Translations under genes and position numbers: made by a program
Shown: piece by piece, positions 1 through 32,730 of the stretch
Position numbering within the stretch: the stretch's first letter is position 1
How the letters are laid out: each line of letters begins with the position of its first letter
Source of the DNA: Nitrospirota bacterium
GTDB taxonomy: Bacteria > Nitrospirota > Thermodesulfovibrionia > UBA6902
Length of the DNA: 32,730 nucleotides
Reading direction: 5' to 3'
NCBI GenBank assembly: GCA_024277515.1
Contig: JAJRVB010000311.1
Location: forward strand, 1 to 32,730
Notes under the pieces: generated by a model
Databases searched by the model: none
Seen by the model: only the letters and a program-made list of their open reading frames with translations
Told to the model about the DNA's origin: nothing

Positions 1-1
1 A

Positions 2-832
2 ATTGGCGGATTTGACACCCGGACCGCCTCTGAGGACGATATTCTTCGCATTGCGCAGCTGCATGGGGAACAGGGAATTTCAGAAATTATCCTCACTGTT
101 TATTCTTCTGCGATGGAGACCATGCATCAGAACATGCTTGCGATAAAAAAGGCAATGGAGAAACAGAAGGATTATGAGGGAAAATCATCGCGTATCATAG
201 GTGTGCATATTGAAGGGCCTTTTCTGAATCCTGTCAGGTGCGGAGCGTTGGCTCCAAGGTCATTCCTCCAGCCGAATGAGTATAACCTGAAGAAACTACT
301 TGAGGGATTTGAGGACATTGTCAAAATAATCACGATCGCCCCTGAGGGAGAGGGGGCGGTGGACCTCATAAGAAAAATATCGGACATGGGCATTATTGCG
401 AGCATGGGACATTCCGATGCGACATGTGCCGAGGCTGAAGCCGGATACCATGCGGGGGCGCGGGGCATAACGCATCTTTTTAATGCGATGCGGGGAATGC
501 ATCACAGGGAACTGGGACTTGCAGGATTCGGGCTTACACATAATGACATTTACATTGAAGTCATTGCGGACCCGTTTCATCTTGACCCTGAAATTATCAA
601 GCTTATTTTCAGGGTGAAGAACCCTGACAGGATTATCATAATCTCAGACACGGTGAAGGAAACGTGTGATACTGCCGGGAGGCGCAGTATCATAAATATG
701 CAGAATACCATACTCGGCGGATCCACTACCATTAAAGAATCATGGGACAGGCTTGTCAGTATGGGAGTGGATGAAGAGATTGTAATAAAAGCGGTCTCTG
801 AAAATCCCGAACGATATTTAAATGCCAACTGA
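2..832 (+). CDS. nagA: N-acetylglucosamine-6-phosphate deacetylase, 5' end cut by window edge
   Basis: The frame is open from nt 2 (IGGFDTRTASEDD...) into the listed 113..832 ORF. NagA-type motifs are present: HIEGPFLNP, ITIAPE, GHSDAT, THLFNAM, ADPFHL. Confidence 0.8.
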   Translation: MGGFDTRTASEDDILRIAQLHGEQGISEIILTVYSSAMETMHQNMLAIKKAMEKQKDYEGKSSRIIGVHIEGPFLNPVRCGALAPRSFLQPNEYNLKKLLEGFEDIVKIITIAPEGEGAVDLIRKISDMGIIASMGHSDATCAEAEAGYHAGARGITHLFNAMRGMHHRELGLAGFGLTHNDIYIEVIADPFHLDPEIIKLIFRVKNPDRIIIISDTVKETCDTAGRRSIINMQNTILGGSTTIKESWDRLVSMGVDEEIVIKAVSENPERYLNAN

Positions 833-922
833 TTATTGCCGCTTGAGTCCTGCGGGGAAACCTGTCCGGGAAGCTCTCAAAACTATCGTGTGAACAGACG
901 TTCTGTAAAGAAGGACTTTAGT

Positions 923-1675
923 ATGGATGACAAAGAGAGGGACCGGAACATGAGTGTGAAGACGGGAATCAGGAATTTTATTATGATGGGGGTCCTGCTC
1001 CTGCTTGCGGGATTCTGGCTGGGCAAGTCAAAAAACAGCGTCCCCGACATCAGAGAACTCGATTTTCCGAGCGCAACGGTATACGAGATCCCCGTCCCTC
1101 TTCCCCGCTTTTCACTGACTGATGACGGGGGACAGGAATTTAACGAATGGAATCTCTCCAGGAAGTGGACCTTCATGTTCTTTGGGTACACTTTTTGCCC
1201 TGATGTATGCCCTACGGCACTTGTTGACCTGAATGATGTATACAATAATCTTTTGGAAAAAGGGGACCTCATCGAGAAGAAATTCAAAGTCCCTACACAG
1301 TTTGTATTTGTGTCTGTTGATCCCGGGAGGGACACCCCGGAGGACCTGAAAGAGTACATGAATTATTTTAATGAGGAATTTATCGGGGTAACGGGTGCGT
1401 CCGGGATGATCGACAGACTGGCGAGGCCCATGGGTGCTGCGTACAGGCGTGTGCCGGGTACGGATGACGAGGGGGACTATTTCATTGACCACAGCGCATC
1501 TTTCCTTCTTATTGACCCGCTCGGCAGGCTGCGGGCTTCTTTCCCCCCTCCGCATGATCCGGGACAGATGGCTGATGACTTTCGTAATATCCGCAATGAA
1601 TTCACAGCTGAGTGCTGCCTGCCGTATCAGGATACCGAACAGGTCATTTTTGATTACAGAAAGGAGAAAAAATGA
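923..1675 (+). CDS. SCO1/SenC family copper chaperone (thioredoxin fold, membrane anchored)
   Basis: It has a CPDVCP (CxxxC) copper-binding motif, an N-terminal TM helix (FIMMGVLLLLAGFWLG) and a downstream DHS motif. The track ORF starts at TTG 836. ATG 923 or ATG 950 is a more plausible start. Confidence 0.8.
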   Translation: MDDKERDRNMSVKTGIRNFIMMGVLLLLAGFWLGKSKNSVPDIRELDFPSATVYEIPVPLPRFSLTDDGGQEFNEWNLSRKWTFMFFGYTFCPDVCPTALVDLNDVYNNLLEKGDLIEKKFKVPTQFVFVSVDPGRDTPEDLKEYMNYFNEEFIGVTGASGMIDRLARPMGAAYRRVPGTDDEGDYFIDHSASFLLIDPLGRLRASFPPPHDPGQMADDFRNIRNEFTAECCLPYQDTEQVIFDYRKEKK

Positions 1676-2130
1676 AAAAAATCCTGTTTTACATATCTGT
1701 TTTGCTTGTAAGTATCAGTGTTTCATCATCAGCAGCAGACTCAATCATGGTGCAGGATGCATGGGTGCGCTCAGCCCCTCCCAATGCAAAGGCCCTTGCA
1801 GCATATATGAAAATTATCAACACATCCGCTGAGCAGAGGGCGCTCATCAGTGCATCCAGCAGCCGGTTTGGCAGGGTGGAGATGCACAAATCCGAAATGC
1901 ATGAGGGGATTATGAAGATGATACCGCAAAAACAGCTGACGGTCCCGGCTGGAGGGTCATTATTGCTCAAGCCGATGAGTTATCATCTTATGCTGATGAA
2001 ACCGGTATCGGTCCCCCGGGAAGGGGACCTGGTGGATTTTGATCTGCGGTTTGACGATGGCACGGTATTACATCTCAGGGTCCCTGTCCGGGCAGCAAAA
2101 AGCGGGCGGATGATGAAAAGTCACGACTGA
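1672..2130 (+). CDS. periplasmic copper chaperone PCu(A)C (DUF461)
   Basis: It has a signal peptide and Met/His-rich Cu(I) motifs (MHKSEMHEGIMKM ... MSYHLMLM). Its start overlaps the Sco1 stop in an ATGA overlap, which implies translational coupling. Confidence 0.8.
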   Translation: MKKILFYISVLLVSISVSSSAADSIMVQDAWVRSAPPNAKALAAYMKIINTSAEQRALISASSSRFGRVEMHKSEMHEGIMKMIPQKQLTVPAGGSLLLKPMSYHLMLMKPVSVPREGDLVDFDLRFDDGTVLHLRVPVRAAKSGRMMKSHD

Positions 2131-2248
2131 GTGTGATAAATAAAACAGTCCCCGCCTGTTTATCTTTATGTCAGGGAAGTTTATAATTATTTGATTGCAC
2201 AAAATCTGCTTTTTTCGGGTTAAGGAGAAAAAAACATTTGTGAACTAC

Positions 2249-3094
2249 ATGTATATTGAAGACGGGGAGGGATTTCTCTCGTACCTCAGGAGGTTTGACG
2301 GTAAAGGGGACCATACGATTGCCCTGGATATAGAAGCTGAGTCAAACCTGCATGTCTATGGTGAGAAATTATGCCTGATACAGATCTTTGACGGTGTGAA
2401 CAGCATAATAATTGATCCATTGAAAATTGAAAACAGTGTGCTTAAGATCTTCTTTGAAGATGTGAATATCCTGAAAGTAATGTATGCTGTGGGGAGTGAC
2501 CTCTCTTTGCTCAGAAACTCTGCTGATATTGAAGTAAAGTCCATACTCGATTTAAGCCCCGGGGTGGAACTGCTCAACTATGAAAAGAAAGATCTTCACT
2601 CAGTGCTCGGTTTTGAACTCGGGATAGTTCTCGAAAAGAAAAGGACTTATCAGAAATATAACTGGACGACCCGTCCCCTGTCCAAACAGGCAATTGACTA
2701 TGCCCTCAATGATGTCATACATCTGCTTACACTGAAAGACGTCATACTGACAAAGCTGTACGCAAGGAAATTGCTCGAAACATTTCTCCTGAAAAACCTG
2801 CAGGTCCAGCATAAGGATTATACAAGGCATCCGGAAGACAAATACAGAAAGATACGCGGGTACAGCAGGCTGAGAGATGATAAAAAGAGTGTTTTCAGAA
2901 AGGTGTTTGATATCAGGGAGAAGTATGCAAAACTGCATAATATGCCTTCCCATAATGTGATCCGCAAGACTGACCTGATCAGTGTAGTTAATGACCCGAA
3001 ATTTATCGAAAATATCCGGTTTACAAAGAGGGTGCGTCTGGATTTAATCCCGAAGTTATTACACGAACTGCGAAGGGCGGTGAATGAAGTTTAA
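2249..3094 (+). CDS. rnd: ribonuclease D-like 3'-5' exonuclease with C-terminal HRDC-like domain
   Basis: DEDD exonuclease motifs are present (IALDIEAES, LCLIQI, YALNDV), followed by an HRDC-like C-terminus. An AAGGAG at 2221 favours GTG 2240 or ATG 2249 over the track's TTG 2195. Confidence 0.7.
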   Translation: MYIEDGEGFLSYLRRFDGKGDHTIALDIEAESNLHVYGEKLCLIQIFDGVNSIIIDPLKIENSVLKIFFEDVNILKVMYAVGSDLSLLRNSADIEVKSILDLSPGVELLNYEKKDLHSVLGFELGIVLEKKRTYQKYNWTTRPLSKQAIDYALNDVIHLLTLKDVILTKLYARKLLETFLLKNLQVQHKDYTRHPEDKYRKIRGYSRLRDDKKSVFRKVFDIREKYAKLHNMPSHNVIRKTDLISVVNDPKFIENIRFTKRVRLDLIPKLLHELRRAVNEV

Positions 3095-3187
3095 AATGTC
3101 AAATGTCAACGTCCAAATGTCCAGTCAAATCTTAATGACAAGTGAGAAAAGGAAAGACTCCCCGGGCGTTTTTAAGTTACAGCACTC

Positions 3188-3227
3188 TGTCAACAGTTAC
3201 TGTAAATACAAACAGTAACTGTTGACA
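3188..3227. terminator. perfect 16-bp inverted repeat (TGTCAACAGTTACTGT / ACAGTAACTGTTGACA, 8-nt loop) between convergent rnd and napD
   Basis: The arms were read directly at 3188-3203 and 3212-3227. The repeat ends 1 nt from the napD stop (3229-3231). On the plus strand a T-rich stretch follows (TCTATTTTG). No clear U-tract follows on the minus strand. Confidence 0.55.
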
Positions 3228-3228
3228 T

Positions 3229-3492
3229 CTATTTTGCCATCCGGTCAAGCGCCTCTGAAAGCTCGTCCTCGCAATACGAATATGCAAGGTTTGCATCGTA
3301 TACAAACGGCAGACCTTGTATCTGCTTCATTTTTTTCATCTGCTCCTCAATACTTTCGCCCTCTATGGTTACCACGATCTTTCCGTCGGCATCATTAAAA
3401 TGGACTTCACAGGAATCAACAGCGTTTATACTGTCGATGACTTCATGAAGATGCTCCGGTAATGTTTTAACAACGATGCTCGATACATTCAT
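3229..3492 (-). CDS. napD: NapD, Tat-signal-binding chaperone for NapA
   Basis: It is an 87-aa protein with the NapD pattern (IVV...VDSCEVHF...GKIVVTIEGES...I..I..LP.V....LAY). It is the last gene of the nap operon. Confidence 0.8.
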   Translation of the reverse strand: MNVSSIVVKTLPEHLHEVIDSINAVDSCEVHFNDADGKIVVTIEGESIEEQMKKMKQIQGLPFVYDANLAYSYCEDELSEALDRMAK

Positions 3493-3514
3493 AATGATAT
3501 TTCCTTTCCACTGA

Positions 3515-4069
3515 CTACTCTGTCTCTACCCCTTCGTTTAATATGTTAAGTAAATTTGAGCGGTACCGTCCCTGCTCATCCCTGAACTCACCCTTGAAGA
3601 TGTTTTCTACCGCAGGGGTCAGAATATTCTGGATAACATGACACTGCATACAGTTGAATCTGCTGCCGTCAAGTTTGCCCCTCAGGTATGCCCCGGTGTC
3701 CAGGTTAACAAGGTGGGACGTGGGTACCGGGGTCGCTCCGCTGAATACCGCTTCTTCAGGCATGTGGCATCCCATGCATATGTTGTCTTCCTCTATGGGA
3801 AGCATGCCGGTAATGTCATGTGCGATCAATGGAGGACTGTTTTCAAATGACCTCTCGAACCTGACACTTTCTCCCGGTTCTTTCTTTGTTGTCTCCCCGT
3901 GGGCGGGAACTGTCGTGCTCTCATCATAGAGTGTTTCGTGCCTGAGGCCGAGGTCCTCTTCGGAAAAGGTTTCTGTCCGGGTCTGGGGCTGGGCACACGA
4001 AAATAATATTCCTAAAGAGAGTGTCCCGGCCGTTAATAACAATAACCATGTCCTTCTGTTTCTTTCCAT
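3515..4069 (-). CDS. napB: NapB, dihaem cytochrome c subunit of periplasmic nitrate reductase
   Basis: It has a signal anchor, two CXXCH motifs (CMGCH, CMQCH) and the PPLIAH motif. The size and operon position fit NapB. Confidence 0.8.
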   Translation of the reverse strand: MERNRRTWLLLLTAGTLSLGILFSCAQPQTRTETFSEEDLGLRHETLYDESTTVPAHGETTKKEPGESVRFERSFENSPPLIAHDITGMLPIEEDNICMGCHMPEEAVFSGATPVPTSHLVNLDTGAYLRGKLDGSRFNCMQCHVIQNILTPAVENIFKGEFRDEQGRYRSNLLNILNEGVETE

Positions 4070-4072
4070 AAT

Positions 4073-4894
4073 TCATCCCTCCTTACATTTAGTATGAATT
4101 TTATTTGAATATATGTTTATGAAATTTACTGCGTCATCGTCACATACTTCAATGCATCTGCCGCAATTTACGCATTCTCCGGAGACCACGGCCCCGCTCT
4201 CCCTGCCTACCATATGCAGGACCTGTTTTTCAGGACAGATTTCTATGCATTTCATACATGAAGTACATTTTTCACGGTCATATCCTATCCGGAGAAAACC
4301 GAAACGGCCTATGATCGAGTAAAAGCCGCCGAGCGGACAGATGTGGCCGCAGAAGCCGTTTTTTACTGCAAACAGGTCGAACAGAAAAACCATGAGAACT
4401 AATGTCCAGCCAAAACCGAACCCGTATATAATCCCCCTGTGCAGGGCGCCGATCGGACTTATCCACTCAAAGGCCGCTACCCCGAGGATGACTGACAGTG
4501 CTACCGACAAGAAAATAATCCAGTAACGCGTCGCTCTTTTTATGTCCCACGACTTCCAGACGGAATCCAGACTGAAGAGTCTTCTGAGTCTGTTGGCAAG
4601 GTCTGTCACCATGTTTACCGGACATGCCCAGCTACAGAATACTCTCCCACCGAGGACAGCGTAAAAGAGCAGGATGACGAGCGCGCCTGTTACGGCATCG
4701 CTGGCAATGACGGCGCCTGCGGAAAAGCTTTGCAATACTGCAAAGGGGTCGGACAGCGGGATTGTATCGAAGACCCTCGCAGAACTAAGGTTTCCCCTCA
4801 GTACGCTCCAGCCGTATGCGTTTCCCCCGAAAAATACGAAAAGAATTCCTGTTTGCAGAAGCCTTCTCGGTATCTGGTATTTATATTTTCTCAT
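4073..4894 (-). CDS. napH: NapH, membrane quinol dehydrogenase ferredoxin subunit
   Basis: It has four predicted TM helices, CxxCP motifs (CSWACP, CGHICP) and two C-terminal 4Fe-4S motifs (CTSCMKCIEICP, CVNCGRCIEVC). Confidence 0.85.
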   Translation of the reverse strand: MRKYKYQIPRRLLQTGILFVFFGGNAYGWSVLRGNLSSARVFDTIPLSDPFAVLQSFSAGAVIASDAVTGALVILLFYAVLGGRVFCSWACPVNMVTDLANRLRRLFSLDSVWKSWDIKRATRYWIIFLSVALSVILGVAAFEWISPIGALHRGIIYGFGFGWTLVLMVFLFDLFAVKNGFCGHICPLGGFYSIIGRFGFLRIGYDREKCTSCMKCIEICPEKQVLHMVGRESGAVVSGECVNCGRCIEVCDDDAVNFINIYSNKIHTKCKEG

Positions 4895-4931
4895 ATCTAT
4901 CCTGCATGCAGGGGCAATTCATGAATTGCCC

Positions 4932-5714
4932 CTACAGTTCGTCATTCAGATAATCAAGGGCCTTCCGGCCGCTCCTGGGCGTCTGTGTAGTGACTTTTTC
5001 CGTTGCTTCCTTCATACGCTCTTCATCCTGTTCATCCCAGCCCTTTATATAGCGTTCGCTCGACTGACCCATCGCTATTTCCTTCGGCAGTACGAAAATT
5101 GATGCCTTCCGGGTAACACAGGCCCTTTCGCAGAGGCCGCATCCTGTACAGGCATCACTGTGAACAACGGGCGCCTGTATTGTATGTTTTCCTGTCCTGA
5201 CGTTTCTTGTGTATTCAACAGTGATCGCCTTGTCGATCAAAGGGCATGCACGGTAGCAGGCGTCACACTGAATACCTGCATATGCAATACAGATTTCCCG
5301 GTCAATGACGGCGATGCCCATTTTTGCCATGTTAATATTGAGCCTTAATTCACCATCTTCGCCTTTTTCACTGACGAGTGTTTTATCAAGGGATCCGGTG
5401 GGGCAGACTGGCACACAGGGAATGTCCCTGCACATATAACAGGGGTTTGTCCTCGGCGTGTAGTATGGGGTCCCTACCGGTTTGCTATCTCCCGGTTTTG
5501 CGAGGACCAGCGCGTCATAGGGACATGCCTCGACACACATCCCGCATTTTATGCAGGAGGCAAGAAAATCTTTTTCCGGCAATGCACCGGGTGGCCGCAA
5601 TATCAGCGGTGCGGACCTGCCTTCCTCTATAAAGCCGCTCCAGGCAAGTCCGCCTGTAGCAGCCAGCCCCAGGCTCTTGAAGGTCTTCAGCAGAAATTCT
5701 CTACGTTCAGGCAT
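4932..5714 (-). CDS. napG: NapG, Tat-exported poly-ferredoxin
   Basis: It has a twin-arginine signal (MPERREFLLKTFKSLGLAATGG) and four Cys clusters of 4Fe-4S type. A GAGGTGAGG Shine-Dalgarno precedes ATG 5714, so the longer track ORF (to 5804) is probably an over-extension. Confidence 0.85.
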   Translation of the reverse strand: MPERREFLLKTFKSLGLAATGGLAWSGFIEEGRSAPLILRPPGALPEKDFLASCIKCGMCVEACPYDALVLAKPGDSKPVGTPYYTPRTNPCYMCRDIPCVPVCPTGSLDKTLVSEKGEDGELRLNINMAKMGIAVIDREICIAYAGIQCDACYRACPLIDKAITVEYTRNVRTGKHTIQAPVVHSDACTGCGLCERACVTRKASIFVLPKEIAMGQSSERYIKGWDEQDEERMKEATEKVTTQTPRSGRKALDYLNDEL

Positions 5715-5825
5715 CCTCACCTCATTCTTTTGCGTTTTCTTTTCATGCATCTCAGTAACATTAACTTTATTCCTTAGCCATGTAGTTGGTAGATAGCAGC
5801 ACATAGTTAGGGGAAAAGTCCCATA

Positions 5826-5867
5826 CTACTTGCTACTGACTACTGTCTACTGACTTCTGTCTACTTC
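5826..5867 (-). repeat. six phased heptamers (plus strand CTACTNN; sense strand NNAGTAG) in the napA-napG spacer
   Basis: CTACT occurs at 5826, 5833, 5840, 5847 and 5861, with a degenerate CTTCT at 5854, giving a strict 7-nt period. The array begins 13 nt after the napA stop codon. Confidence 0.6.
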
Positions 5868-5879
5868 TTTTTTCCTTCC

Positions 5880-8654
5880 TCATGCTTTATAAACCTTTAC
5901 CGCGCATTTCTTGAAATCCGTCTCTTTTGACATGGGACATGTTGCATCAAGAGTTACTTTATTGATCAGGACACGTTCGTCAAACCAGGGTACGAAGATC
6001 AAACCTTTCGGAGGGCTGTTTCTCCCTCTGGTATTGATCCTTGACTTGACCTTTCCGCGCCTTGATTCTATCCATATCAGCTGGCCGTCTCTAAACCCGT
6101 TTGATTCCGCGTCGTTCGGGTGCATGAAGCATACAGCCTCCGGAGCTGCCCGGTAGAGTTCAGGCACGCGCATGGTCATCGTACCGCTGTGCCAGTGCTC
6201 CAGCACCCTCCCGGTACAGAGCCACAACGGATATTCACTGCTGGGTATTTCCGCAGCTTCGGCGTAATGTCTGAGGAATATCTTTGCCTTGTTCGGGAGC
6301 TTGAGTTTTTCCAGCTCCTTCCTGGGTCCCTTCAGGTCCCCCTGTGCTATGGCCTTCAATGCCTTGCCGTAAAAAGCGAACTGTCCGGTGTTTGCCTTTC
6401 GTGCATAAGGATCGTAGTCTGCATTAAATCTCCATGGGGTTTCCTTGCCGTTTACAACGGGCCATTTCAGACCCCTGACCTTATGGTAGGTGTCGAAATC
6501 CGCAAGATCATGTCCGTTGCCGATACCGAACTTCCTGTATTCTCCCCACAAATATTTCTGAATGAAAAAACCGTAGCCCTTGAAGCCCTCAACGTCCCTC
6601 TTGTCTCCGGCTGCTTCACTATTCAAAAATCCTTTTCCTACAGGGTCAGGCCATTTATATGATTTTGCCTCCTTGTTGGCGTACAGGACGTCATATAATG
6701 TGTCCGTGTCCTTATATCCCATTGCCCTTGCCTTGGCCATAACATCTGGAAGGGTAACCTTGTCATTGATCTTATGGGCCTTCCAGACTTCGGCCAGTGT
6801 AAACCTCTTCGAAAATTCCACGGTCTGCCAGGTGTCTGACATTGCTTTCCCGACAGGTGTGACCTGCTGTCTCCAGTGCTGGGTCCTGCGCTCGGCATTA
6901 CCATAGGCCCCCCATTTTTCGAATATCATGGCAGTGGGGAGGATCAGGTCCGCAACCTTTGCGGAAATCCCGGGATATACCTCTGACACCACGATAAAGT
7001 TGTCCATTTCCCTTGCCGCCTTGATCCAGTGGTTCATATTTGCCGTATTCTGCCAGGGATTGCATACCTGTACCCATGCCCACTTGATCTTTCCGTCTTC
7101 AAGGTCTCTCATTATTTTTGTATAGTGTGAGCCCACGACCGGATTGAGTGTGCCTTCAGGCAGTTTCCAGAGCTTTTCAGATTTTTTTCTGTGTTTTGGA
7201 TTGAATACGACCATATCCGACGGGAGTCTGTGCGCGAATGTCCCGACTTCCCTTGCTGTCCCGCACGCGCTCGGCTGGCCGGTGAGGCTGAACGGACTGT
7301 TGCCCGGCTGCGCAATCTTGCCGAGCAGGAGATGTACCATATACATCTGTTCATTGACCCATGAACCCCTCACATGCTGGTTAAATCCCATGGTCCAGAA
7401 ACTGCTCACCTTTCTGTCTTTGGCCACGTAGTATTCAACAAGTTTTTTCAGCTTGTCCTTAAACTCTGAGAGGGACTCGTCAGAGTCTCCCTTGGCAAGT
7501 TCAGCGACAAAATCCAGGGTGTAAGGCTCAAGCCCCTTTTTGAAATCATCAAAGCTGATCGCCCAGTGCTTGACCGGTTTCTTTGTATTTTTCATCCGGA
7601 GCGTGGAACCGGCCTTTATACCGAGGGAGCTCCATGCATGGGCTTCTTCTTTGGTTACTGTTTTGGATGCTTCCCTGGCTGCCGTATCGAGCTCGCCCGG
7701 TCTGTATTTTGGATGATCAATCCTGGAACGCATTCCATAACCAATATCTACAGGGCCTGTCGCGAATACACAGTACCTGTCAACGAAATCCTGGTCTATA
7801 GCTTCAGGCCGGTTGTATACTATTTCCCTGGCTATATAATTAAGGAGCGCGAGATCGGTGTTAGGTTTAATAATGATTTCAATGTCCGATATGTTGGAGC
7901 ATCTGTTTCTGAATGTGGATATATTGACCAGCTTTACCCAGTCCGGTCTGCTCAGTTTCCTGTCTGTAATTTTTGACCATAATACGGGATGCATCTCCGC
8001 CATATTGGCGCCCCAGAGGACGATTGAATCGGCAAAATGCATATCATCATAGTTGCCTGCAGGTTCATCTATGCCGAATGTCTGTATAAACCCTACCACA
8101 GCGCTTGCCATGCAGTGGCGGGCATTCGGATCAATATTATTGCTTCTGAACCCCCCCTTAACGAGTTTTACCGCGGCTACCCCTTCCTGGACTGTATATT
8201 GACCTGACCCGAAGACCGATATGCCTTTCGGTCCCAGTTCAGAGTAATACTTTTTGAACTGATTTGCCATTTCATCGAAGGCCCGTTCCCATGTGACCGG
8301 TCTGAATTTACCGTTTTTATCGAACTCACCCGCATCGTTTACCCTTAAAAGAGGATCGGTCAGCCTGTCTGCGCCGTACATGATCTTTGCATTAAAATAT
8401 CCCTTTATACAGTTTAACCCCATGTTTACGGGTGCAAGCGGATCACCTTTTACCGCAACGATCATATCATTTCTGGTTGCGATCATGATGCCGCATCCGG
8501 TACCGCAAAACCTGCATACCGCCTTGTCCCATCGCCAATCTGCCTGTGTCTCGGCTGCAACAGCCTTTAAATTATCCGGCACGGACAGTCCGATAGCTGT
8601 TGCGGCGCTTACTGCAGCCGTGGTTTTCAGAAAGTCCCTTCTTGACACTTTCAT
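5880..8654 (-). CDS. napA: NapA, periplasmic nitrate reductase catalytic subunit (Mo-bisMGD, 4Fe-4S)
   Basis: It has a Tat signal ([22 protein letters not shown]) and the N-terminal CRFCGTGC 4Fe-4S motif. The 924-aa long form is followed by napGHBD. A GGAGGG RBS precedes the ATG. Confidence 0.95.
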
Positions 8655-8794
8655 AGTTTCCCTCCTTTGTAATTATGTTCATTCATTAAATGTTTCGGAA
8701 TATATTTTATAACTGCCCGGTTATTTTTTTCTGCATCAATGTTTGCGGGGTGGGGGACCATTACCTTCATGTCTTCAAACATAACAATATTTCC

Positions 8795-8832
8795 TGTAAA
8801 TATGATGTTAATGTGTGTAAAGAAAATGTTAA
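8795..8832 (-). promoter_or_regulatory. candidate response-regulator operator upstream of napA: four TGTWAA hexamers at 11/10/11-bp spacing
   Basis: The plus strand reads TGTAAATATGATGTTAATGTGTGTAAAGAAAATGTTAA. It consists of two 21-bp tandem units (16/21 identical). It matches the reverse complement of 11410-11447 at 34/38 positions. It lies 140 nt upstream of the napA ATG in the napA/kinase divergent region. Confidence 0.6.
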
Positions 8833-9029
8833 TTTTCAGGGATGCGCAAAATAACGAAAAAATATCATGAAACAATTATTGCACGGCCGGGGGCGAATGC
8901 ATAGATCATTAATACGATTATAAACAATACTTATAATTAAGCTGCCATGCCGCTGTTACCCGGACTTTTGCATTCCTTATGGATTTGACTTGGAGAGAAG
9001 CAGATTCTAAAATCTCTATTAAGGATAAT

Positions 9030-10688
9030 ATGAATACAATAAAGTCACTGCTAAGACAATTCAGGGCCCTCCCGATCAGCCTCAGTCTCAAGTTTGTTAT
9101 CGGCGTTGCCGTCGCATTGTCCATAGTGATGGGAATATCACTCTATTTTATTAATGAGAACCATGAAAGGCTTGTCATGAAACAGGTCGATATTCAGGCT
9201 AAGGCCCTGTTCCAGCAGATTGTCCTCACCCGCAAATGGATTGCGGACCATGGCGGTATTTTTGTGGAACAGGCCCCCTGGAAGACGCCGAGTCCTTATA
9301 TTACTGAACCGGAAATTGTTGATCTGCAGGGAAGAAAATATATGAAGCTGACACCGGCCATGGTCACAAAGGAACTCTCAACATATGCAAAGGAGAAAGG
9401 GCTCTATTCGTTTCATATTACAAGCCTTAAGCTCATTAATCCTGAAAATGCACCGGATGACTTTGAAAGGGCCGCCCTTAAGGAATTCGAGATGAAGGTG
9501 ACAAAAGAAACGAGCAGGGTTGAAGAAAAAGGGCCTGATTATTTTTACAGATATATAGCGCCTCTTTATATTGAAGAAGCCTGCCTCAAGTGTCACGCCC
9601 ATCAGGGCTACAAGATCGGAGATGTAAGAGGGGCAATCAGTGTTTCCGTCCCGATGAACTCCGCGCTCCTGATGATCCGCTCCGGAAAGAGGGGGCTGAT
9701 TCTTACGAGCGGTCTGACAATAGGAGTTCTGATGATCGTGCTTTATGTGATGATGAAAGAGCTTGTATTGAGACCGGTCCATGAGTTGAAGAACTCTATC
9801 AAGGGTTTTTCACGCGGCAAAATATCTCATACGGATTTTATCAACACAGGAGATGAACTGCAGGAGTTGAGCAACTCATTTGCTGAAATGTCACAAACGC
9901 TGACTAATTATCATTCTGACCTCGAAAACAGGGTCCATATGGCGACTGCCGGGCTTGAAAAGGCGAATGAACGGCTTACGGAACTGAACGAAAAGAAGTC
10001 TGATTTTATCGCGCAGATTTCGCATGAATTGAGAACGCCGATGACATCTATCAAGGGCGCAATGGACTATATTTCAGCAAAGATCGCGCGGGATGGAAAC
10101 GATGCTGACGACCTGATGGAGTTTCTGGATGTCATTAAAAATAATGCGGACAGGCTCATCAGAATGGTCAACGATACCCTCGATCTTGAACGCATAGAAT
10201 CCGGAATGTTTGACCTGCATTATGACCATTTCGACCTGCTCTCTCTTGTAAAAGAGGTGATAATAAGTTTTCAGACCATTACGAATGAACGGAATATTGT
10301 GTTTAACATAAAGGCGCGTTCCGATATTATCGTGAATGCTGATCAGGACAGGATTAGGCAGGTACTGATAAATCTGGTGTCGAATGCGATCAATTACAGC
10401 CCTGATAATGCTGATGTTCAAATTACCGTTACGGAAACAGGTGACAGCGTGAAGGTAACCCTTAAAGACGAGGGGCCGGGTATCCCTGCTGATGTACAGG
10501 AAAAAATATTTGATAAATTCTATACAATAGGCAAGAGATACGGGACAGGGCTGGGACTCGCGATATGCAGGGGCATCATTGAAGCACACAGGGGAGTGAT
10601 CCGGGTTGAGAACATTCCGGGACACAAAGGGAGCGCTATTTATTTCAGTATTCCCAAAAACGGCGGGGCAAAAGATAACGGTGATTAA
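9030..10688 (+). CDS. sensor histidine kinase with extracytoplasmic haem-c (CXXCH) sensor domain, HAMP, HisKA, HATPase
   Basis: There are two TM segments flanking a ~200-aa domain that ends in CLKCHAHQGYKIGDVRGAISVSVP (from memory, a DUF3365-like domain). The H-box is HELRTPMTSI, with N/G boxes further on (NAINYS, DEGPGI, GTGLGL). An AAGGA RBS precedes ATG 9030. Confidence 0.8.
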   Translation: MNTIKSLLRQFRALPISLSLKFVIGVAVALSIVMGISLYFINENHERLVMKQVDIQAKALFQQIVLTRKWIADHGGIFVEQAPWKTPSPYITEPEIVDLQGRKYMKLTPAMVTKELSTYAKEKGLYSFHITSLKLINPENAPDDFERAALKEFEMKVTKETSRVEEKGPDYFYRYIAPLYIEEACLKCHAHQGYKIGDVRGAISVSVPMNSALLMIRSGKRGLILTSGLTIGVLMIVLYVMMKELVLRPVHELKNSIKGFSRGKISHTDFINTGDELQELSNSFAEMSQTLTNYHSDLENRVHMATAGLEKANERLTELNEKKSDFIAQISHELRTPMTSIKGAMDYISAKIARDGNDADDLMEFLDVIKNNADRLIRMVNDTLDLERIESGMFDLHYDHFDLLSLVKEVIISFQTITNERNIVFNIKARSDIIVNADQDRIRQVLINLVSNAINYSPDNADVQITVTETGDSVKVTLKDEGPGIPADVQEKIFDKFYTIGKRYGTGLGLAICRGIIEAHRGVIRVENIPGHKGSAIYFSIPKNGGAKDNGD

Positions 10689-10699
10689 AAGGAGAAACT

Positions 10700-11383
10700 T
10701 TGAACAACAGGATACTGGCAGTAGATGATGATAAAGATATACTGAAAGTCCTGAAGGCAAACCTCGAACTTCACGGGTATGATGTGTATACGGCGGAGAA
10801 CTGGACAGAAGGACGGGAATCGTTGTCTGTATACATGCCTGACCTTATCATTCTTGATGTTATGCTGCCTGACGGAGATGGGACCGAGATCTGTCGTGAC
10901 GTCAGGAAAGAGATGCCTGATATCCCCATAATTATGCTGACTGCGAAAGACAAGGTCTCAGATAAAGTGTTCGGACTCGAGAGCGGCGCTGATGATTATG
11001 TGGTAAAACCGTTTGAGACACTTGAACTGGTTGCCCGGATCAAGGCGTGTCTTCGCAGGGTGCCTGTACCGGCTGCTGAAGACAAGGTGACCATAGGGGC
11101 ACTGAAAGTCGACTGCAGAAAGCGGCTTGTATCCGTATCAGGGAAACAGGTTGCGCTCACCCCCAAGGAATACGACCTGCTCTGCTTTTTTATAAATCAC
11201 CGGGGGGAAGCGGTAAGCCGTGACTCGATCAGAAAAAATATCTGGAAGGGCTCGCATATCTATTCATGGAGCAGAGTGATAGATGTTCATATTCAGCATC
11301 TCAGGCAAAAAATTGAAAAAGACCCCTCAAATCCCCGATATATCTTAACGGTGCCCGGTGCGGGTTACCGGTTTGCCGACTGA
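10700..11383 (+). CDS. OmpR/PhoB-family response regulator (receiver + winged helix)
   Basis: The receiver domain shows DDDKD...D(54-like)VMLPDGDG...K, and the C-terminal winged helix ends in LTVPGAGYRF. The start is TTG, preceded by AAGGAGAAAC. Confidence 0.9.
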   Translation: MNNRILAVDDDKDILKVLKANLELHGYDVYTAENWTEGRESLSVYMPDLIILDVMLPDGDGTEICRDVRKEMPDIPIIMLTAKDKVSDKVFGLESGADDYVVKPFETLELVARIKACLRRVPVPAAEDKVTIGALKVDCRKRLVSVSGKQVALTPKEYDLLCFFINHRGEAVSRDSIRKNIWKGSHIYSWSRVIDVHIQHLRQKIEKDPSNPRYILTVPGAGYRFAD

Positions 11384-11409
11384 CGATATTACTTTCTACT
11401 CTCAAGGTC

Positions 11410-11447
11410 TTTACATCTTCTTTACACACATTAACAGCACATTTACA
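11410..11447 (+). promoter_or_regulatory. second copy of the four-hexamer operator, upstream of the NapD-like/HAO-like operon
   Basis: The plus strand reads TTTACATCTTCTTTACACACATTAACAGCACATTTACA. Its reverse complement is 34/38 identical to 8795-8832. It lies 116 nt upstream of ATG 11564 and has the same orientation relative to its operon as the nap copy. Confidence 0.6.
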
Positions 11448-11563
11448 AAGAAATCTGATAAAAAATAATTAGTATTGCGGTATCGAAAATTATCCGGTTT
11501 CATCCCGATACATCGGGACATTTTTCTAACTGCATTACCCTGATTAATGGAAATGGGGAGAGC

Positions 11564-11839
11564 ATGGTAGTTGCAAGCGGAATTATCGAGATAGAAGACA
11601 TGAATGATCTGCAGAACATTGTTGCTGCTTTAAAAAATAACAGGGTGGAAATCAATGATATTGATTCAGCAAACATTCTATTTATTCTCGAGAGAGAAAA
11701 TATCGGTGAAGTAAAGGGTGAGATAGAGTCTGTAAAACAGATAGCGGGAGTTAAACATGTGCATATCACATATTACAGCATGGAGGGCATGGATGACGGG
11801 ACAGAACCAGGGGGCAGCGAGAAAGAAAGCAGCAGGTGA
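11564..11839 (+). CDS. NapD-like small protein (paralogue of the napD at 3229-3492)
   Basis: This 91-aa protein shares the hydrophobic/acidic pattern of NapD (IIEIED...VEIND...ILFILERENI...I..I..I.GV.HV.I.YY). The GGGGAGAG RBS fits. The assignment is by eye only. Confidence 0.45.
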   Translation: MVVASGIIEIEDMNDLQNIVAALKNNRVEINDIDSANILFILERENIGEVKGEIESVKQIAGVKHVHITYYSMEGMDDGTEPGGSEKESSR

Positions 11840-11961
11840 AAGGAGGAAAGCAAAAAAGGAAGACCAAGTATATTTTCAAGAGGAGGTGATGCATTTTTAA
11901 GGGCGTGATGACGTATTTGTATTGAGAAGATCAAGGTTTCAGAAAATAAAGGAGGGGAAAA

Positions 11962-13422
11962 ATGAAAAAAATGATAACCCTGGCAATTGCCGCCTGTATC
12001 CTGGCACTGGGAACAAGCGCATATGCCATCACAAAGATCAACATCCCGAAAGACGTGTCAAAGACCAGCCAGGAATGCATTGAGTGCCACAAAGCGACAA
12101 CGGTCAACATTTACCAGCAATGGGGCAACAGTAAACATTTTCGCGCCAATGTCGGGTGTTATGAATGCCACGAGGCCAAGAAGGGCGAGTCGGATGCATT
12201 TGAACACGAAGGTAAATTCATTTCCATTATTGTATCTCCGAAGGATTGCGCAAGATGCCATGAGAGGGAAGTTGATGAATTTACCAATTCACATCATGCC
12301 AAGGCAGGAAGGATCATGGGATCTCTGGACAATATTCTTGCTGAGGTTGTCGAAGGCAACAGGGGCATGATAACAGAGGCTTTCCCCCGCGGTGTTTCTG
12401 CTGCTGCAGTCAACGGTTGCTGGCAGTGCCACGGCTCTGTTGTGAAAGTCAATAAAGACGGGAGGCTTGACCCGGCCACCTGGCCTAACACCGGTATGGG
12501 AAGGGTAAACCCCGACGGTTCGGAGGGTAGCTGTACAGCATGTCACCAGCGCCATGAATTCTCGGCTGCACAGGTCCGCCAGCCGGGGAACTGTGGTAAA
12601 TGCCATCAGGGGCCGGACCATCCACAATATGAGATATATAAACTTTCAAAGCATGGAATTAGCTATTTCGCCAACATGGATGATATGAACCTCGATTCTC
12701 CCAAATGGATTGTTGGAGAAGATTATTCTATAGCGCCTACATGTGCAACCTGCCATATGTCGGCTACCAGTGATATGCCTGTCACTCACAACGTGGGTCT
12801 GCGTATCAAGTGGAACAACCGTCCGCCGCGGATTAAACAGGCCCACGAGACGGATAAGAGGTGGGGACTGGCCTCCGCCAAAATTACAGGCGACATGCGT
12901 AAGGCAAACATGGTCAAGGTCTGTGTCAACTGTCACGGCGAAAAATTTGTGGAAGGCTTTTACATTCAGTATGAAGCCCAGCTGCAACTCTACGATAAGA
13001 AATGGGCAGAACCCGGCTTAAGGCTCTATAAAAAGGCTACAGAAGTTCTAAAGGCCATGCAGGGCAAAGAATACGCCAAGTTTTCCCAGAAGATTGACTA
13101 TACATGGTTTGAGCTCTGGCACCATGAGGGTCGAATTGTTCGCCATGCAGCATCCATGATGGGACCGGATTATACACAATGGGAGGGCAACTATATCTTA
13201 GCCAAAAACTGGTATAGCGAGTATATTCCGGAGTTAAAAGAAATCATCGAAGAGGCCAAGCACAGTAATCGTAAGGCCAAAAAGCTTGGAGGCGAATTAG
13301 AGAAGATGCTCACTGAGATTACGAATAATGACGATCACAAGTGGTCCATCGGTAAAGAAGATGCCGCAGTTAAAGCAGATCGTAAGAAACGCCAAAAAGA
13401 GTTTAAAGCTCGTTATAAATAG
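11962..13422 (+). CDS. octahaem cytochrome c, hydroxylamine oxidoreductase (HAO/epsilon-Hao-like) family
   Basis: It has a Sec signal peptide (ALGTSAYA) and eight CXXCH motifs (CIECH, CYECH, CARCH, CWQCH, CTACH, CGKCH, CATCH, CVNCH). The block GRVNPDGSEGSCTACHQRHEFS...CGKCHQGPDHPQYEIYKLSKHG and the WHHEG motif recall HAO-family proteins. A strong AAGGAGGGG RBS precedes the start. Confidence 0.65.
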   Translation: MKKMITLAIAACILALGTSAYAITKINIPKDVSKTSQECIECHKATTVNIYQQWGNSKHFRANVGCYECHEAKKGESDAFEHEGKFISIIVSPKDCARCHEREVDEFTNSHHAKAGRIMGSLDNILAEVVEGNRGMITEAFPRGVSAAAVNGCWQCHGSVVKVNKDGRLDPATWPNTGMGRVNPDGSEGSCTACHQRHEFSAAQVRQPGNCGKCHQGPDHPQYEIYKLSKHGISYFANMDDMNLDSPKWIVGEDYSIAPTCATCHMSATSDMPVTHNVGLRIKWNNRPPRIKQAHETDKRWGLASAKITGDMRKANMVKVCVNCHGEKFVEGFYIQYEAQLQLYDKKWAEPGLRLYKKATEVLKAMQGKEYAKFSQKIDYTWFELWHHEGRIVRHAASMMGPDYTQWEGNYILAKNWYSEYIPELKEIIEEAKHSNRKAKKLGGELEKMLTEITNNDDHKWSIGKEDAAVKADRKKRQKEFKARYK

Positions 13423-13478
13423 TGCTTGAGCAGGATGAGAATTAACTCTACTGATTTGAAGAATCACTGAGTCCTCTT

Positions 13479-13531
13479 GATGGGGAGGAAAACAGGGCAA
13501 AAAGATTACCACTTGCCTTTTCCTCCCCATC
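13479..13531 (+). terminator. long hairpin downstream of the HAO-like gene (14-bp perfect arms GATGGGGAGGAAAA / TTTTCCTCCCCATC plus inner GGCAA/TTGCC)
   Basis: The hairpin was read directly and lies 57 nt after the stop codon. No U-tract follows, so its role as an intrinsic terminator is uncertain. Confidence 0.4.
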
Positions 13532-13556
13532 ACTCCCGCCTGCATTCATTATATGA

Positions 13557-13724
13557 GTATCCATTATGGGTATCATCGGGACATAAAAATGCAAAAATCA
13601 AAGACCAAAGATCAAAATTAAGGAAAATATTTTATATTATAATAACTTCCATAATTTTGATCTTTTATGTTTAATATTTGATCTTGCATTGCCTTGCTGT
13701 TTTTGCCCGTAACTGAATGCTTAC
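13557..13724 (-). mobile_element. MITE-like foldback element, copy A (inverted relative to B and C)
   Basis: Its reverse complement aligns along its length to 16018-16191 and 21748-21921. The right end is GTAACTGAATGCTTAC. The copy is flanked by ATATGA at 13551-13556 and 13725-13730. Confidence 0.7.
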
Positions 13725-13871
13725 ATATGACATCTAAATTTTATTTATAATAATGCCGAATACATTGTATGAGGTAAAGCAGCCCTACGAGGCGAACAAG
13801 CCTAACCGTCTGATATTACACATTATTATTTTATATATGGATTTTATTTAAAAAAATAGCATACACTACTT

Positions 13872-14615
13872 ATGATTATGATGATTCTGGTCTTTTTGTT
13901 ATCAATACTGTTCATCCCGTCTGTGGCTGACGCATGGGCGCCCCTCACACATGTATATCTTGGATATCAGGTGCTCGATTTTGGCGCTGCCCTTATCCCT
14001 GCCGGCATTTATACCCTCTTAAGGAAATACAGGAATGATTTTCTGTATGGAAATCTGAGCGCTGATATCATACTCGGCAGGAGGTTTCAGGGGATCGAGA
14101 AAAACTCCCATAACTGGGACATTGCATGGAAACTGTTCGGATCAGCCAAAACGGACCGTCAGCAGGCCTTTGCCTATGGCTACCTGATGCACCTGTGTGC
14201 TGATACCGTCATACATAACATGGAAAAATCAAGCATCCCTTTCAGCCACTCCCTGATTGAGATAAAGGCTGACAGCATTGTCGACAAGAAATACAGGAGG
14301 ATCCTGAAACGGCTTGACAAGGCAATGCAAAAAAAGAATGATGTCTTTATGGAGAGAAAACTTGAGAGTCTTTTCTTTTCTTTCAAGACGAACAAGAGGA
14401 TATTCAAGGGAATGCTCGTCCTGTCAAGACTGCCCAATTACACACCCGTATCGAATTTTATTGATCATCGCTTTCCATACAAAATTACTGTGGGGGACAT
14501 CTATAACTTCCGGCAGGAGTCCCTGGACCGCATGGTCGAGCTGTTAAACAATGGAAGAGATTCTGAAGTGCTGAAAGACCATCCGCTTGGACGATATCAG
14601 CGAAAAGCCTCTTAG
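13872..14615 (+). CDS. secreted zinc-dependent phospholipase C / S1-P1 nuclease superfamily protein
   Basis: The signal peptide ends in VADA followed by WAPLTH, so the mature N-terminus would be Trp, as in Zn-PLC and P1 nuclease. His/Asp-rich motifs are present (YGNLSADI, YLMHLCADTVIHN). Confidence 0.5.
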   Translation: MIMMILVFLLSILFIPSVADAWAPLTHVYLGYQVLDFGAALIPAGIYTLLRKYRNDFLYGNLSADIILGRRFQGIEKNSHNWDIAWKLFGSAKTDRQQAFAYGYLMHLCADTVIHNMEKSSIPFSHSLIEIKADSIVDKKYRRILKRLDKAMQKKNDVFMERKLESLFFSFKTNKRIFKGMLVLSRLPNYTPVSNFIDHRFPYKITVGDIYNFRQESLDRMVELLNNGRDSEVLKDHPLGRYQRKAS

Positions 14616-14764
14616 AATTAATGCATCATAACCATCTCCGTATATTCAAATCCATATTCCATTTCAAACATCCAGATGAGCGGTATATTGTGTTTTTGAC
14701 TGATTTTTGTTAGGATTTTAGCTCATTCGAGAGAGCAATATACTGAAAAGAGGATTGTAATTAC

Positions 14765-15505
14765 ATGGAAGATCACGAAGCCAGGGCGATTATTGAAGCA
14801 TTACTATTTATGGCCGGTGAGCCGGTCACACTCGATAAACTGAGAAAGATCACAGAGGTTGACAAATATAACACGGAGCGGCTTGTGCGGGAGCTGATCA
14901 GCGAATATTCAACGAAGCATACGGGCCTCTTTATCGCGGAAGTGGCTGAGGGCTATCAGATGGTGACCAATCCTGCCTGCGCCCCCTGGATCAAGAAACT
15001 CCTTTCGACAGCAGTACCCAAGAAGCTGACACAGTCATCTCTTGAAACCATGGCAATTATCGCCTATAAACAACCCATTATCAAGGCTGAAATAGAGGCC
15101 ATAAGGGGTGTCAACTCAGACGGAGTGGTCAAGACGCTGCTCGAGAGGCGGCTTGTGAAAATTCTTGGAAGAAAAGAGGTGCCGGGCCGGCCGCTCATGT
15201 ATGGTACAACCCCGGAGTTTTTGCAGTATTTTGGACTGAAGGACCTGTCTGAACTCCCCACGCTCAAGGAGTTTCAGGAGGCTGATATACCTGAACCGCC
15301 CGAGTTACTGCCTGAAAAGGAGGGCGAACAGGGGCCGGACGGCCCTCAATCAGGTGACGCCGCTCTATCTGATGCAGGGCAAACAGAAGATAAGCTGGAT
15401 CAGGATACTCTGTCCGGTGAAGAGGGACAGGGCGTTGATAATGGGCTGTCTTCCGGGGATGAAGGGCTGTCCGGAAAGACAATGGGCCGCTCTGCTGAAC
15501 AATAG
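14765..15505 (+). CDS. scpB: segregation and condensation protein B
   Basis: The N-terminus reads IEALLFMAGEPVTLDKL, and the winged-helix repeats include AYKQPIIKAEIEAIRGV...LL.R.LV. The protein carries an acidic, Gly-rich C-terminal tail. Confidence 0.85.
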   Translation: MEDHEARAIIEALLFMAGEPVTLDKLRKITEVDKYNTERLVRELISEYSTKHTGLFIAEVAEGYQMVTNPACAPWIKKLLSTAVPKKLTQSSLETMAIIAYKQPIIKAEIEAIRGVNSDGVVKTLLERRLVKILGRKEVPGRPLMYGTTPEFLQYFGLKDLSELPTLKEFQEADIPEPPELLPEKEGEQGPDGPQSGDAALSDAGQTEDKLDQDTLSGEEGQGVDNGLSSGDEGLSGKTMGRSAEQ

Positions 15506-15519
15506 TCTGTTGCGCAGGA

Positions 15520-15906
15520 TCAGAAGAAAGATATATCTTTCGTAGCTGACGTGACGACAAAAACGCTTTTATTGTTACCCTGCAGGTCTGCCGGTGTTAC
15601 GAAAAACCCCTGCTGACCATAAGGCAGATAGGGCGTGTAGCCTATCAATACTTCCCCATCATTAAACTCGACCTGAACCTTGTTGCCGCCCCACGGAATA
15701 TAATCCCTGTACGTGTACGCATACTGTTTGTTTCCATTGTAACTTTTCACAAGAAACGCCGCCTTCATCTTTTCAAGATCAACCTTTACCAGTTCACCGC
15801 TTGTAAGCCGTAAATGAAAGAATGTTTTCTGAGGGGAAAAGTCCCGTATACGTCCTTTCATTAATGATTTGTCTTTTAATCTGACCACTACTTTTTCTTT
15901 TAGCAT
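15520..15906 (-). CDS. hypothetical protein (128 aa, beta-rich)
   Basis: A good GGAGG RBS precedes the start and the ORF is clean and convergent with scpB. I did not recognise a family. Confidence 0.5.
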   Translation of the reverse strand: MLKEKVVVRLKDKSLMKGRIRDFSPQKTFFHLRLTSGELVKVDLEKMKAAFLVKSYNGNKQYAYTYRDYIPWGGNKVQVEFNDGEVLIGYTPYLPYGQQGFFVTPADLQGNNKSVFVVTSATKDISFF

Positions 15907-16017
15907 CCCTCTACCTCCATACTTTCACCAAGGGTGGAATTTGATATTATTATTGACTATCAAATCCGAAAAAAAAGTAATCCTGCTCACAAAATGATAA
16001 TTGGTGAGAGAAAAATT

Positions 16018-16191
16018 GTAACTATTCAGTTACGGGTAATAATAGCAGGCAAGAAAAGATCAAATATTTAAAATAAAAAATCAAAATTATGGAAGGGATT
16101 TTATAATATAAATAAATCTCCTTAATTTTGATCTATGGTTTTTGATTTTTACATTTCACTGTCCAAATGATACTTGTAACTGAATCATTAC
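16018..16191 (+). mobile_element. MITE-like foldback element, copy B
   Basis: The terminal inverted repeats are GTAACTATTCAGTTAC and GTAACTGAATCATTAC, 14/16 complementary. The interior is AT-rich and partly palindromic. The flanks are GAAAAATT and GAAATATT. Confidence 0.75.
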
Positions 16192-16221
16192 GAAATATTC
16201 CGTAGTTGCATTGCATATTAT

Positions 16222-16243
16222 ATGTTATAATCATGTTATAACA
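16222..16243 (+). promoter_or_regulatory. 9-bp perfect inverted repeat (ATGTTATAA-N5-TTATAACAT) overlapping a TATAAT box, likely the Phd/Doc operator-promoter
   Basis: It was read directly, 15 nt upstream of the antitoxin ATG and immediately 5' of its AGGAGG RBS. Autoregulation by AbrB-type antitoxins is typical. Confidence 0.45.
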
Positions 16244-16257
16244 TTCAGGAGGTCCGT

Positions 16258-16509
16258 ATGAAGAGAAAAATATGTGCGATCGGCAACAGCAAAGGAATAT
16301 CAATCCCTGTTGATGTACTGGAGGAGCTTAATCTTGCTTTAGGGTCTGATGTAGACATCAAGCTGGATGACAAGCATTCACGCATAGTGATTGAACCGAT
16401 CAGGAAAGAGAGAAAATACCCCAAGGGAGTGGACCAGGAATTTGTTACACAGGTGAATGATTTTATAGAAAAATATGGACCTGCATTAAAAGAGATAGCA
16501 AAGAAGTGA
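16258..16509 (+). CDS. AbrB/MazE/SpoVT-type antitoxin (Phd-role partner of Doc)
   Basis: The N-terminus (AIGNSKGISIPVDVLEELNL..GSDVDI) has the swapped-hairpin AbrB pattern. Its stop overlaps the doc start in a GTGA overlap. Confidence 0.8.
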   Translation: MKRKICAIGNSKGISIPVDVLEELNLALGSDVDIKLDDKHSRIVIEPIRKERKYPKGVDQEFVTQVNDFIEKYGPALKEIAKK

Positions 16510-16889
16510 GGTATCTGTCAGCGGAACAGGTGCTGTTTATTCACAGCAGGCTCATAGACACGACCGGCGGATCACACGGTGTGAGGGACACAGGACTTTT
16601 GCAATCTGCTGTTGAAAGACCGAAATCAACATTTGAAGGCAAAGGTCTGTATCCGGATATATTTCACAAAGCTGCAGCGCTCATGGAATCCCTCACTAAC
16701 AATCATCCGTTTATTGACGGCAACAAAAGGACTGCCATAACAAGTTCCGCCCTGTTTCTCCGCTTCAATGGATTCTTTCTCAATACCTCACAGGAAAAAT
16801 TAGAGAAATTCGCGGTCCGGATGGCAACGGACAACGCATCATTTCAAGATGCTGTTGAATGGTTTAAGAAAAACTCGGATAAAATATAA
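16506..16889 (+). CDS. doc: Doc (death-on-curing) Fic-domain toxin
   Basis: It carries the Fic/Doc motif HPFIDGNKRTA. The N-terminus reads YLSAEQVLFIH, and the 127-aa size fits. Confidence 0.9.
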   Translation: MRYLSAEQVLFIHSRLIDTTGGSHGVRDTGLLQSAVERPKSTFEGKGLYPDIFHKAAALMESLTNNHPFIDGNKRTAITSSALFLRFNGFFLNTSQEKLEKFAVRMATDNASFQDAVEWFKKNSDKI

Positions 16890-16903
16890 TTATCCAAAAA
16901 ACA

Positions 16904-16990
16904 TGGTGCCGAAGGGGGGATTCGAACCCCCACAGGCTTGCGCCTACTAGACCCTGAACCTAGCGCGTCTGCCAGTTCCGCCACTTCGGC
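16904..16990 (-). tRNA. tRNA-Leu (anticodon CAG), class II with long variable arm, CCA encoded
   Basis: It was folded by hand. The acceptor stem is GCCGAAG/CTTCGGC and the D stem is GCG/CGC. The anticodon stem CTAGG/TCTAG carries the loop TTCAGGG. There is a 15-nt variable arm, and the T arm is GGGGG-TTCGAAT-CCCCC. The discriminator is A, followed by CCA. Confidence 0.9.
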
Positions 16991-17039
16991 ATTTAAGTCA
17001 ATCGTCTGTGATCAGCTTTCAGTTGAGAGGGTAAAGATT

Positions 17040-17465
17040 TTATTTTACTGACGGGATACTAAACGGGCTGTTACCGTCGATATATGTCAGCTTCATCGTC
17101 TCTCTCTGAAATACTAAATCACTCACACCCCTGTTTTCAAGTGCCTGCTTATCTGAAAGGACCCACGAACACTTCCAGTTAAGGTTTACCTTCACCTCGG
17201 AGTCGGTGATCCTCACCATCCTGGGTGTGAATTCAAGCTCGGCAGTGCTGAACACAAGTCCATTGATAATATCTGCTGCAATATCAGCGTCAGTATGTGT
17301 CATGATGACGTCTTCATCTTTTCTTTCGTATGCATCTTTCAGCAGATCAATGATTCCGAAGACTTCGGAAGCTAATCGCGAGTCTTCTGAAGGTTTTATG
17401 TTATCTTCAGCGCAGCCTGTGAGCGATAAAGCAATGATCATCAGAATACAGGGAATATATTTCAT
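17040..17465 (-). CDS. lipoprotein, function unknown (141 aa)
   Basis: The lipobox in MKYIPCILMIIALSLTGC marks ATG 17465 as the start. The track's 194-aa version (to 17624) reads through the strong terminator at 17563-17602. Confidence 0.6.
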   Translation of the reverse strand: MKYIPCILMIIALSLTGCAEDNIKPSEDSRLASEVFGIIDLLKDAYERKDEDVIMTHTDADIAADIINGLVFSTAELEFTPRMVRITDSEVKVNLNWKCSWVLSDKQALENRGVSDLVFQRETMKLTYIDGNSPFSIPSVK

Positions 17466-17562
17466 TTTATCGGGTATTGGACTCACGCGTTCAGACCGTA
17501 ATTGTACATTTTTGGCATGAGTTTTTTCAACTTGTCCATTGGTTATATGATGAATGTCAGGC

Positions 17563-17602
17563 AAAAAAAAGACCGTGCCGAACTGTTCGGCACGGTCTTT
17601 TA
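17563..17602 (-). terminator. intrinsic terminator after the cytochrome gene
   Basis: The stem is AAGACCGTGCCG...CGGCACGGTCTT. On the minus strand it is followed by a run of 8 U (the plus-strand A8 at 17563-17570). It begins 9 nt after the stop at 17611. Confidence 0.85.
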
Positions 17603-17610
17603 CGTTGAGT

Positions 17611-18936
17611 CTATTCTTTGACAAACTTTTTGGGAGGATTGAATGTAACGGTCTTCGTTACAGTCTTGATCGTTTCCCAATGGTCGGGCTCATTCTCAAA
17701 GAGGAATGTTGCTTCTATGGTGACCTCTTTTGTGTTATCGTCAACGAAAATGATGTGAGTTTCCTCATCCGTTTCTTCAGGCTCAAGGCCCAGGTTTACA
17801 TTCGTTGCAGCCGTGATGTCCCACTGTCTGAGCTCGACCCACTTGCCTCCTTCAAACCAGAGGTTCCAGTTGTCATACTTTCTTCTTTCCGTGTGTATTA
17901 CTTTTCCGTCCTGATCTTTGGCGGTCACTTCCAGTGCCGCTCTCGGTATGTATACTCAACCATTTGGCAGGCCGTGCCCTGAATGGCTGGTCATCTTGAC
18001 TTTCAGACAGAGCGTCGGGGTTAATTCATTCTTGTAGTTGTTGATAAACTGGGTGGATTCCGCCTCTATTTCGATTTCGAGCGCCTTTGCGAAAAAGTCC
18101 TTGTCATGCACTCCAGGGAAATAGTGTCCCCTCGGGTTGTCAGGATCATTGTCCTCACGGGGCATGTGGCAGTCCTGGCATCTCTTATCGCCGCCTTTCA
18201 ATATATAGTTCTCAACATAACTCGTGTACAGGGTTTTGCACTGCCAGAACGGCACACTGTCAGGACACCCATGGTGGCACCGTGCACACATATTGACGGA
18301 CGCGAGATAATCGGACTTGATCGTTTTGGTGATCGGCCCGATATTCATCTCCACATCGTGAACAGGATCTTCAGGGTCCTCGTCCCCCTTTGGGCCGTAG
18401 ATTGCAAGTTTTTCAGGCTTGTTACCCCAGTAACCGTCTTTTAACGCGAACATGTTATGGCAGCCATAACAGTTGAGGTTGAGTTTTGACAGCTCTTTTT
18501 TGGCTGCCTCTCTCTTTGGCTCTTCCGGGTCATCTACTGCTGTAATGATATAGTCAATAATCTCTGAAACAAGTTCATCCGTAGCGTATTTGATGTGAGG
18601 AGCGTGGCACCACAGACAATGGCTCTTGATCGCCATCTTGTCAAGATGATCTTCCTTCTCAAGACCCTGCTTGATAAATGTCCTCCAGGTCTGAAGCACA
18701 CGTTCGGTACTGAAGGCCCGGCCGTGCCCCGACCGGGTCCATTCTTCATAGATCTGCTCGTGGCAGTCGGCGCATACTTTGGTGTCGAATTTCTCTGCCA
18801 GCTCATCAAGAGAAGAAATCAGCGTTTCTCCGGGAACGGTCGGACCGTGAGCGCCGGGGGCAGCACCGGAAGCTGATACGGAGAGGGGAACAGCGGCGAC
18901 CGTGATGAGCAGCAGCATAGTGAATAAAAATCTCAT
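17611..18936 (-). CDS. pentahaem cytochrome c with in-frame TGA (17956-17958); candidate selenocysteine-containing protein of ~441 aa, or else a pseudogene or two-ORF arrangement
   Basis: It has a signal peptide and five CXXCH motifs (CADCH, CLWCH, CYGCH, CARCH, CQDCH). The 326-aa ORF and the 105-aa ORF are in the same frame, separated only by TGA plus 9 sense codons (VYIPRAALE). The downstream part has no ATG and no good RBS. A hairpin, GCGGCAC-UGGAA-GUG(A)CCGC, begins 16 nt after the UGA. Confidence 0.55.
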
Positions 18937-19269
18937 ACATTCCTCCTTTCATTTTATTTATGTTATACCTGCAGATTGTATATGTCTCGTTCGGAAACTT
19001 TCAAAGCAGGTGGCAATGTAAAGCTTTAAAAAATGAACCTGATTATAAATCAATGTATAAGCTCTCTGCAAGGCAATATTGATAATATTGAAATTAGAAA
19101 ACTTTATTTGCAACCAAATCACTCCCCTCAGGTTTGAGGAATTGAGGTCATGATTGATTTATGGTTATTTTTTCGTGTATGATTAAAAAACCAGCACGTT
19201 TCCATCGTGATAAAAAGGCTCTCGATAAATTGACTTTGTTTATTTTTTTGAGGTAGAATTACCTATCTT

Positions 19270-20181
19270 ATGGACGATCACAAGTTAAAGGTATTTTGTA
19301 TCGTTGCCGAAACGAAGAGTTTCTCAAGGGCATCAGAGATAATTCGTCTAACCCAACCTGCCGTCAGTCTCCAGATCCAGGCACTCGAAGAAATGTACGG
19401 GACCAAACTGTTCAATCGCTCCGGCTGCGTTATTACTCTCACAAAAGCAGGAGAAATGCTTTATAAGTATGCCAAGGAGATTAACGCGCTTTACGCTGCT
19501 GCGGAGAAGGAAATAGGAGGGGTAACCGGCCTTGTGAAGGGGGTCATATCAGTAGGCGCAAGTTCAACAATAGGCAACTATGTGCTCCCTACTGTGGTTG
19601 CCGATTTCAAGCGGAAGTATCCGAAAGTGGGGATCCATCTTCATGTCGGCAATACAAAGCAGGTGATCGACTACCTGAACGCGGGCAGTGTTGACGTGGG
19701 GCTGGTTGAAGGCGAGGTGAACAAGCAGAAGCTGCTTGTGGAGAAACTGATACCGGACGAAATGGTGCTCCTGATGTCTCCCTATCACCATCTGGCCAAG
19801 AAATCCACGATTTCGATCATGGAGCTTTCAAAGGAGCCGCTGATCTTTCGGGAGGAGGGTTCCGGCACCAGGCAGGCCATTGAAAAGTATCTTTCAAAAC
19901 ACGGCATTTCACAGCAGAATCTTAAAATATCATTGATCATGGGCAGTACCGAGGCGATCAAGAGTGCAGTTGAAGAGGGGCTGGGAACGTCAATACTATC
20001 GAGATGGACCGCGAAGAAGGAGTGTAAATACGGAACCCTCAAGTCTGCTGTGTTTAAAGAGGAAAAATTTGTGAGGGATTTTTCGCTCGTCTACAAGAAG
20101 TCCAAGGAACCGTCTCACACAATCGAGCAGTTCATGGGGTTCCTGAGGCGCTATCCATACAACAAGCTCCTGAACGCTTAA
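19270..20181 (+). CDS. LysR-family transcriptional regulator
   Basis: The N-terminal HTH reads FSRASEIIRLTQPAVSLQIQALEEMYGTKLFNR, followed by a periplasmic-binding-protein-like effector domain. It is divergent from the cytochrome gene. Confidence 0.9.
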   Translation: MDDHKLKVFCIVAETKSFSRASEIIRLTQPAVSLQIQALEEMYGTKLFNRSGCVITLTKAGEMLYKYAKEINALYAAAEKEIGGVTGLVKGVISVGASSTIGNYVLPTVVADFKRKYPKVGIHLHVGNTKQVIDYLNAGSVDVGLVEGEVNKQKLLVEKLIPDEMVLLMSPYHHLAKKSTISIMELSKEPLIFREEGSGTRQAIEKYLSKHGISQQNLKISLIMGSTEAIKSAVEEGLGTSILSRWTAKKECKYGTLKSAVFKEEKFVRDFSLVYKKSKEPSHTIEQFMGFLRRYPYNKLLNA

Positions 20182-20326
20182 TCCTTGCCTGCCGTCCCTG
20201 ATTTCTTCCGAACTACAAAAGTATAGTCAGACCCTGCATGAAATTTTGATAACGCCCTTCATTGTGGTAAACTAATTCTTCTTTTAATAAAATTGATCTG
20301 AACAACTTATAAAAGGAGAGAGGCAA

Positions 20327-21706
20327 TTGAGAATTGAAAAAGATACCCTTGGACAGGTAAAACTGCCTGACAATGTATATTACGGGGCCCAGACAAAGAG
20401 GGCGGTGGATAACTTTCCTGTAAGCGGGCTGCGGCTCTCCAGGCGTTTTATCAAGGCGCAGGGGACGGTGAAACTTGCATCTGCACGGGCCAATGGTTCT
20501 CTTGGGCTTATTCCCAAAAAGGTGCTGAAGGCTATTGAGAAGGCCGCCCTGGAGGTAATCAGGGGGACGCATGACAGGCATTTTGTCGTTGATGTGTATC
20601 AGGCAGGCGCGGGAACATCACAGAATATGAATGCAAACGAGGTCATAGCAAACCGCGCTATCGAGATTCTCGGAGGGGAAAAGGGTGATTACACTCTTAT
20701 ACATCCGAATGATCATGTGAACATGGCCCAGTCGACGAATGACACCATTCCTACCTCCATGTATATATCATCATACGAAGGAGTGAGAGATGACCTGGCG
20801 CCCGCACTGAACGGATTAAAGGACGCTCTGAAAAAGAAATCCAGGGCGTTCGACAAAATCATCAAATCAGGCAGGACCCACATGCAGGATGCTGTGCCTA
20901 TACGGCTGGGGCAGGAGTTTGGCGGTTACGCGGAGTCACTCCATAATGATATGGGCCGCCTGCAGCATGCGGCACGGGCTTTGCTGAATCTGCCTGTTGG
21001 CGGAAATGCCCTTGGTACGGGCATAAACGCGCATCCCGGATTCAGGAGATCTGTTATCAGGGAGATACAAAAGATCACGGGTGTAAAGTTTAAAAGCAGC
21101 AGGAATTTGTTTGAAGGCATACAGAATGTGTACCCGGCCCTTGAACTGAGCGCGTCTCTCAGGGGAATTGCTGTTACTCTGATAAAGATAGCGAATGATA
21201 TACGTTTGCTGAGTTCCGGCCCGCGTACCGGGTTTGCCGAGATCAGCCTGCCTGCTGTCCAGCCGGGGTCCTCTATCATGCCGGGCAAGGTAAACCCGGT
21301 CATGGCGGAAATGCTTAATATGGTATGTTTTCAGGTCATGGGCAATGATACGGCGGTCTCTTTTGCAACACAGGCTTCACAGCTTGAGCTGAATGTGATG
21401 ATGCCGATGATCGCGCACAACCTGCTTTTTTCCATTGAGATATTGTCAAACGGTATTAATGCATTTACGCATAAATGCATTGAGGGAATTGAGGCTGACG
21501 CCGGGCGCTGCAAAAATTATGCAGAAGCGACTCTGGCCATGGCAACTGCGTTAAATCCTCTGATCGGCTATTCAGCGGCTGCCGGCATATCCAGGGAGGC
21601 GTACAAGTCAGGCAAAGCCGTGAAGCAGGTAGCTATTGAGCAGGGGATCTTAAACGAAAAGAATGCAGATAAGCTGCTTGATCCCATTAAGCTTACCGGG
21701 AAATAG
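20327..21706 (+). CDS. aspartate ammonia-lyase / class II fumarate hydratase family lyase
   Basis: It carries the GSSIMPGKVNP signature loop, TGRTHMQDAVP and YQAGAGTSQNMNANEVIANRA. The GAGTS variant leans toward aspartase, but I cannot discriminate by eye. The start is TTG after AAAGGAGAGAGG. Confidence 0.8.
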   Translation: MRIEKDTLGQVKLPDNVYYGAQTKRAVDNFPVSGLRLSRRFIKAQGTVKLASARANGSLGLIPKKVLKAIEKAALEVIRGTHDRHFVVDVYQAGAGTSQNMNANEVIANRAIEILGGEKGDYTLIHPNDHVNMAQSTNDTIPTSMYISSYEGVRDDLAPALNGLKDALKKKSRAFDKIIKSGRTHMQDAVPIRLGQEFGGYAESLHNDMGRLQHAARALLNLPVGGNALGTGINAHPGFRRSVIREIQKITGVKFKSSRNLFEGIQNVYPALELSASLRGIAVTLIKIANDIRLLSSGPRTGFAEISLPAVQPGSSIMPGKVNPVMAEMLNMVCFQVMGNDTAVSFATQASQLELNVMMPMIAHNLLFSIEILSNGINAFTHKCIEGIEADAGRCKNYAEATLAMATALNPLIGYSAAAGISREAYKSGKAVKQVAIEQGILNEKNADKLLDPIKLTGK

Positions 21707-21747
21707 CCCGGGCAGATAATTCGTCACTGAAGGGTTATCCCGGGCAT

Positions 21748-21921
21748 GTAACTATTCAGTTGCGGGTAATAATAGCAGGCAAGAAAAGATCAAATTTTAA
21801 AAATAAAAAATCAAAATTATGGAAGAGTTTTTATCATATAAATAAATCTCCTTAATTTTGATCTTTGGTATTTGATTTTTACATTTCCATGCCCTGATGA
21901 TACCTGTAAATGAATGGTTAC
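21748..21921 (+). mobile_element. MITE-like foldback element, copy C
   Basis: It is near-identical to copy B over most of its 174 bp. The TIRs are GTAACTATTCAGTTGC and GTAAATGAATGGTTAC. It is flanked by a perfect direct repeat, CGGGCAT, at 21741-21747 and 21922-21928. Confidence 0.8.
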
Positions 21922-22275
21922 CGGGCATGCTTATTTTCATTGAATAATTCGCATAAAAATGGTATCCTCTAAGTCAAAAGCATTATGTGTTTATAAGAGC
22001 TAATCTCCCTGCGGCCCCATTCATCTACGACAAAGTGTAAAAGAAACTAACACACGAAAACCATCTAATTTTAAAGCTTAATTGCTTTAGTCAGCTCTTG
22101 GAAAGTATATTTTGTCGATATTGTTTACATAGTTGGACCATCATTATGAGGAGAATGTTATAAATTCAGGCAGTTATGTGCTGGCTGATTTATTGCTAAT
22201 CAGAAAGGCAGGGATCGATTGTCCAATCACAAAGATACTTATGCACCGGTAATCAAACCAAAAGAAGAGAAAATT

Positions 22276-24321
22276 ATGTCGTTTCAGGATAATGACAGGA
22301 ATGTAGATTCATCGAAAAATGATGAATATCATGATGATCTATCACTCGGAAACATTTTTTCTTCCGACAGGTGGACTGAATACTTTGATGAGCTTTCGAA
22401 GACATGCAATATAGAATTGAGCGGTTATGATGCTGACGGGACCCGGCTCTTTGTCACAAATGAGAATCCCTTCTGTGATTACACCAGGGCGATACAGTCA
22501 GAAAGCTTTGACTGTCCGAATTCCTGTAATAAATTGCTGCAGATTGACAAATCAGGTATTATCAGATGTCAATCAGGAATGACATGTTTTTCCGTTCTCA
22601 TCGAGCGTCCGGGTGAAAAGCTGTTTATCGTTGGGAGAGGAGGATTTTCCACATATGATGATCTTCTCGGTTTTCTCAGGATTATCAGGCAGCACAACTA
22701 TCCAGAACTGCCGATTTCAATGCCACTCAAGTTTATTGAAGAGGATTCCATAAAGGCTCTATCCCGGTATATAAACCTGTCGGTAAGCAGGCAATTAAGG
22801 AGTGTCGAAGCCCGGTACAGGCTCAAAGAAAAGTTGCTGCGCATGACATCGCTCTTTGACAGCCAGGCATTCGGGACATTATCAAAAAGCCCGCAGCTTA
22901 TGTACAGGTATATTCTGGATACGATCGAGTTTGTGTTTGGAGATGCATCTGCGGTCATACTGGCTCCGGTTGGAGAGCAGGCCTCATTTCATACGATATA
23001 CAGCATCGGAAAACATAAAGATGCCCTTGCCGAACTTAAGCTTGATACAAACAACCCTGCAATGCAAAAAATGCGTGATGCAGGGGGGGCTGTATTTTTC
23101 GAAAATACGGATGAAGTTTTGCCTGAAGGACAATTCAGTGAAATAAAATCATCCTACTTTCTTCCTCTCATTATCAGGGGAAATATTGAGGCTGTAGTCG
23201 CTGTTTTTAACAGGGATTTCATGATCGAGGACATGAAGATACTGAATGCCTTCAGAGAGTATGTACAGCTCAATCTCGAAAACCGGGACCTTCGGCAGGC
23301 AGTCCTGAAAAACGATAAGGCGGACAGGGAATTGACCTGTCTGACGGATGTCACAAGATCAATTTCTTCGATACTGGATAAAAAAATACTTTTGAATACA
23401 CTGCTCGAAAAATCTTTACAGCTTACCAATGCTGAGCAGGGGTCACTGATGCTCATGGACGCTGACACATCCGAGCTCGTTGTTGAGGCCCGGAGAAGTG
23501 TGGATGATATGGTCCAGGAAAAAATGAGGTTCAAGGCAGGGGAAGGTATCTCGGGTATGGTGCTCGAAAAAGGGGCCCCCATTCTGGTGGAGGATATTGA
23601 GAAAGACCCCAGGGTCAGGCAGGCCAACAGGTCCCGCTATCGTACAAAATCCTTTGTGAGTGTGCCTATCAGGATTGAAGACAGATTGGCGGGGGTACTT
23701 AACCTGTCTGATAAGATCAAGGGCGGCGTGTTCAATAAAAAAGACCTGGACTTAATAGAGTCTTTTGTGAGCAATATGGTGATAGCCATCGACCGGAGTA
23801 TCCTGTTCGGACAGGCGGAGAAACTTCAAAAACTCTCGATAACCGACCCTCTTACAGGTATCTACAACCGGCGTTATCTCAACCGCCGGCTTTCAGAAGA
23901 AATTACCCGTTATAACAGGTACAGGCATCCGTTCAGCTTTATGATGCTGGACCTTGACAAGTTCAAGGAATATAATGATACATTTGGACATATCGCGGGA
24001 GATAATCTCATAAAGAACCTTGCGGACACCATGGAGAAGTCTCTCAGGACGATCGATATTGCAGCGCGGTTTGGCGGTGATGAGTTAGTGGCGATATTTC
24101 CGCAGACACCAAAGATGGATGCCATACAGATCTGTAACAGGATAAAGGAAGAGATCGTCAGTTCACTTTCTGAACATAATATAGAGATGCCTATCACGAT
24201 CAGTGTGGGACTGGCGACGTTTCCGGATGATGCGTCATCCATTATGGAGCTTATCGAAAAAACCGACCAGGCCCTCTATCTTGCCAAAAAGGGCGGTGGC
24301 AACAGGGTAGTGTATCTTTAA
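22276..24321 (+). CDS. PocR-like Cys-rich sensor + GAF domains + GGDEF-family diguanylate cyclase (GGDEL variant)
   Basis: The C-terminal domain shows DPLTGIYNRRYL and RFGGDELVAIF, with an RxxD I-site (RTID) 5 residues upstream. The middle has GAF-like regions (GEGISGMVLEKGAPILVEDI). The N-terminus is Cys-rich and PocR-like. ATG 22276 is preferred over the track's TTG 22219. Confidence 0.8.
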   Translation: MSFQDNDRNVDSSKNDEYHDDLSLGNIFSSDRWTEYFDELSKTCNIELSGYDADGTRLFVTNENPFCDYTRAIQSESFDCPNSCNKLLQIDKSGIIRCQSGMTCFSVLIERPGEKLFIVGRGGFSTYDDLLGFLRIIRQHNYPELPISMPLKFIEEDSIKALSRYINLSVSRQLRSVEARYRLKEKLLRMTSLFDSQAFGTLSKSPQLMYRYILDTIEFVFGDASAVILAPVGEQASFHTIYSIGKHKDALAELKLDTNNPAMQKMRDAGGAVFFENTDEVLPEGQFSEIKSSYFLPLIIRGNIEAVVAVFNRDFMIEDMKILNAFREYVQLNLENRDLRQAVLKNDKADRELTCLTDVTRSISSILDKKILLNTLLEKSLQLTNAEQGSLMLMDADTSELVVEARRSVDDMVQEKMRFKAGEGISGMVLEKGAPILVEDIEKDPRVRQANRSRYRTKSFVSVPIRIEDRLAGVLNLSDKIKGGVFNKKDLDLIESFVSNMVIAIDRSILFGQAEKLQKLSITDPLTGIYNRRYLNRRLSEEITRYNRYRHPFSFMMLDLDKFKEYNDTFGHIAGDNLIKNLADTMEKSLRTIDIAARFGGDELVAIFPQTPKMDAIQICNRIKEEIVSSLSEHNIEMPITISVGLATFPDDASSIMELIEKTDQALYLAKKGGGNRVVYL

Positions 24322-24363
24322 ATTAATGGTGATTACTGATTACCGATTTATGAAAATAAAGCT

Positions 24364-25998
24364 ATGCCTTTAAGAGAATTCAGTTCAAAATATTTCCTGG
24401 GGAGAAATTATGAGATGGATGTCCTCCGTGATACCGCATCACTGGCCGGCTCCGGTGATACGGGCAGTATTCTCCTGCTGGGGCAGGCGGGGACTGGAAA
24501 GACAGAGCTCCTGAAGCACCTTTTTAATGACCTATTTAACCGGGACCAAAAGGCAGTACCTTTTTTCTATGCAGTAAAGACAGCTTTTTCATCGGTGGAG
24601 GGTTTTGCAGATGACTACCTGTTTCAGTTTGTCCTTCAGTCTATCGCCTTTATTAAAAAGGACGCCCTCCTGATCAATAACGGCGTTTATTCCCTGGAAG
24701 AACTCAGGGACATCGCTGCCGGGCCGGAACTCCAGTGGGTATCGGATATCATTGACGGTTATTCCAGAGTCCGCGAGAACGGTGAACCGCTCAAGGCGTT
24801 TTTATATGCGGTCTCGCTTCCCTCTCGCAGTTACCGCCATACAGGCATGCCTGTCGTGGTCCTCATAGATGATTTTCACAAGATACGGGAATTGCCGGTG
24901 CATGCTGACGGCGGCAGAGATGCATGGACGCTCTTTGAAAACTCTTTCACATTTCAATATTCCCCTCATGTGATAGCGGGGTCCGAGTCGGAATTGCGTA
25001 ATATGTTTTTTGAAGAGACATCCCTTGGGGAACATTTTGAGGTCATGAAGCTGCGGGAGTTGAACAGAAATGATGCATGGCAGCTGTTTGCATCGCTTTG
25101 TGACCAGTATTCCATAACATTTGAAAATGAAGTAATGAAATATATTGACGTGTTCAATGGAAACCCCTTTTATATCAGGAGCTATATCCAGGCGGCCCGG
25201 CATACGGGAAAATCTCTCACAGAAGAGGATTTCTGGGAGATATATATGCGGGAAATAACGAAAGGAAAGACCTCTGAATACTGGACATCGATTCTGAAAA
25301 CGCACGTCCGCCGTTTTGACCTGCGAAGGCCCGCCCTGCAGATACTTTACACCCTTTCTCAGGATAACGCGGATGATGTGTATGCGGGTTTCCCGGATAC
25401 ATTGTCCATGCAGAGAGAGGAAATTGACCGAATCCTGCATTCCCTCCGGATTGCGGGCGCCATTGATATGGGCTTCAGTACTCTGGATCTGACGGATGAT
25501 GCCGTATTTACTGATGTAATCAGGGGCCTTTATCATAAAGAGATACTCCGGGAATCATCATGCGGAATCAGGGAAGCAGTGACCGGAGTAAAACGTCAGC
25601 TTGCGGAGCGCAGCAGGCCTTCATCTTTTAATATCACTATTCCAACGACTCCAAAGGCGGAAATAGTGGCTGTAAGATCTCTTGAACAGATTGCCGGACA
25701 CTTCAATCTGCCGCCTGAAACCGCCGGCCGGCTCCAGATTGCACTCGTCGAACTGTTTACCGGTGTCCTTGCGAATAATGGATCATCAGGAGAGAGTTAT
25801 CAGTTGAGTTTTTTTCTGAAAGACAATATATTTTCAATAGAGGTCATCACTTCCCAAACTGATCTGGTTATTACGGATGAGAACAGCAGGCAGATCAGGC
25901 CCTATACGGACGATATCCTGGTAGAGGAAGTTATGAATGGATCGAAGATTACCCTGATTAAAGCATTGACAGAAGACCCGGCCCGGCCCGGCAATTGA
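24364..25998 (+). CDS. P-loop ATPase (AAA_16/ATPase_2-like) with possible C-terminal RsbW/SpoIIAB-like GHKL region
   Basis: Walker A is GQAGTGKTELL and Walker B-like is VVVLIDDFH. The C-terminal ~120 aa (LQIALVELFTGVLANNG...IFSIEVI) weakly resembles anti-sigma kinases. Confidence 0.55.
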   Translation: MPLREFSSKYFLGRNYEMDVLRDTASLAGSGDTGSILLLGQAGTGKTELLKHLFNDLFNRDQKAVPFFYAVKTAFSSVEGFADDYLFQFVLQSIAFIKKDALLINNGVYSLEELRDIAAGPELQWVSDIIDGYSRVRENGEPLKAFLYAVSLPSRSYRHTGMPVVVLIDDFHKIRELPVHADGGRDAWTLFENSFTFQYSPHVIAGSESELRNMFFEETSLGEHFEVMKLRELNRNDAWQLFASLCDQYSITFENEVMKYIDVFNGNPFYIRSYIQAARHTGKSLTEEDFWEIYMREITKGKTSEYWTSILKTHVRRFDLRRPALQILYTLSQDNADDVYAGFPDTLSMQREEIDRILHSLRIAGAIDMGFSTLDLTDDAVFTDVIRGLYHKEILRESSCGIREAVTGVKRQLAERSRPSSFNITIPTTPKAEIVAVRSLEQIAGHFNLPPETAGRLQIALVELFTGVLANNGSSGESYQLSFFLKDNIFSIEVITSQTDLVITDENSRQIRPYTDDILVEEVMNGSKITLIKALTEDPARPGN

Positions 25999-26003
25999 GA
26001 AAT

Positions 26004-27110
26004 TTAAGGTTCATTGTTGCAGTATACCCTTCTTATCCTCTGTCCGACTGAGGTGAGGACTTCATAAGGGATCGTGCCGGTCAGGTTTGCGATGTCATCA
26101 GCGCTCACGCCTTCCGTCCCCTGAAAACCCATAAGCTGTACCTCGGTGTCATAGCTGACACCCGGAATGTCCGTAACATCAATCATGGTTGTATCCATGC
26201 ATACCCTGCCGACGACAGGCGCGCGTCTTCCGTTTATAATGACTTCTCCCTGATTTGAGAGTTTTCTGCTGTAGCCGTCCGCGTATCCTGCCGGGATGGT
26301 GGCTATGATGCTTTCCCTTTTTGTGACAAAGGTCCTGCCGTAACTGATGGGCGTGCCTGCCGGGACCTTTTTTAAGAGGATGATGCCGCTTTTCAGGCTC
26401 ATGACTGCTTTTAAATGGTCACTTTCACAGCAGCTGTAACCATAGAGCATAATCCCCGGCCTCACCATATTCAGGTGCGCATCCGGCATGGTGAGCACAG
26501 CAGCGCTGTTGGCCATATGAAGATACGGAAAGTGAATGTTTTTCTGACGCAGTCCTTCTGCCAGGGTCCTGAACTGTGTGAGCTGTGAATCCGCGTAATT
26601 CTTGTCCTGCAGGTCAGCGTCTGAAAAATGGCTCATGAGCCCCTCCAGTTTTATATTTTTGAGCAAAGATATCGCTGCAATTTCTTCAGACGCCTTTCTG
26701 ATGTCAAGGCCGATGCGTCCCATGCCGGTATCGACTTTAATATGTACGGGTATCCGTTTATTATGTCTGCGGGCTTCATCAGAGAACCTCCTGGCAGTGT
26801 CCGGATCAAATACAGTCGGGGTAAGGTCATATTGCAGACATGCTTCAATATTATCTCTGTCAAAAAAAACATGGATGGGAATGGATATGCCTGATTCTCT
26901 GAGGGTGACCGCTTCGTCCGTAAACGCAACGCCGAGTCTTGAAACTCCCTGCTTTATGAGGTGTTTTGATACGCTGACCGCGCCATGACCGTATGCGTCC
27001 GCCTTGACAACAGCCAGGATGTCCGTGTCCCCGGTCTTCTCTTTTACAAACTGCAGATTATGGGACAGCGCATGCAGGTCGATCTCGGCATACGCTTTGT
27101 GTAAGACCAC
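26004..27110 (-). CDS. alr: alanine racemase
   Basis: It has the PLP-lysine motif AVVKADAYGHGA and a conserved C-terminal barrel (VCMD..MIDVT). The GTG start directly abuts the tatA stop. Confidence 0.9.
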   Translation of the reverse strand: MVLHKAYAEIDLHALSHNLQFVKEKTGDTDILAVVKADAYGHGAVSVSKHLIKQGVSRLGVAFTDEAVTLRESGISIPIHVFFDRDNIEACLQYDLTPTVFDPDTARRFSDEARRHNKRIPVHIKVDTGMGRIGLDIRKASEEIAAISLLKNIKLEGLMSHFSDADLQDKNYADSQLTQFRTLAEGLRQKNIHFPYLHMANSAAVLTMPDAHLNMVRPGIMLYGYSCCESDHLKAVMSLKSGIILLKKVPAGTPISYGRTFVTKRESIIATIPAGYADGYSRKLSNQGEVIINGRRAPVVGRVCMDTTMIDVTDIPGVSYDTEVQLMGFQGTEGVSADDIANLTGTIPYEVLTSVGQRIRRVYCNNEP

Positions 27111-27314
27111 CTATGACTTGCTTTCCTCTTTGTCTCCGGTTTCATTATTCTTACCTGGGGTGACATCTATCTCCGGATTTTCAGATGTGGATTTCTTAAA
27201 GTTCTGTATCGCTTCCCCGATTCCCCTGCCGATCTCGGGGAGCCGTGAGGCGCCAAAAAGAATCACGACAATCACCAGGATTATTATCAGTTCTGTCGCT
27301 CCTAAACCAAACAT
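27111..27314 (-). CDS. tatA: twin-arginine translocase subunit TatA/E
   Basis: [41 protein letters not shown] is the canonical TatA TM helix plus amphipathic helix. Confidence 0.9.
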
Positions 27315-27952
27315 GTTTTCCTCCTCTCAAGCATTCTTTTAAATCTTGCTTTGTCTCTTATCAGTAAATGCTGATCAACATCATCCGGTGAATTCAGATT
27401 GATAAAAGATGATGCACGGGGATCAATCTTTCTGATTTCCCCGGCAGTGATATATTGTACTCTTTTATTATGCAAAAAATCTCTTAAACTTTTTCTTCCA
27501 GTACGCACCGCCTTTTCCATCGGACCGAGGAGATTTTGTGAGTAAAACGCGAAGAGGGGCTCTGTTTTGTTCATGAGTCGCGGGACAACCGCCGCGTACT
27601 TTTTTGTTCTCTGTGCAGCCATATATTTTATGAGATCCTCACTGATGAACGGCATGTCACATGCGGACACGAATATCCAGTGGTCACGGGAATTGAGGAG
27701 CGCCGTAAAAATCCCCGACATGGGCCCCCTGGTGTTATATGTATCACCCAGCATCGGCGCTCCAAGGCCCGAGTATGCATCCGGCTGGTTGGTGACGATA
27801 AACACGTCTCTGAAAAGATCATTATAAATCCCGAGATTCCTCTCGATAATTTTCCGGCCTTCCACCTCGATAAAGGCCTTTAATACCGGCATCCTGGTAT
27901 TTTCCCCTCCTGCCAGGATTATCCCGGTGCAATTTTTTATAAAAGGTCCCAT
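27302..27952 (-). CDS. mobA: molybdenum cofactor guanylyltransferase
   Basis: The N-terminus is [12 protein letters not shown] and a MobA-like NTP-transferase fold follows (ACDMPFI). It overlaps the tatA start by 13 nt. Confidence 0.8.
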
Positions 27953-28119
27953 TATGAGTAAATATTAGAGTTCAAAAGTATATGGTTGGATTGTATCCCC
28001 TGCTTACCCGATTGTTCCATGTTTATAATTCGTCACCAGGATGAGGATCACGGTCAGGCACTTTATCCAGTATACGTTTAAAGTCTTTTTTCCTTAGAAT
28101 TATTTTGATCTTTCCTTTT

Positions 28120-28386
28120 TCAATTTATCAGTTTATTATAGTCTTCGTGGCTGCCGATCCAAAACCAAAGCAACCCACCGAGAACCTCAACGGCAACTGC
28201 ACGGTAATGCAAGCCAACTCGAACAGACCAATAGCAACCAGCCTTCTTCATGTGTAGCGAGGGATGACGAGGGTTATTTTTTAACAACGAGAAAGTTTTG
28301 TCTGCAAGGTCTTTAACAGAATGCGGTAGTGTCCTATAGAGTTTCCAAAACTCTGGCGAGGTAAAATGCTTCAAATTTCGGAGCAC
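28120..28386 (-). CDS. RelE/ParE-superfamily type II toxin
   Basis: FWKLY..L....K.LADKTF.LLK.NP.HPSLH.KK....WSVRV...YRAV......WFWIGSHEDYNKL matches the pattern of this toxin family. It overlaps the upstream antitoxin by 16 nt. Confidence 0.75.
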   Translation of the reverse strand: MLRNLKHFTSPEFWKLYRTLPHSVKDLADKTFSLLKNNPRHPSLHMKKAGCYWSVRVGLHYRAVAVEVLGGLLWFWIGSHEDYNKLIN

Positions 28387-28574
28387 TTCCCGGATTTAAA
28401 CGACTTAAGGGCCGCCTCAGTCAATGAGTCAAGTTTACCCGCCAAAGCATCTTTTTCGAACTGTCGATCCCAAGCTTCCGCATCAAACTCCCAGAACCAT
28501 TTCCGAAAAGCCTCAAGTTCATCTGGCTTTAACCCTTGAACTTCTTTTTCAATTTCTTCTATTTTGCTCATCAT
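28371..28574 (-). CDS. type II antitoxin (addiction-module component)
   Basis: This 67-aa acidic protein contains FRKWFWEFDAEAWDRQFEKDALAGKLDSL. An AAGGAG RBS precedes it and it sits upstream of the toxin. Confidence 0.65.
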   Translation of the reverse strand: MMSKIEEIEKEVQGLKPDELEAFRKWFWEFDAEAWDRQFEKDALAGKLDSLTEAALKSFKSGKCSEI

Positions 28575-28812
28575 GATAACTCCTTGTCTTTTCTTGACTT
28601 TATTTTAACAAATTTTTCTTCCGATAGCTATGGCTAAACGGAGGCAATCCTAACATAGTGCATAGGGTCTTTGTTTTTAGCATTCATATGTAAAACGCTA
28701 CAATCAAAGACTTGCCCCGACACTAAAGGAGATTTGTTTTCTCTTGACTTACTTTCTTATAGGCGCTTATCCGATTCGGTCTTTTCCTTCTATGTCCCCA
28801 CATAGCCTATAA

Positions 28813-29355
28813 TCATGGCCTTACAACCCATTCTGCCCACTTGCTGCATTCATTCTTCAAAAAAGCATTCATCTCTTTTAGCTCATCCTTGTTTTGACAT
28901 TTCTTTCTCCACTCATCCAAAAGATAACCAAAACATTCTGCCGGGATATCCGTGGCCCAATCTTTGAATTCTGACCTTGATTCATGATTGTAACGATAAA
29001 TTCCTTTCAATACTCCCATGCAGTGGAGCATCGCCTCTCTATGCATATTTAACTCACAGAGACGGAATACTTCTTGTGCAAAATGCTCCAATTCTTCTTC
29101 CATCATCTCAACGGCCATCTCTTCTGGCCCGATATAGCCACTTGATGTTGATCCTGACCTATCCCATAATTCATGAACATCTATTCCATCCAAGGCATAG
29201 AAAACATCTTCGCAAGTCGCCTCCACATCAACATCCTTGAGCAAACCTTCTGCAATCTCAATAATTTTCATCTCTATATTTTGGTCATGTTTTGCCAACT
29301 GCCTTAATATTCTTAATGCTTCATTTGGTGATATTTTACTGAGTATTTCTTTCAT
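28813..29355 (-). CDS. hypothetical protein (180 aa if started at ATG 29355)
   Basis: The body is helical and acidic, and I did not recognise a family. The track's 233-aa version extends through the GC-rich element 29365-29517 with a low-complexity PASG-rich translation. No obvious RBS precedes 29355, so the start is uncertain. Confidence 0.45.
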   Translation of the reverse strand: MKEILSKISPNEALRILRQLAKHDQNIEMKIIEIAEGLLKDVDVEATCEDVFYALDGIDVHELWDRSGSTSSGYIGPEEMAVEMMEEELEHFAQEVFRLCELNMHREAMLHCMGVLKGIYRYNHESRSEFKDWATDIPAECFGYLLDEWRKKCQNKDELKEMNAFLKNECSKWAEWVVRP

Positions 29356-29364
29356 GATTTTATT

Positions 29365-29517
29365 GACCGAACGCCAAACTGAGGGGTGCGAATTTGTCCG
29401 CCTACGGGCCGACGTGCTTTGGGAACCGCCCGGTGCGCCTGCCTGTCCGGTAGGCAGGGACCCGCTTGCCGGGGTGGTGTGGAGAGCGGGGGAGAAAACC
29501 CCCCGCTTATCCAATTA
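29365..29517. repeat. GC-rich hairpin-dense element X (paralogue of 31586-31784)
   Basis: Hairpins include CCTGCC-N9-GGCAGG (29438-29458) and GCGGGGG-N7-CCCCCGC (29486-29506). It ends in AACCCCCCGCTTATCCAATTA, 20/21 identical to 31764-31784. Confidence 0.55.
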
Positions 29518-29565
29518 TAAATGATCCTATTAGTTTTTTTATCTGGAATCGCCTTGATCCAAGTG

Positions 29566-30048
29566 TTACCCTGCAAGATCATCATGGTCTGTACTTGTGA
29601 TAATATCATGCCATTCTTTAATTTCTTTCTCCATTGTTTCTATCTTTTGTCTGTAAACATTAAGAGTGTCTTTACCTAACATTAGGTGTACCGGGGGGTG
29701 ATTGGAGTTGGCAAGCATTATAAACGCCTGAGACAGTTTTTCAGCACTTCCTGGCTGCTTCTTGTTAACCAGCGGCATTTGACTCCGCATTTCTCCGGCA
29801 GTTTCAGCATAATCTGCAATAATATTCTTGGAAGTTGTCAAAGAAGAACTATCCAAAAAATCTGTTCTGAAAAAACCAGGCTCGACTGCAGTGGCATGAA
29901 TACCTAATGGTGCCAGCTCTGACGCCATAGATTCAGTAATGCCCTCCACTGCAAATTTAGTTGAACAGTACAATCCCCATCCAGTAAACCCTGCTAATCC
30001 GCCAACCGAAGAAAGGTTTATGATATGACCGGATCGCTGTTTACGCAT
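29566..30048 (-). pseudogene. short-chain dehydrogenase/reductase lacking its N-terminal Rossmann segment
   Basis: The ORF begins at ...LPHMRKQRSGHIINLSSVGG, and the catalytic YCSTK motif is present. The ~100-aa TGxxxGxG N-terminus is missing. Only 51 nt separate the ORF from the upstream AraC stop. Confidence 0.6.
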
Positions 30049-30099
30049 ATGTGGCAGGACTTCCCCGTGCGGTCCAAAATTATTGATTATTTAGCCCAA

Positions 30100-30807
30100 T
30101 TACTTTCTTTGCGATGAAGGGGAATGACCGTAATAAGATTTATATACTTTTGAAAAATGAGACATATTTTCAAAGCCAGTCATATAGCAAACATCTGTAA
30201 CTGACAGTTCAGTATTGGAGAGTAGTTCCTTTGCTTTTTTCAGGCGTCGTTCACGAATCCAGCGGGATGGTGAAATATTATAAATGGCTTGAAAATCTCT
30301 TTTGAAACTTGAGGGACTCCGACCAGACAAATACGCAAGGTCATTATTGTCAGGCTCTCTAAAATAAGGGGTTAGCGACTGAATAAATCCAGGCAGGCGC
30401 TGATTCACGTTTTTTACTGATATAGGCGATAACTCATCGGATTGTTTTACAGGAAGATCGACCTTTCTTATAAATTCTCTTAGAAAGTCATCTTTAAGAA
30501 AAAACATCATAAATTCAGAAGTATTATTGTTTTCGGGGTCACCGGATTTATCGTACTCAACTACGATGGCCTTTTTTAGCAGCACCATTTGATTTTTTCC
30601 TAGAGTATATTCTTGTTTGCCATAGCGAATGACATATGTTCCTTGCAATACGAACAATAATAAATGTTCTTCTAAAAACATGGAACCTGTTTTACCCGTC
30701 ACATGGGTGCATGACTGAACAACAGTAAGACCATCCAATATTAGTGAACTTTGAAGATAAGGTGCCACAGGCAGGCCAGTTGGAACTCTTAGCGGTTTAC
30801 TCTTCAT
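30100..30807 (-). CDS. AraC/XylS-family transcriptional regulator (short, possibly internally deleted)
   Basis: It has an N-terminal cupin-like domain and a C-terminal HTH (RLKKAKELLSNTELSVTDVCYMTGFENMSHFSKVYKSYYGHSPS). The region of the first HTH looks compressed. Confidence 0.7.
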   Translation of the reverse strand: MKSKPLRVPTGLPVAPYLQSSLILDGLTVVQSCTHVTGKTGSMFLEEHLLLFVLQGTYVIRYGKQEYTLGKNQMVLLKKAIVVEYDKSGDPENNNTSEFMMFFLKDDFLREFIRKVDLPVKQSDELSPISVKNVNQRLPGFIQSLTPYFREPDNNDLAYLSGRSPSSFKRDFQAIYNISPSRWIRERRLKKAKELLSNTELSVTDVCYMTGFENMSHFSKVYKSYYGHSPSSQRK

Positions 30808-30838
30808 ATTTACGAATATTCCTTCTGATTATGTGTTT

Positions 30839-31168
30839 TTATTTGCTTAACTTGGCACTAGCAAGACGGTTTAAACTTACTCCTGCTTCTGCCGCCTGGA
30901 TTGCAAGTTTTCTGTGTGCTTCAGGTGGAACTCGTACCATAAACTTTCCGCTGTAATTTCTATTAGCAATCGGCTCAGGTATTGTCTCCCCACTTTTTAC
31001 CATATCGCTTACCACCTCAGCAACGACTTTCCGAATGCCTTTCAATGCTCCTTCAGGTGTTTTCGTCAACCAGCTCAAACTTGGGAACTCAACACATAAT
31101 CCTACATATTCTTTATCTTCTTCAGACCAAGTAACACGATAAGTATAATGATCATTTTTCAGTGCCAT
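30839..31168 (-). CDS. hicB: HicB-family antitoxin with C-terminal ribbon-helix-helix
   Basis: The N-terminus is YTYRVTWSEEDKEYVGLCVEFPSLSW and the C-terminus is SGKFMVRVPPEAHRKLAIQAAEAGVSLNRL. Confidence 0.8.
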   Translation of the reverse strand: MALKNDHYTYRVTWSEEDKEYVGLCVEFPSLSWLTKTPEGALKGIRKVVAEVVSDMVKSGETIPEPIANRNYSGKFMVRVPPEAHRKLAIQAAEAGVSLNRLASAKLSK

Positions 31169-31412
31169 AATTTACCTCCAATCTTTCAATGGCCATAAGC
31201 ACTTGTTTGACTTGATATGCTTTAGCCTTTCCTTTATTATTCTGGATATTTACGCGGGGGTCTCCCGGCCATGGCGTTTTATATATTCGATGACTGCTCC
31301 CCCTTTGACGTGACTCCCCAAAATAATAATCACAAACCATACATAAGTCCTTAAATCTTACACTTTTAGGACTTTGATGCATCTGTGCAAGAATATCCTT
31401 GATCTTGCTCAT
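31152..31412 (-). CDS. hicA: HicA-family toxin
   Basis: GSSHRIYKTPWPGDPRVNIQNNKGKAKAYQVKQV follows the HicA-like pattern. It overlaps hicB by 17 nt. Confidence 0.7.
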   Translation of the reverse strand: MSKIKDILAQMHQSPKSVRFKDLCMVCDYYFGESRQRGSSHRIYKTPWPGDPRVNIQNNKGKAKAYQVKQVLMAIERLEVNYGTEK

Positions 31413-31417
31413 ATATG

Positions 31418-31448
31418 ATTATAGTATCATTATTGATATCATTGTCAA
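31418..31448 (-). promoter_or_regulatory. putative sigma70 promoter of hicA-hicB (TTGACA-19 nt-TATAAT)
   Basis: Reverse-complement reading gives TTGACA at 31448-31443 and TATAAT at 31423-31418, only 5 nt before the ATG, implying a near-leaderless transcript. The 19-nt spacer is longer than optimal. Confidence 0.35.
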
Positions 31449-31585
31449 GTCCAGCAATGCGAGGAAGTGCTAATATTGATTTTGACACATAACGATCACC
31501 GAGGCATGACATGTAAGGCACTTACTGACCAATAAGATGATTTGCAGACCACAAACTAATCAAAATCAAAATCATCACCGCTGTC

Positions 31586-31784
31586 ATGCATTCGAGTGCA
31601 TCGCTTGGTGTACGCCCGGCATGGGCGTGAACTAATGGGGTAAAAGTCCCCTGTACCTGTCTGCCGTCAGGCAGGCGTGAACCCTGCTAATAGGATTTCT
31701 TGATATTAGCAGAAGTACTAGCCTAAGGCAAGTCTACGACCTGATTCGCGGGGGGGGGGGGGGGAACCCCCCGCTTATCCGATT
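31586..31784. repeat. GC-rich hairpin-dense element Y with G14 tract (paralogue of X)
   Basis: Six consecutive hairpins were read by eye: ATGCA/TGCAT, ACGCCC/GGGCGT, GGGG/CCCC, CTGCC/GGCAG, CTGCTAATA/TATTAGCAG (9 bp) and GCGGGGGG/CCCCCCGC. GGCGTGAAC occurs twice. A G14 run lies at 31750-31763. The shared terminus AACCCCCCGCTTATCCGATTA overlaps the last codons of the 31774-31962 ORF. Confidence 0.55.
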
Positions 31785-31962
31785 AGGTTTTTTTCAATTT
31801 CCTGATTATGTGTTTGGCAAGATTTTCGTTGACTTCTCGGTGTCTTGGTATTGGTTGGCAAACTTTTGTTTTTGGATTTTGATACCAGTCATGCTTTCCT
31901 CCATGCCTGATAAAGACACATCCATTCTTTTCAATCTCTTTGATTAAAGCTTTTCTTTTCAA
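31774..31962 (-). CDS. hicA: HicA-family toxin (62 aa), not in the supplied ORF track
   Basis: Hand translation from TTG 31962 gives LKRKALIKEIEKNGCVFIRHGGKHDWYQNPKTKVCQPIPRHREVNENLAKHIIREIEKNLIG*. The HicA pattern is G..F.R..G.H....N.....PIPRH.E. The start overlaps the upstream antitoxin stop in a TTGA overlap. Confidence 0.7.
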
Positions 31963-32150
31963 GAGACTTGGAGTTCTGCGACTCTACGCACACAAGGGAT
32001 ATGCCCACTGGTAAGTTCCTGAAAAATATCTTTTAAATTATCTTCAAGTTCTTCTATTGATTCTCCTTGTGTCATGTAATCGGGATACTCTTCTAAATAT
32101 CCCAACCACATACCGTCGTCTTGCCAGTAAATATATTTCATTTTATCCAT
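31959..32150 (-). CDS. HicB-like antitoxin (N-terminal domain only, 63 aa)
   Basis: YIYWQDDGMWLGYLEEYPDYMTQGESIEELEDNLKD matches the HicB/UPF0150 N-domain pattern. It lies directly upstream of the HicA ORF. Confidence 0.7.
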   Translation of the reverse strand: MDKMKYIYWQDDGMWLGYLEEYPDYMTQGESIEELEDNLKDIFQELTSGHIPCVRRVAELQVS

Positions 32151-32347
32151 ATTTAAATTATATTCAATATAGACTTAAACTTCAAATTATTTGTTGTTTA
32201 TTATTTGTCTGACCTAACGGTATCTATACTAAGCAGAACGGGAAAAGTGTTCAGCCCTGCCTTTGATAGAAAATTATATACTTCCCTGACAGAGTTGTAC
32301 AGGAAAAAATACAAAAAAGGTCTACGACTCGATCCGAGAGGGAAGTT

Positions 32348-32488
32348 ATGAAGAGGAAGAAGACAGTGAGTTACAGGAAGCACCAGGAGAGAAAGCGCAA
32401 GATAGCGGGGATGAAGGTAATCGGGATTGATCCGGCGAAGGAGAAGCATCAGGTGACTGTGCTGTTTGATTATGGAAATACTTTGTAA
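32348..32488 (+). pseudogene. IS110-family transposase N-terminal stub
   Basis: MKVIGIDPAKEKHQVTVL (32411-32464) resembles the conserved start of IS110-family DEDD transposases. Similarity stops where the RelE-like gene ends (32470), and a stop follows at 32486. Confidence 0.5.
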
Positions 32489-32730
32489 ATGTCTTTTCGA
32501 TGTGCAACTCGTTGACAGATTAACACTTTTGTGGTTTTGTCTATTGCGATGCCTATTCTATATTTACCGATTCGGATTTTGTATCTGTCTGGATAACCTG
32601 TCATACGTTCGAGATATCTGAGATCGAAAGGATTAGAAGACAATAGTTCCCCAAAAACTATTTTTTCGGCTTGAACTCGTATTTCATTGGGTAACTTGGA
32701 AAGTTCTTTGAGAAAACGTTTTGTATATTC
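32470..32730 (-). CDS. RelE/ParE-family toxin, N-terminus beyond window edge; not in the supplied ORF track
   Basis: Hand translation gives EYTKRFLKELSKLPNEIRVQAEKIVFGELLSSNPFDLRYLERMTGYPDRYKIRIGKYRIGIAIDKTTKVLICQRVAHRKDIYKVFP*. The canonical RelE motifs are present (YRIRIGKYRI...HRKDIYK). Confidence 0.8.
   Translation of the reverse strand, partial: EYTKRFLKELSKLPNEIRVQAEKIVFGELLSSNPFDLRYLERMTGYPDRYKIRIGKYRIGIAIDKTTKVLICQRVAHRKDIYKVFP

What the first reader, a model, noticed from the sequence alone, without database searches (positions are those of the whole stretch)
3229..13422. Compact candidate nitrate-to-ammonium island: napAGHBD without napC, a haem-sensor two-component system, a NapD paralogue and an octahaem HAO-family cytochrome
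Seen in sequence: a complete napA-G-H-B-D operon on the minus strand, a divergent kinase/regulator pair, and then a NapD-like ORF plus an 8xCXXCH, Sec-exported 486-aa cytochrome on the plus strand. No napC, nrfA/nrfH, nirS or nirK is present in the window.

Established knowledge: NapGH-type quinol dehydrogenases replace NapC in epsilonproteobacterial-type nap clusters. HAO-family octahaem enzymes that lack the tyrosine cross-link have been characterised as nitrite/hydroxylamine reductases in Epsilonproteobacteria that lack NrfA.

Inference: this locus could encode a self-contained Nap plus reductive-HAO ammonification route under local control. The electron donor to the HAO-like protein is not evident, because no NrfH/NapC-type tetrahaem partner lies next to it. 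That gap is the unusual part.
Basis: partly seen in the sequence, partly recalled or inferred. Interest (0 to 1): 0.65.

Follow-up and report, generated by a model that had tools for sequence, protein, structure and literature searches.

The report
Co-regulated nitrate-to-ammonium gene island
A Nitrospirota (Thermodesulfovibrionia) contig carries a periplasmic nitrate reductase operon and a reductive-type eight-haem HAO-family enzyme that share one conserved operator next to a haem-containing sensor kinase and regulator, so it is a plausible, locally switched nitrate-to-ammonium pathway of a known kind with a new regulatory layer.

Summary
These are napAGHBD (minus strand), a divergent histidine kinase/OmpR-type regulator pair, a small NapD-like ORF, and a 486-aa Sec-exported 8xCXXCH cytochrome.

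- **The cytochrome:** it is HAO-family by Pfam, PDB sequence search and Foldseek, not OTR, ONR or MccA. The position aligned to the cross-linking Tyr467 of Nitrosomonas HAO is Gln, and none of the six commonest residues at that column in 174 relatives is Tyr. The catalytic Asp-His pair is kept.
- **Source:** a Thermodesulfovibrionia bacterium.
- **nap-hao linkage:** it recurs in several phyla, including cable bacteria, where DNRA has been reported.
- **No partner cytochrome:** none lies next to hao anywhere in this clade. About 30 more distant relatives carry a tetrahaem-NrfC-NrfD-hao operon.
- **New result:** a 37-nt array of four TT(T/A)ACA hexamers occurs exactly twice in the window, upstream of napA and upstream of napD-like/hao. 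It is conserved at those positions in 16 of the 17 closest loci (including the window), with no off-target hit in 1.4 Mb.
- **Sensor:** the kinase's periplasmic domain is the haem-c Cache (DUF3365/Tll0287) type recently reported to bind NO.

Verdict: a new variant of the known Nap + reductive-HAO ammonification module. Enzyme activity, signal and electron donor remain inferred.

The parts
3188..3227 (.). 16-bp-stem inverted repeat just beyond the napD stop; a likely terminator of the nap operon (inference)
3229..3492 (-). napD, Tat-proofreading chaperone for NapA
   Evidence: Pfam NapD 91.4 bits against a cut-off of 28
3515..4069 (-). napB, dihaem cytochrome c subunit (CMGCH, CMQCH)
   Evidence: Pfam NapB 94 bits; translation; motif scan
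4073..4894 (-). napH, membrane FeS subunit of the NapGH quinol dehydrogenase
   Evidence: NCBIfam NapH equivalog 361 bits against 234
4932..5804 (-). napG, periplasmic poly-ferredoxin with a Tat motif (RREFL); the real start is probably Met31, near 5714
   Evidence: NCBIfam NapG equivalog 346 bits against 269, with the alignment starting at residue 26; translation
5880..8654 (-). napA, Mo-bisMGD catalytic subunit, 924 aa, Tat signal, strong AAGGAGGG ribosome-binding site
   Evidence: NCBIfam NapA 1393 bits against 904; Pfam TAT_signal; sequence
8795..8832 (-). Operator array 1: TTAACA-N5-TTTACA-N4-TTAACA-N5-TTTACA, 142 bp upstream of the napA start and oriented with nap; it lies in the shared nap/kinase divergent promoter region
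8979..10688 (+). Sensor histidine kinase: TM, periplasmic haem-c Cache domain (Tll0287-like/DUF3365, CLKCH), TM, HAMP, HisKA, HATPase
   Evidence: domain family described as NO-binding in bioRxiv 10.64898/2026.02.01.703092
10700..11383 (+). OmpR/PhoB-type response regulator; presumed binder of the arrays (inference)
   Evidence: Pfam Response_reg and Trans_reg_C; kinase and regulator found only in the clade that has the arrays
11410..11447 (+). Operator array 2: TTTACA-N5-TTTACA-N4-TTAACA-N5-TTTACA, 117 bp upstream of the NapD-like start and 515 bp upstream of hao. A conserved CTGnTAnA block (11455-11462) follows and is positioned like an extended -10 (inference)
11564..11839 (+). NapD-like small ORF (91 aa) with a ferredoxin-like beta-alpha-beta-beta-alpha-beta fold; role unknown
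   Evidence: Pfam NapD E=7.7e-4, below cut-off; a positionally conserved small ORF (76-92 aa) at this position in the window and 10 related loci; 10 of the 13 aligned sequences (12 NapD-like ORFs plus the window's own napD) match Pfam NapD; AF2 pLDDT 82, and Foldseek gives generic ACT/NikR/NapD-like hits with NapD 2JSX at rank 5
11962..13422 (+). haoA-like octahaem cytochrome c of the HAO family: no cross-linking Tyr (Gln406), Asp219-His220 kept, Sec signal peptide

Best explanation
The locus is a two-operon regulon for periplasmic reduction of nitrate to ammonium in an anaerobic Thermodesulfovibrionia (Nitrospirota) bacterium.

- **Nitrate step:** NapAB reduces nitrate to nitrite, with electrons taken from menaquinol by NapGH (no NapC).
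- **Nitrite step:** the secreted HAO-family octahaem protein lacks the tyrosine cross-link that makes HAO an oxidase. It reduces nitrite, and probably NO and hydroxylamine, to ammonium, as described for epsilon-Hao and IhOCC.
- **Control:** the adjacent two-component system switches both transcription units. Its kinase carries a periplasmic c-haem Cache domain, a type reported to bind NO. It phosphorylates the OmpR-type regulator, which binds arrays of four TT(T/A)ACA direct repeats (11-10-11 bp phasing) placed over the -35 region of the nap promoter and of the napD-like/hao promoter.
- **Electron supply to HAO:** it has no quinol dehydrogenase of its own in this clade. The most economical supply is the co-induced NapGH/NapB branch or an unlinked periplasmic cytochrome.

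Shown here: gene identities, absence of the cross-link Tyr, recurrent nap-hao synteny, and the shared, phylogenetically conserved operator.

Inferred: the enzyme's product, the regulator-operator pairing, the signal, and the electron donor.
For: - **Gene identities:**
- **HAO family and nothing else:** Pfam PF13447 at 105 bits; PDB sequence hits 4QO5 at 1e-48 and 1FGJ at 4.5e-20; AF2 model with pLDDT 90, and Foldseek ranks 1-11 all HAO family.
- **No cross-link Tyr:** the profile alignment places NeHAO Tyr467 (PGGWTYTEG) on window Gln406 (PD-YTQWEG). In 174 full-length relatives that column is Q106/H36/W9, with no Tyr among the six commonest residues, and D219-H220 are conserved.
- **Recurrent nap linkage:** the window's arrangement recurs in L004, L008, L012, L014 and L024. 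There is a napDAGHB-(F)-hao single operon in L009 and in Ca. Electronema L028. Linkage is also seen in Electrothrix L023/L027/L029, Calditrichota L031, L049, L076 and Nannocystaceae L065.
- **Cable-bacteria precedent:** the relative in Ca. Electrothrix YB6 (63% identical, L029) is described as the periplasmic octahaem cytochrome proposed for DNRA (PMC12093952).
- **Operator in the window:** the 30-nt core occurs exactly twice, upstream of napA and of napD-like/hao, against 0.00 expected. The three-hexamer pattern also occurs only there.
- **Operator in relatives:** the four-hexamer array gives 30 hits in the 17 closest loci. Every hit lies 126-211 bp upstream of napA, 194-707 bp upstream of hao, or before the napD-...-hao operon. 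The other 67 loci (1.13 Mb) give 1 hit, and that one is also upstream of hao. The array is the only alignable block in otherwise diverged intergenic DNA.
- **Kinase/regulator pair:** it is conserved immediately upstream of hao even where nap is not adjacent, and it is absent from the clades that lack the array.
- **Sensor domain:** the family was shown to bind NO when fused to signalling modules.
Against: - No biochemical or transcript data exist for this protein or this clade.
- A Tyr-less HAO from anammox bacteria (Kustc0458, PDB 6H5L, also a hit) is reported to make NO rather than ammonium (my own knowledge of that literature).
- Some close relatives have the kinase/regulator pair and hao without an adjacent nap (L005, L043). 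The magnetotactic Nitrospirota have hao alone, next to ammonium transporters. So hao does not strictly need a linked nap.
- The regulator-operator pairing rests on adjacency, co-occurrence and repeat geometry only.
- No interaction between NapGH or NapB and an HAO-type enzyme has been described.
- The rest of the genome is unknown and might hold nrfHA, haoC or a dedicated donor.
Confidence: 0.6

Rival explanations
1. The HAO-like protein is mainly a nitrosative-stress defence. It removes NO, hydroxylamine or excess nitrite made by Nap or by neighbouring organisms. The NO-sensing kinase induces it for detoxification, and it does not work as an energy-conserving terminal reductase.
For: - The sensor domain family binds NO.
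- The kinase/regulator pair and hao occur without an adjacent nap in L005 and L043.
- No dedicated quinol dehydrogenase lies beside hao in this clade. The PVC-type relatives, by contrast, have a full tetrahaem-NrfC-NrfD module, as expected for a respiratory enzyme.
Against: - The same operator also controls the respiratory nap operon.
- hao sits inside nap operons in L009 and in cable bacteria, where DNRA has been reported.
- Detoxification and respiration are not exclusive; NrfA does both (my own knowledge).
Confidence: 0.2
2. The enzyme is an NO-forming nitrite reductase, like the anammox HAO-like Kustc0457/0458 complex. In that case Nap plus HAO feed a denitrification-type or NO-dependent pathway rather than ammonification.
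For: - It lacks the Tyr cross-link, as Kustc0458 does.
- Kustc0458 (6H5L) is a clear sequence and fold hit: profile E=2.2e-45 and Foldseek 1.9e-11.
- An NO-binding sensor sits next door.
Against: - The best solved relative by a wide margin is IhOCC (4QO5, 1e-48 against 6.4e-17 for 6H5L), which is reported to form ammonium (my own knowledge).
- No Kustc0457-like partner subunit is adjacent.
- No nor or nos genes are in the window.
- In magnetotactic Nitrospirota, hao lies next to two amt genes and glnB, which suggests ammonium as the product.
- Cable bacteria with a 63-66% identical enzyme are reported to perform DNRA.
Confidence: 0.1
3. The gene is a genuine oxidative hydroxylamine oxidoreductase, a remnant of 'incomplete nitrification', as hao genes of magnetotactic Nitrospirota have been annotated.
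For: Database names such as 'hydroxylamine oxidoreductase' or 'hydroxylamine dehydrogenase', and the interpretation given for Ca. Magnetocorallium in PMC10278575.
Against: - There is no cross-linking Tyr.
- No amo, and no c554 or cM552 partners, are present.
- The gene is linked to, and shares an operator with, a nitrate reductase.
Confidence: 0.03
4. The shared hexamer array is bound by some other regulator encoded elsewhere. The neighbouring kinase/regulator pair then controls something else, or only itself.
For: - Loci L009, L011, L013 and L025 have arrays but no kinase/regulator pair within the sequence available.
- No binding data exist.
Against: - Four direct repeats with 10-11 bp phasing overlapping the -35 region are the classic architecture for OmpR/PhoB-type regulators (established knowledge).
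- Array and kinase/regulator pair are confined to the same clade: 12 of the 17 closest loci have the pair adjacent, and none of the 67 other loci has a matching kinase/regulator pair next to hao.
- The regulator gene ends 27 bp before array 2.
Confidence: 0.15

Closest known systems
Epsilon-Hao / reverse-HURM pathway of Campylobacterota (Nautilia profundicola, Campylobacter fetus/curvus; Hanson et al. 2013, PMC3701875; Haase et al. 2017, cited in PMC10949509)
   Same: - A NapC-less NapAB-GH nitrate reductase combined with a Tyr-less HAO-family octahaem protein that serves as nitrite/hydroxylamine reductase in organisms that usually lack NrfA.
- nap and hao are co-induced by nitrate in Nautilia.
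   Different: - There, HaoA is paired with a NapC/NrfH/cM552-type tetrahaem quinol dehydrogenase (HaoC/CycB). None is present here or anywhere in this clade.
- The phylum differs.
- No haem-Cache two-component system or hexamer operator is described for those systems.
- Placement of this protein relative to the epsilon-Hao clade could not be tested, because no reference sequences were available.
Cable-bacteria nap operon plus periplasmic octahaem cytochrome c (Ca. Electronema/Electrothrix; PMC12093952, citing Marzocchi et al. 2022)
   Same: - The octahaem protein is 63-66% identical (L023, L027-L029).
- It is linked to napDAGHB.
- It has no NapC/NrfH partner.
   Different: - In Electronema, hao is the last gene of the nap operon. 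Here the two are divergent units joined by a shared operator and a two-component system.
- No NapD-like second copy, and no kinase/regulator pair, is found in the cable-bacteria loci.
IhOCC, octahaem cytochrome c of Ignicoccus hospitalis (PDB 4QO5)
   Same: - It is the closest solved structure: phmmer 1e-48, profile 5e-87, Foldseek 7.9e-20, TM 0.67.
- It lacks the cross-link Tyr.
- It is reported as a nitrite/hydroxylamine reductase (my own knowledge).
   Different: It is archaeal, only about 27% identical over the structural alignment, and sits in a different genomic context.
Tetrahaem-NrfC-NrfD-hao operons of PVC and other phyla (seen here in about 30 of the 83 fetched loci)
   Same: The HAO subfamily is the same, at 57-64% identity.
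   Different: Those loci encode a dedicated NrfCD-type quinol dehydrogenase and a tetrahaem carrier immediately upstream of hao. This locus has none.
sCache_heme (DUF3365/Tll0287-like) sensors (bioRxiv 10.64898/2026.02.01.703092)
   Same: A periplasmic Cache domain with a CXXCH insertion, fused to HAMP and a histidine kinase.
   Different: A term search of that preprint found no mention of nitrate, nitrite or gene neighbourhoods, so it appears to assign no regulon or physiological target. Here the kinase is tied to nap and hao by synteny and a conserved operator.
PhoB/OmpR class II promoters (pho box)
   Same: Tandem direct repeats with 10-11 bp periodicity that replace the -35 element and end about 11 bp before a -10-like block.
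   Different: The repeat sequence TT(T/A)ACA and the target genes differ, and binding has not been tested.
NrfHA / NrfABCD cytochrome c nitrite reductase
   Same: It performs the same proposed step, periplasmic six-electron reduction of nitrite to ammonium.
   Different: NrfA is a pentahaem enzyme with a CXXCK active-site haem. It gives only a marginal fold match (Foldseek E=0.2), and no CXXCK motif is present.

Membership tests
Periplasmic nitrate reductase, NapC-independent NapAB-GH type | NapA Mo-bisMGD catalytic subunit with a Tat signal | tested here: met
   NCBIfam NF010055 at 1393 bits against 904; Pfam TAT_signal
Periplasmic nitrate reductase, NapC-independent NapAB-GH type | Dihaem NapB, NapG/NapH quinol dehydrogenase and NapD chaperone in one operon | tested here: met
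   Pfam NapB 94 bits; NapG 346 against 269; NapH 361 against 234; NapD 91 against 28
Periplasmic nitrate reductase, NapC-independent NapAB-GH type | No NapC/NirT tetrahaem subunit | tested here: met
   No tetrahaem ORF in the 32.7-kb contig. The rest of the genome is unavailable.
HAO family of octahaem cytochromes c (PF13447) | Eight CXXCH motifs in the family's order, and a family HMM score above the cut-off | tested here: met
   8 CXXCH; PF13447 at 105 bits against 21.9; all eight motifs are invariant in the 21-sequence alignment
HAO family of octahaem cytochromes c (PF13447) | HAO fold | tested here: met
   AF2 pLDDT 90; Foldseek ranks 1-11 are IhOCC, NeHAO, Kustc0458, HOX and HDH
HAO family of octahaem cytochromes c (PF13447) | Distal Asp-His pair at the catalytic haem | tested here: met
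   GPDHPQYE aligns to NeHAO GVDHNNWE; D219 is present in 156 and H220 in 151 of 174 relatives
Oxidative HAO/HOX/HDH (P460 enzymes) | Cross-linking tyrosine (NeHAO Tyr467) that forms the P460 chromophore | tested here: not met
   The aligned residue is Gln406. The family column is Q106/H36/W9, with no Tyr among the six commonest residues.
Epsilon-Hao (HaoCA) sensu Haase et al. 2017 | HAO-family protein without the cross-link Tyr | tested here: met
Epsilon-Hao (HaoCA) sensu Haase et al. 2017 | Adjacent haoC encoding a NapC/NrfH-type tetrahaem quinol dehydrogenase | tested here: not met
   In the 17 closest loci there is no NapC/NrfH-type tetrahaem gene within 4 kb of hao. The only multihaem ORFs found are NapB-like (L009), a c554-like fusion (L013) and the MccSep-like gene (L006). 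None is in the window.
Epsilon-Hao (HaoCA) sensu Haase et al. 2017 | Phylogenetic grouping with the Campylobacterota enzymes | not tested
   No Campylobacterota reference sequence could be obtained with the tools. The named cluster members were Planctomycetota and Desulfobacterales.
Epsilon-Hao (HaoCA) sensu Haase et al. 2017 | Nitrite and hydroxylamine reduction to ammonium, with negligible hydroxylamine oxidation | not testable with these tools
   Needs purified protein
ONR / TaNiR octahaem nitrite reductases | CXXCK active-site haem motif | tested here: not met
   No CXXCK. ONR gives only a weak partial profile hit at E=7e-7 over about 80 residues.
OTR / MccA | Sequence or fold similarity to these families | tested here: not met
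   OTR is absent from the PDB sequence and Foldseek hit lists. MccA gives only E=1.7e-5 over 32 residues.
sCache_heme (DUF3365/Tll0287-like) sensor kinases | Extracytoplasmic PF11845 domain with a conserved CXXCH, fused to signalling modules | tested here: met
   PF11845 at 83.8 bits against 24.1, residues 66-225 between two hydrophobic segments; CLKCH; HAMP, HisKA and HATPase
sCache_heme (DUF3365/Tll0287-like) sensor kinases | NO binding by the haem | not testable with these tools
   Reported for a Pseudomonas azotoformans member only
NapD (PF03927), for the small ORF 11564-11839 | Family HMM above the cut-off | tested here: inconclusive
   20 bits against a cut-off of 28 for the window ORF. 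10 of the 13 aligned sequences (which include the window's genuine napD) hit NapD at E<=0.01. The fold is ferredoxin-like but generic: NikR-C and ACT rank above NapD 2JSX.
NapD (PF03927), for the small ORF 11564-11839 | Binds the Tat signal peptide of a Mo-enzyme | not testable with these tools
   HAO itself has a Sec-type signal peptide, so it is not an expected client

The most novel reading that the evidence does not exclude
The haem-c Cache kinase and its OmpR-type partner form a periplasmic NO/N-oxide sensor that directly switches on a nap + napD-like + hao regulon through the four-hexamer arrays. This would be the first physiological regulon for this large sensor family.

In addition, in this clade the HAO-type reductase has no quinol dehydrogenase of its own. 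It would draw electrons from the co-induced NapGH/NapB, giving a branched chain in which one quinol dehydrogenase serves two terminal N-oxide reductases.
Probability: 0.3. Interest if true: 0.7.

Novelty: new variant of a known kind. Interest (0 to 1): 0.5.

Why it matters
- **Mis-scored genes:** HAO-like genes of anaerobic Nitrospirota are usually annotated as hydroxylamine oxidoreductase and read as 'incomplete nitrification'. If they are Nap-coupled ammonifying reductases, a widespread subsurface and sediment clade contributes to nitrogen retention (DNRA) without nrfA, the marker gene used in surveys.
- **A test for a sensor family:** the conserved operator gives a concrete, cheap experiment for a sensor family (haem-c Cache) that so far has biochemistry but no assigned regulon.
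- **The electron-donor question:** comparison across relatives shows three different ways of wiring the same enzyme to the quinone pool. These are HaoC (from the literature), tetrahaem-NrfCD (seen here), and no dedicated partner where the enzyme is linked to NapGH (this clade and cable bacteria). This turns the open electron-donor question into a testable one.

Tried and rejected
- **The 5-haem ORF as HAO's missing partner:** rejected. It is a homologue of the multihaem selenoprotein MccSep and is syntenic only in L006.
- **A c554-like tetrahaem fusion protein directly upstream of napD-like/hao in L013:** it is not related to the window's 5-haem ORF and is absent from the other loci, so it is not a general partner.
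- **HAO as a lipoprotein (Cys12 in an IAAC-like box):** rejected. The Cys is not universal in close homologues, whereas the AxA site followed by TKINIPKE is.
- **ORF 8651-8875(-), overlapping the napA start:** rejected as spurious. It has no homologue in any related locus and it covers the operator and promoter.
- **The hairpin with a T-run at 11503-11518, between array 2 and the NapD-like start:** it is not conserved in the orthologous intergenic regions. It is left as a possible weak terminator of the regulator gene or an attenuator.
- **TaNiR of Trichlorobacter ammonificans as the closest relative:** rejected. That enzyme has a CXXCK haem and this one does not.
- **Word-indexed homologue search with the NapD-like ORF:** it returned only itself.
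- **Reference sequences for Campylobacterota epsilon-Hao:** could not be obtained.
- **Papers not held:** Marzocchi 2022 and Kjeldsen 2019.
- **Literature search for nap/hao in Thermodesulfovibrionia:** it found nothing specific.

Full report
**Observation**

On the minus strand:
- napA 5880-8654: NapA equivalog 1393 bits against a cut-off of 904, with a Tat signal.
- napG 4932-5804: 346 bits against 269. The Tat motif RREFL suggests the true start is Met31.
- napH 4073-4894: 361 bits against 234.
- napB 3515-4069: two CXXCH.
- napD 3229-3492: Pfam 91 bits.
- A 16-bp-stem hairpin follows at 3188-3227.

Divergently, on the plus strand:
- A histidine kinase, 8979-10688.
- An OmpR-type regulator, 10700-11383.
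- A 91-aa ORF, 11564-11839, that hits Pfam NapD only weakly (E=7.7e-4, below the cut-off).
- A 486-aa protein, 11962-13422, with eight CXXCH, no CXXCK, and a signal peptide whose AxA cleavage site is conserved in homologues.

A six-frame motif scan shows no NapC/NrfH-type tetrahaem protein and no CXXCK (NrfA/ONR-type) protein. None of the Pfam-scanned ORFs is NirS or NirK. The window is the entire contig, so nothing can be said about the rest of the genome.

**What the cytochrome is**

Pfam places it in the HAO family (PF13447, 105 bits).

- Against all PDB sequences, the best hit is the Ignicoccus octahaem cytochrome IhOCC (4QO5, 1e-48). Next come Nitrosomonas HAO (4.5e-20), the Kuenenia reducing HAO-like Kustc0458 (6H5L), HOX and hydrazine dehydrogenase.
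- An AlphaFold model built on 21 diverse relatives (pLDDT 90) gives Foldseek ranks 1-11 that are all HAO-family structures. NrfA appears only at E=0.2, and OTR, ONR and MccA do not appear.

The cross-link test used a profile of the family, which aligns through the C-terminal domain of Nitrosomonas HAO. The tool prints only the consensus and match lines. The eight identical positions in that block agree with the NeHAO sequence ...[27 protein letters not shown]..., which I supplied from memory. This puts chain residue 467 (the cross-linking Tyr) on the window's Gln406, with PD-YTQWEG facing PGGWTYTEG. The nearby Tyr404 corresponds to NeHAO Trp465 and is a conserved aromatic residue.

In an alignment of 174 full-length relatives, this column is Gln in 106, His in 36 and Trp in 9, with no Tyr among the six commonest residues. 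The distal Asp-His pair (GPDHPQYE, D219-H220) is conserved. The protein therefore belongs to the Tyr-less, presumably reductive part of the HAO family.

**Where it comes from and how common it is**

The closest proteins (74-79% identical) come from Thermodesulfovibrionia/Nitrospirota MAGs from groundwater, the deep subsurface and sediments. The family is very large:
- 7443 hits among the 8000 candidates scored in the 90% clusters.
- 1685 clusters at 50% identity, 247 of them at E<=1e-30.

At 57-66% identity it occurs in cable bacteria, Calditrichota, Neomarinimicrobiota, Verrucomicrobiota, Planctomycetota (including Scalindua) and others.

**Synteny**

I searched the window's proteins against the 83 fetched loci with tblastn.

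- The window's exact arrangement recurs in L004, L008, L012, L014 and L024. That arrangement is napDBHGA leftward, then kinase, regulator, small ORF and hao rightward, followed by a phospholipase C-like gene and scpB.
- In L001/L045 three unrelated genes separate nap from the kinase.
- L005 and L043 have the kinase/regulator pair and hao, but no nap within 10 kb.
- Outside the clade, hao is the last gene of a napDAGHB(-F) operon in L009 and in Ca. Electronema (L028).
- hao also lies next to nap in Electrothrix (L023, L027, L029), a Calditrichota MAG (napAGHBFLD-porin-hao), L049, L076 and a Nannocystaceae MAG (L065).
- L029 is Ca. Electrothrix YB6. [quoted passage not shown]

Repeated, independent nap-hao linkage across phyla is good comparative evidence that the two enzymes work in one pathway.

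**The missing electron donor**

I counted haem motifs in every ORF within 4 kb of hao in all loci.

- In the Thermodesulfovibrionia and cable-bacteria loci there is no NapC/NrfH-type or other dedicated partner. The only neighbours with haem motifs are NapB (L009, L028), a c554-like fusion (L013) and the MccSep-like gene (L006).
- In about 30 of the more distant loci, hao is the fourth gene of a conserved operon: a tetrahaem cytochrome, an NrfC-like FeS protein, an NrfD-like membrane protein, then hao.
- Together with the HaoC (NapC/NrfH-type) partner described for Campylobacterota (PMC3701875; Haase et al. 2017, from my own knowledge), this makes three ways of wiring the same enzyme.

That NapGH or NapB also feeds HAO is an inference and nothing more.

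**Regulation (new result)**

Just after the regulator's stop codon, the sequence reads TTTACA-tcttc-TTTACA-caca-TTAACA-gcaca-TTTACA (11410-11447, plus strand). Upstream of napA, on the nap strand, it reads TTAACA-ttttc-TTTACA-caca-TTAACA-tcata-TTTACA (8795-8832, minus strand).

- The 30-nt core TTCTTTACACACATTAACAnCAnATTTACA occurs exactly twice in the window, with 0.00 matches expected.
- The two- and three-hexamer patterns occur nowhere else in the window.
- Across the 17 loci with at least 74% HAO identity (274 kb), the four-hexamer array with up to 3 substitutions gives 30 hits.
- Every one of these hits lies in one of three places: 126-211 bp upstream of napA on the nap strand; 194-707 bp upstream of hao (before the small ORF, directly before hao, or both); or, in L009, before napD of the napD-...-hao operon.
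- In the other 67 loci (1.13 Mb) there is one hit, and it also lies 289 bp upstream of hao, in a magnetotactic Nitrospirota MAG.
- In an alignment of six orthologous regulator-to-small-ORF spacers, the array is the only conserved block. A conserved CTGnTAnA follows 8 bp downstream and is positioned like an extended -10.

Four direct repeats with 11-10-11 bp phasing that overlap the -35 region are the classic layout of PhoB/OmpR-type activators (established knowledge). The kinase/regulator pair is found only in the clade that has the arrays.

I conclude that nap and napD-like/hao form one regulon (shown at the level of a shared, conserved cis-element). The neighbouring regulator most likely binds it (inferred).

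**The sensor**

The kinase's periplasmic domain (residues about 60-235, between two hydrophobic segments) is Tll0287-like/DUF3365 with a CLKCH motif. A 2026 preprint redefines this family as haem-c Cache domains (sCache_heme). It reports that members fused to signalling modules behave as NO sensors, not O2 sensors. A term search of the preprint found no mention of nitrate, nitrite or gene neighbourhoods. NO, or a related N-oxide or redox signal, acting as the cue that switches on nap and hao is therefore plausible but inferred.

**The NapD-like ORF**

- A small ORF of 76-92 aa occupies the same position in the window and 10 related loci.
- There are two sequence subtypes. One has a more canonical NapD-like C-terminal motif (AYHHFE).
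- 10 of the 13 aligned sequences match Pfam NapD at E<=0.01; the set includes the window's genuine napD.
- A single-sequence AlphaFold model (pLDDT 82) has the beta-alpha-beta-beta-alpha-beta topology. Foldseek returns generic ferredoxin-like/ACT folds, with E. coli NapD (2JSX) at rank 5.
- It has its own operator array, and several loci carry a second array between it and hao. In the window only the first array is present, so hao is probably co-transcribed with it.
- In L006 its closest relative sits in a second, divergent Mo-enzyme-NapG-NapH-NapD cluster.

HAO has a Sec-type signal, so it is not an expected NapD client. The simplest reading is an extra Tat-proofreading chaperone for NapA or another Mo-enzyme within the same regulon. 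An ACT-like regulatory role cannot be excluded.

**Comparison and novelty**

The concept of Nap plus a Tyr-less HAO as an NrfA-independent route to ammonium is known from Campylobacterota and is proposed for cable bacteria. In the held literature I found no description of this module in Thermodesulfovibrionia. A paper on a magnetotactic Nitrospirota genome reads its hao genes as incomplete nitrification.

What differs here:
- No HaoC-type or NrfCD-type partner.
- A haem-Cache two-component system.
- A conserved operator joining the two operons.
- A second NapD-like gene.

I rate it a new variant of a known kind, of moderate interest. Its main value is a directly testable regulon for a sensor family with no assigned function, and a sharper form of the electron-donor question.

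**Limits**

- There are no activity, binding or expression data.
- The product (ammonium or NO), the signal and the donor are inferred.
- The genome beyond the contig is unknown.
- Placement relative to the characterised epsilon-Hao proteins was not tested, for lack of reference sequences.

Noticed in passing
window 17608-18936 (-): A Sec-exported 5-haem cytochrome ORF ends at an in-frame TGA (17956-17958) after '...HSGHGLPNG', and the frame stays open for another 115 codons. The read-through protein matches the solved 'multiheme cytochrome c selenoprotein' MccSep (PDB 9wt8/9wt9, E=1e-36), and the TGA aligns exactly with its Sec325. This is therefore very likely a selenocysteine-containing multihaem cytochrome that ordinary ORF calling splits in two. 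A hairpin lies about 20 nt downstream of the TGA, but its stability is not above that of shuffled sequence (z=-0.44). An orthologue (69%) lies near hao in L006 only.
   Followed up: partly
L046-L083 (for example L048 6961-11419): In about 30 more distant relatives (PVC superphylum, Hydrogenedentota, Scalindua, Nannocystaceae and others), hao is the last gene of a conserved operon: tetrahaem cytochrome c, NrfC-like 4Fe-4S protein, NrfD-like membrane protein, then hao. This looks like a dedicated quinol dehydrogenase module, different from the HaoC described for Campylobacterota.
   Followed up: partly
L002 10001-16359 and L003: In magnetotactic Nitrospirota, the hao homologue (66%) stands alone after an HD-domain protein and is followed by two ammonium transporter genes and glnB (P-II). 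This fits ammonium, or hydroxylamine taken up through Amt, as the product.
   Followed up: no
L006 1-4808: Upstream of the kinase/regulator/hao unit lies a second, divergent Nap-like cluster. It holds a Mo-enzyme (only its last 126 residues are 44% identical to NapA), NapG-like (Tat signal), NapH-like, the NapD-like subtype found in the window, and a radical-SAM/SPASM protein.
   Followed up: partly
L013 520-1860: A 446-aa lipoprotein-like ORF with a C-terminal c554-like tetrahaem domain lies between napA and the napD-like/hao unit, in place of the two-component system. It is unrelated to the window's 5-haem ORF. It might be a clade-specific redox partner.
   Followed up: partly
window 11503-11518 (+): A short GC-rich hairpin followed by a T-run lies between operator array 2 and the NapD-like start codon. 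It could be a weak terminator of the regulator gene or a leader attenuator. It is not conserved in orthologous spacers.
   Followed up: partly
window 836-2130 (+): Sco1/SenC and PCu(A)C copper-chaperone genes sit just beyond the nap operon. They suggest a copper enzyme (for example a haem-copper oxidase or NosZ) elsewhere in the genome.
   Followed up: no
window 8651-8875 (-): A 74-aa TTG-start ORF overlaps the napA start (ATGA overlap) and covers the nap operator and promoter. It has no homologue in any related locus and is probably not a gene.
   Followed up: yes
window 29566-30048 (-): A 160-aa ORF matches only the C-terminal third of the short-chain dehydrogenase profile (positions 123-190 of 195), so it is possibly a truncated gene. 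Fic/Doc (16506-16889) and HicB (30839-31168) toxin-antitoxin-type genes are also present.
   Followed up: no

Follow-up and report, generated by a model that had tools for sequence, protein, structure and literature searches.

A putative four-hexamer operator shared by the nap and NapD-like/HAO-like operons beside a haem-c Cache two-component system in Nitrospirota

The genes of a haem-c Cache two-component system in a Nitrospirota bacterium are flanked by two nearly identical 38-nt arrays with the layout of a regulatory operator. In the reading that we prefer, to which we assign a probability of roughly 0.75, the arrays are operators of the adjacent response regulator, which in its phosphorylated form would activate both the nap operon and a NapD-like/HAO-like operon, with the haem-c Cache kinase as the input. 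The arrays very probably represent the docking site of this neighbouring haem-sensor regulator; its binding, the activation, and the kinase signal are each what we infer. The features considered here are listed below. The window is the whole stretch of DNA analysed (32,730 nt).

3229-8654, minus strand: target operon 1, napAGHB-napD (NCBIfam and Pfam matches)
8778-8786, minus strand: predicted extended -10 of the nap promoter, TG (8786-8785), one base, TATGTT (8783-8778)
8795-8832, minus strand: predicted nap operator array (PWM 55.6 bits)
9030-10688, plus strand: sensor histidine kinase (Pfam PF11845, E=2e-23)
10700-11383, plus strand: OmpR/PhoB-family response regulator (Pfam Response_reg and Trans_reg_C)
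11410-11447, plus strand: predicted NapD-like/HAO operator array (PWM 55.9 bits)
11456-11469, plus strand: predicted -10 region of the NapD-like/HAO promoter (conserved register and consensus scan)
11564-13422, plus strand: target operon 2, NapD-like protein and octahaem HAO-family cytochrome (profile matches and CxxCH count)

The nap-side array at 8795-8832 reads TGTAAATATGATGTTAATGTGTGTAAAGAAAATGTTAA in the window, and the reverse complement of 11410-11447, the HAO-side array, reads TGTAAATGTGCTGTTAATGTGTGTAAAGAAGATGTAAA. Both agree letter for letter with the sequences given in the initial annotation, as does the count of 34 identical positions out of 38; an inverted-repeat search returned the pair as 38-nt arms with 89% complementarity. 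The pattern TGTWAA-N5-TGTWAA-N4-TGTWAA-N5-TGTWAA was matched exactly twice in the 32.7-kb window and not once in 100 dinucleotide-preserving shuffles, and a search with up to three mismatches to the 38-mer consensus revealed no further copies in the window. The spacings reported earlier were reproduced as well: 140 nt separate the nap-side array from the napA ATG (8654, minus strand) and 116 nt lie between the HAO-side array and the ATG at 11564, with both copies oriented alike relative to their own operons. On the coding strand, each array reads TTWACA-N5-TTTACA-N4-TTAACA-N5-TTTACA. Namely, the nap array on the minus strand is composed of TTAACA (8832-8827), N5, TTTACA (8821-8816), N4, TTAACA (8811-8806), N5, and TTTACA (8800-8795), while the HAO-side array, which starts 27 nt past the regulator stop codon, comprises TTTACA (11410-11415), N5, TTTACA (11421-11426), N4, TTAACA (11431-11436), N5, and TTTACA (11442-11447). 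These half-sites are arranged head to tail at 11/10/11 bp, which is the 10-11-bp direct-repeat periodicity of an OmpR/PhoB-type operator.

The control comprised the loci of 80 unrelated kinases from a wide range of phyla (27-41% identity; 1.24 Mb of DNA). It contained no array with at least 20 of the 24 hexamer positions, and the PWM returned nothing of 8 bits or more. Among 2.9 million viral contigs, the exact pattern was matched 11 times, always in simple 10-11-nt tandem repeats; the non-hexamer consensus score was -5 to -20 for these viral matches versus +10.4 for the true sites. Frequent occurrence in unrelated contexts, which the initial annotation had named as a refutation of its proposal, was not seen in the control and viral DNA scanned. 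A reading as a dispersed or mobile repeat, be it a REP, a MITE, or the terminal repeat of an IS, was rejected, given two copies in 32.7 kb and none in the 1.24 Mb of control DNA. More broadly, the arrays could be a non-regulatory repeat, i.e. a chance likeness, a REP/MITE-like element, or a duplication remnant around the two-component genes, and the inverted copy pair that brackets the kinase and regulator genes does bear a superficial resemblance to terminal inverted repeats. This reading is effectively refuted: shuffles and control gave no matches and the viral matches are unrelated, the likeness stops at the 38-mer borders, single copies occur where only one target adjoins, and both the inner structure and the spacing to the -10 are kept across orthologues of 45-73% identity and across differing targets.

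The kinase ORF is open from 8979, and its likely start is the ATG at 9030, behind AAGGA. In the protein, two transmembrane segments enclose a periplasmic Tll0287-like/DUF3365 (sCache_heme) domain, and HAMP, HisKA, and HATPase domains come next. PF11845 was matched with 83.8 bits (cut-off 24.1), HisKA and HATPase_c also scored above their cut-offs, and the HAMP match was weak. The haem-c motif is CLKCH, with C185, C188, and H189 invariant in 24 orthologues. By these features the protein is an sCache_heme (Tll0287-like/DUF3365) sensor kinase, for which haem attachment is predicted from the CxxCH; it resembles known sCache_heme sensors in having PF11845 as its periplasmic domain and an invariant CxxCH. 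The sCache_heme domain is described as an NO-binding haem-c Cache; members fused to signalling modules have NO-sensor properties, and the family is enriched in Nitrospirota (PMC12889525). That work and its follow-up name no target genes, DNA motif, or link to nitrate or nitrite, and neither text uses these two words. Prior work tying DUF3365/haem-c sensor kinases to nap, nrf, or hao was not found in the literature, as far as our incomplete coverage of it extends. The input to the circuit would be received by the periplasmic haem-c Cache during nitrate respiration, most plausibly as NO or nitrite, or as periplasmic redox state. The haem domain of the kinase may report redox state rather than a nitrogen oxide.

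The protein encoded at 10700-11383 carries a receiver domain (Response_reg, E=2.7e-28, full profile length) with D9-D11, D53, T81, and K103 in the translation, and a winged helix (Trans_reg_C, E=4.5e-25, profile positions 1-77 of 77). Both domains place it in the OmpR/PhoB family. Its DNA-binding domain aligns end to end with those of MtrA, RegX3, VicR, and KdpE, the closest solved relatives. The NCBIfam scores, each given with the respective cut-off, were 221/330 for RpaB, 216/300 for MtrA, 209/296 for PhoB, 208/340 for YycF, and 184/331 for OmpR. Judged by these scores, all of which are below the equivalog cut-offs, the regulator is not orthologous to PhoB, WalR (YycF), RpaB, MtrA, or OmpR and forms a subfamily of its own. 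Presumably, both arrays are bound by this protein.

Target operon 1 encodes a periplasmic nitrate reductase with a NapGH quinol dehydrogenase module. The napA gene (5880-8654, minus strand; NCBIfam NapA 1393 bits, cut-off 904) is followed by napG, napH, napB, and napD; NapG and NapH were recognized by NCBIfam models (346 and 361 bits, respectively), NapB by Pfam, and NapD by a weak match. Target operon 2 begins with a NapD-like ORF (11564-11839, plus strand), whose match to NapD is weak and below the Pfam and NCBIfam cut-offs. The second gene (11962-13422, plus strand) encodes an octahaem HAO-family cytochrome with eight CxxCH motifs, the closest solved structures being 4qo5 (E=1e-48) and then Nitrosomonas HAO; this cytochrome is presumed to be an ammonifying nitrite or hydroxylamine reductase. 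No recorded contig was returned when this exact HAO-like protein sequence was looked up. The two genes are read as one transcription unit because a PWM scan between them detected no second array.

Conservation of the arrays was examined in 82 loci with kinase orthologues of 45-73% identity. Two of these came from NCBI genomes and 80 were metagenomic loci gathered by the kinase sensor domain only, not by nap or hao; about 10 kb of DNA was scanned on either side of each kinase gene. The 80 metagenomic loci yielded 49 sites with at least 20 of 24 hexamer positions. PWM scores were bimodal, with 46 sites of at least 30 bits in the orthologous loci. The same sites were present in both NCBI genomes, one of which is complete, and loci L172 and L173 carry the orthologous site between napA and the kinase gene. 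The 5/4/5 spacers, i.e. the 11/10/11 periodicity, are constant over about 50 sites; searches with altered spacings (outer 4-6, middle 3-6) returned only off-register re-hits of canonical sites. Each of these sites is directed at a gene. In 8-10 loci this gene is napA (80-92% identical); at other sites it is a NapD-like gene with an HAO-like gene, an HAO-like gene alone, a gene for an octahaem NrfA-type protein with CxxCK, nrfH, or nrfH-nrfA. Another class comprises short Nap-type enzymes of 772-817 amino acids, and a few sites lie upstream of genes of unknown function. By its apparent composition, this target set amounts to a nitrate-to-ammonium regulon, which would have been kept even after the nitrite reductase was swapped for a non-orthologous enzyme. 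The check proposed in the initial annotation, conservation upstream of nap and hao in relatives, came out positively: array, spacing, and orientation are kept beside orthologous two-component systems in dozens of related Nitrospirota. Comparative evidence is strong for its central idea of a regulator operator co-regulating nap and the HAO-like operon in a small regulon, in which binding is what we infer. The regulon would be somewhat wider than the nap plus HAO proposed there, since in relatives it includes octahaem NrfA-like reductases, nrfHA, and a second Nap type.

In 27 of 53 orthologous loci, a site in the HAO-side orientation occurs within 250 nt past the regulator gene, beginning 10-200 nt past its stop codon. 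About half of the orthologous loci, mostly those with distant orthologues or with a convergent gene after the regulator, have no site in the DNA scanned; the two-component system and the site are, therefore, strongly but not universally linked. These site-less loci are one reason to consider that the array could be the operator of another OmpR/PhoB-family regulator encoded elsewhere, the adjacency of the two-component genes being a matter of synteny with nap and hao. Also, TGTWAA/TTWACA half-sites are common to several subfamilies, including those of WalR and RpaB, so that specificity is not readable from the hexamer alone. We nevertheless regard a distant regulator as very unlikely. The loci were gathered by the kinase sensor domain, yet the sites adjoin the regulator gene, as in the 27 loci above, and the two-component system is the constant partner while the target varies (HAO-like, ONR, nrfH, or short Nap).

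The promoter register was obtained from an alignment of 40 non-redundant sites. TAnnnT begins exactly at position 50, the twelfth nucleotide past the array with 11 nt in between, in 32 of the 40 sites; no other offset is shared by more than 4 of them. TG is present at -15/-14 in 24 of the 40 sites, with 8 nt between the last hexamer and the TG. The columns conserved outside the hexamers used for selection are C11, C20, C29, A30, A32, and T47 G48 n T50 A51 nnn T55; the neighbouring columns carry no information. Because of this fixed distance to an extended -10 (TGnTAnnnT), the array is predicted to span about -61 to -24 and to stand in for the -35 element. Its position is thus fixed relative to core promoter elements, which were themselves recognized from sequence. 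By analogy, this layout is the pho-box type of OmpR/PhoB activators. For nap, the transcription start is predicted near 8771, so that about 117 nt of 5' leader would precede the napA ATG (8654). In the HAO promoter, the conserved register corresponds to TG (11456-57) and TAAAAA (11459-64), the latter without the final T; the consensus scan detected an overlapping AATAAT (11464-69) located 16 nt from the last hexamer (TTTACA-16-AATAAT). Transcription of this operon is predicted to start at about 11471-11476. Leader lengths differ widely among loci. A structured leader or riboswitch formed by the terminator-like hairpin at 11503-11518 of the HAO leader was rejected, as its fold is no better than those of shuffles (z = -0.49), and an Rfam search of this leader returned no match.

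According to the model that we favour, the four head-to-tail TTWACA half-sites, lying on one helix face, would seat two regulator dimers. Left alone, the promoter would be weak, and recruitment of RNA polymerase by the regulator would activate it, in the manner of PhoB at pho boxes. Of the two array promoters, one would drive napAGHBD and the other the NapD-like/HAO-like operon, and with such a promoter on each operon nitrate reduction and the nitrite/hydroxylamine-to-ammonium step would be turned on together. The same regulator at the same operator could also act as a repressor, its occupancy of the -35 keeping nap and hao off until the signal frees the promoter. The array spans the -35 position and could equally block RNA polymerase, RpaB sites near the start site repress (PMC6525291), and the HAO promoter has the plausible regulator-independent TTTACA-16-AATAAT. 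We consider repression unlikely, however, given that a TG-extended -10 combined with a poor -35 at 17 bp is the signature of activator-dependent promoters; here, the -35 at this spacing (positions 27-32) matches TTGACA at 0-4 of 6 positions, mostly 2-3. Furthermore, repeats abutting the -10, with two boxes reaching out to -61, have the geometry of PhoB-type activation. RpaB sites centred about 50 nt upstream activate, and activation also agrees with a location from -41 to -24 (PMC6525291).

The initial annotation had also suggested that the regulator perhaps controls its own gene, and this part of the proposal is not supported. The nap-side copy lies in a 375-bp intergenic region common to napA and the kinase gene. 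A copy upstream of the kinase gene occurs in 10 of 10 loci with a divergent adjacent napA versus 0 of 58 loci without it; therefore, the kinase-proximal copy belongs to the nap promoter. Conserved autoregulation via this copy was rejected, as the site is never found upstream of the kinase gene when a divergent napA is absent (0/58). Two-component systems often autoregulate, and this common habit, together with the location of the copy in a region shared with the kinase gene, is what speaks for an additional, or even main, role in positive autoregulation of the divergent kinase-regulator operon. Such a role is nonetheless quite improbable: the orientation of the array and its fixed distance to the -10 point to nap, while the candidate kinase promoters (8909-8937 and 8985-9013) are located at least 77 nt beyond the array, the centre of which would fall beyond about -130 of these promoters.

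The pho boxes of E. coli pstS, phoA, and ugpB are PhoB-bound direct repeats with a period of about 11 bp, in which tandem boxes lie about two helical turns apart. The pho-box array stops about 10 bp short of the -10 and takes the place of the -35, which makes the promoter activator-dependent. The arrays described here share with them a presumed binder of the OmpR/PhoB family, direct repeats of about 11 bp, tandem boxes about two helical turns apart, and, as far as the geometry deduced from sequence goes, the replaced -35. They differ in the half-site, which is TGTWAA here but CTGTCAT in the pho box, and in that TGTWAA runs against transcription (TTWACA on the coding strand). Unlike PhoB, of which it is no orthologue (209 versus 296 bits), the regulator would control nitrate/nitrite reduction instead of phosphate genes, and its kinase carries a haem-c Cache as the periplasmic sensor. 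The core binding region of Bacillus subtilis PhoP consists of four TT(A/T/C)ACA-like repeats with a period of about 11 bp on the coding strand, located at about -60 to -20 of Pho-regulon promoters and bound by two PhoP dimers. Its architecture, hexamer, and orientation are practically the same as in our arrays, a likeness that we regard as a lead, while sensor, signal, regulon, and phylum differ.

The WalR/VicR (YycF) operator is TGTWAH-N5-TGTWAH (PMC4168254). Half-site and 5-nt spacer are identical to those in our arrays, and the closest solved relatives of the regulator's DNA-binding domain include that of VicR. WalR sites, however, have two hexamers rather than four and no fixed promoter geometry, the WalR regulon comprises essential cell-wall functions in Firmicutes, and our regulator is below the YycF cut-off (208 versus 340). 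The HLR1 of cyanobacterial RpaB consists of (G/T)TTACA(T/A)(T/A) direct repeats, whose effect is set by their position relative to the start site (PMC6525291). Here, the likeness lies in direct repeats with a TTACA core and in RpaB being the top NCBIfam model for our regulator. In contrast to our arrays, HLR1 has just one pair of repeats, each of 8 nt and separated by 2 nt (10-bp period), and RpaB, whose model scored 221 versus a cut-off of 330 bits, serves light/redox control of photosynthesis genes. A hexamer with the WalR/RpaB consensus is what would be expected, since the adjacent regulator is of the OmpR/PhoB type.

We know of no work on the control of nitrate ammonification in anaerobic Nitrospirota, which are environmentally abundant. 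Regulation of this process is understood almost only in Enterobacteria, with FNR, NarXL/NarQP, and NsrR as regulators; there, the periplasm-sensing NarX-NarL and NarQ-NarP systems co-induce the periplasmic nitrate reductase and the ammonifying nitrite reductase (PMC12285233). The circuit proposed here would share this physiological logic of co-induction but differs in its parts. NarX and NarQ sense nitrate/nitrite by a haem-free four-helix P-box domain in place of a haem-c Cache, and NarL and NarP belong to the NarL/FixJ family and recognize heptamers, typically as 7-2-7 inverted pairs, and not four direct hexamers. An assignment of the array as a NarL/NarP operator (TACYYMT-type heptamers) was rejected, as it consists of direct hexamers and the regulator carries Trans_reg_C, not a GerE/LuxR-type HTH.

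With a predicted 38-bp operator, a candidate regulator, and target operons for both pathway steps, a precise candidate circuit is now available for these bacteria, and a purpose is suggested for one large subfamily of haem-c Cache (sCache_heme) sensor kinases. Since the putative operator is of the classical OmpR/PhoB type, what is gained is a new regulon rather than a new mechanism. In a wider and more tentative interpretation, which we rate at slightly below even odds, dissimilatory nitrate reduction to ammonium in Thermodesulfovibrio-like Nitrospirota would have the two-component system as its master switch; the haem-c Cache would sense NO/nitrite and the system would activate nap together with the resident ammonifying reductase (HAO-like, octahaem NrfA-like, or NrfHA). 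If true, this would provide the first output regulon and DNA motif for the sCache_heme sensor family, and a nitrate/nitrite circuit unrelated to NarXL/NarQP, NsrR, or Crp/Fnr-type regulators. The motif can be used for regulon annotation in metagenome-assembled genomes, and the NapD-like gene, a GltD-like oxidoreductase, and a porin-like protein are candidate new pathway members identified via it. In the window, the sole weak PWM match, at 32452-32490 (9.8 bits), abuts the beginning of an ORF and is attributed to chance.

The window is a complete 32,730-bp contig present in NCBI and harbours two copies of a 38-bp element composed of four TTWACA hexamers (TGTWAA on the other strand). As read from the window, positions 8795–8832 are TGTAAATATGATGTTAATGTGTGTAAAGAAAATGTTAA and the reverse complement of positions 11410–11447 is TGTAAATGTGCTGTTAATGTGTGTAAAGAAGATGTAAA; an inverted-repeat search found these copies identical at 34 of 38 positions (89%). 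Along the direction of transcription, each conforms to TTWACA-N5-TTTACA-N4-TTAACA-N5-TTTACA. The copies have the same orientation relative to their own operons, 140 nt ahead of the napA ATG (8654, minus strand) and 116 nt ahead of ATG 11564. All of this, including every letter of both 38-mers, agrees with the initial annotation. The four-hexamer pattern matched exactly twice in the window versus no match in 100 dinucleotide-preserving shuffles, and a window scan allowing up to three mismatches to the 38-mer consensus revealed no copies beyond these two. The following features surround the element:

5880–8654, minus strand: napA (NCBIfam NapA model, 1393 bits; cut-off 904)
alongside napA, minus strand: napG, napH, napB, and a NapD-like gene
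8786–8785 (TG) and 8783–8778 (TATGTT), minus strand: predicted nap promoter (transcription predicted to start at about 8771)
8795–8832, minus strand: nap copy of the element
9030–10688, plus strand: histidine kinase (ORF opens at 8979, likely start ATG 9030); periplasmic part (about residues 40–230) a Tll0287-like/DUF3365 domain (PF11845, E = 2e-23) with a CLKCH haem-c motif
10700–11383, plus strand: OmpR/PhoB-type response regulator (receiver residues D53, T81, and K103; Trans_reg_C winged helix)
11410–11447, plus strand: HAO copy of the element
11456–57 (TG) and 11459–64 (TAAAAA), with overlapping AATAAT at 11464–69, plus strand: predicted HAO promoter (transcription predicted to start at about 11471–11476)
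11564–11839, plus strand: weakly NapD-like ORF, first gene of the HAO-like multihaem cytochrome operon
last of the plus-strand series: HAO-family cytochrome (486 aa, eight CxxCH motifs)

The closest solved structures to the HAO-like cytochrome are 4qo5 and then Nitrosomonas HAO. Among the best 120 matches, kinase orthologues were 59–73% identical and originated from MAGs named Nitrospirota, Nitrospirae, or Nitrospiraceae. The sole Rfam or ARAGORN match in the window was a tRNA-Leu(CAG) gene (16904–16990, minus strand).

A scan of genome contigs with the whole kinase alignment provided 1.24 Mb of unrelated kinase loci, and these were used as control DNA. Metagenome contigs were then scanned with an alignment of the kinase sensor domain only, which yielded 80 loci (denoted by L-numbers) with 49–71% identity to the window in the sensor domain and 44–70% in the whole kinase. 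Two NCBI genomes were added through exact protein look-up, and the DNA covered was 10 kb either side of the kinase gene. Sites matching at least 20 of the 24 hexamer positions numbered 49 in 0.79 Mb of orthologous loci versus none in the control. Separation by a position weight matrix (PWM) was complete: 46 sites reached at least 30 bits in the orthologous loci, while nothing in the control reached 8 bits. The spacers of 5/4/5 nt were invariant across sites. In 2.9 million viral contigs, the exact pattern matched 11 times, in every case at simple 10–11-nt tandem repeats devoid of the consensus outside the hexamers. Chance occurrence and a dispersed repeat are therefore ruled out as origins of the element. 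The initial annotation had proposed looking for conservation upstream of nap and hao orthologues in relatives, and the array was indeed found there in the same orientation; frequent occurrence in unrelated contexts, which it had named as counter-evidence, was not observed (0 in 1.24 Mb of control DNA).

The two copies in the window scored 55.6 and 55.9 bits and are its only real sites. A third PWM match at 32452–32490, with the core AACAGCACA in common, scored 9.8 bits versus ~56 for the real sites. It was rejected as a chance match; it directly abuts the start of a small minus-strand ORF (32201–32449), and a promoter would not fit.

In the orthologous loci, every site points towards a gene. 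Sites precede napA of the 924-aa type (80–92% identical) in eight loci, or in 10 counting all loci with divergent napA and kinase genes. Others stand before a NapD-like ORF followed by an HAO-like cytochrome (or, in a single case, a Nap-like enzyme), or directly before an HAO-like cytochrome (47–79% identical). Further targets are ~555–590-aa cytochromes with 6–7 CxxCH motifs and an active-site CxxCK, which are related to NrfA (Cytochrom_C552, E down to 1e-49); nrfH, including a canonical nrfH–nrfA pair in L138 (C552, E = 5e-162); and a 772–817-aa Nap-type molybdoenzyme, for which NapA was the best NCBIfam model, under its cut-off. Other genes, including those for small unknown proteins, follow a few of the sites. 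Full-strength copies occur before a GltD-like Fe-S/FAD oxidoreductase (Fer4_20 and Pyr_redox_2) downstream of the HAO gene in L092 (12077–12114), and before the gene of a signal-peptide-bearing protein of >354 aa, considered porin-like on inspection of the sequence alone, in L137 (12356–12393). These two genes may also belong to the regulon, with roles such as electron donation or the uptake of nitrate/nitrite through a pore. What stays constant across loci is the two-component system and the conversion of nitrate to nitrite to ammonium; the nitrite reductase is exchanged between lineages. A regulon should show such a pattern; neutral sequence passed on by descent should not.

The order of the NapD-like ORF and the HAO-like gene is kept in many relatives. 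NapD-like ORFs were seen in L083 (8188–8424), L089 (6648–6890), L091 (12600–12824), L100 (about 9660–9890), and L172 (12671–12880); that of L089 stands ahead of a NapA-like gene (51% identical). NapD acts as chaperone to NapA, which is exported by the Tat route; the HAO-like cytochrome downstream of the NapD-like ORF has a Sec-type signal peptide. This ORF may be left over from a nap operon, or it may have gained a new client.

Alignment of 40 non-redundant sites with their flanks revealed conserved columns that had not been used in site finding, namely C at 11, 20, and 29 and A at 30 and 32, as well as a downstream block, T47 G48 n T50 A51 n n n T55. TAnnnT starts at position 50 in 32 of the 40 sites (any other offset, at most four) and is preceded by TG in 24. 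Columns between and beyond these carry no information, so that the conservation does not simply reflect close relatedness. The predicted role of TGnTAnnnT is that of an extended –10 element. With the start site taken ~7 nt past this –10, the array would span about –61 to –24, its hexamers falling near –61, –50, –40, and –29. The third and fourth hexamers lie 22 and 11 bp from the –10, neither being workable as a –35, and the hexamer spaced at 17 bp (positions 27–32, typically AKCAYA) matches TTGACA at only 0–4 positions. As analysed here, the layout has the anatomy of a putative activator-dependent promoter with tandem OmpR/PhoB-type boxes in place of the –35, as in the pho boxes of PhoB, where tandem boxes replace the –35. 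The closest known architectural match is the core binding region of Bacillus subtilis PhoP, whose four TT(A/T/C)ACA repeats of 11-bp periodicity lie on the coding strand between about –60 and –20.

A terminator-like hairpin (TCCCGATACATCGGGA, then a T-run) occupies 11503–11518, within the 5′ leader predicted for the NapD-like/HAO operon. This leader folds no better than its shuffles (z = –0.49) and has no Rfam match; leaders of the orthologous promoters differ widely in length.

Members of the OmpR/PhoB family bind head-to-tail repeats with 10–11-bp periodicity. The DNA-binding domain of the adjacent regulator is nearest to those of MtrA, RegX3, VicR, and KdpE, and the best-scoring family models for the regulator are RpaB, MtrA, PhoB, and YycF, all under their cut-offs. 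Two of these relatives have the same half-site as the array: WalR/VicR recognizes TGTWAH-N5-TGTWAH (PMC4168254) and RpaB recognizes (G/T)TTACA(T/A)(T/A) repeats (PMC6525291). In loci gathered via the kinase alone, a site starts within 250 nt past the regulator stop codon in 27 of 53. Because of its family, the relatives of its DNA-binding domain, the shared half-site, and this co-occurrence, the adjacent regulator is the obvious candidate to bind the array.

The co-regulation of nap and the HAO-like operon, as proposed initially, is backed by strong comparative evidence from sites, target genes, and geometry. The most fitting description of the element is a putative pho-box-like, four-hexamer activator site within the nap and NapD-like/HAO promoters, and a part of what appears to be a conserved nitrate-ammonification regulon of anaerobic Nitrospirota governed by the haem-Cache kinase and the OmpR-type regulator. 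This operator class is already well known; the value of the finding is the regulatory circuit, a concrete and testable one for an uncultured Nitrospirota group and a new haem-Cache sensor family. The further suggestion that the regulator perhaps controls itself fared differently. All 10 loci with the divergent arrangement carry a copy between napA and the kinase, versus 0 of 58 loci in which something else adjoins the kinase upstream, and this copy faces nap and is phased with the nap-side –10. Since this is so, conserved autoregulation via the nap-proximal copy is not supported.

The sensor domain of the kinase belongs to a family of Cache domains with covalently bound haem c, characterised in a February 2026 preprint (PMC12889525). 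According to that preprint, Nitrospirota are among the phyla in which the family is enriched, and proteins that join the domain to a signalling module resemble NO sensors, not O2 sensors, in their properties. Nitrate, nitrite, target genes, and a DNA motif are unmentioned in that study and its follow-up. The regulators of nrf listed in a 2025 review are only FNR, NarXL/NarQP, NsrR, Fis, and IHF (PMC12285233). From the composition of the regulon, it is reasonable to infer that the kinase senses NO or nitrite from nitrate respiration; sensing of redox instead is an equally plausible explanation.

Several loci displayed individual features. In L095–L097, L109, L144, and L159, the gene that follows the regulator runs convergently to it and forms the end of an operon for NapD-like, NapH-like, and NapG-like proteins plus a distant molybdoenzyme (~29–33% identical to NapA); no operator was seen in the fetched DNA of these loci, the upstream end of the operon being outside it. 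In L108 (12343–14734), an IS3-type transposase ORF (13807–14649) lies downstream of the regulator, and a second operator copy (14676–14713) faces the insertion, with nothing left to regulate, and resembles a regulon promoter that the insertion has orphaned. In two distant orthologous loci, a tandem ~52-nt unit (...CAGCTTTACACCCTTCGGGCATAAGTTTCGTTTGAGCAGGCGAGCTGCTCAACT...), spotted by eye, directly follows the regulator gene (L149, ~12380–12580; L153, ~12470–12620).

Follow-up and report, generated by a model that had tools for sequence, protein, structure and literature searches.

A pentahaem cytochrome gene of a Nitrospirota bacterium whose in-frame UGA is almost certainly read as selenocysteine, a further member of the MccSep/ExtKL family

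Organization of the Locus

The window analyzed here (the whole stretch of 32,730 nucleotides) carries on its minus strand a 326-aa open reading frame (18936–17956) with five CXXCH motifs, beginning at C55, C107, C156, C217, and C253, that closes with ...SGHGLPNG-TGA. The initial annotation had described this five-motif frame ending in TGA at 17956–17958, and its continuation through VYIPRAALE without a Met codon; both descriptions hold on the sequence. Past the TGA the frame reads VYIPRAALEV and stays open for 114 codons, none of them Met, to a TAG at 17613–17611. A nominal 105-aa ORF with a GTG start (17611–17928) lies within this extension, its start codon falling inside the hairpin discussed below. 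Read through, the complete mccsep/extKL-like gene occupies 17611–18936 (minus strand) and comprises 441 codons including one UGA (Sec327, 17956–17958, minus strand), which stands in the motif GHGLPNG-U-VY and aligns with U325 of PDB entry 9wt8.

A Shine-Dalgarno sequence, GGAGG (18942–18946, minus strand), lies 5 nt before the ATG, and the sequence around it, AAAGGAGG, is invariant in an alignment of five related loci. The first codons (18868–18936, minus strand) encode a probable Sec-type signal peptide, read from the sequence by eye as MRFLFTMLLLITVAAVPLSVSA/SG, with S the first residue after the cleavage site; this putative signal lacks a lipobox Cys, and the protein is predicted to be soluble and periplasmic. 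Ten nucleotides past the TAG is an intrinsic terminator (17567–17601, minus strand) with a 16-bp stem (8 G-C) and a T-run, so the strong terminator that had been placed at 17563–17602 is real, with its 16 pairs and T-run at 17601–17567.

TGA is the ordinary stop codon of 9 of the 27 genes in the window, which points to site-specific recoding and led us to reject an altered genetic code in which UGA is a sense codon. The other gene pairs in the window that are separated by an in-frame TGA are ordinary same-frame neighbors, nagA/SCO1 and napH/napB.

Membership of the MccSep/ExtKL Family

The joined 441-aa protein matches the NCBIfam equivalog NF040886, named "multiheme c-type cytochrome (seleno)protein ExtKL," scoring 291.7 bits where the cut-off is 250, and its residues 12–432 cover profile positions 11–422 of 423 (411 of the 423 positions). 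It also matches Geobacter sulfurreducens MccSep (PDB 9wt8/9wt9), with E-values of 1e-36 for the single sequence and 2e-60 for a profile, at ~26% identity to the Geobacter-type enzyme over the full length. This alignment crosses the Sec site (SGHGLPNG[C]VYIPRAALEV in the window protein, AGHSIPDG[A]PTPNRLVLSV in the printed MccSep chain, which is that of 9wt9, the U325A mutant). The exact 326-aa product had no identical match in the public contigs searched, and the nearest database cluster shares 87% identity over the N-terminal part. The gene is a further member of an already catalogued selenoprotein family.

MccSep is the ExtKL protein (GSU2937-2936) of G. sulfurreducens PCA, for which structures 9wt8–9wtc are available (Mihara et al., Sci Adv 2026; PMC13510729). 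ExtK and ExtL were first annotated as two products, the prediction that the family consists of selenoproteins goes back to the ExtKL work, and ExtKL is listed among prokaryotic selenoprotein families (PMC13188914). Given that prediction, the listing in selenoproteome reviews, and the 2026 structures, the earlier view that this would be an unusual selenoprotein has to be dropped. The Geobacter protein is a periplasmic enzyme from which a 25-residue signal peptide is cleaved, and is a single 49-kDa chain detected by an antibody to the downstream part, with 0.96 Se per subunit and a Sec peptide seen by mass spectrometry; it forms a homotetramer and reduces polysulfide and selenite (PMC13510729). 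A published survey groups five clades in a single family, whose members occur in taxa that reduce or disproportionate sulfur (PMC13510729).

The window protein shares with Geobacter MccSep an N-terminal signal peptide (a probable one in the window protein) and five CXXCH motifs followed by a C-terminal domain with one Sec in GHxxPxG-U, and the two genes share a UGA, a hairpin, and ~115–125 open codons. They differ in the flanks of the Sec, which are N-G-U-V in the window protein and D-G-U-P in Geobacter MccSep. The C-terminal domain of the window protein (114 residues; 17614–17955, minus strand) can be aligned with the C-terminal parts of Cys-type homologues. In the MccSep crystal structure, this part is an Ig-like β-sandwich "stem" that supplies the catalytic Sec (PMC13510729), and by analogy the window domain is expected to be such a stem carrying the Sec loop. 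An AF2 model of the 114 residues contains four long β strands at a pLDDT of 65, with the middle 30 residues unmodelled. A Foldseek comparison of this model with the PDB gave weak Ig-like matches only (E > 0.01), which does not count against the model because the fold library used (to April 2026) predates and lacks 9wt8.

Conservation of the Selenocysteine Column

In genomic DNA of 80 related loci, the codon aligned with the TGA is itself TGA at 71 and TGC or TGT at 6, and the loci span Nitrospirota, Thermodesulfobacteriota, Desulfobulbaceae, Geobacter, and Rokubacteria. All but one of the 71 Sec loci have 100–135 in-frame codons past the TGA (the exception, L009, breaks off after 28), and the 69 complete genes among them encode five CXXCH motifs each. 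The four closest relatives (L001–L004), 61–71% identical by tblastn or over the full length, all carry TGA and an identical hairpin core; a scan of GTDB representatives found no genome with a homologue above about 70% identity.

At the protein level, the initial annotation had proposed aligning the joined sequence with homologues, and the alignment places Cys or TGA at the stop column. All 10 full-length database homologues have Cys at exactly this column and each is a single polypeptide, and ~80 other database homologues end exactly at the Gly that precedes it; gene callers split nearly all homologues at the TGA. The block GH-x-x-P-x-G ... LEV ... D..G, previously described as spanning the stop, exists in the homologue alignment as GHxxPxG[U/C]....LEVT..KD.DG. 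Judged from these sequences, the TGA lies within a domain rather than between genes, as had been suspected.

Cys-type homologues occur in Nitrospirota MAGs (for example P0052 and P0057; loci L007 and L008), at 38–42% identity over 96–98% of the joined protein. Both they and the window clade have the WD[IV]T and CHH motifs; the Cys-type sequences differ at the site itself, where TGC or TGT replaces TGA, the conserved hairpin sequence is gone, and the peptide after the codon is RMHMDVS or KIVMNLT instead of the AALEVTA of the window protein.

A Covarying Hairpin Downstream of the UGA

In bacteria, SECIS elements are hairpins inside the coding region, a short way 3' of the UGA, whose apical loop carries a G at a suitable distance; that of Escherichia coli fdhF has a stem immediately after the UGA, a GGUC loop, and a single bulged stem base. 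The window gene has a SECIS-type hairpin, GCGGCACU-GGA-AGUG(A)CCGC, at 17921–17940 (minus strand), or +19 to +38 when numbering starts at the U of UGA (+1). It is like an fdhF-type SECIS in lying within the coding sequence 3' of the UGA, in its conserved loop G, and in its one bulge, and unlike it in that the stem begins 15 nt after the UGA and the loop is UGGAA/GGA. The hairpin with a bulged A and a G-bearing loop that had been proposed at this position is confirmed, RNAfold giving GCGGCAC-UGGAA-GUG(A)CCGC eight pairs instead of seven, a single bulged A, and a folding energy of about −10 kcal/mol. Folding of a 70-nt stretch is no better than chance (z = −0.69; 49 of 200 shuffles fold as well or better), so the significance of the hairpin can come only from its relatives.

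Among these relatives, most Sec loci conserve the hairpin in register at +19 to +38; the Geobacter-type genes are folded differently, into a hairpin that begins at the UGA itself. Information at third codon positions is 1.26 bits within the hairpin vs. 0.30 bits outside, 86% of the cells in the comparison are paired, and four of the six pairs show compensatory changes (G21:C36 to A:U and C:G; G22:C35 to A:U; C24:G33 to G:C and U:A are among them). None of 500 shuffles attained these values, and sliding the register lowers the scores greatly. The apical loop is conserved over 72 Sec sequences (U26 100%, G27 99%, G28 82%, A29 90%), and the conserved hairpin sequence is kept in none of the six Cys-type loci.

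No Rfam family matched 17860–17990 at a permissive E ≤ 10, and a gathering-threshold scan of the whole window returned tRNA-Leu only, results that neither support nor oppose a SECIS. The published family survey folded the UGA plus 30 nt only (PMC13510729), which would lose the 3' arm of the +19 to +38 hairpin. The cross-locus comparison gives a covariation-supported SECIS core (+19 to +38) for most of the family. The Sec/Cys column, the covarying hairpin, the score above the NF040886 cut-off, and the alignment with MccSep together bear out the initial suggestion of selenocysteine, and the in-frame UGA of this pentahaem gene is almost certainly decoded as Sec. The locus should be annotated as a single selenoprotein gene and not split into a truncated cytochrome and a small hypothetical protein.

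Active-Site Residues and Proposed Mechanism

All five CXXCH motifs (minus strand) are invariant in the homologue alignment. Haem 1 is bound by C55-A-D-C58-H59 (18760–18774; invariant in 75 of 75 sequences), haem 2, the active-site haem, by C107-L-W-C110-H111 (18604–18618; H111 in 75 of 75), haem 3 by C156-Y-G-C159-H160 (18457–18471), haem 4 by C217-A-R-C220-H221 (18274–18288), and haem 5 by C253-Q-D-C256-H257 (18166–18180), as read from the sequence and the alignments. The haem 4 motif continues with H222-G-C224, and these additional conserved residues, H222 and C224, are confined to the window clade in the alignment of related loci and distinguish its protein from Geobacter MccSep.

In MccSep, haem 2 has H122 as proximal and C239 as distal ligand, both strictly conserved; U325 and C239 are essential, R83 and K372 are catalytic helper residues, and the K372A substitution strongly lowers Vmax (PMC13510729). 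H111 of the window protein aligns with H122, U327 with U325, the conserved R79 with R83, and Cys233 (codon 18238–18240, minus strand), invariant in 75 of 75 sequences, with C239 by phmmer. Haem 2 would therefore be ligated by His111 and Cys233, as in MccSep. At the column of K372 the window protein has Asp373, and 10 related loci likewise have Asp (overall K 47, Q 17, and D 11 loci); the equivalence of this position is uncertain because the HMM and phmmer alignments both end near residue ~354. The K, Q, and D classes follow clades, every D-type locus coming from the window's Nitrospirota group, and the D-type Sec loop reads N/H-G-U-V/A.

Taken together, the best explanation, in which we have high confidence, is that the locus encodes one periplasmic five-haem selenoprotein of the MccSep/ExtKL family, with UGA decoded as Sec327 and a probable polysulfide reductase activity. 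If decoding proceeds as for other bacterial selenoproteins, the hairpin that lies in the mRNA 15 nt past the UGA would recruit SelB-GTP-Sec-tRNA(Sec), and we infer from the comparative evidence that Sec is inserted in this organism. Translation would then run on through the 114-residue β-sandwich domain to the TAG at 17613–17611, and the terminator at 17601–17567 would end a monocistronic transcript. If the enzyme works as in Geobacter, electrons would travel through the chain of haems to haem 2 with its ligands His111 and Cys233; a loop of the C-terminal domain would hold Sec327 beside the ligating Cys, and Sec327 would attack the chalcogen substrate, and the resulting Se-(S)n-S bridge between Sec327 and Cys233 would be reduced by the haems. 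The same analogy suggests a tetramer, and makes polysulfide the most likely substrate, with the protein serving as a polysulfide reductase in the respiration or disproportionation of sulfur and selenite as a secondary possibility. The multihaem sulfur enzymes TsdA and SoxAX likewise use a His/Cys-ligated haem for sulfur chemistry (discussed in PMC13510729), but are unrelated in sequence, lack Sec, and oxidize thiosulfate rather than reduce polysulfide. The organism, a Thermodesulfovibrionia-like Nitrospirota, would accordingly be a probable selenium-dependent reducer or disproportionator of polysulfide or elemental sulfur. The basic picture of the family established in 2026 is unchanged by the window gene.

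Genomic Context and Regulation

The neighbors of the gene are a LysR regulator, an aspartate ammonia-lyase, a small lipoprotein, a tRNA-Leu, and a Doc/MazE pair. The lipoprotein gene (17040–17465, minus strand; 141 aa, lipobox LTGC) has its own promoter-like site and is kept downstream of the cytochrome gene in relatives. The window gene thus stands alone, with its own terminator and beside LysR, whereas the Geobacter gene sits inside the ext cluster extHIJKLMNOPQS, which also encodes the rhodanese-like ExtH, the porin ExtI, ExtJ, and the multihaem cytochromes ExtM/N; none of these partners (ExtH, ExtI, ExtJ, ExtM/N) was found around the gene in the window. Likewise, selA, selB, selD, and tRNA-Sec are absent from the 32.7-kb window, and a tRNA-SeC lies 10 kb from the homologue at one related locus (L035). 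The organism has, in addition, an operon for a periplasmic nitrate reductase.

The divergent LysR gene (19270–20181, plus strand) matches the "selenium metabolism-associated" family NF040786 with 282.7 bits (cut-off 250). It occupies the same position and is 90–96% identical in four related loci (L001, L002, L009, and L016) in which MccSep itself is only 40–71% identical. An alignment of five intergenic regions revealed a conserved upstream block (19042–19090, minus strand) composed of a perfect 17-bp palindrome, CAATATT-ATC-AATATTG (19090–19074), followed by TTGCAG (19071–19066), 18 nt, and TATAAT (19047–19042). From its sequence, we interpret this block as a candidate LysR operator and mccsep promoter, and the selenium-associated LysR probably controls expression through the palindrome upstream of the promoter. 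The locus thereby points to a candidate selenium-linked regulator together with its operator.

Alternative Interpretations

Two readings dispense with selenocysteine altogether. In one, which we consider very improbable, the UGA simply terminates translation, leaving a pentahaem cytochrome of 326 aa and a separate protein of 105 aa that begins with the GTG at 17928. Gene callers do split nearly all homologues in this way, other genes in the window do end normally in TGA, and some termination at the UGA is probable under selenium limitation; against this, the Cys-type homologues are single polypeptides, the downstream part has no Met codon, and the GTG lies inside the conserved hairpin. The Geobacter product, moreover, is one 49-kDa chain whose Sec peptide was identified by mass spectrometry, and the catalytic Sec in its crystal structure comes from the C-terminal domain (PMC13510729). 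In the other, the TGA is a recent nonsense mutation (a pseudogene), or else a Cys codon that was altered by a mistake in sequencing or assembly. A single base change does turn TGC or TGT into TGA and Cys-type relatives exist, but this reading is scarcely credible when 71 of 80 independent assemblies, drawn from several phyla, have TGA at the same codon, L001–L004 at 61–71% identity all have TGA with an identical hairpin core, and a covarying hairpin present in most Sec loci is kept in 0 of 6 Cys loci. The comparative evidence across related loci (single-chain Cys homologues, TGA at 71 of 80 loci, and an intact downstream frame at 70 of 71 TGA loci) led us to reject the two-protein reading and the pseudogene and sequencing-error readings alike.

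A further alternative keeps both the family and the Sec recoding and departs from the polysulfide reductase interpretation in function. The window's clade may be a D-type Nitrospirota subfamily, defined by Asp for Lys372, the N/H-G-U-V/A loop, an extra His and Cys after haem 4, and a re-registered SECIS stem, with a different preferred substrate (selenite or another chalcogen species) or working in an oxidative or disproportionating direction, and induced by selenium or a selenium/sulfur signal via LysR and the 17-bp operator. This fits the way K, Q, and D track clades at the K372 column, the strong effect of K372A on Vmax in Geobacter, the ability of Geobacter MccSep to reduce selenite as well (PMC13510729), and the conservation of the selenium-associated LysR beyond that of MccSep. 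Even so, we regard it as unlikely: the alignment around K372 is unreliable and ends near residue ~354, the Sec, the haem-ligating Cys, and R83 are conserved, and the survey counts all five clades as one family (PMC13510729). The three active-site flavors (K, Q, and D) revealed by the comparison could guide enzymology.

Identity of the interrupted cytochrome gene

The cytochrome gene begins at an ATG at position 18936 of the minus strand, 5 nt behind a GGAGG, and encodes 326 residues and five CXXCH motifs before an in-frame TGA (17958-17956), where the sequence reads ...SGHGLPNG-TGA. The frame then remains open for 114 sense codons (VYIPRAALEVTAKDQDGK...), none of them Met, up to a TAG at 17613-17611, and is followed on the same strand by a strong intrinsic terminator (17601-17567; 16-bp stem, then a T-run). 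The GTG at 17928 that an ORF finder takes as the start of the downstream piece falls within a hairpin (17940-17921, minus strand). The organism uses the standard code, as TGA is the stop codon of nine of the window's 27 genes with a confident assignment. The initial annotation had reported the ORF, the Met-free open frame, the GTG, the hairpin, and the terminator correctly in every detail; as the hairpin alone is unremarkable, the significance of these observations had to come from comparison.

When the joined 441-residue protein was searched with the TGA read as Cys, it matched nearly the whole NCBIfam profile NF040886, "multiheme c-type cytochrome (seleno)protein ExtKL" (291.7 bits, curated cut-off 250), while Pfam returned generic multihaem domains only. 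Among PDB sequences it matched 9wt8/9wt9, "Multiheme cytochrome c selenoprotein (MccSep)", over residues 14-354 and thus across the TGA (E 1e-36; 2e-60 with a homologue profile). Identity is about 26% to the Geobacter type, 70.9 and 71.3% to the nearest GTDB relatives (loci L001 and L002), and, over the N-terminal part, 87% to the closest database cluster.

The MccSep/ExtKL family has already been modelled, reviewed, crystallised, and functionally assigned. Prediction of ExtKL as a selenoprotein predates 2018 (PMC5877670), NF040886 was entered in a 2026 selenoproteome review (PMC13188914), and the 9wt8/9wt9 structures come from Mihara et al., Sci Adv 2026 (PMC13510729). In that study the Geobacter sulfurreducens GSU2937-2936 (ExtKL) product was a single periplasmic protein of 49 kDa carrying five haems, its selenium content was 0.96 per subunit, its Sec peptide was detected by mass spectrometry, and it formed a homotetramer (PMC13510729). 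The enzyme is required for S0 respiration, acts on polysulfide and less well on selenite, and belongs to a set of 637 homologues in five clades, chiefly from Desulfobacterota and Nitrospirota (Thermodesulfovibrionia) (PMC13510729). The window gene is a new member of this family from an uncultured Nitrospirota lineage, and very probably a Sec-containing one. The proposal of a Sec-containing cytochrome is supported, while its description as an unusual selenoprotein falls away, since the family was already modelled, reviewed, and crystallised. What the present comparison adds is modest: a family-wide SECIS core with covariation, a K/Q/D split at the active site, and an association with a LysR regulator and its candidate operator.

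The TGA occupies a Sec/Cys column

A protein search with the joined sequence retrieved 96 homologues, of which about 80 (292-336 residues) cover just 74% of the query because their last residue is the Gly that precedes the TGA column. The ten full-length homologues (388-427 aa, 38-42% identity) are single polypeptides, and all ten align a Cys with the TGA, within GHxxPxG-C. Scanning one genome per GTDB species yielded 80 loci; the aligned codon is TGA in 71 of these (Nitrospirota, Thermodesulfobacteriota, Desulfobulbaceae, Geobacter, Rokubacteria, and others), TGC or TGT in six (Cys-type), and GAT in two distant relatives, and it failed to align in one. An open frame of 100-135 codons follows the TGA in 70 of the 71 Sec-type loci, and five CXXCH motifs occur in the 69 complete genes among them, the other two loci being gene fragments only. 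The exception is L009, a Sec-type homologue (7076-7160) in which the 3' arm of the hairpin is disrupted (GACAAG) and the frame is broken by a stop 28 codons past the UGA; the probable cause is an indel or a misassembly, or else decay of this copy.

Three other readings of the interrupted frame had been considered, namely a recent nonsense mutation, a sequencing error, and two independent genes. None of the three accounts for the TGA in 71 of 80 loci together with the open downstream frames and the Cys column. The region is one MccSep/ExtKL-family gene with its UGA at the family's Sec/Cys position.

A covarying hairpin downstream of the UGA

The hairpin lies 15 nt downstream of the UGA, at +19 to +38 (the U of UGA being +1), and RNAfold predicts GCGGCACU-GGA-AGUG(A)CCGC, with eight pairs, one bulged A, and about -10 kcal/mol. 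Taken singly, the 70-nt stretch is no more stable than chance (z = -0.69 versus dinucleotide shuffles), and Rfam gave no match to the hairpin region even at E ≤ 10. Across 72 Sec-type sequences (the window and 71 loci), the 20 nt at +19 to +38 are conserved far above their flanks, with the consensus GUGGUC-CUGGAAGU-GACCGC, an invariant U26, and G27, G28, and A29 in 99, 82, and 90% of sequences. Third codon positions carry 1.26 bits of information within the hairpin versus 0.30 bits outside. The six-pair stem is paired in 86% of cells, and in four of the pairs both partners have changed (including G21:C36 to A:U and C:G, G22:C35 to A:U, and C24:G33 to G:C and U:A). The observed stem values were not reached in any of 500 shuffles, and sliding the register lowers the score considerably. 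The conserved hairpin sequence is absent from all six Cys-type loci, whose peptide at that position is a different one. This suggests that the "VLEVT" peptide of Sec forms owes its conservation at least in part to a constraint on the RNA.

In the window and its closest relatives (L001-L005 and L016), GCGGCA replaces GUGGUC, a change that breaks two consensus pairs and forms C23-G33 and A24-U32, so that the bulge shifts from U32 to A34 and eight pairs are retained. Geobacter-type genes, in contrast, have a different hairpin. Six Geobacter and Desulfuromonas-type loci (L053, L059, L062, L067, L069, and L074; UGA +1 to +38) lack the +19 to +38 hairpin and instead have a stem that starts at the UGA (ACCGAC...GUCGGU, inner AACC/GGUU), and the MccSep family thus has at least two SECIS architectures. 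The published survey folded the UGA plus 30 nt only (PMC13510729), too short a stretch to take in the 3' arm of the +19 to +38 stem.

Active site and proposed mechanism

Active-site residues were compared with phmmer (alignment to the PDB chain) and with MAFFT (78 read-through translations, 75 of them scored). The Geobacter haem 2 ligands, His122 and Cys239 (PMC13510729), correspond to H111 and C233 in the window and are conserved in 75 of 75 sequences, as is U325 (window U327; Sec or Cys), while R83 (window R79) is kept in 49 of 75. The non-essential C240 of Geobacter (PMC13510729) lies in a variable column and is K234 in the window. H222 and C224, directly after the haem-4 motif, are conserved in the window's clade. 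The mobile loop, D323-G-U-P326 in Geobacter (PMC13510729), is N325-G-U-V328 in the window.

In Geobacter, K372 contacts the selenium through water, and Vmax falls in the K372A variant (PMC13510729). In the window this column holds Asp373 within an invariant W-D-[IV]-T motif, an equivalence that is uncertain as HMM alignments fade near residue 354. With the same uncertainty past residue ~354, the column divides by clade into K (47 loci, "GUP"), Q (17, "GULW"), and D (11), and all 11 D loci belong to the Nitrospirota group that contains the window and its Cys-type relatives. The residues beside Sec also differ by type (read-through alignment, L001-L078).

The 114 residues after the UGA were modelled using an alignment of Cys-type homologues, giving four long beta strands (pLDDT 75-91 at both ends, mean 65) with the middle 30 residues unmodelled. 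Foldseek against a PDB library predating the 9wt8 release returned Ig-like or FnIII-like matches only, none significant. The model is consistent with, though no proof of, the Ig-like "stem" described for the MccSep C-terminal domain (PMC13510729).

By analogy with family biochemistry (PMC13510729), we hypothesize that SelB-dependent Sec insertion would produce a mature periplasmic protein of ~46-48 kDa, in which electrons would arrive at haem 2 and Sec327 would attack polysulfide. A Se-(S)n-S bridge between Sec327 and Cys233 would then form and be reduced by the haems, releasing sulfide. On the same analogy, we somewhat favour polysulfide as the physiological substrate of the D-type clade. Genomic context suggests that expression is controlled by a selenium-associated LysR regulator.

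Genomic neighbourhood

Geobacter ExtKL is an ext cluster member, whereas the window gene lies outside any such cluster; no rhodanese (ExtH), porin (ExtI), or ExtM/N-type cytochrome flanks it (cf. PMC5877670). No sel genes or tRNA-Sec were found within the 32.7-kb window. Among 60 scanned loci, Sec machinery was in view in L035 only, a Desulfobulbaceae MAG locus with a tRNA-SeC (811-908) ~10 kb upstream of the MccSep homologue.

Divergently upstream lies a LysR regulator gene (19270-20181, plus strand) that matches NF040786, "selenium metabolism-associated" (282.7 bits, cut-off 250). This divergent arrangement recurs in L001, L002, L009, and L016, where LysR is 90-96% identical and its flanking genes far less so (AspA 78-81%, GGDEF 66-70%, and MccSep about 40-71%). 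A perfect 17-bp palindrome, CAATATT-ATC-AATATTG (19090-19074, minus strand), is shared by the five intergenic regions, and directly downstream of it are TTGCAG (19071-19066), an 18-nt spacer, and TATAAT (19047-19042) on the same strand. The palindrome/promoter block (within 19042-19100) is common to all five loci, two of which have an MccSep only ~40% identical, and we infer a candidate LysR operator adjoining a candidate mccsep promoter. A promoter-like site for LysR itself (TTGACT-18-TAGAAT, 19230-19259) ends just 10 nt ahead of the ATG, and its mRNA may therefore be nearly leaderless.

Immediately downstream of the MccSep gene, a 141-residue lipoprotein (MKYIPCILMIIALSLTGC...; 17465-17040, minus strand; lipobox LTGC) has no Pfam or NCBIfam match and its own promoter-like site at 17530-17501. 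The lipoprotein occupies the same position in L001, L002, and L009, where a tRNA-Leu(CAG) is likewise syntenic downstream. A 194-aa TTG ORF overlapping the terminator was rejected as an over-extension of the lipoprotein gene.

Elsewhere in the window, a complete periplasmic nitrate reductase operon (napA-napG-napH-napB-napD, 3229-8654, minus strand) implies that the bacterium carrying the putative sulfur enzyme also respires nitrate. The window encodes a second multihaem cytochrome (11962-13422, plus strand; 486 aa, PF13447) that weakly resembles hydrazine dehydrogenase and DmsE-type models and has a syntenic counterpart of 77% identity in L002. A role as redox partner is conceivable, though nothing ties this cytochrome to the selenoprotein. 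Downstream of nagA are genes for the copper chaperones SCO1/SenC and PCu(A)C (836-2130, plus strand); nagA and SCO1, which share one frame with a TGA between them, were rejected as a selenoprotein candidate, being ordinary adjacent genes. The window also carries a histidine kinase and response regulator pair, and several toxin-antitoxin modules at 16258-16889, 28120-28386, and 30839-31168, among them MazE-like with Doc, a ParE-like toxin, and HicB.
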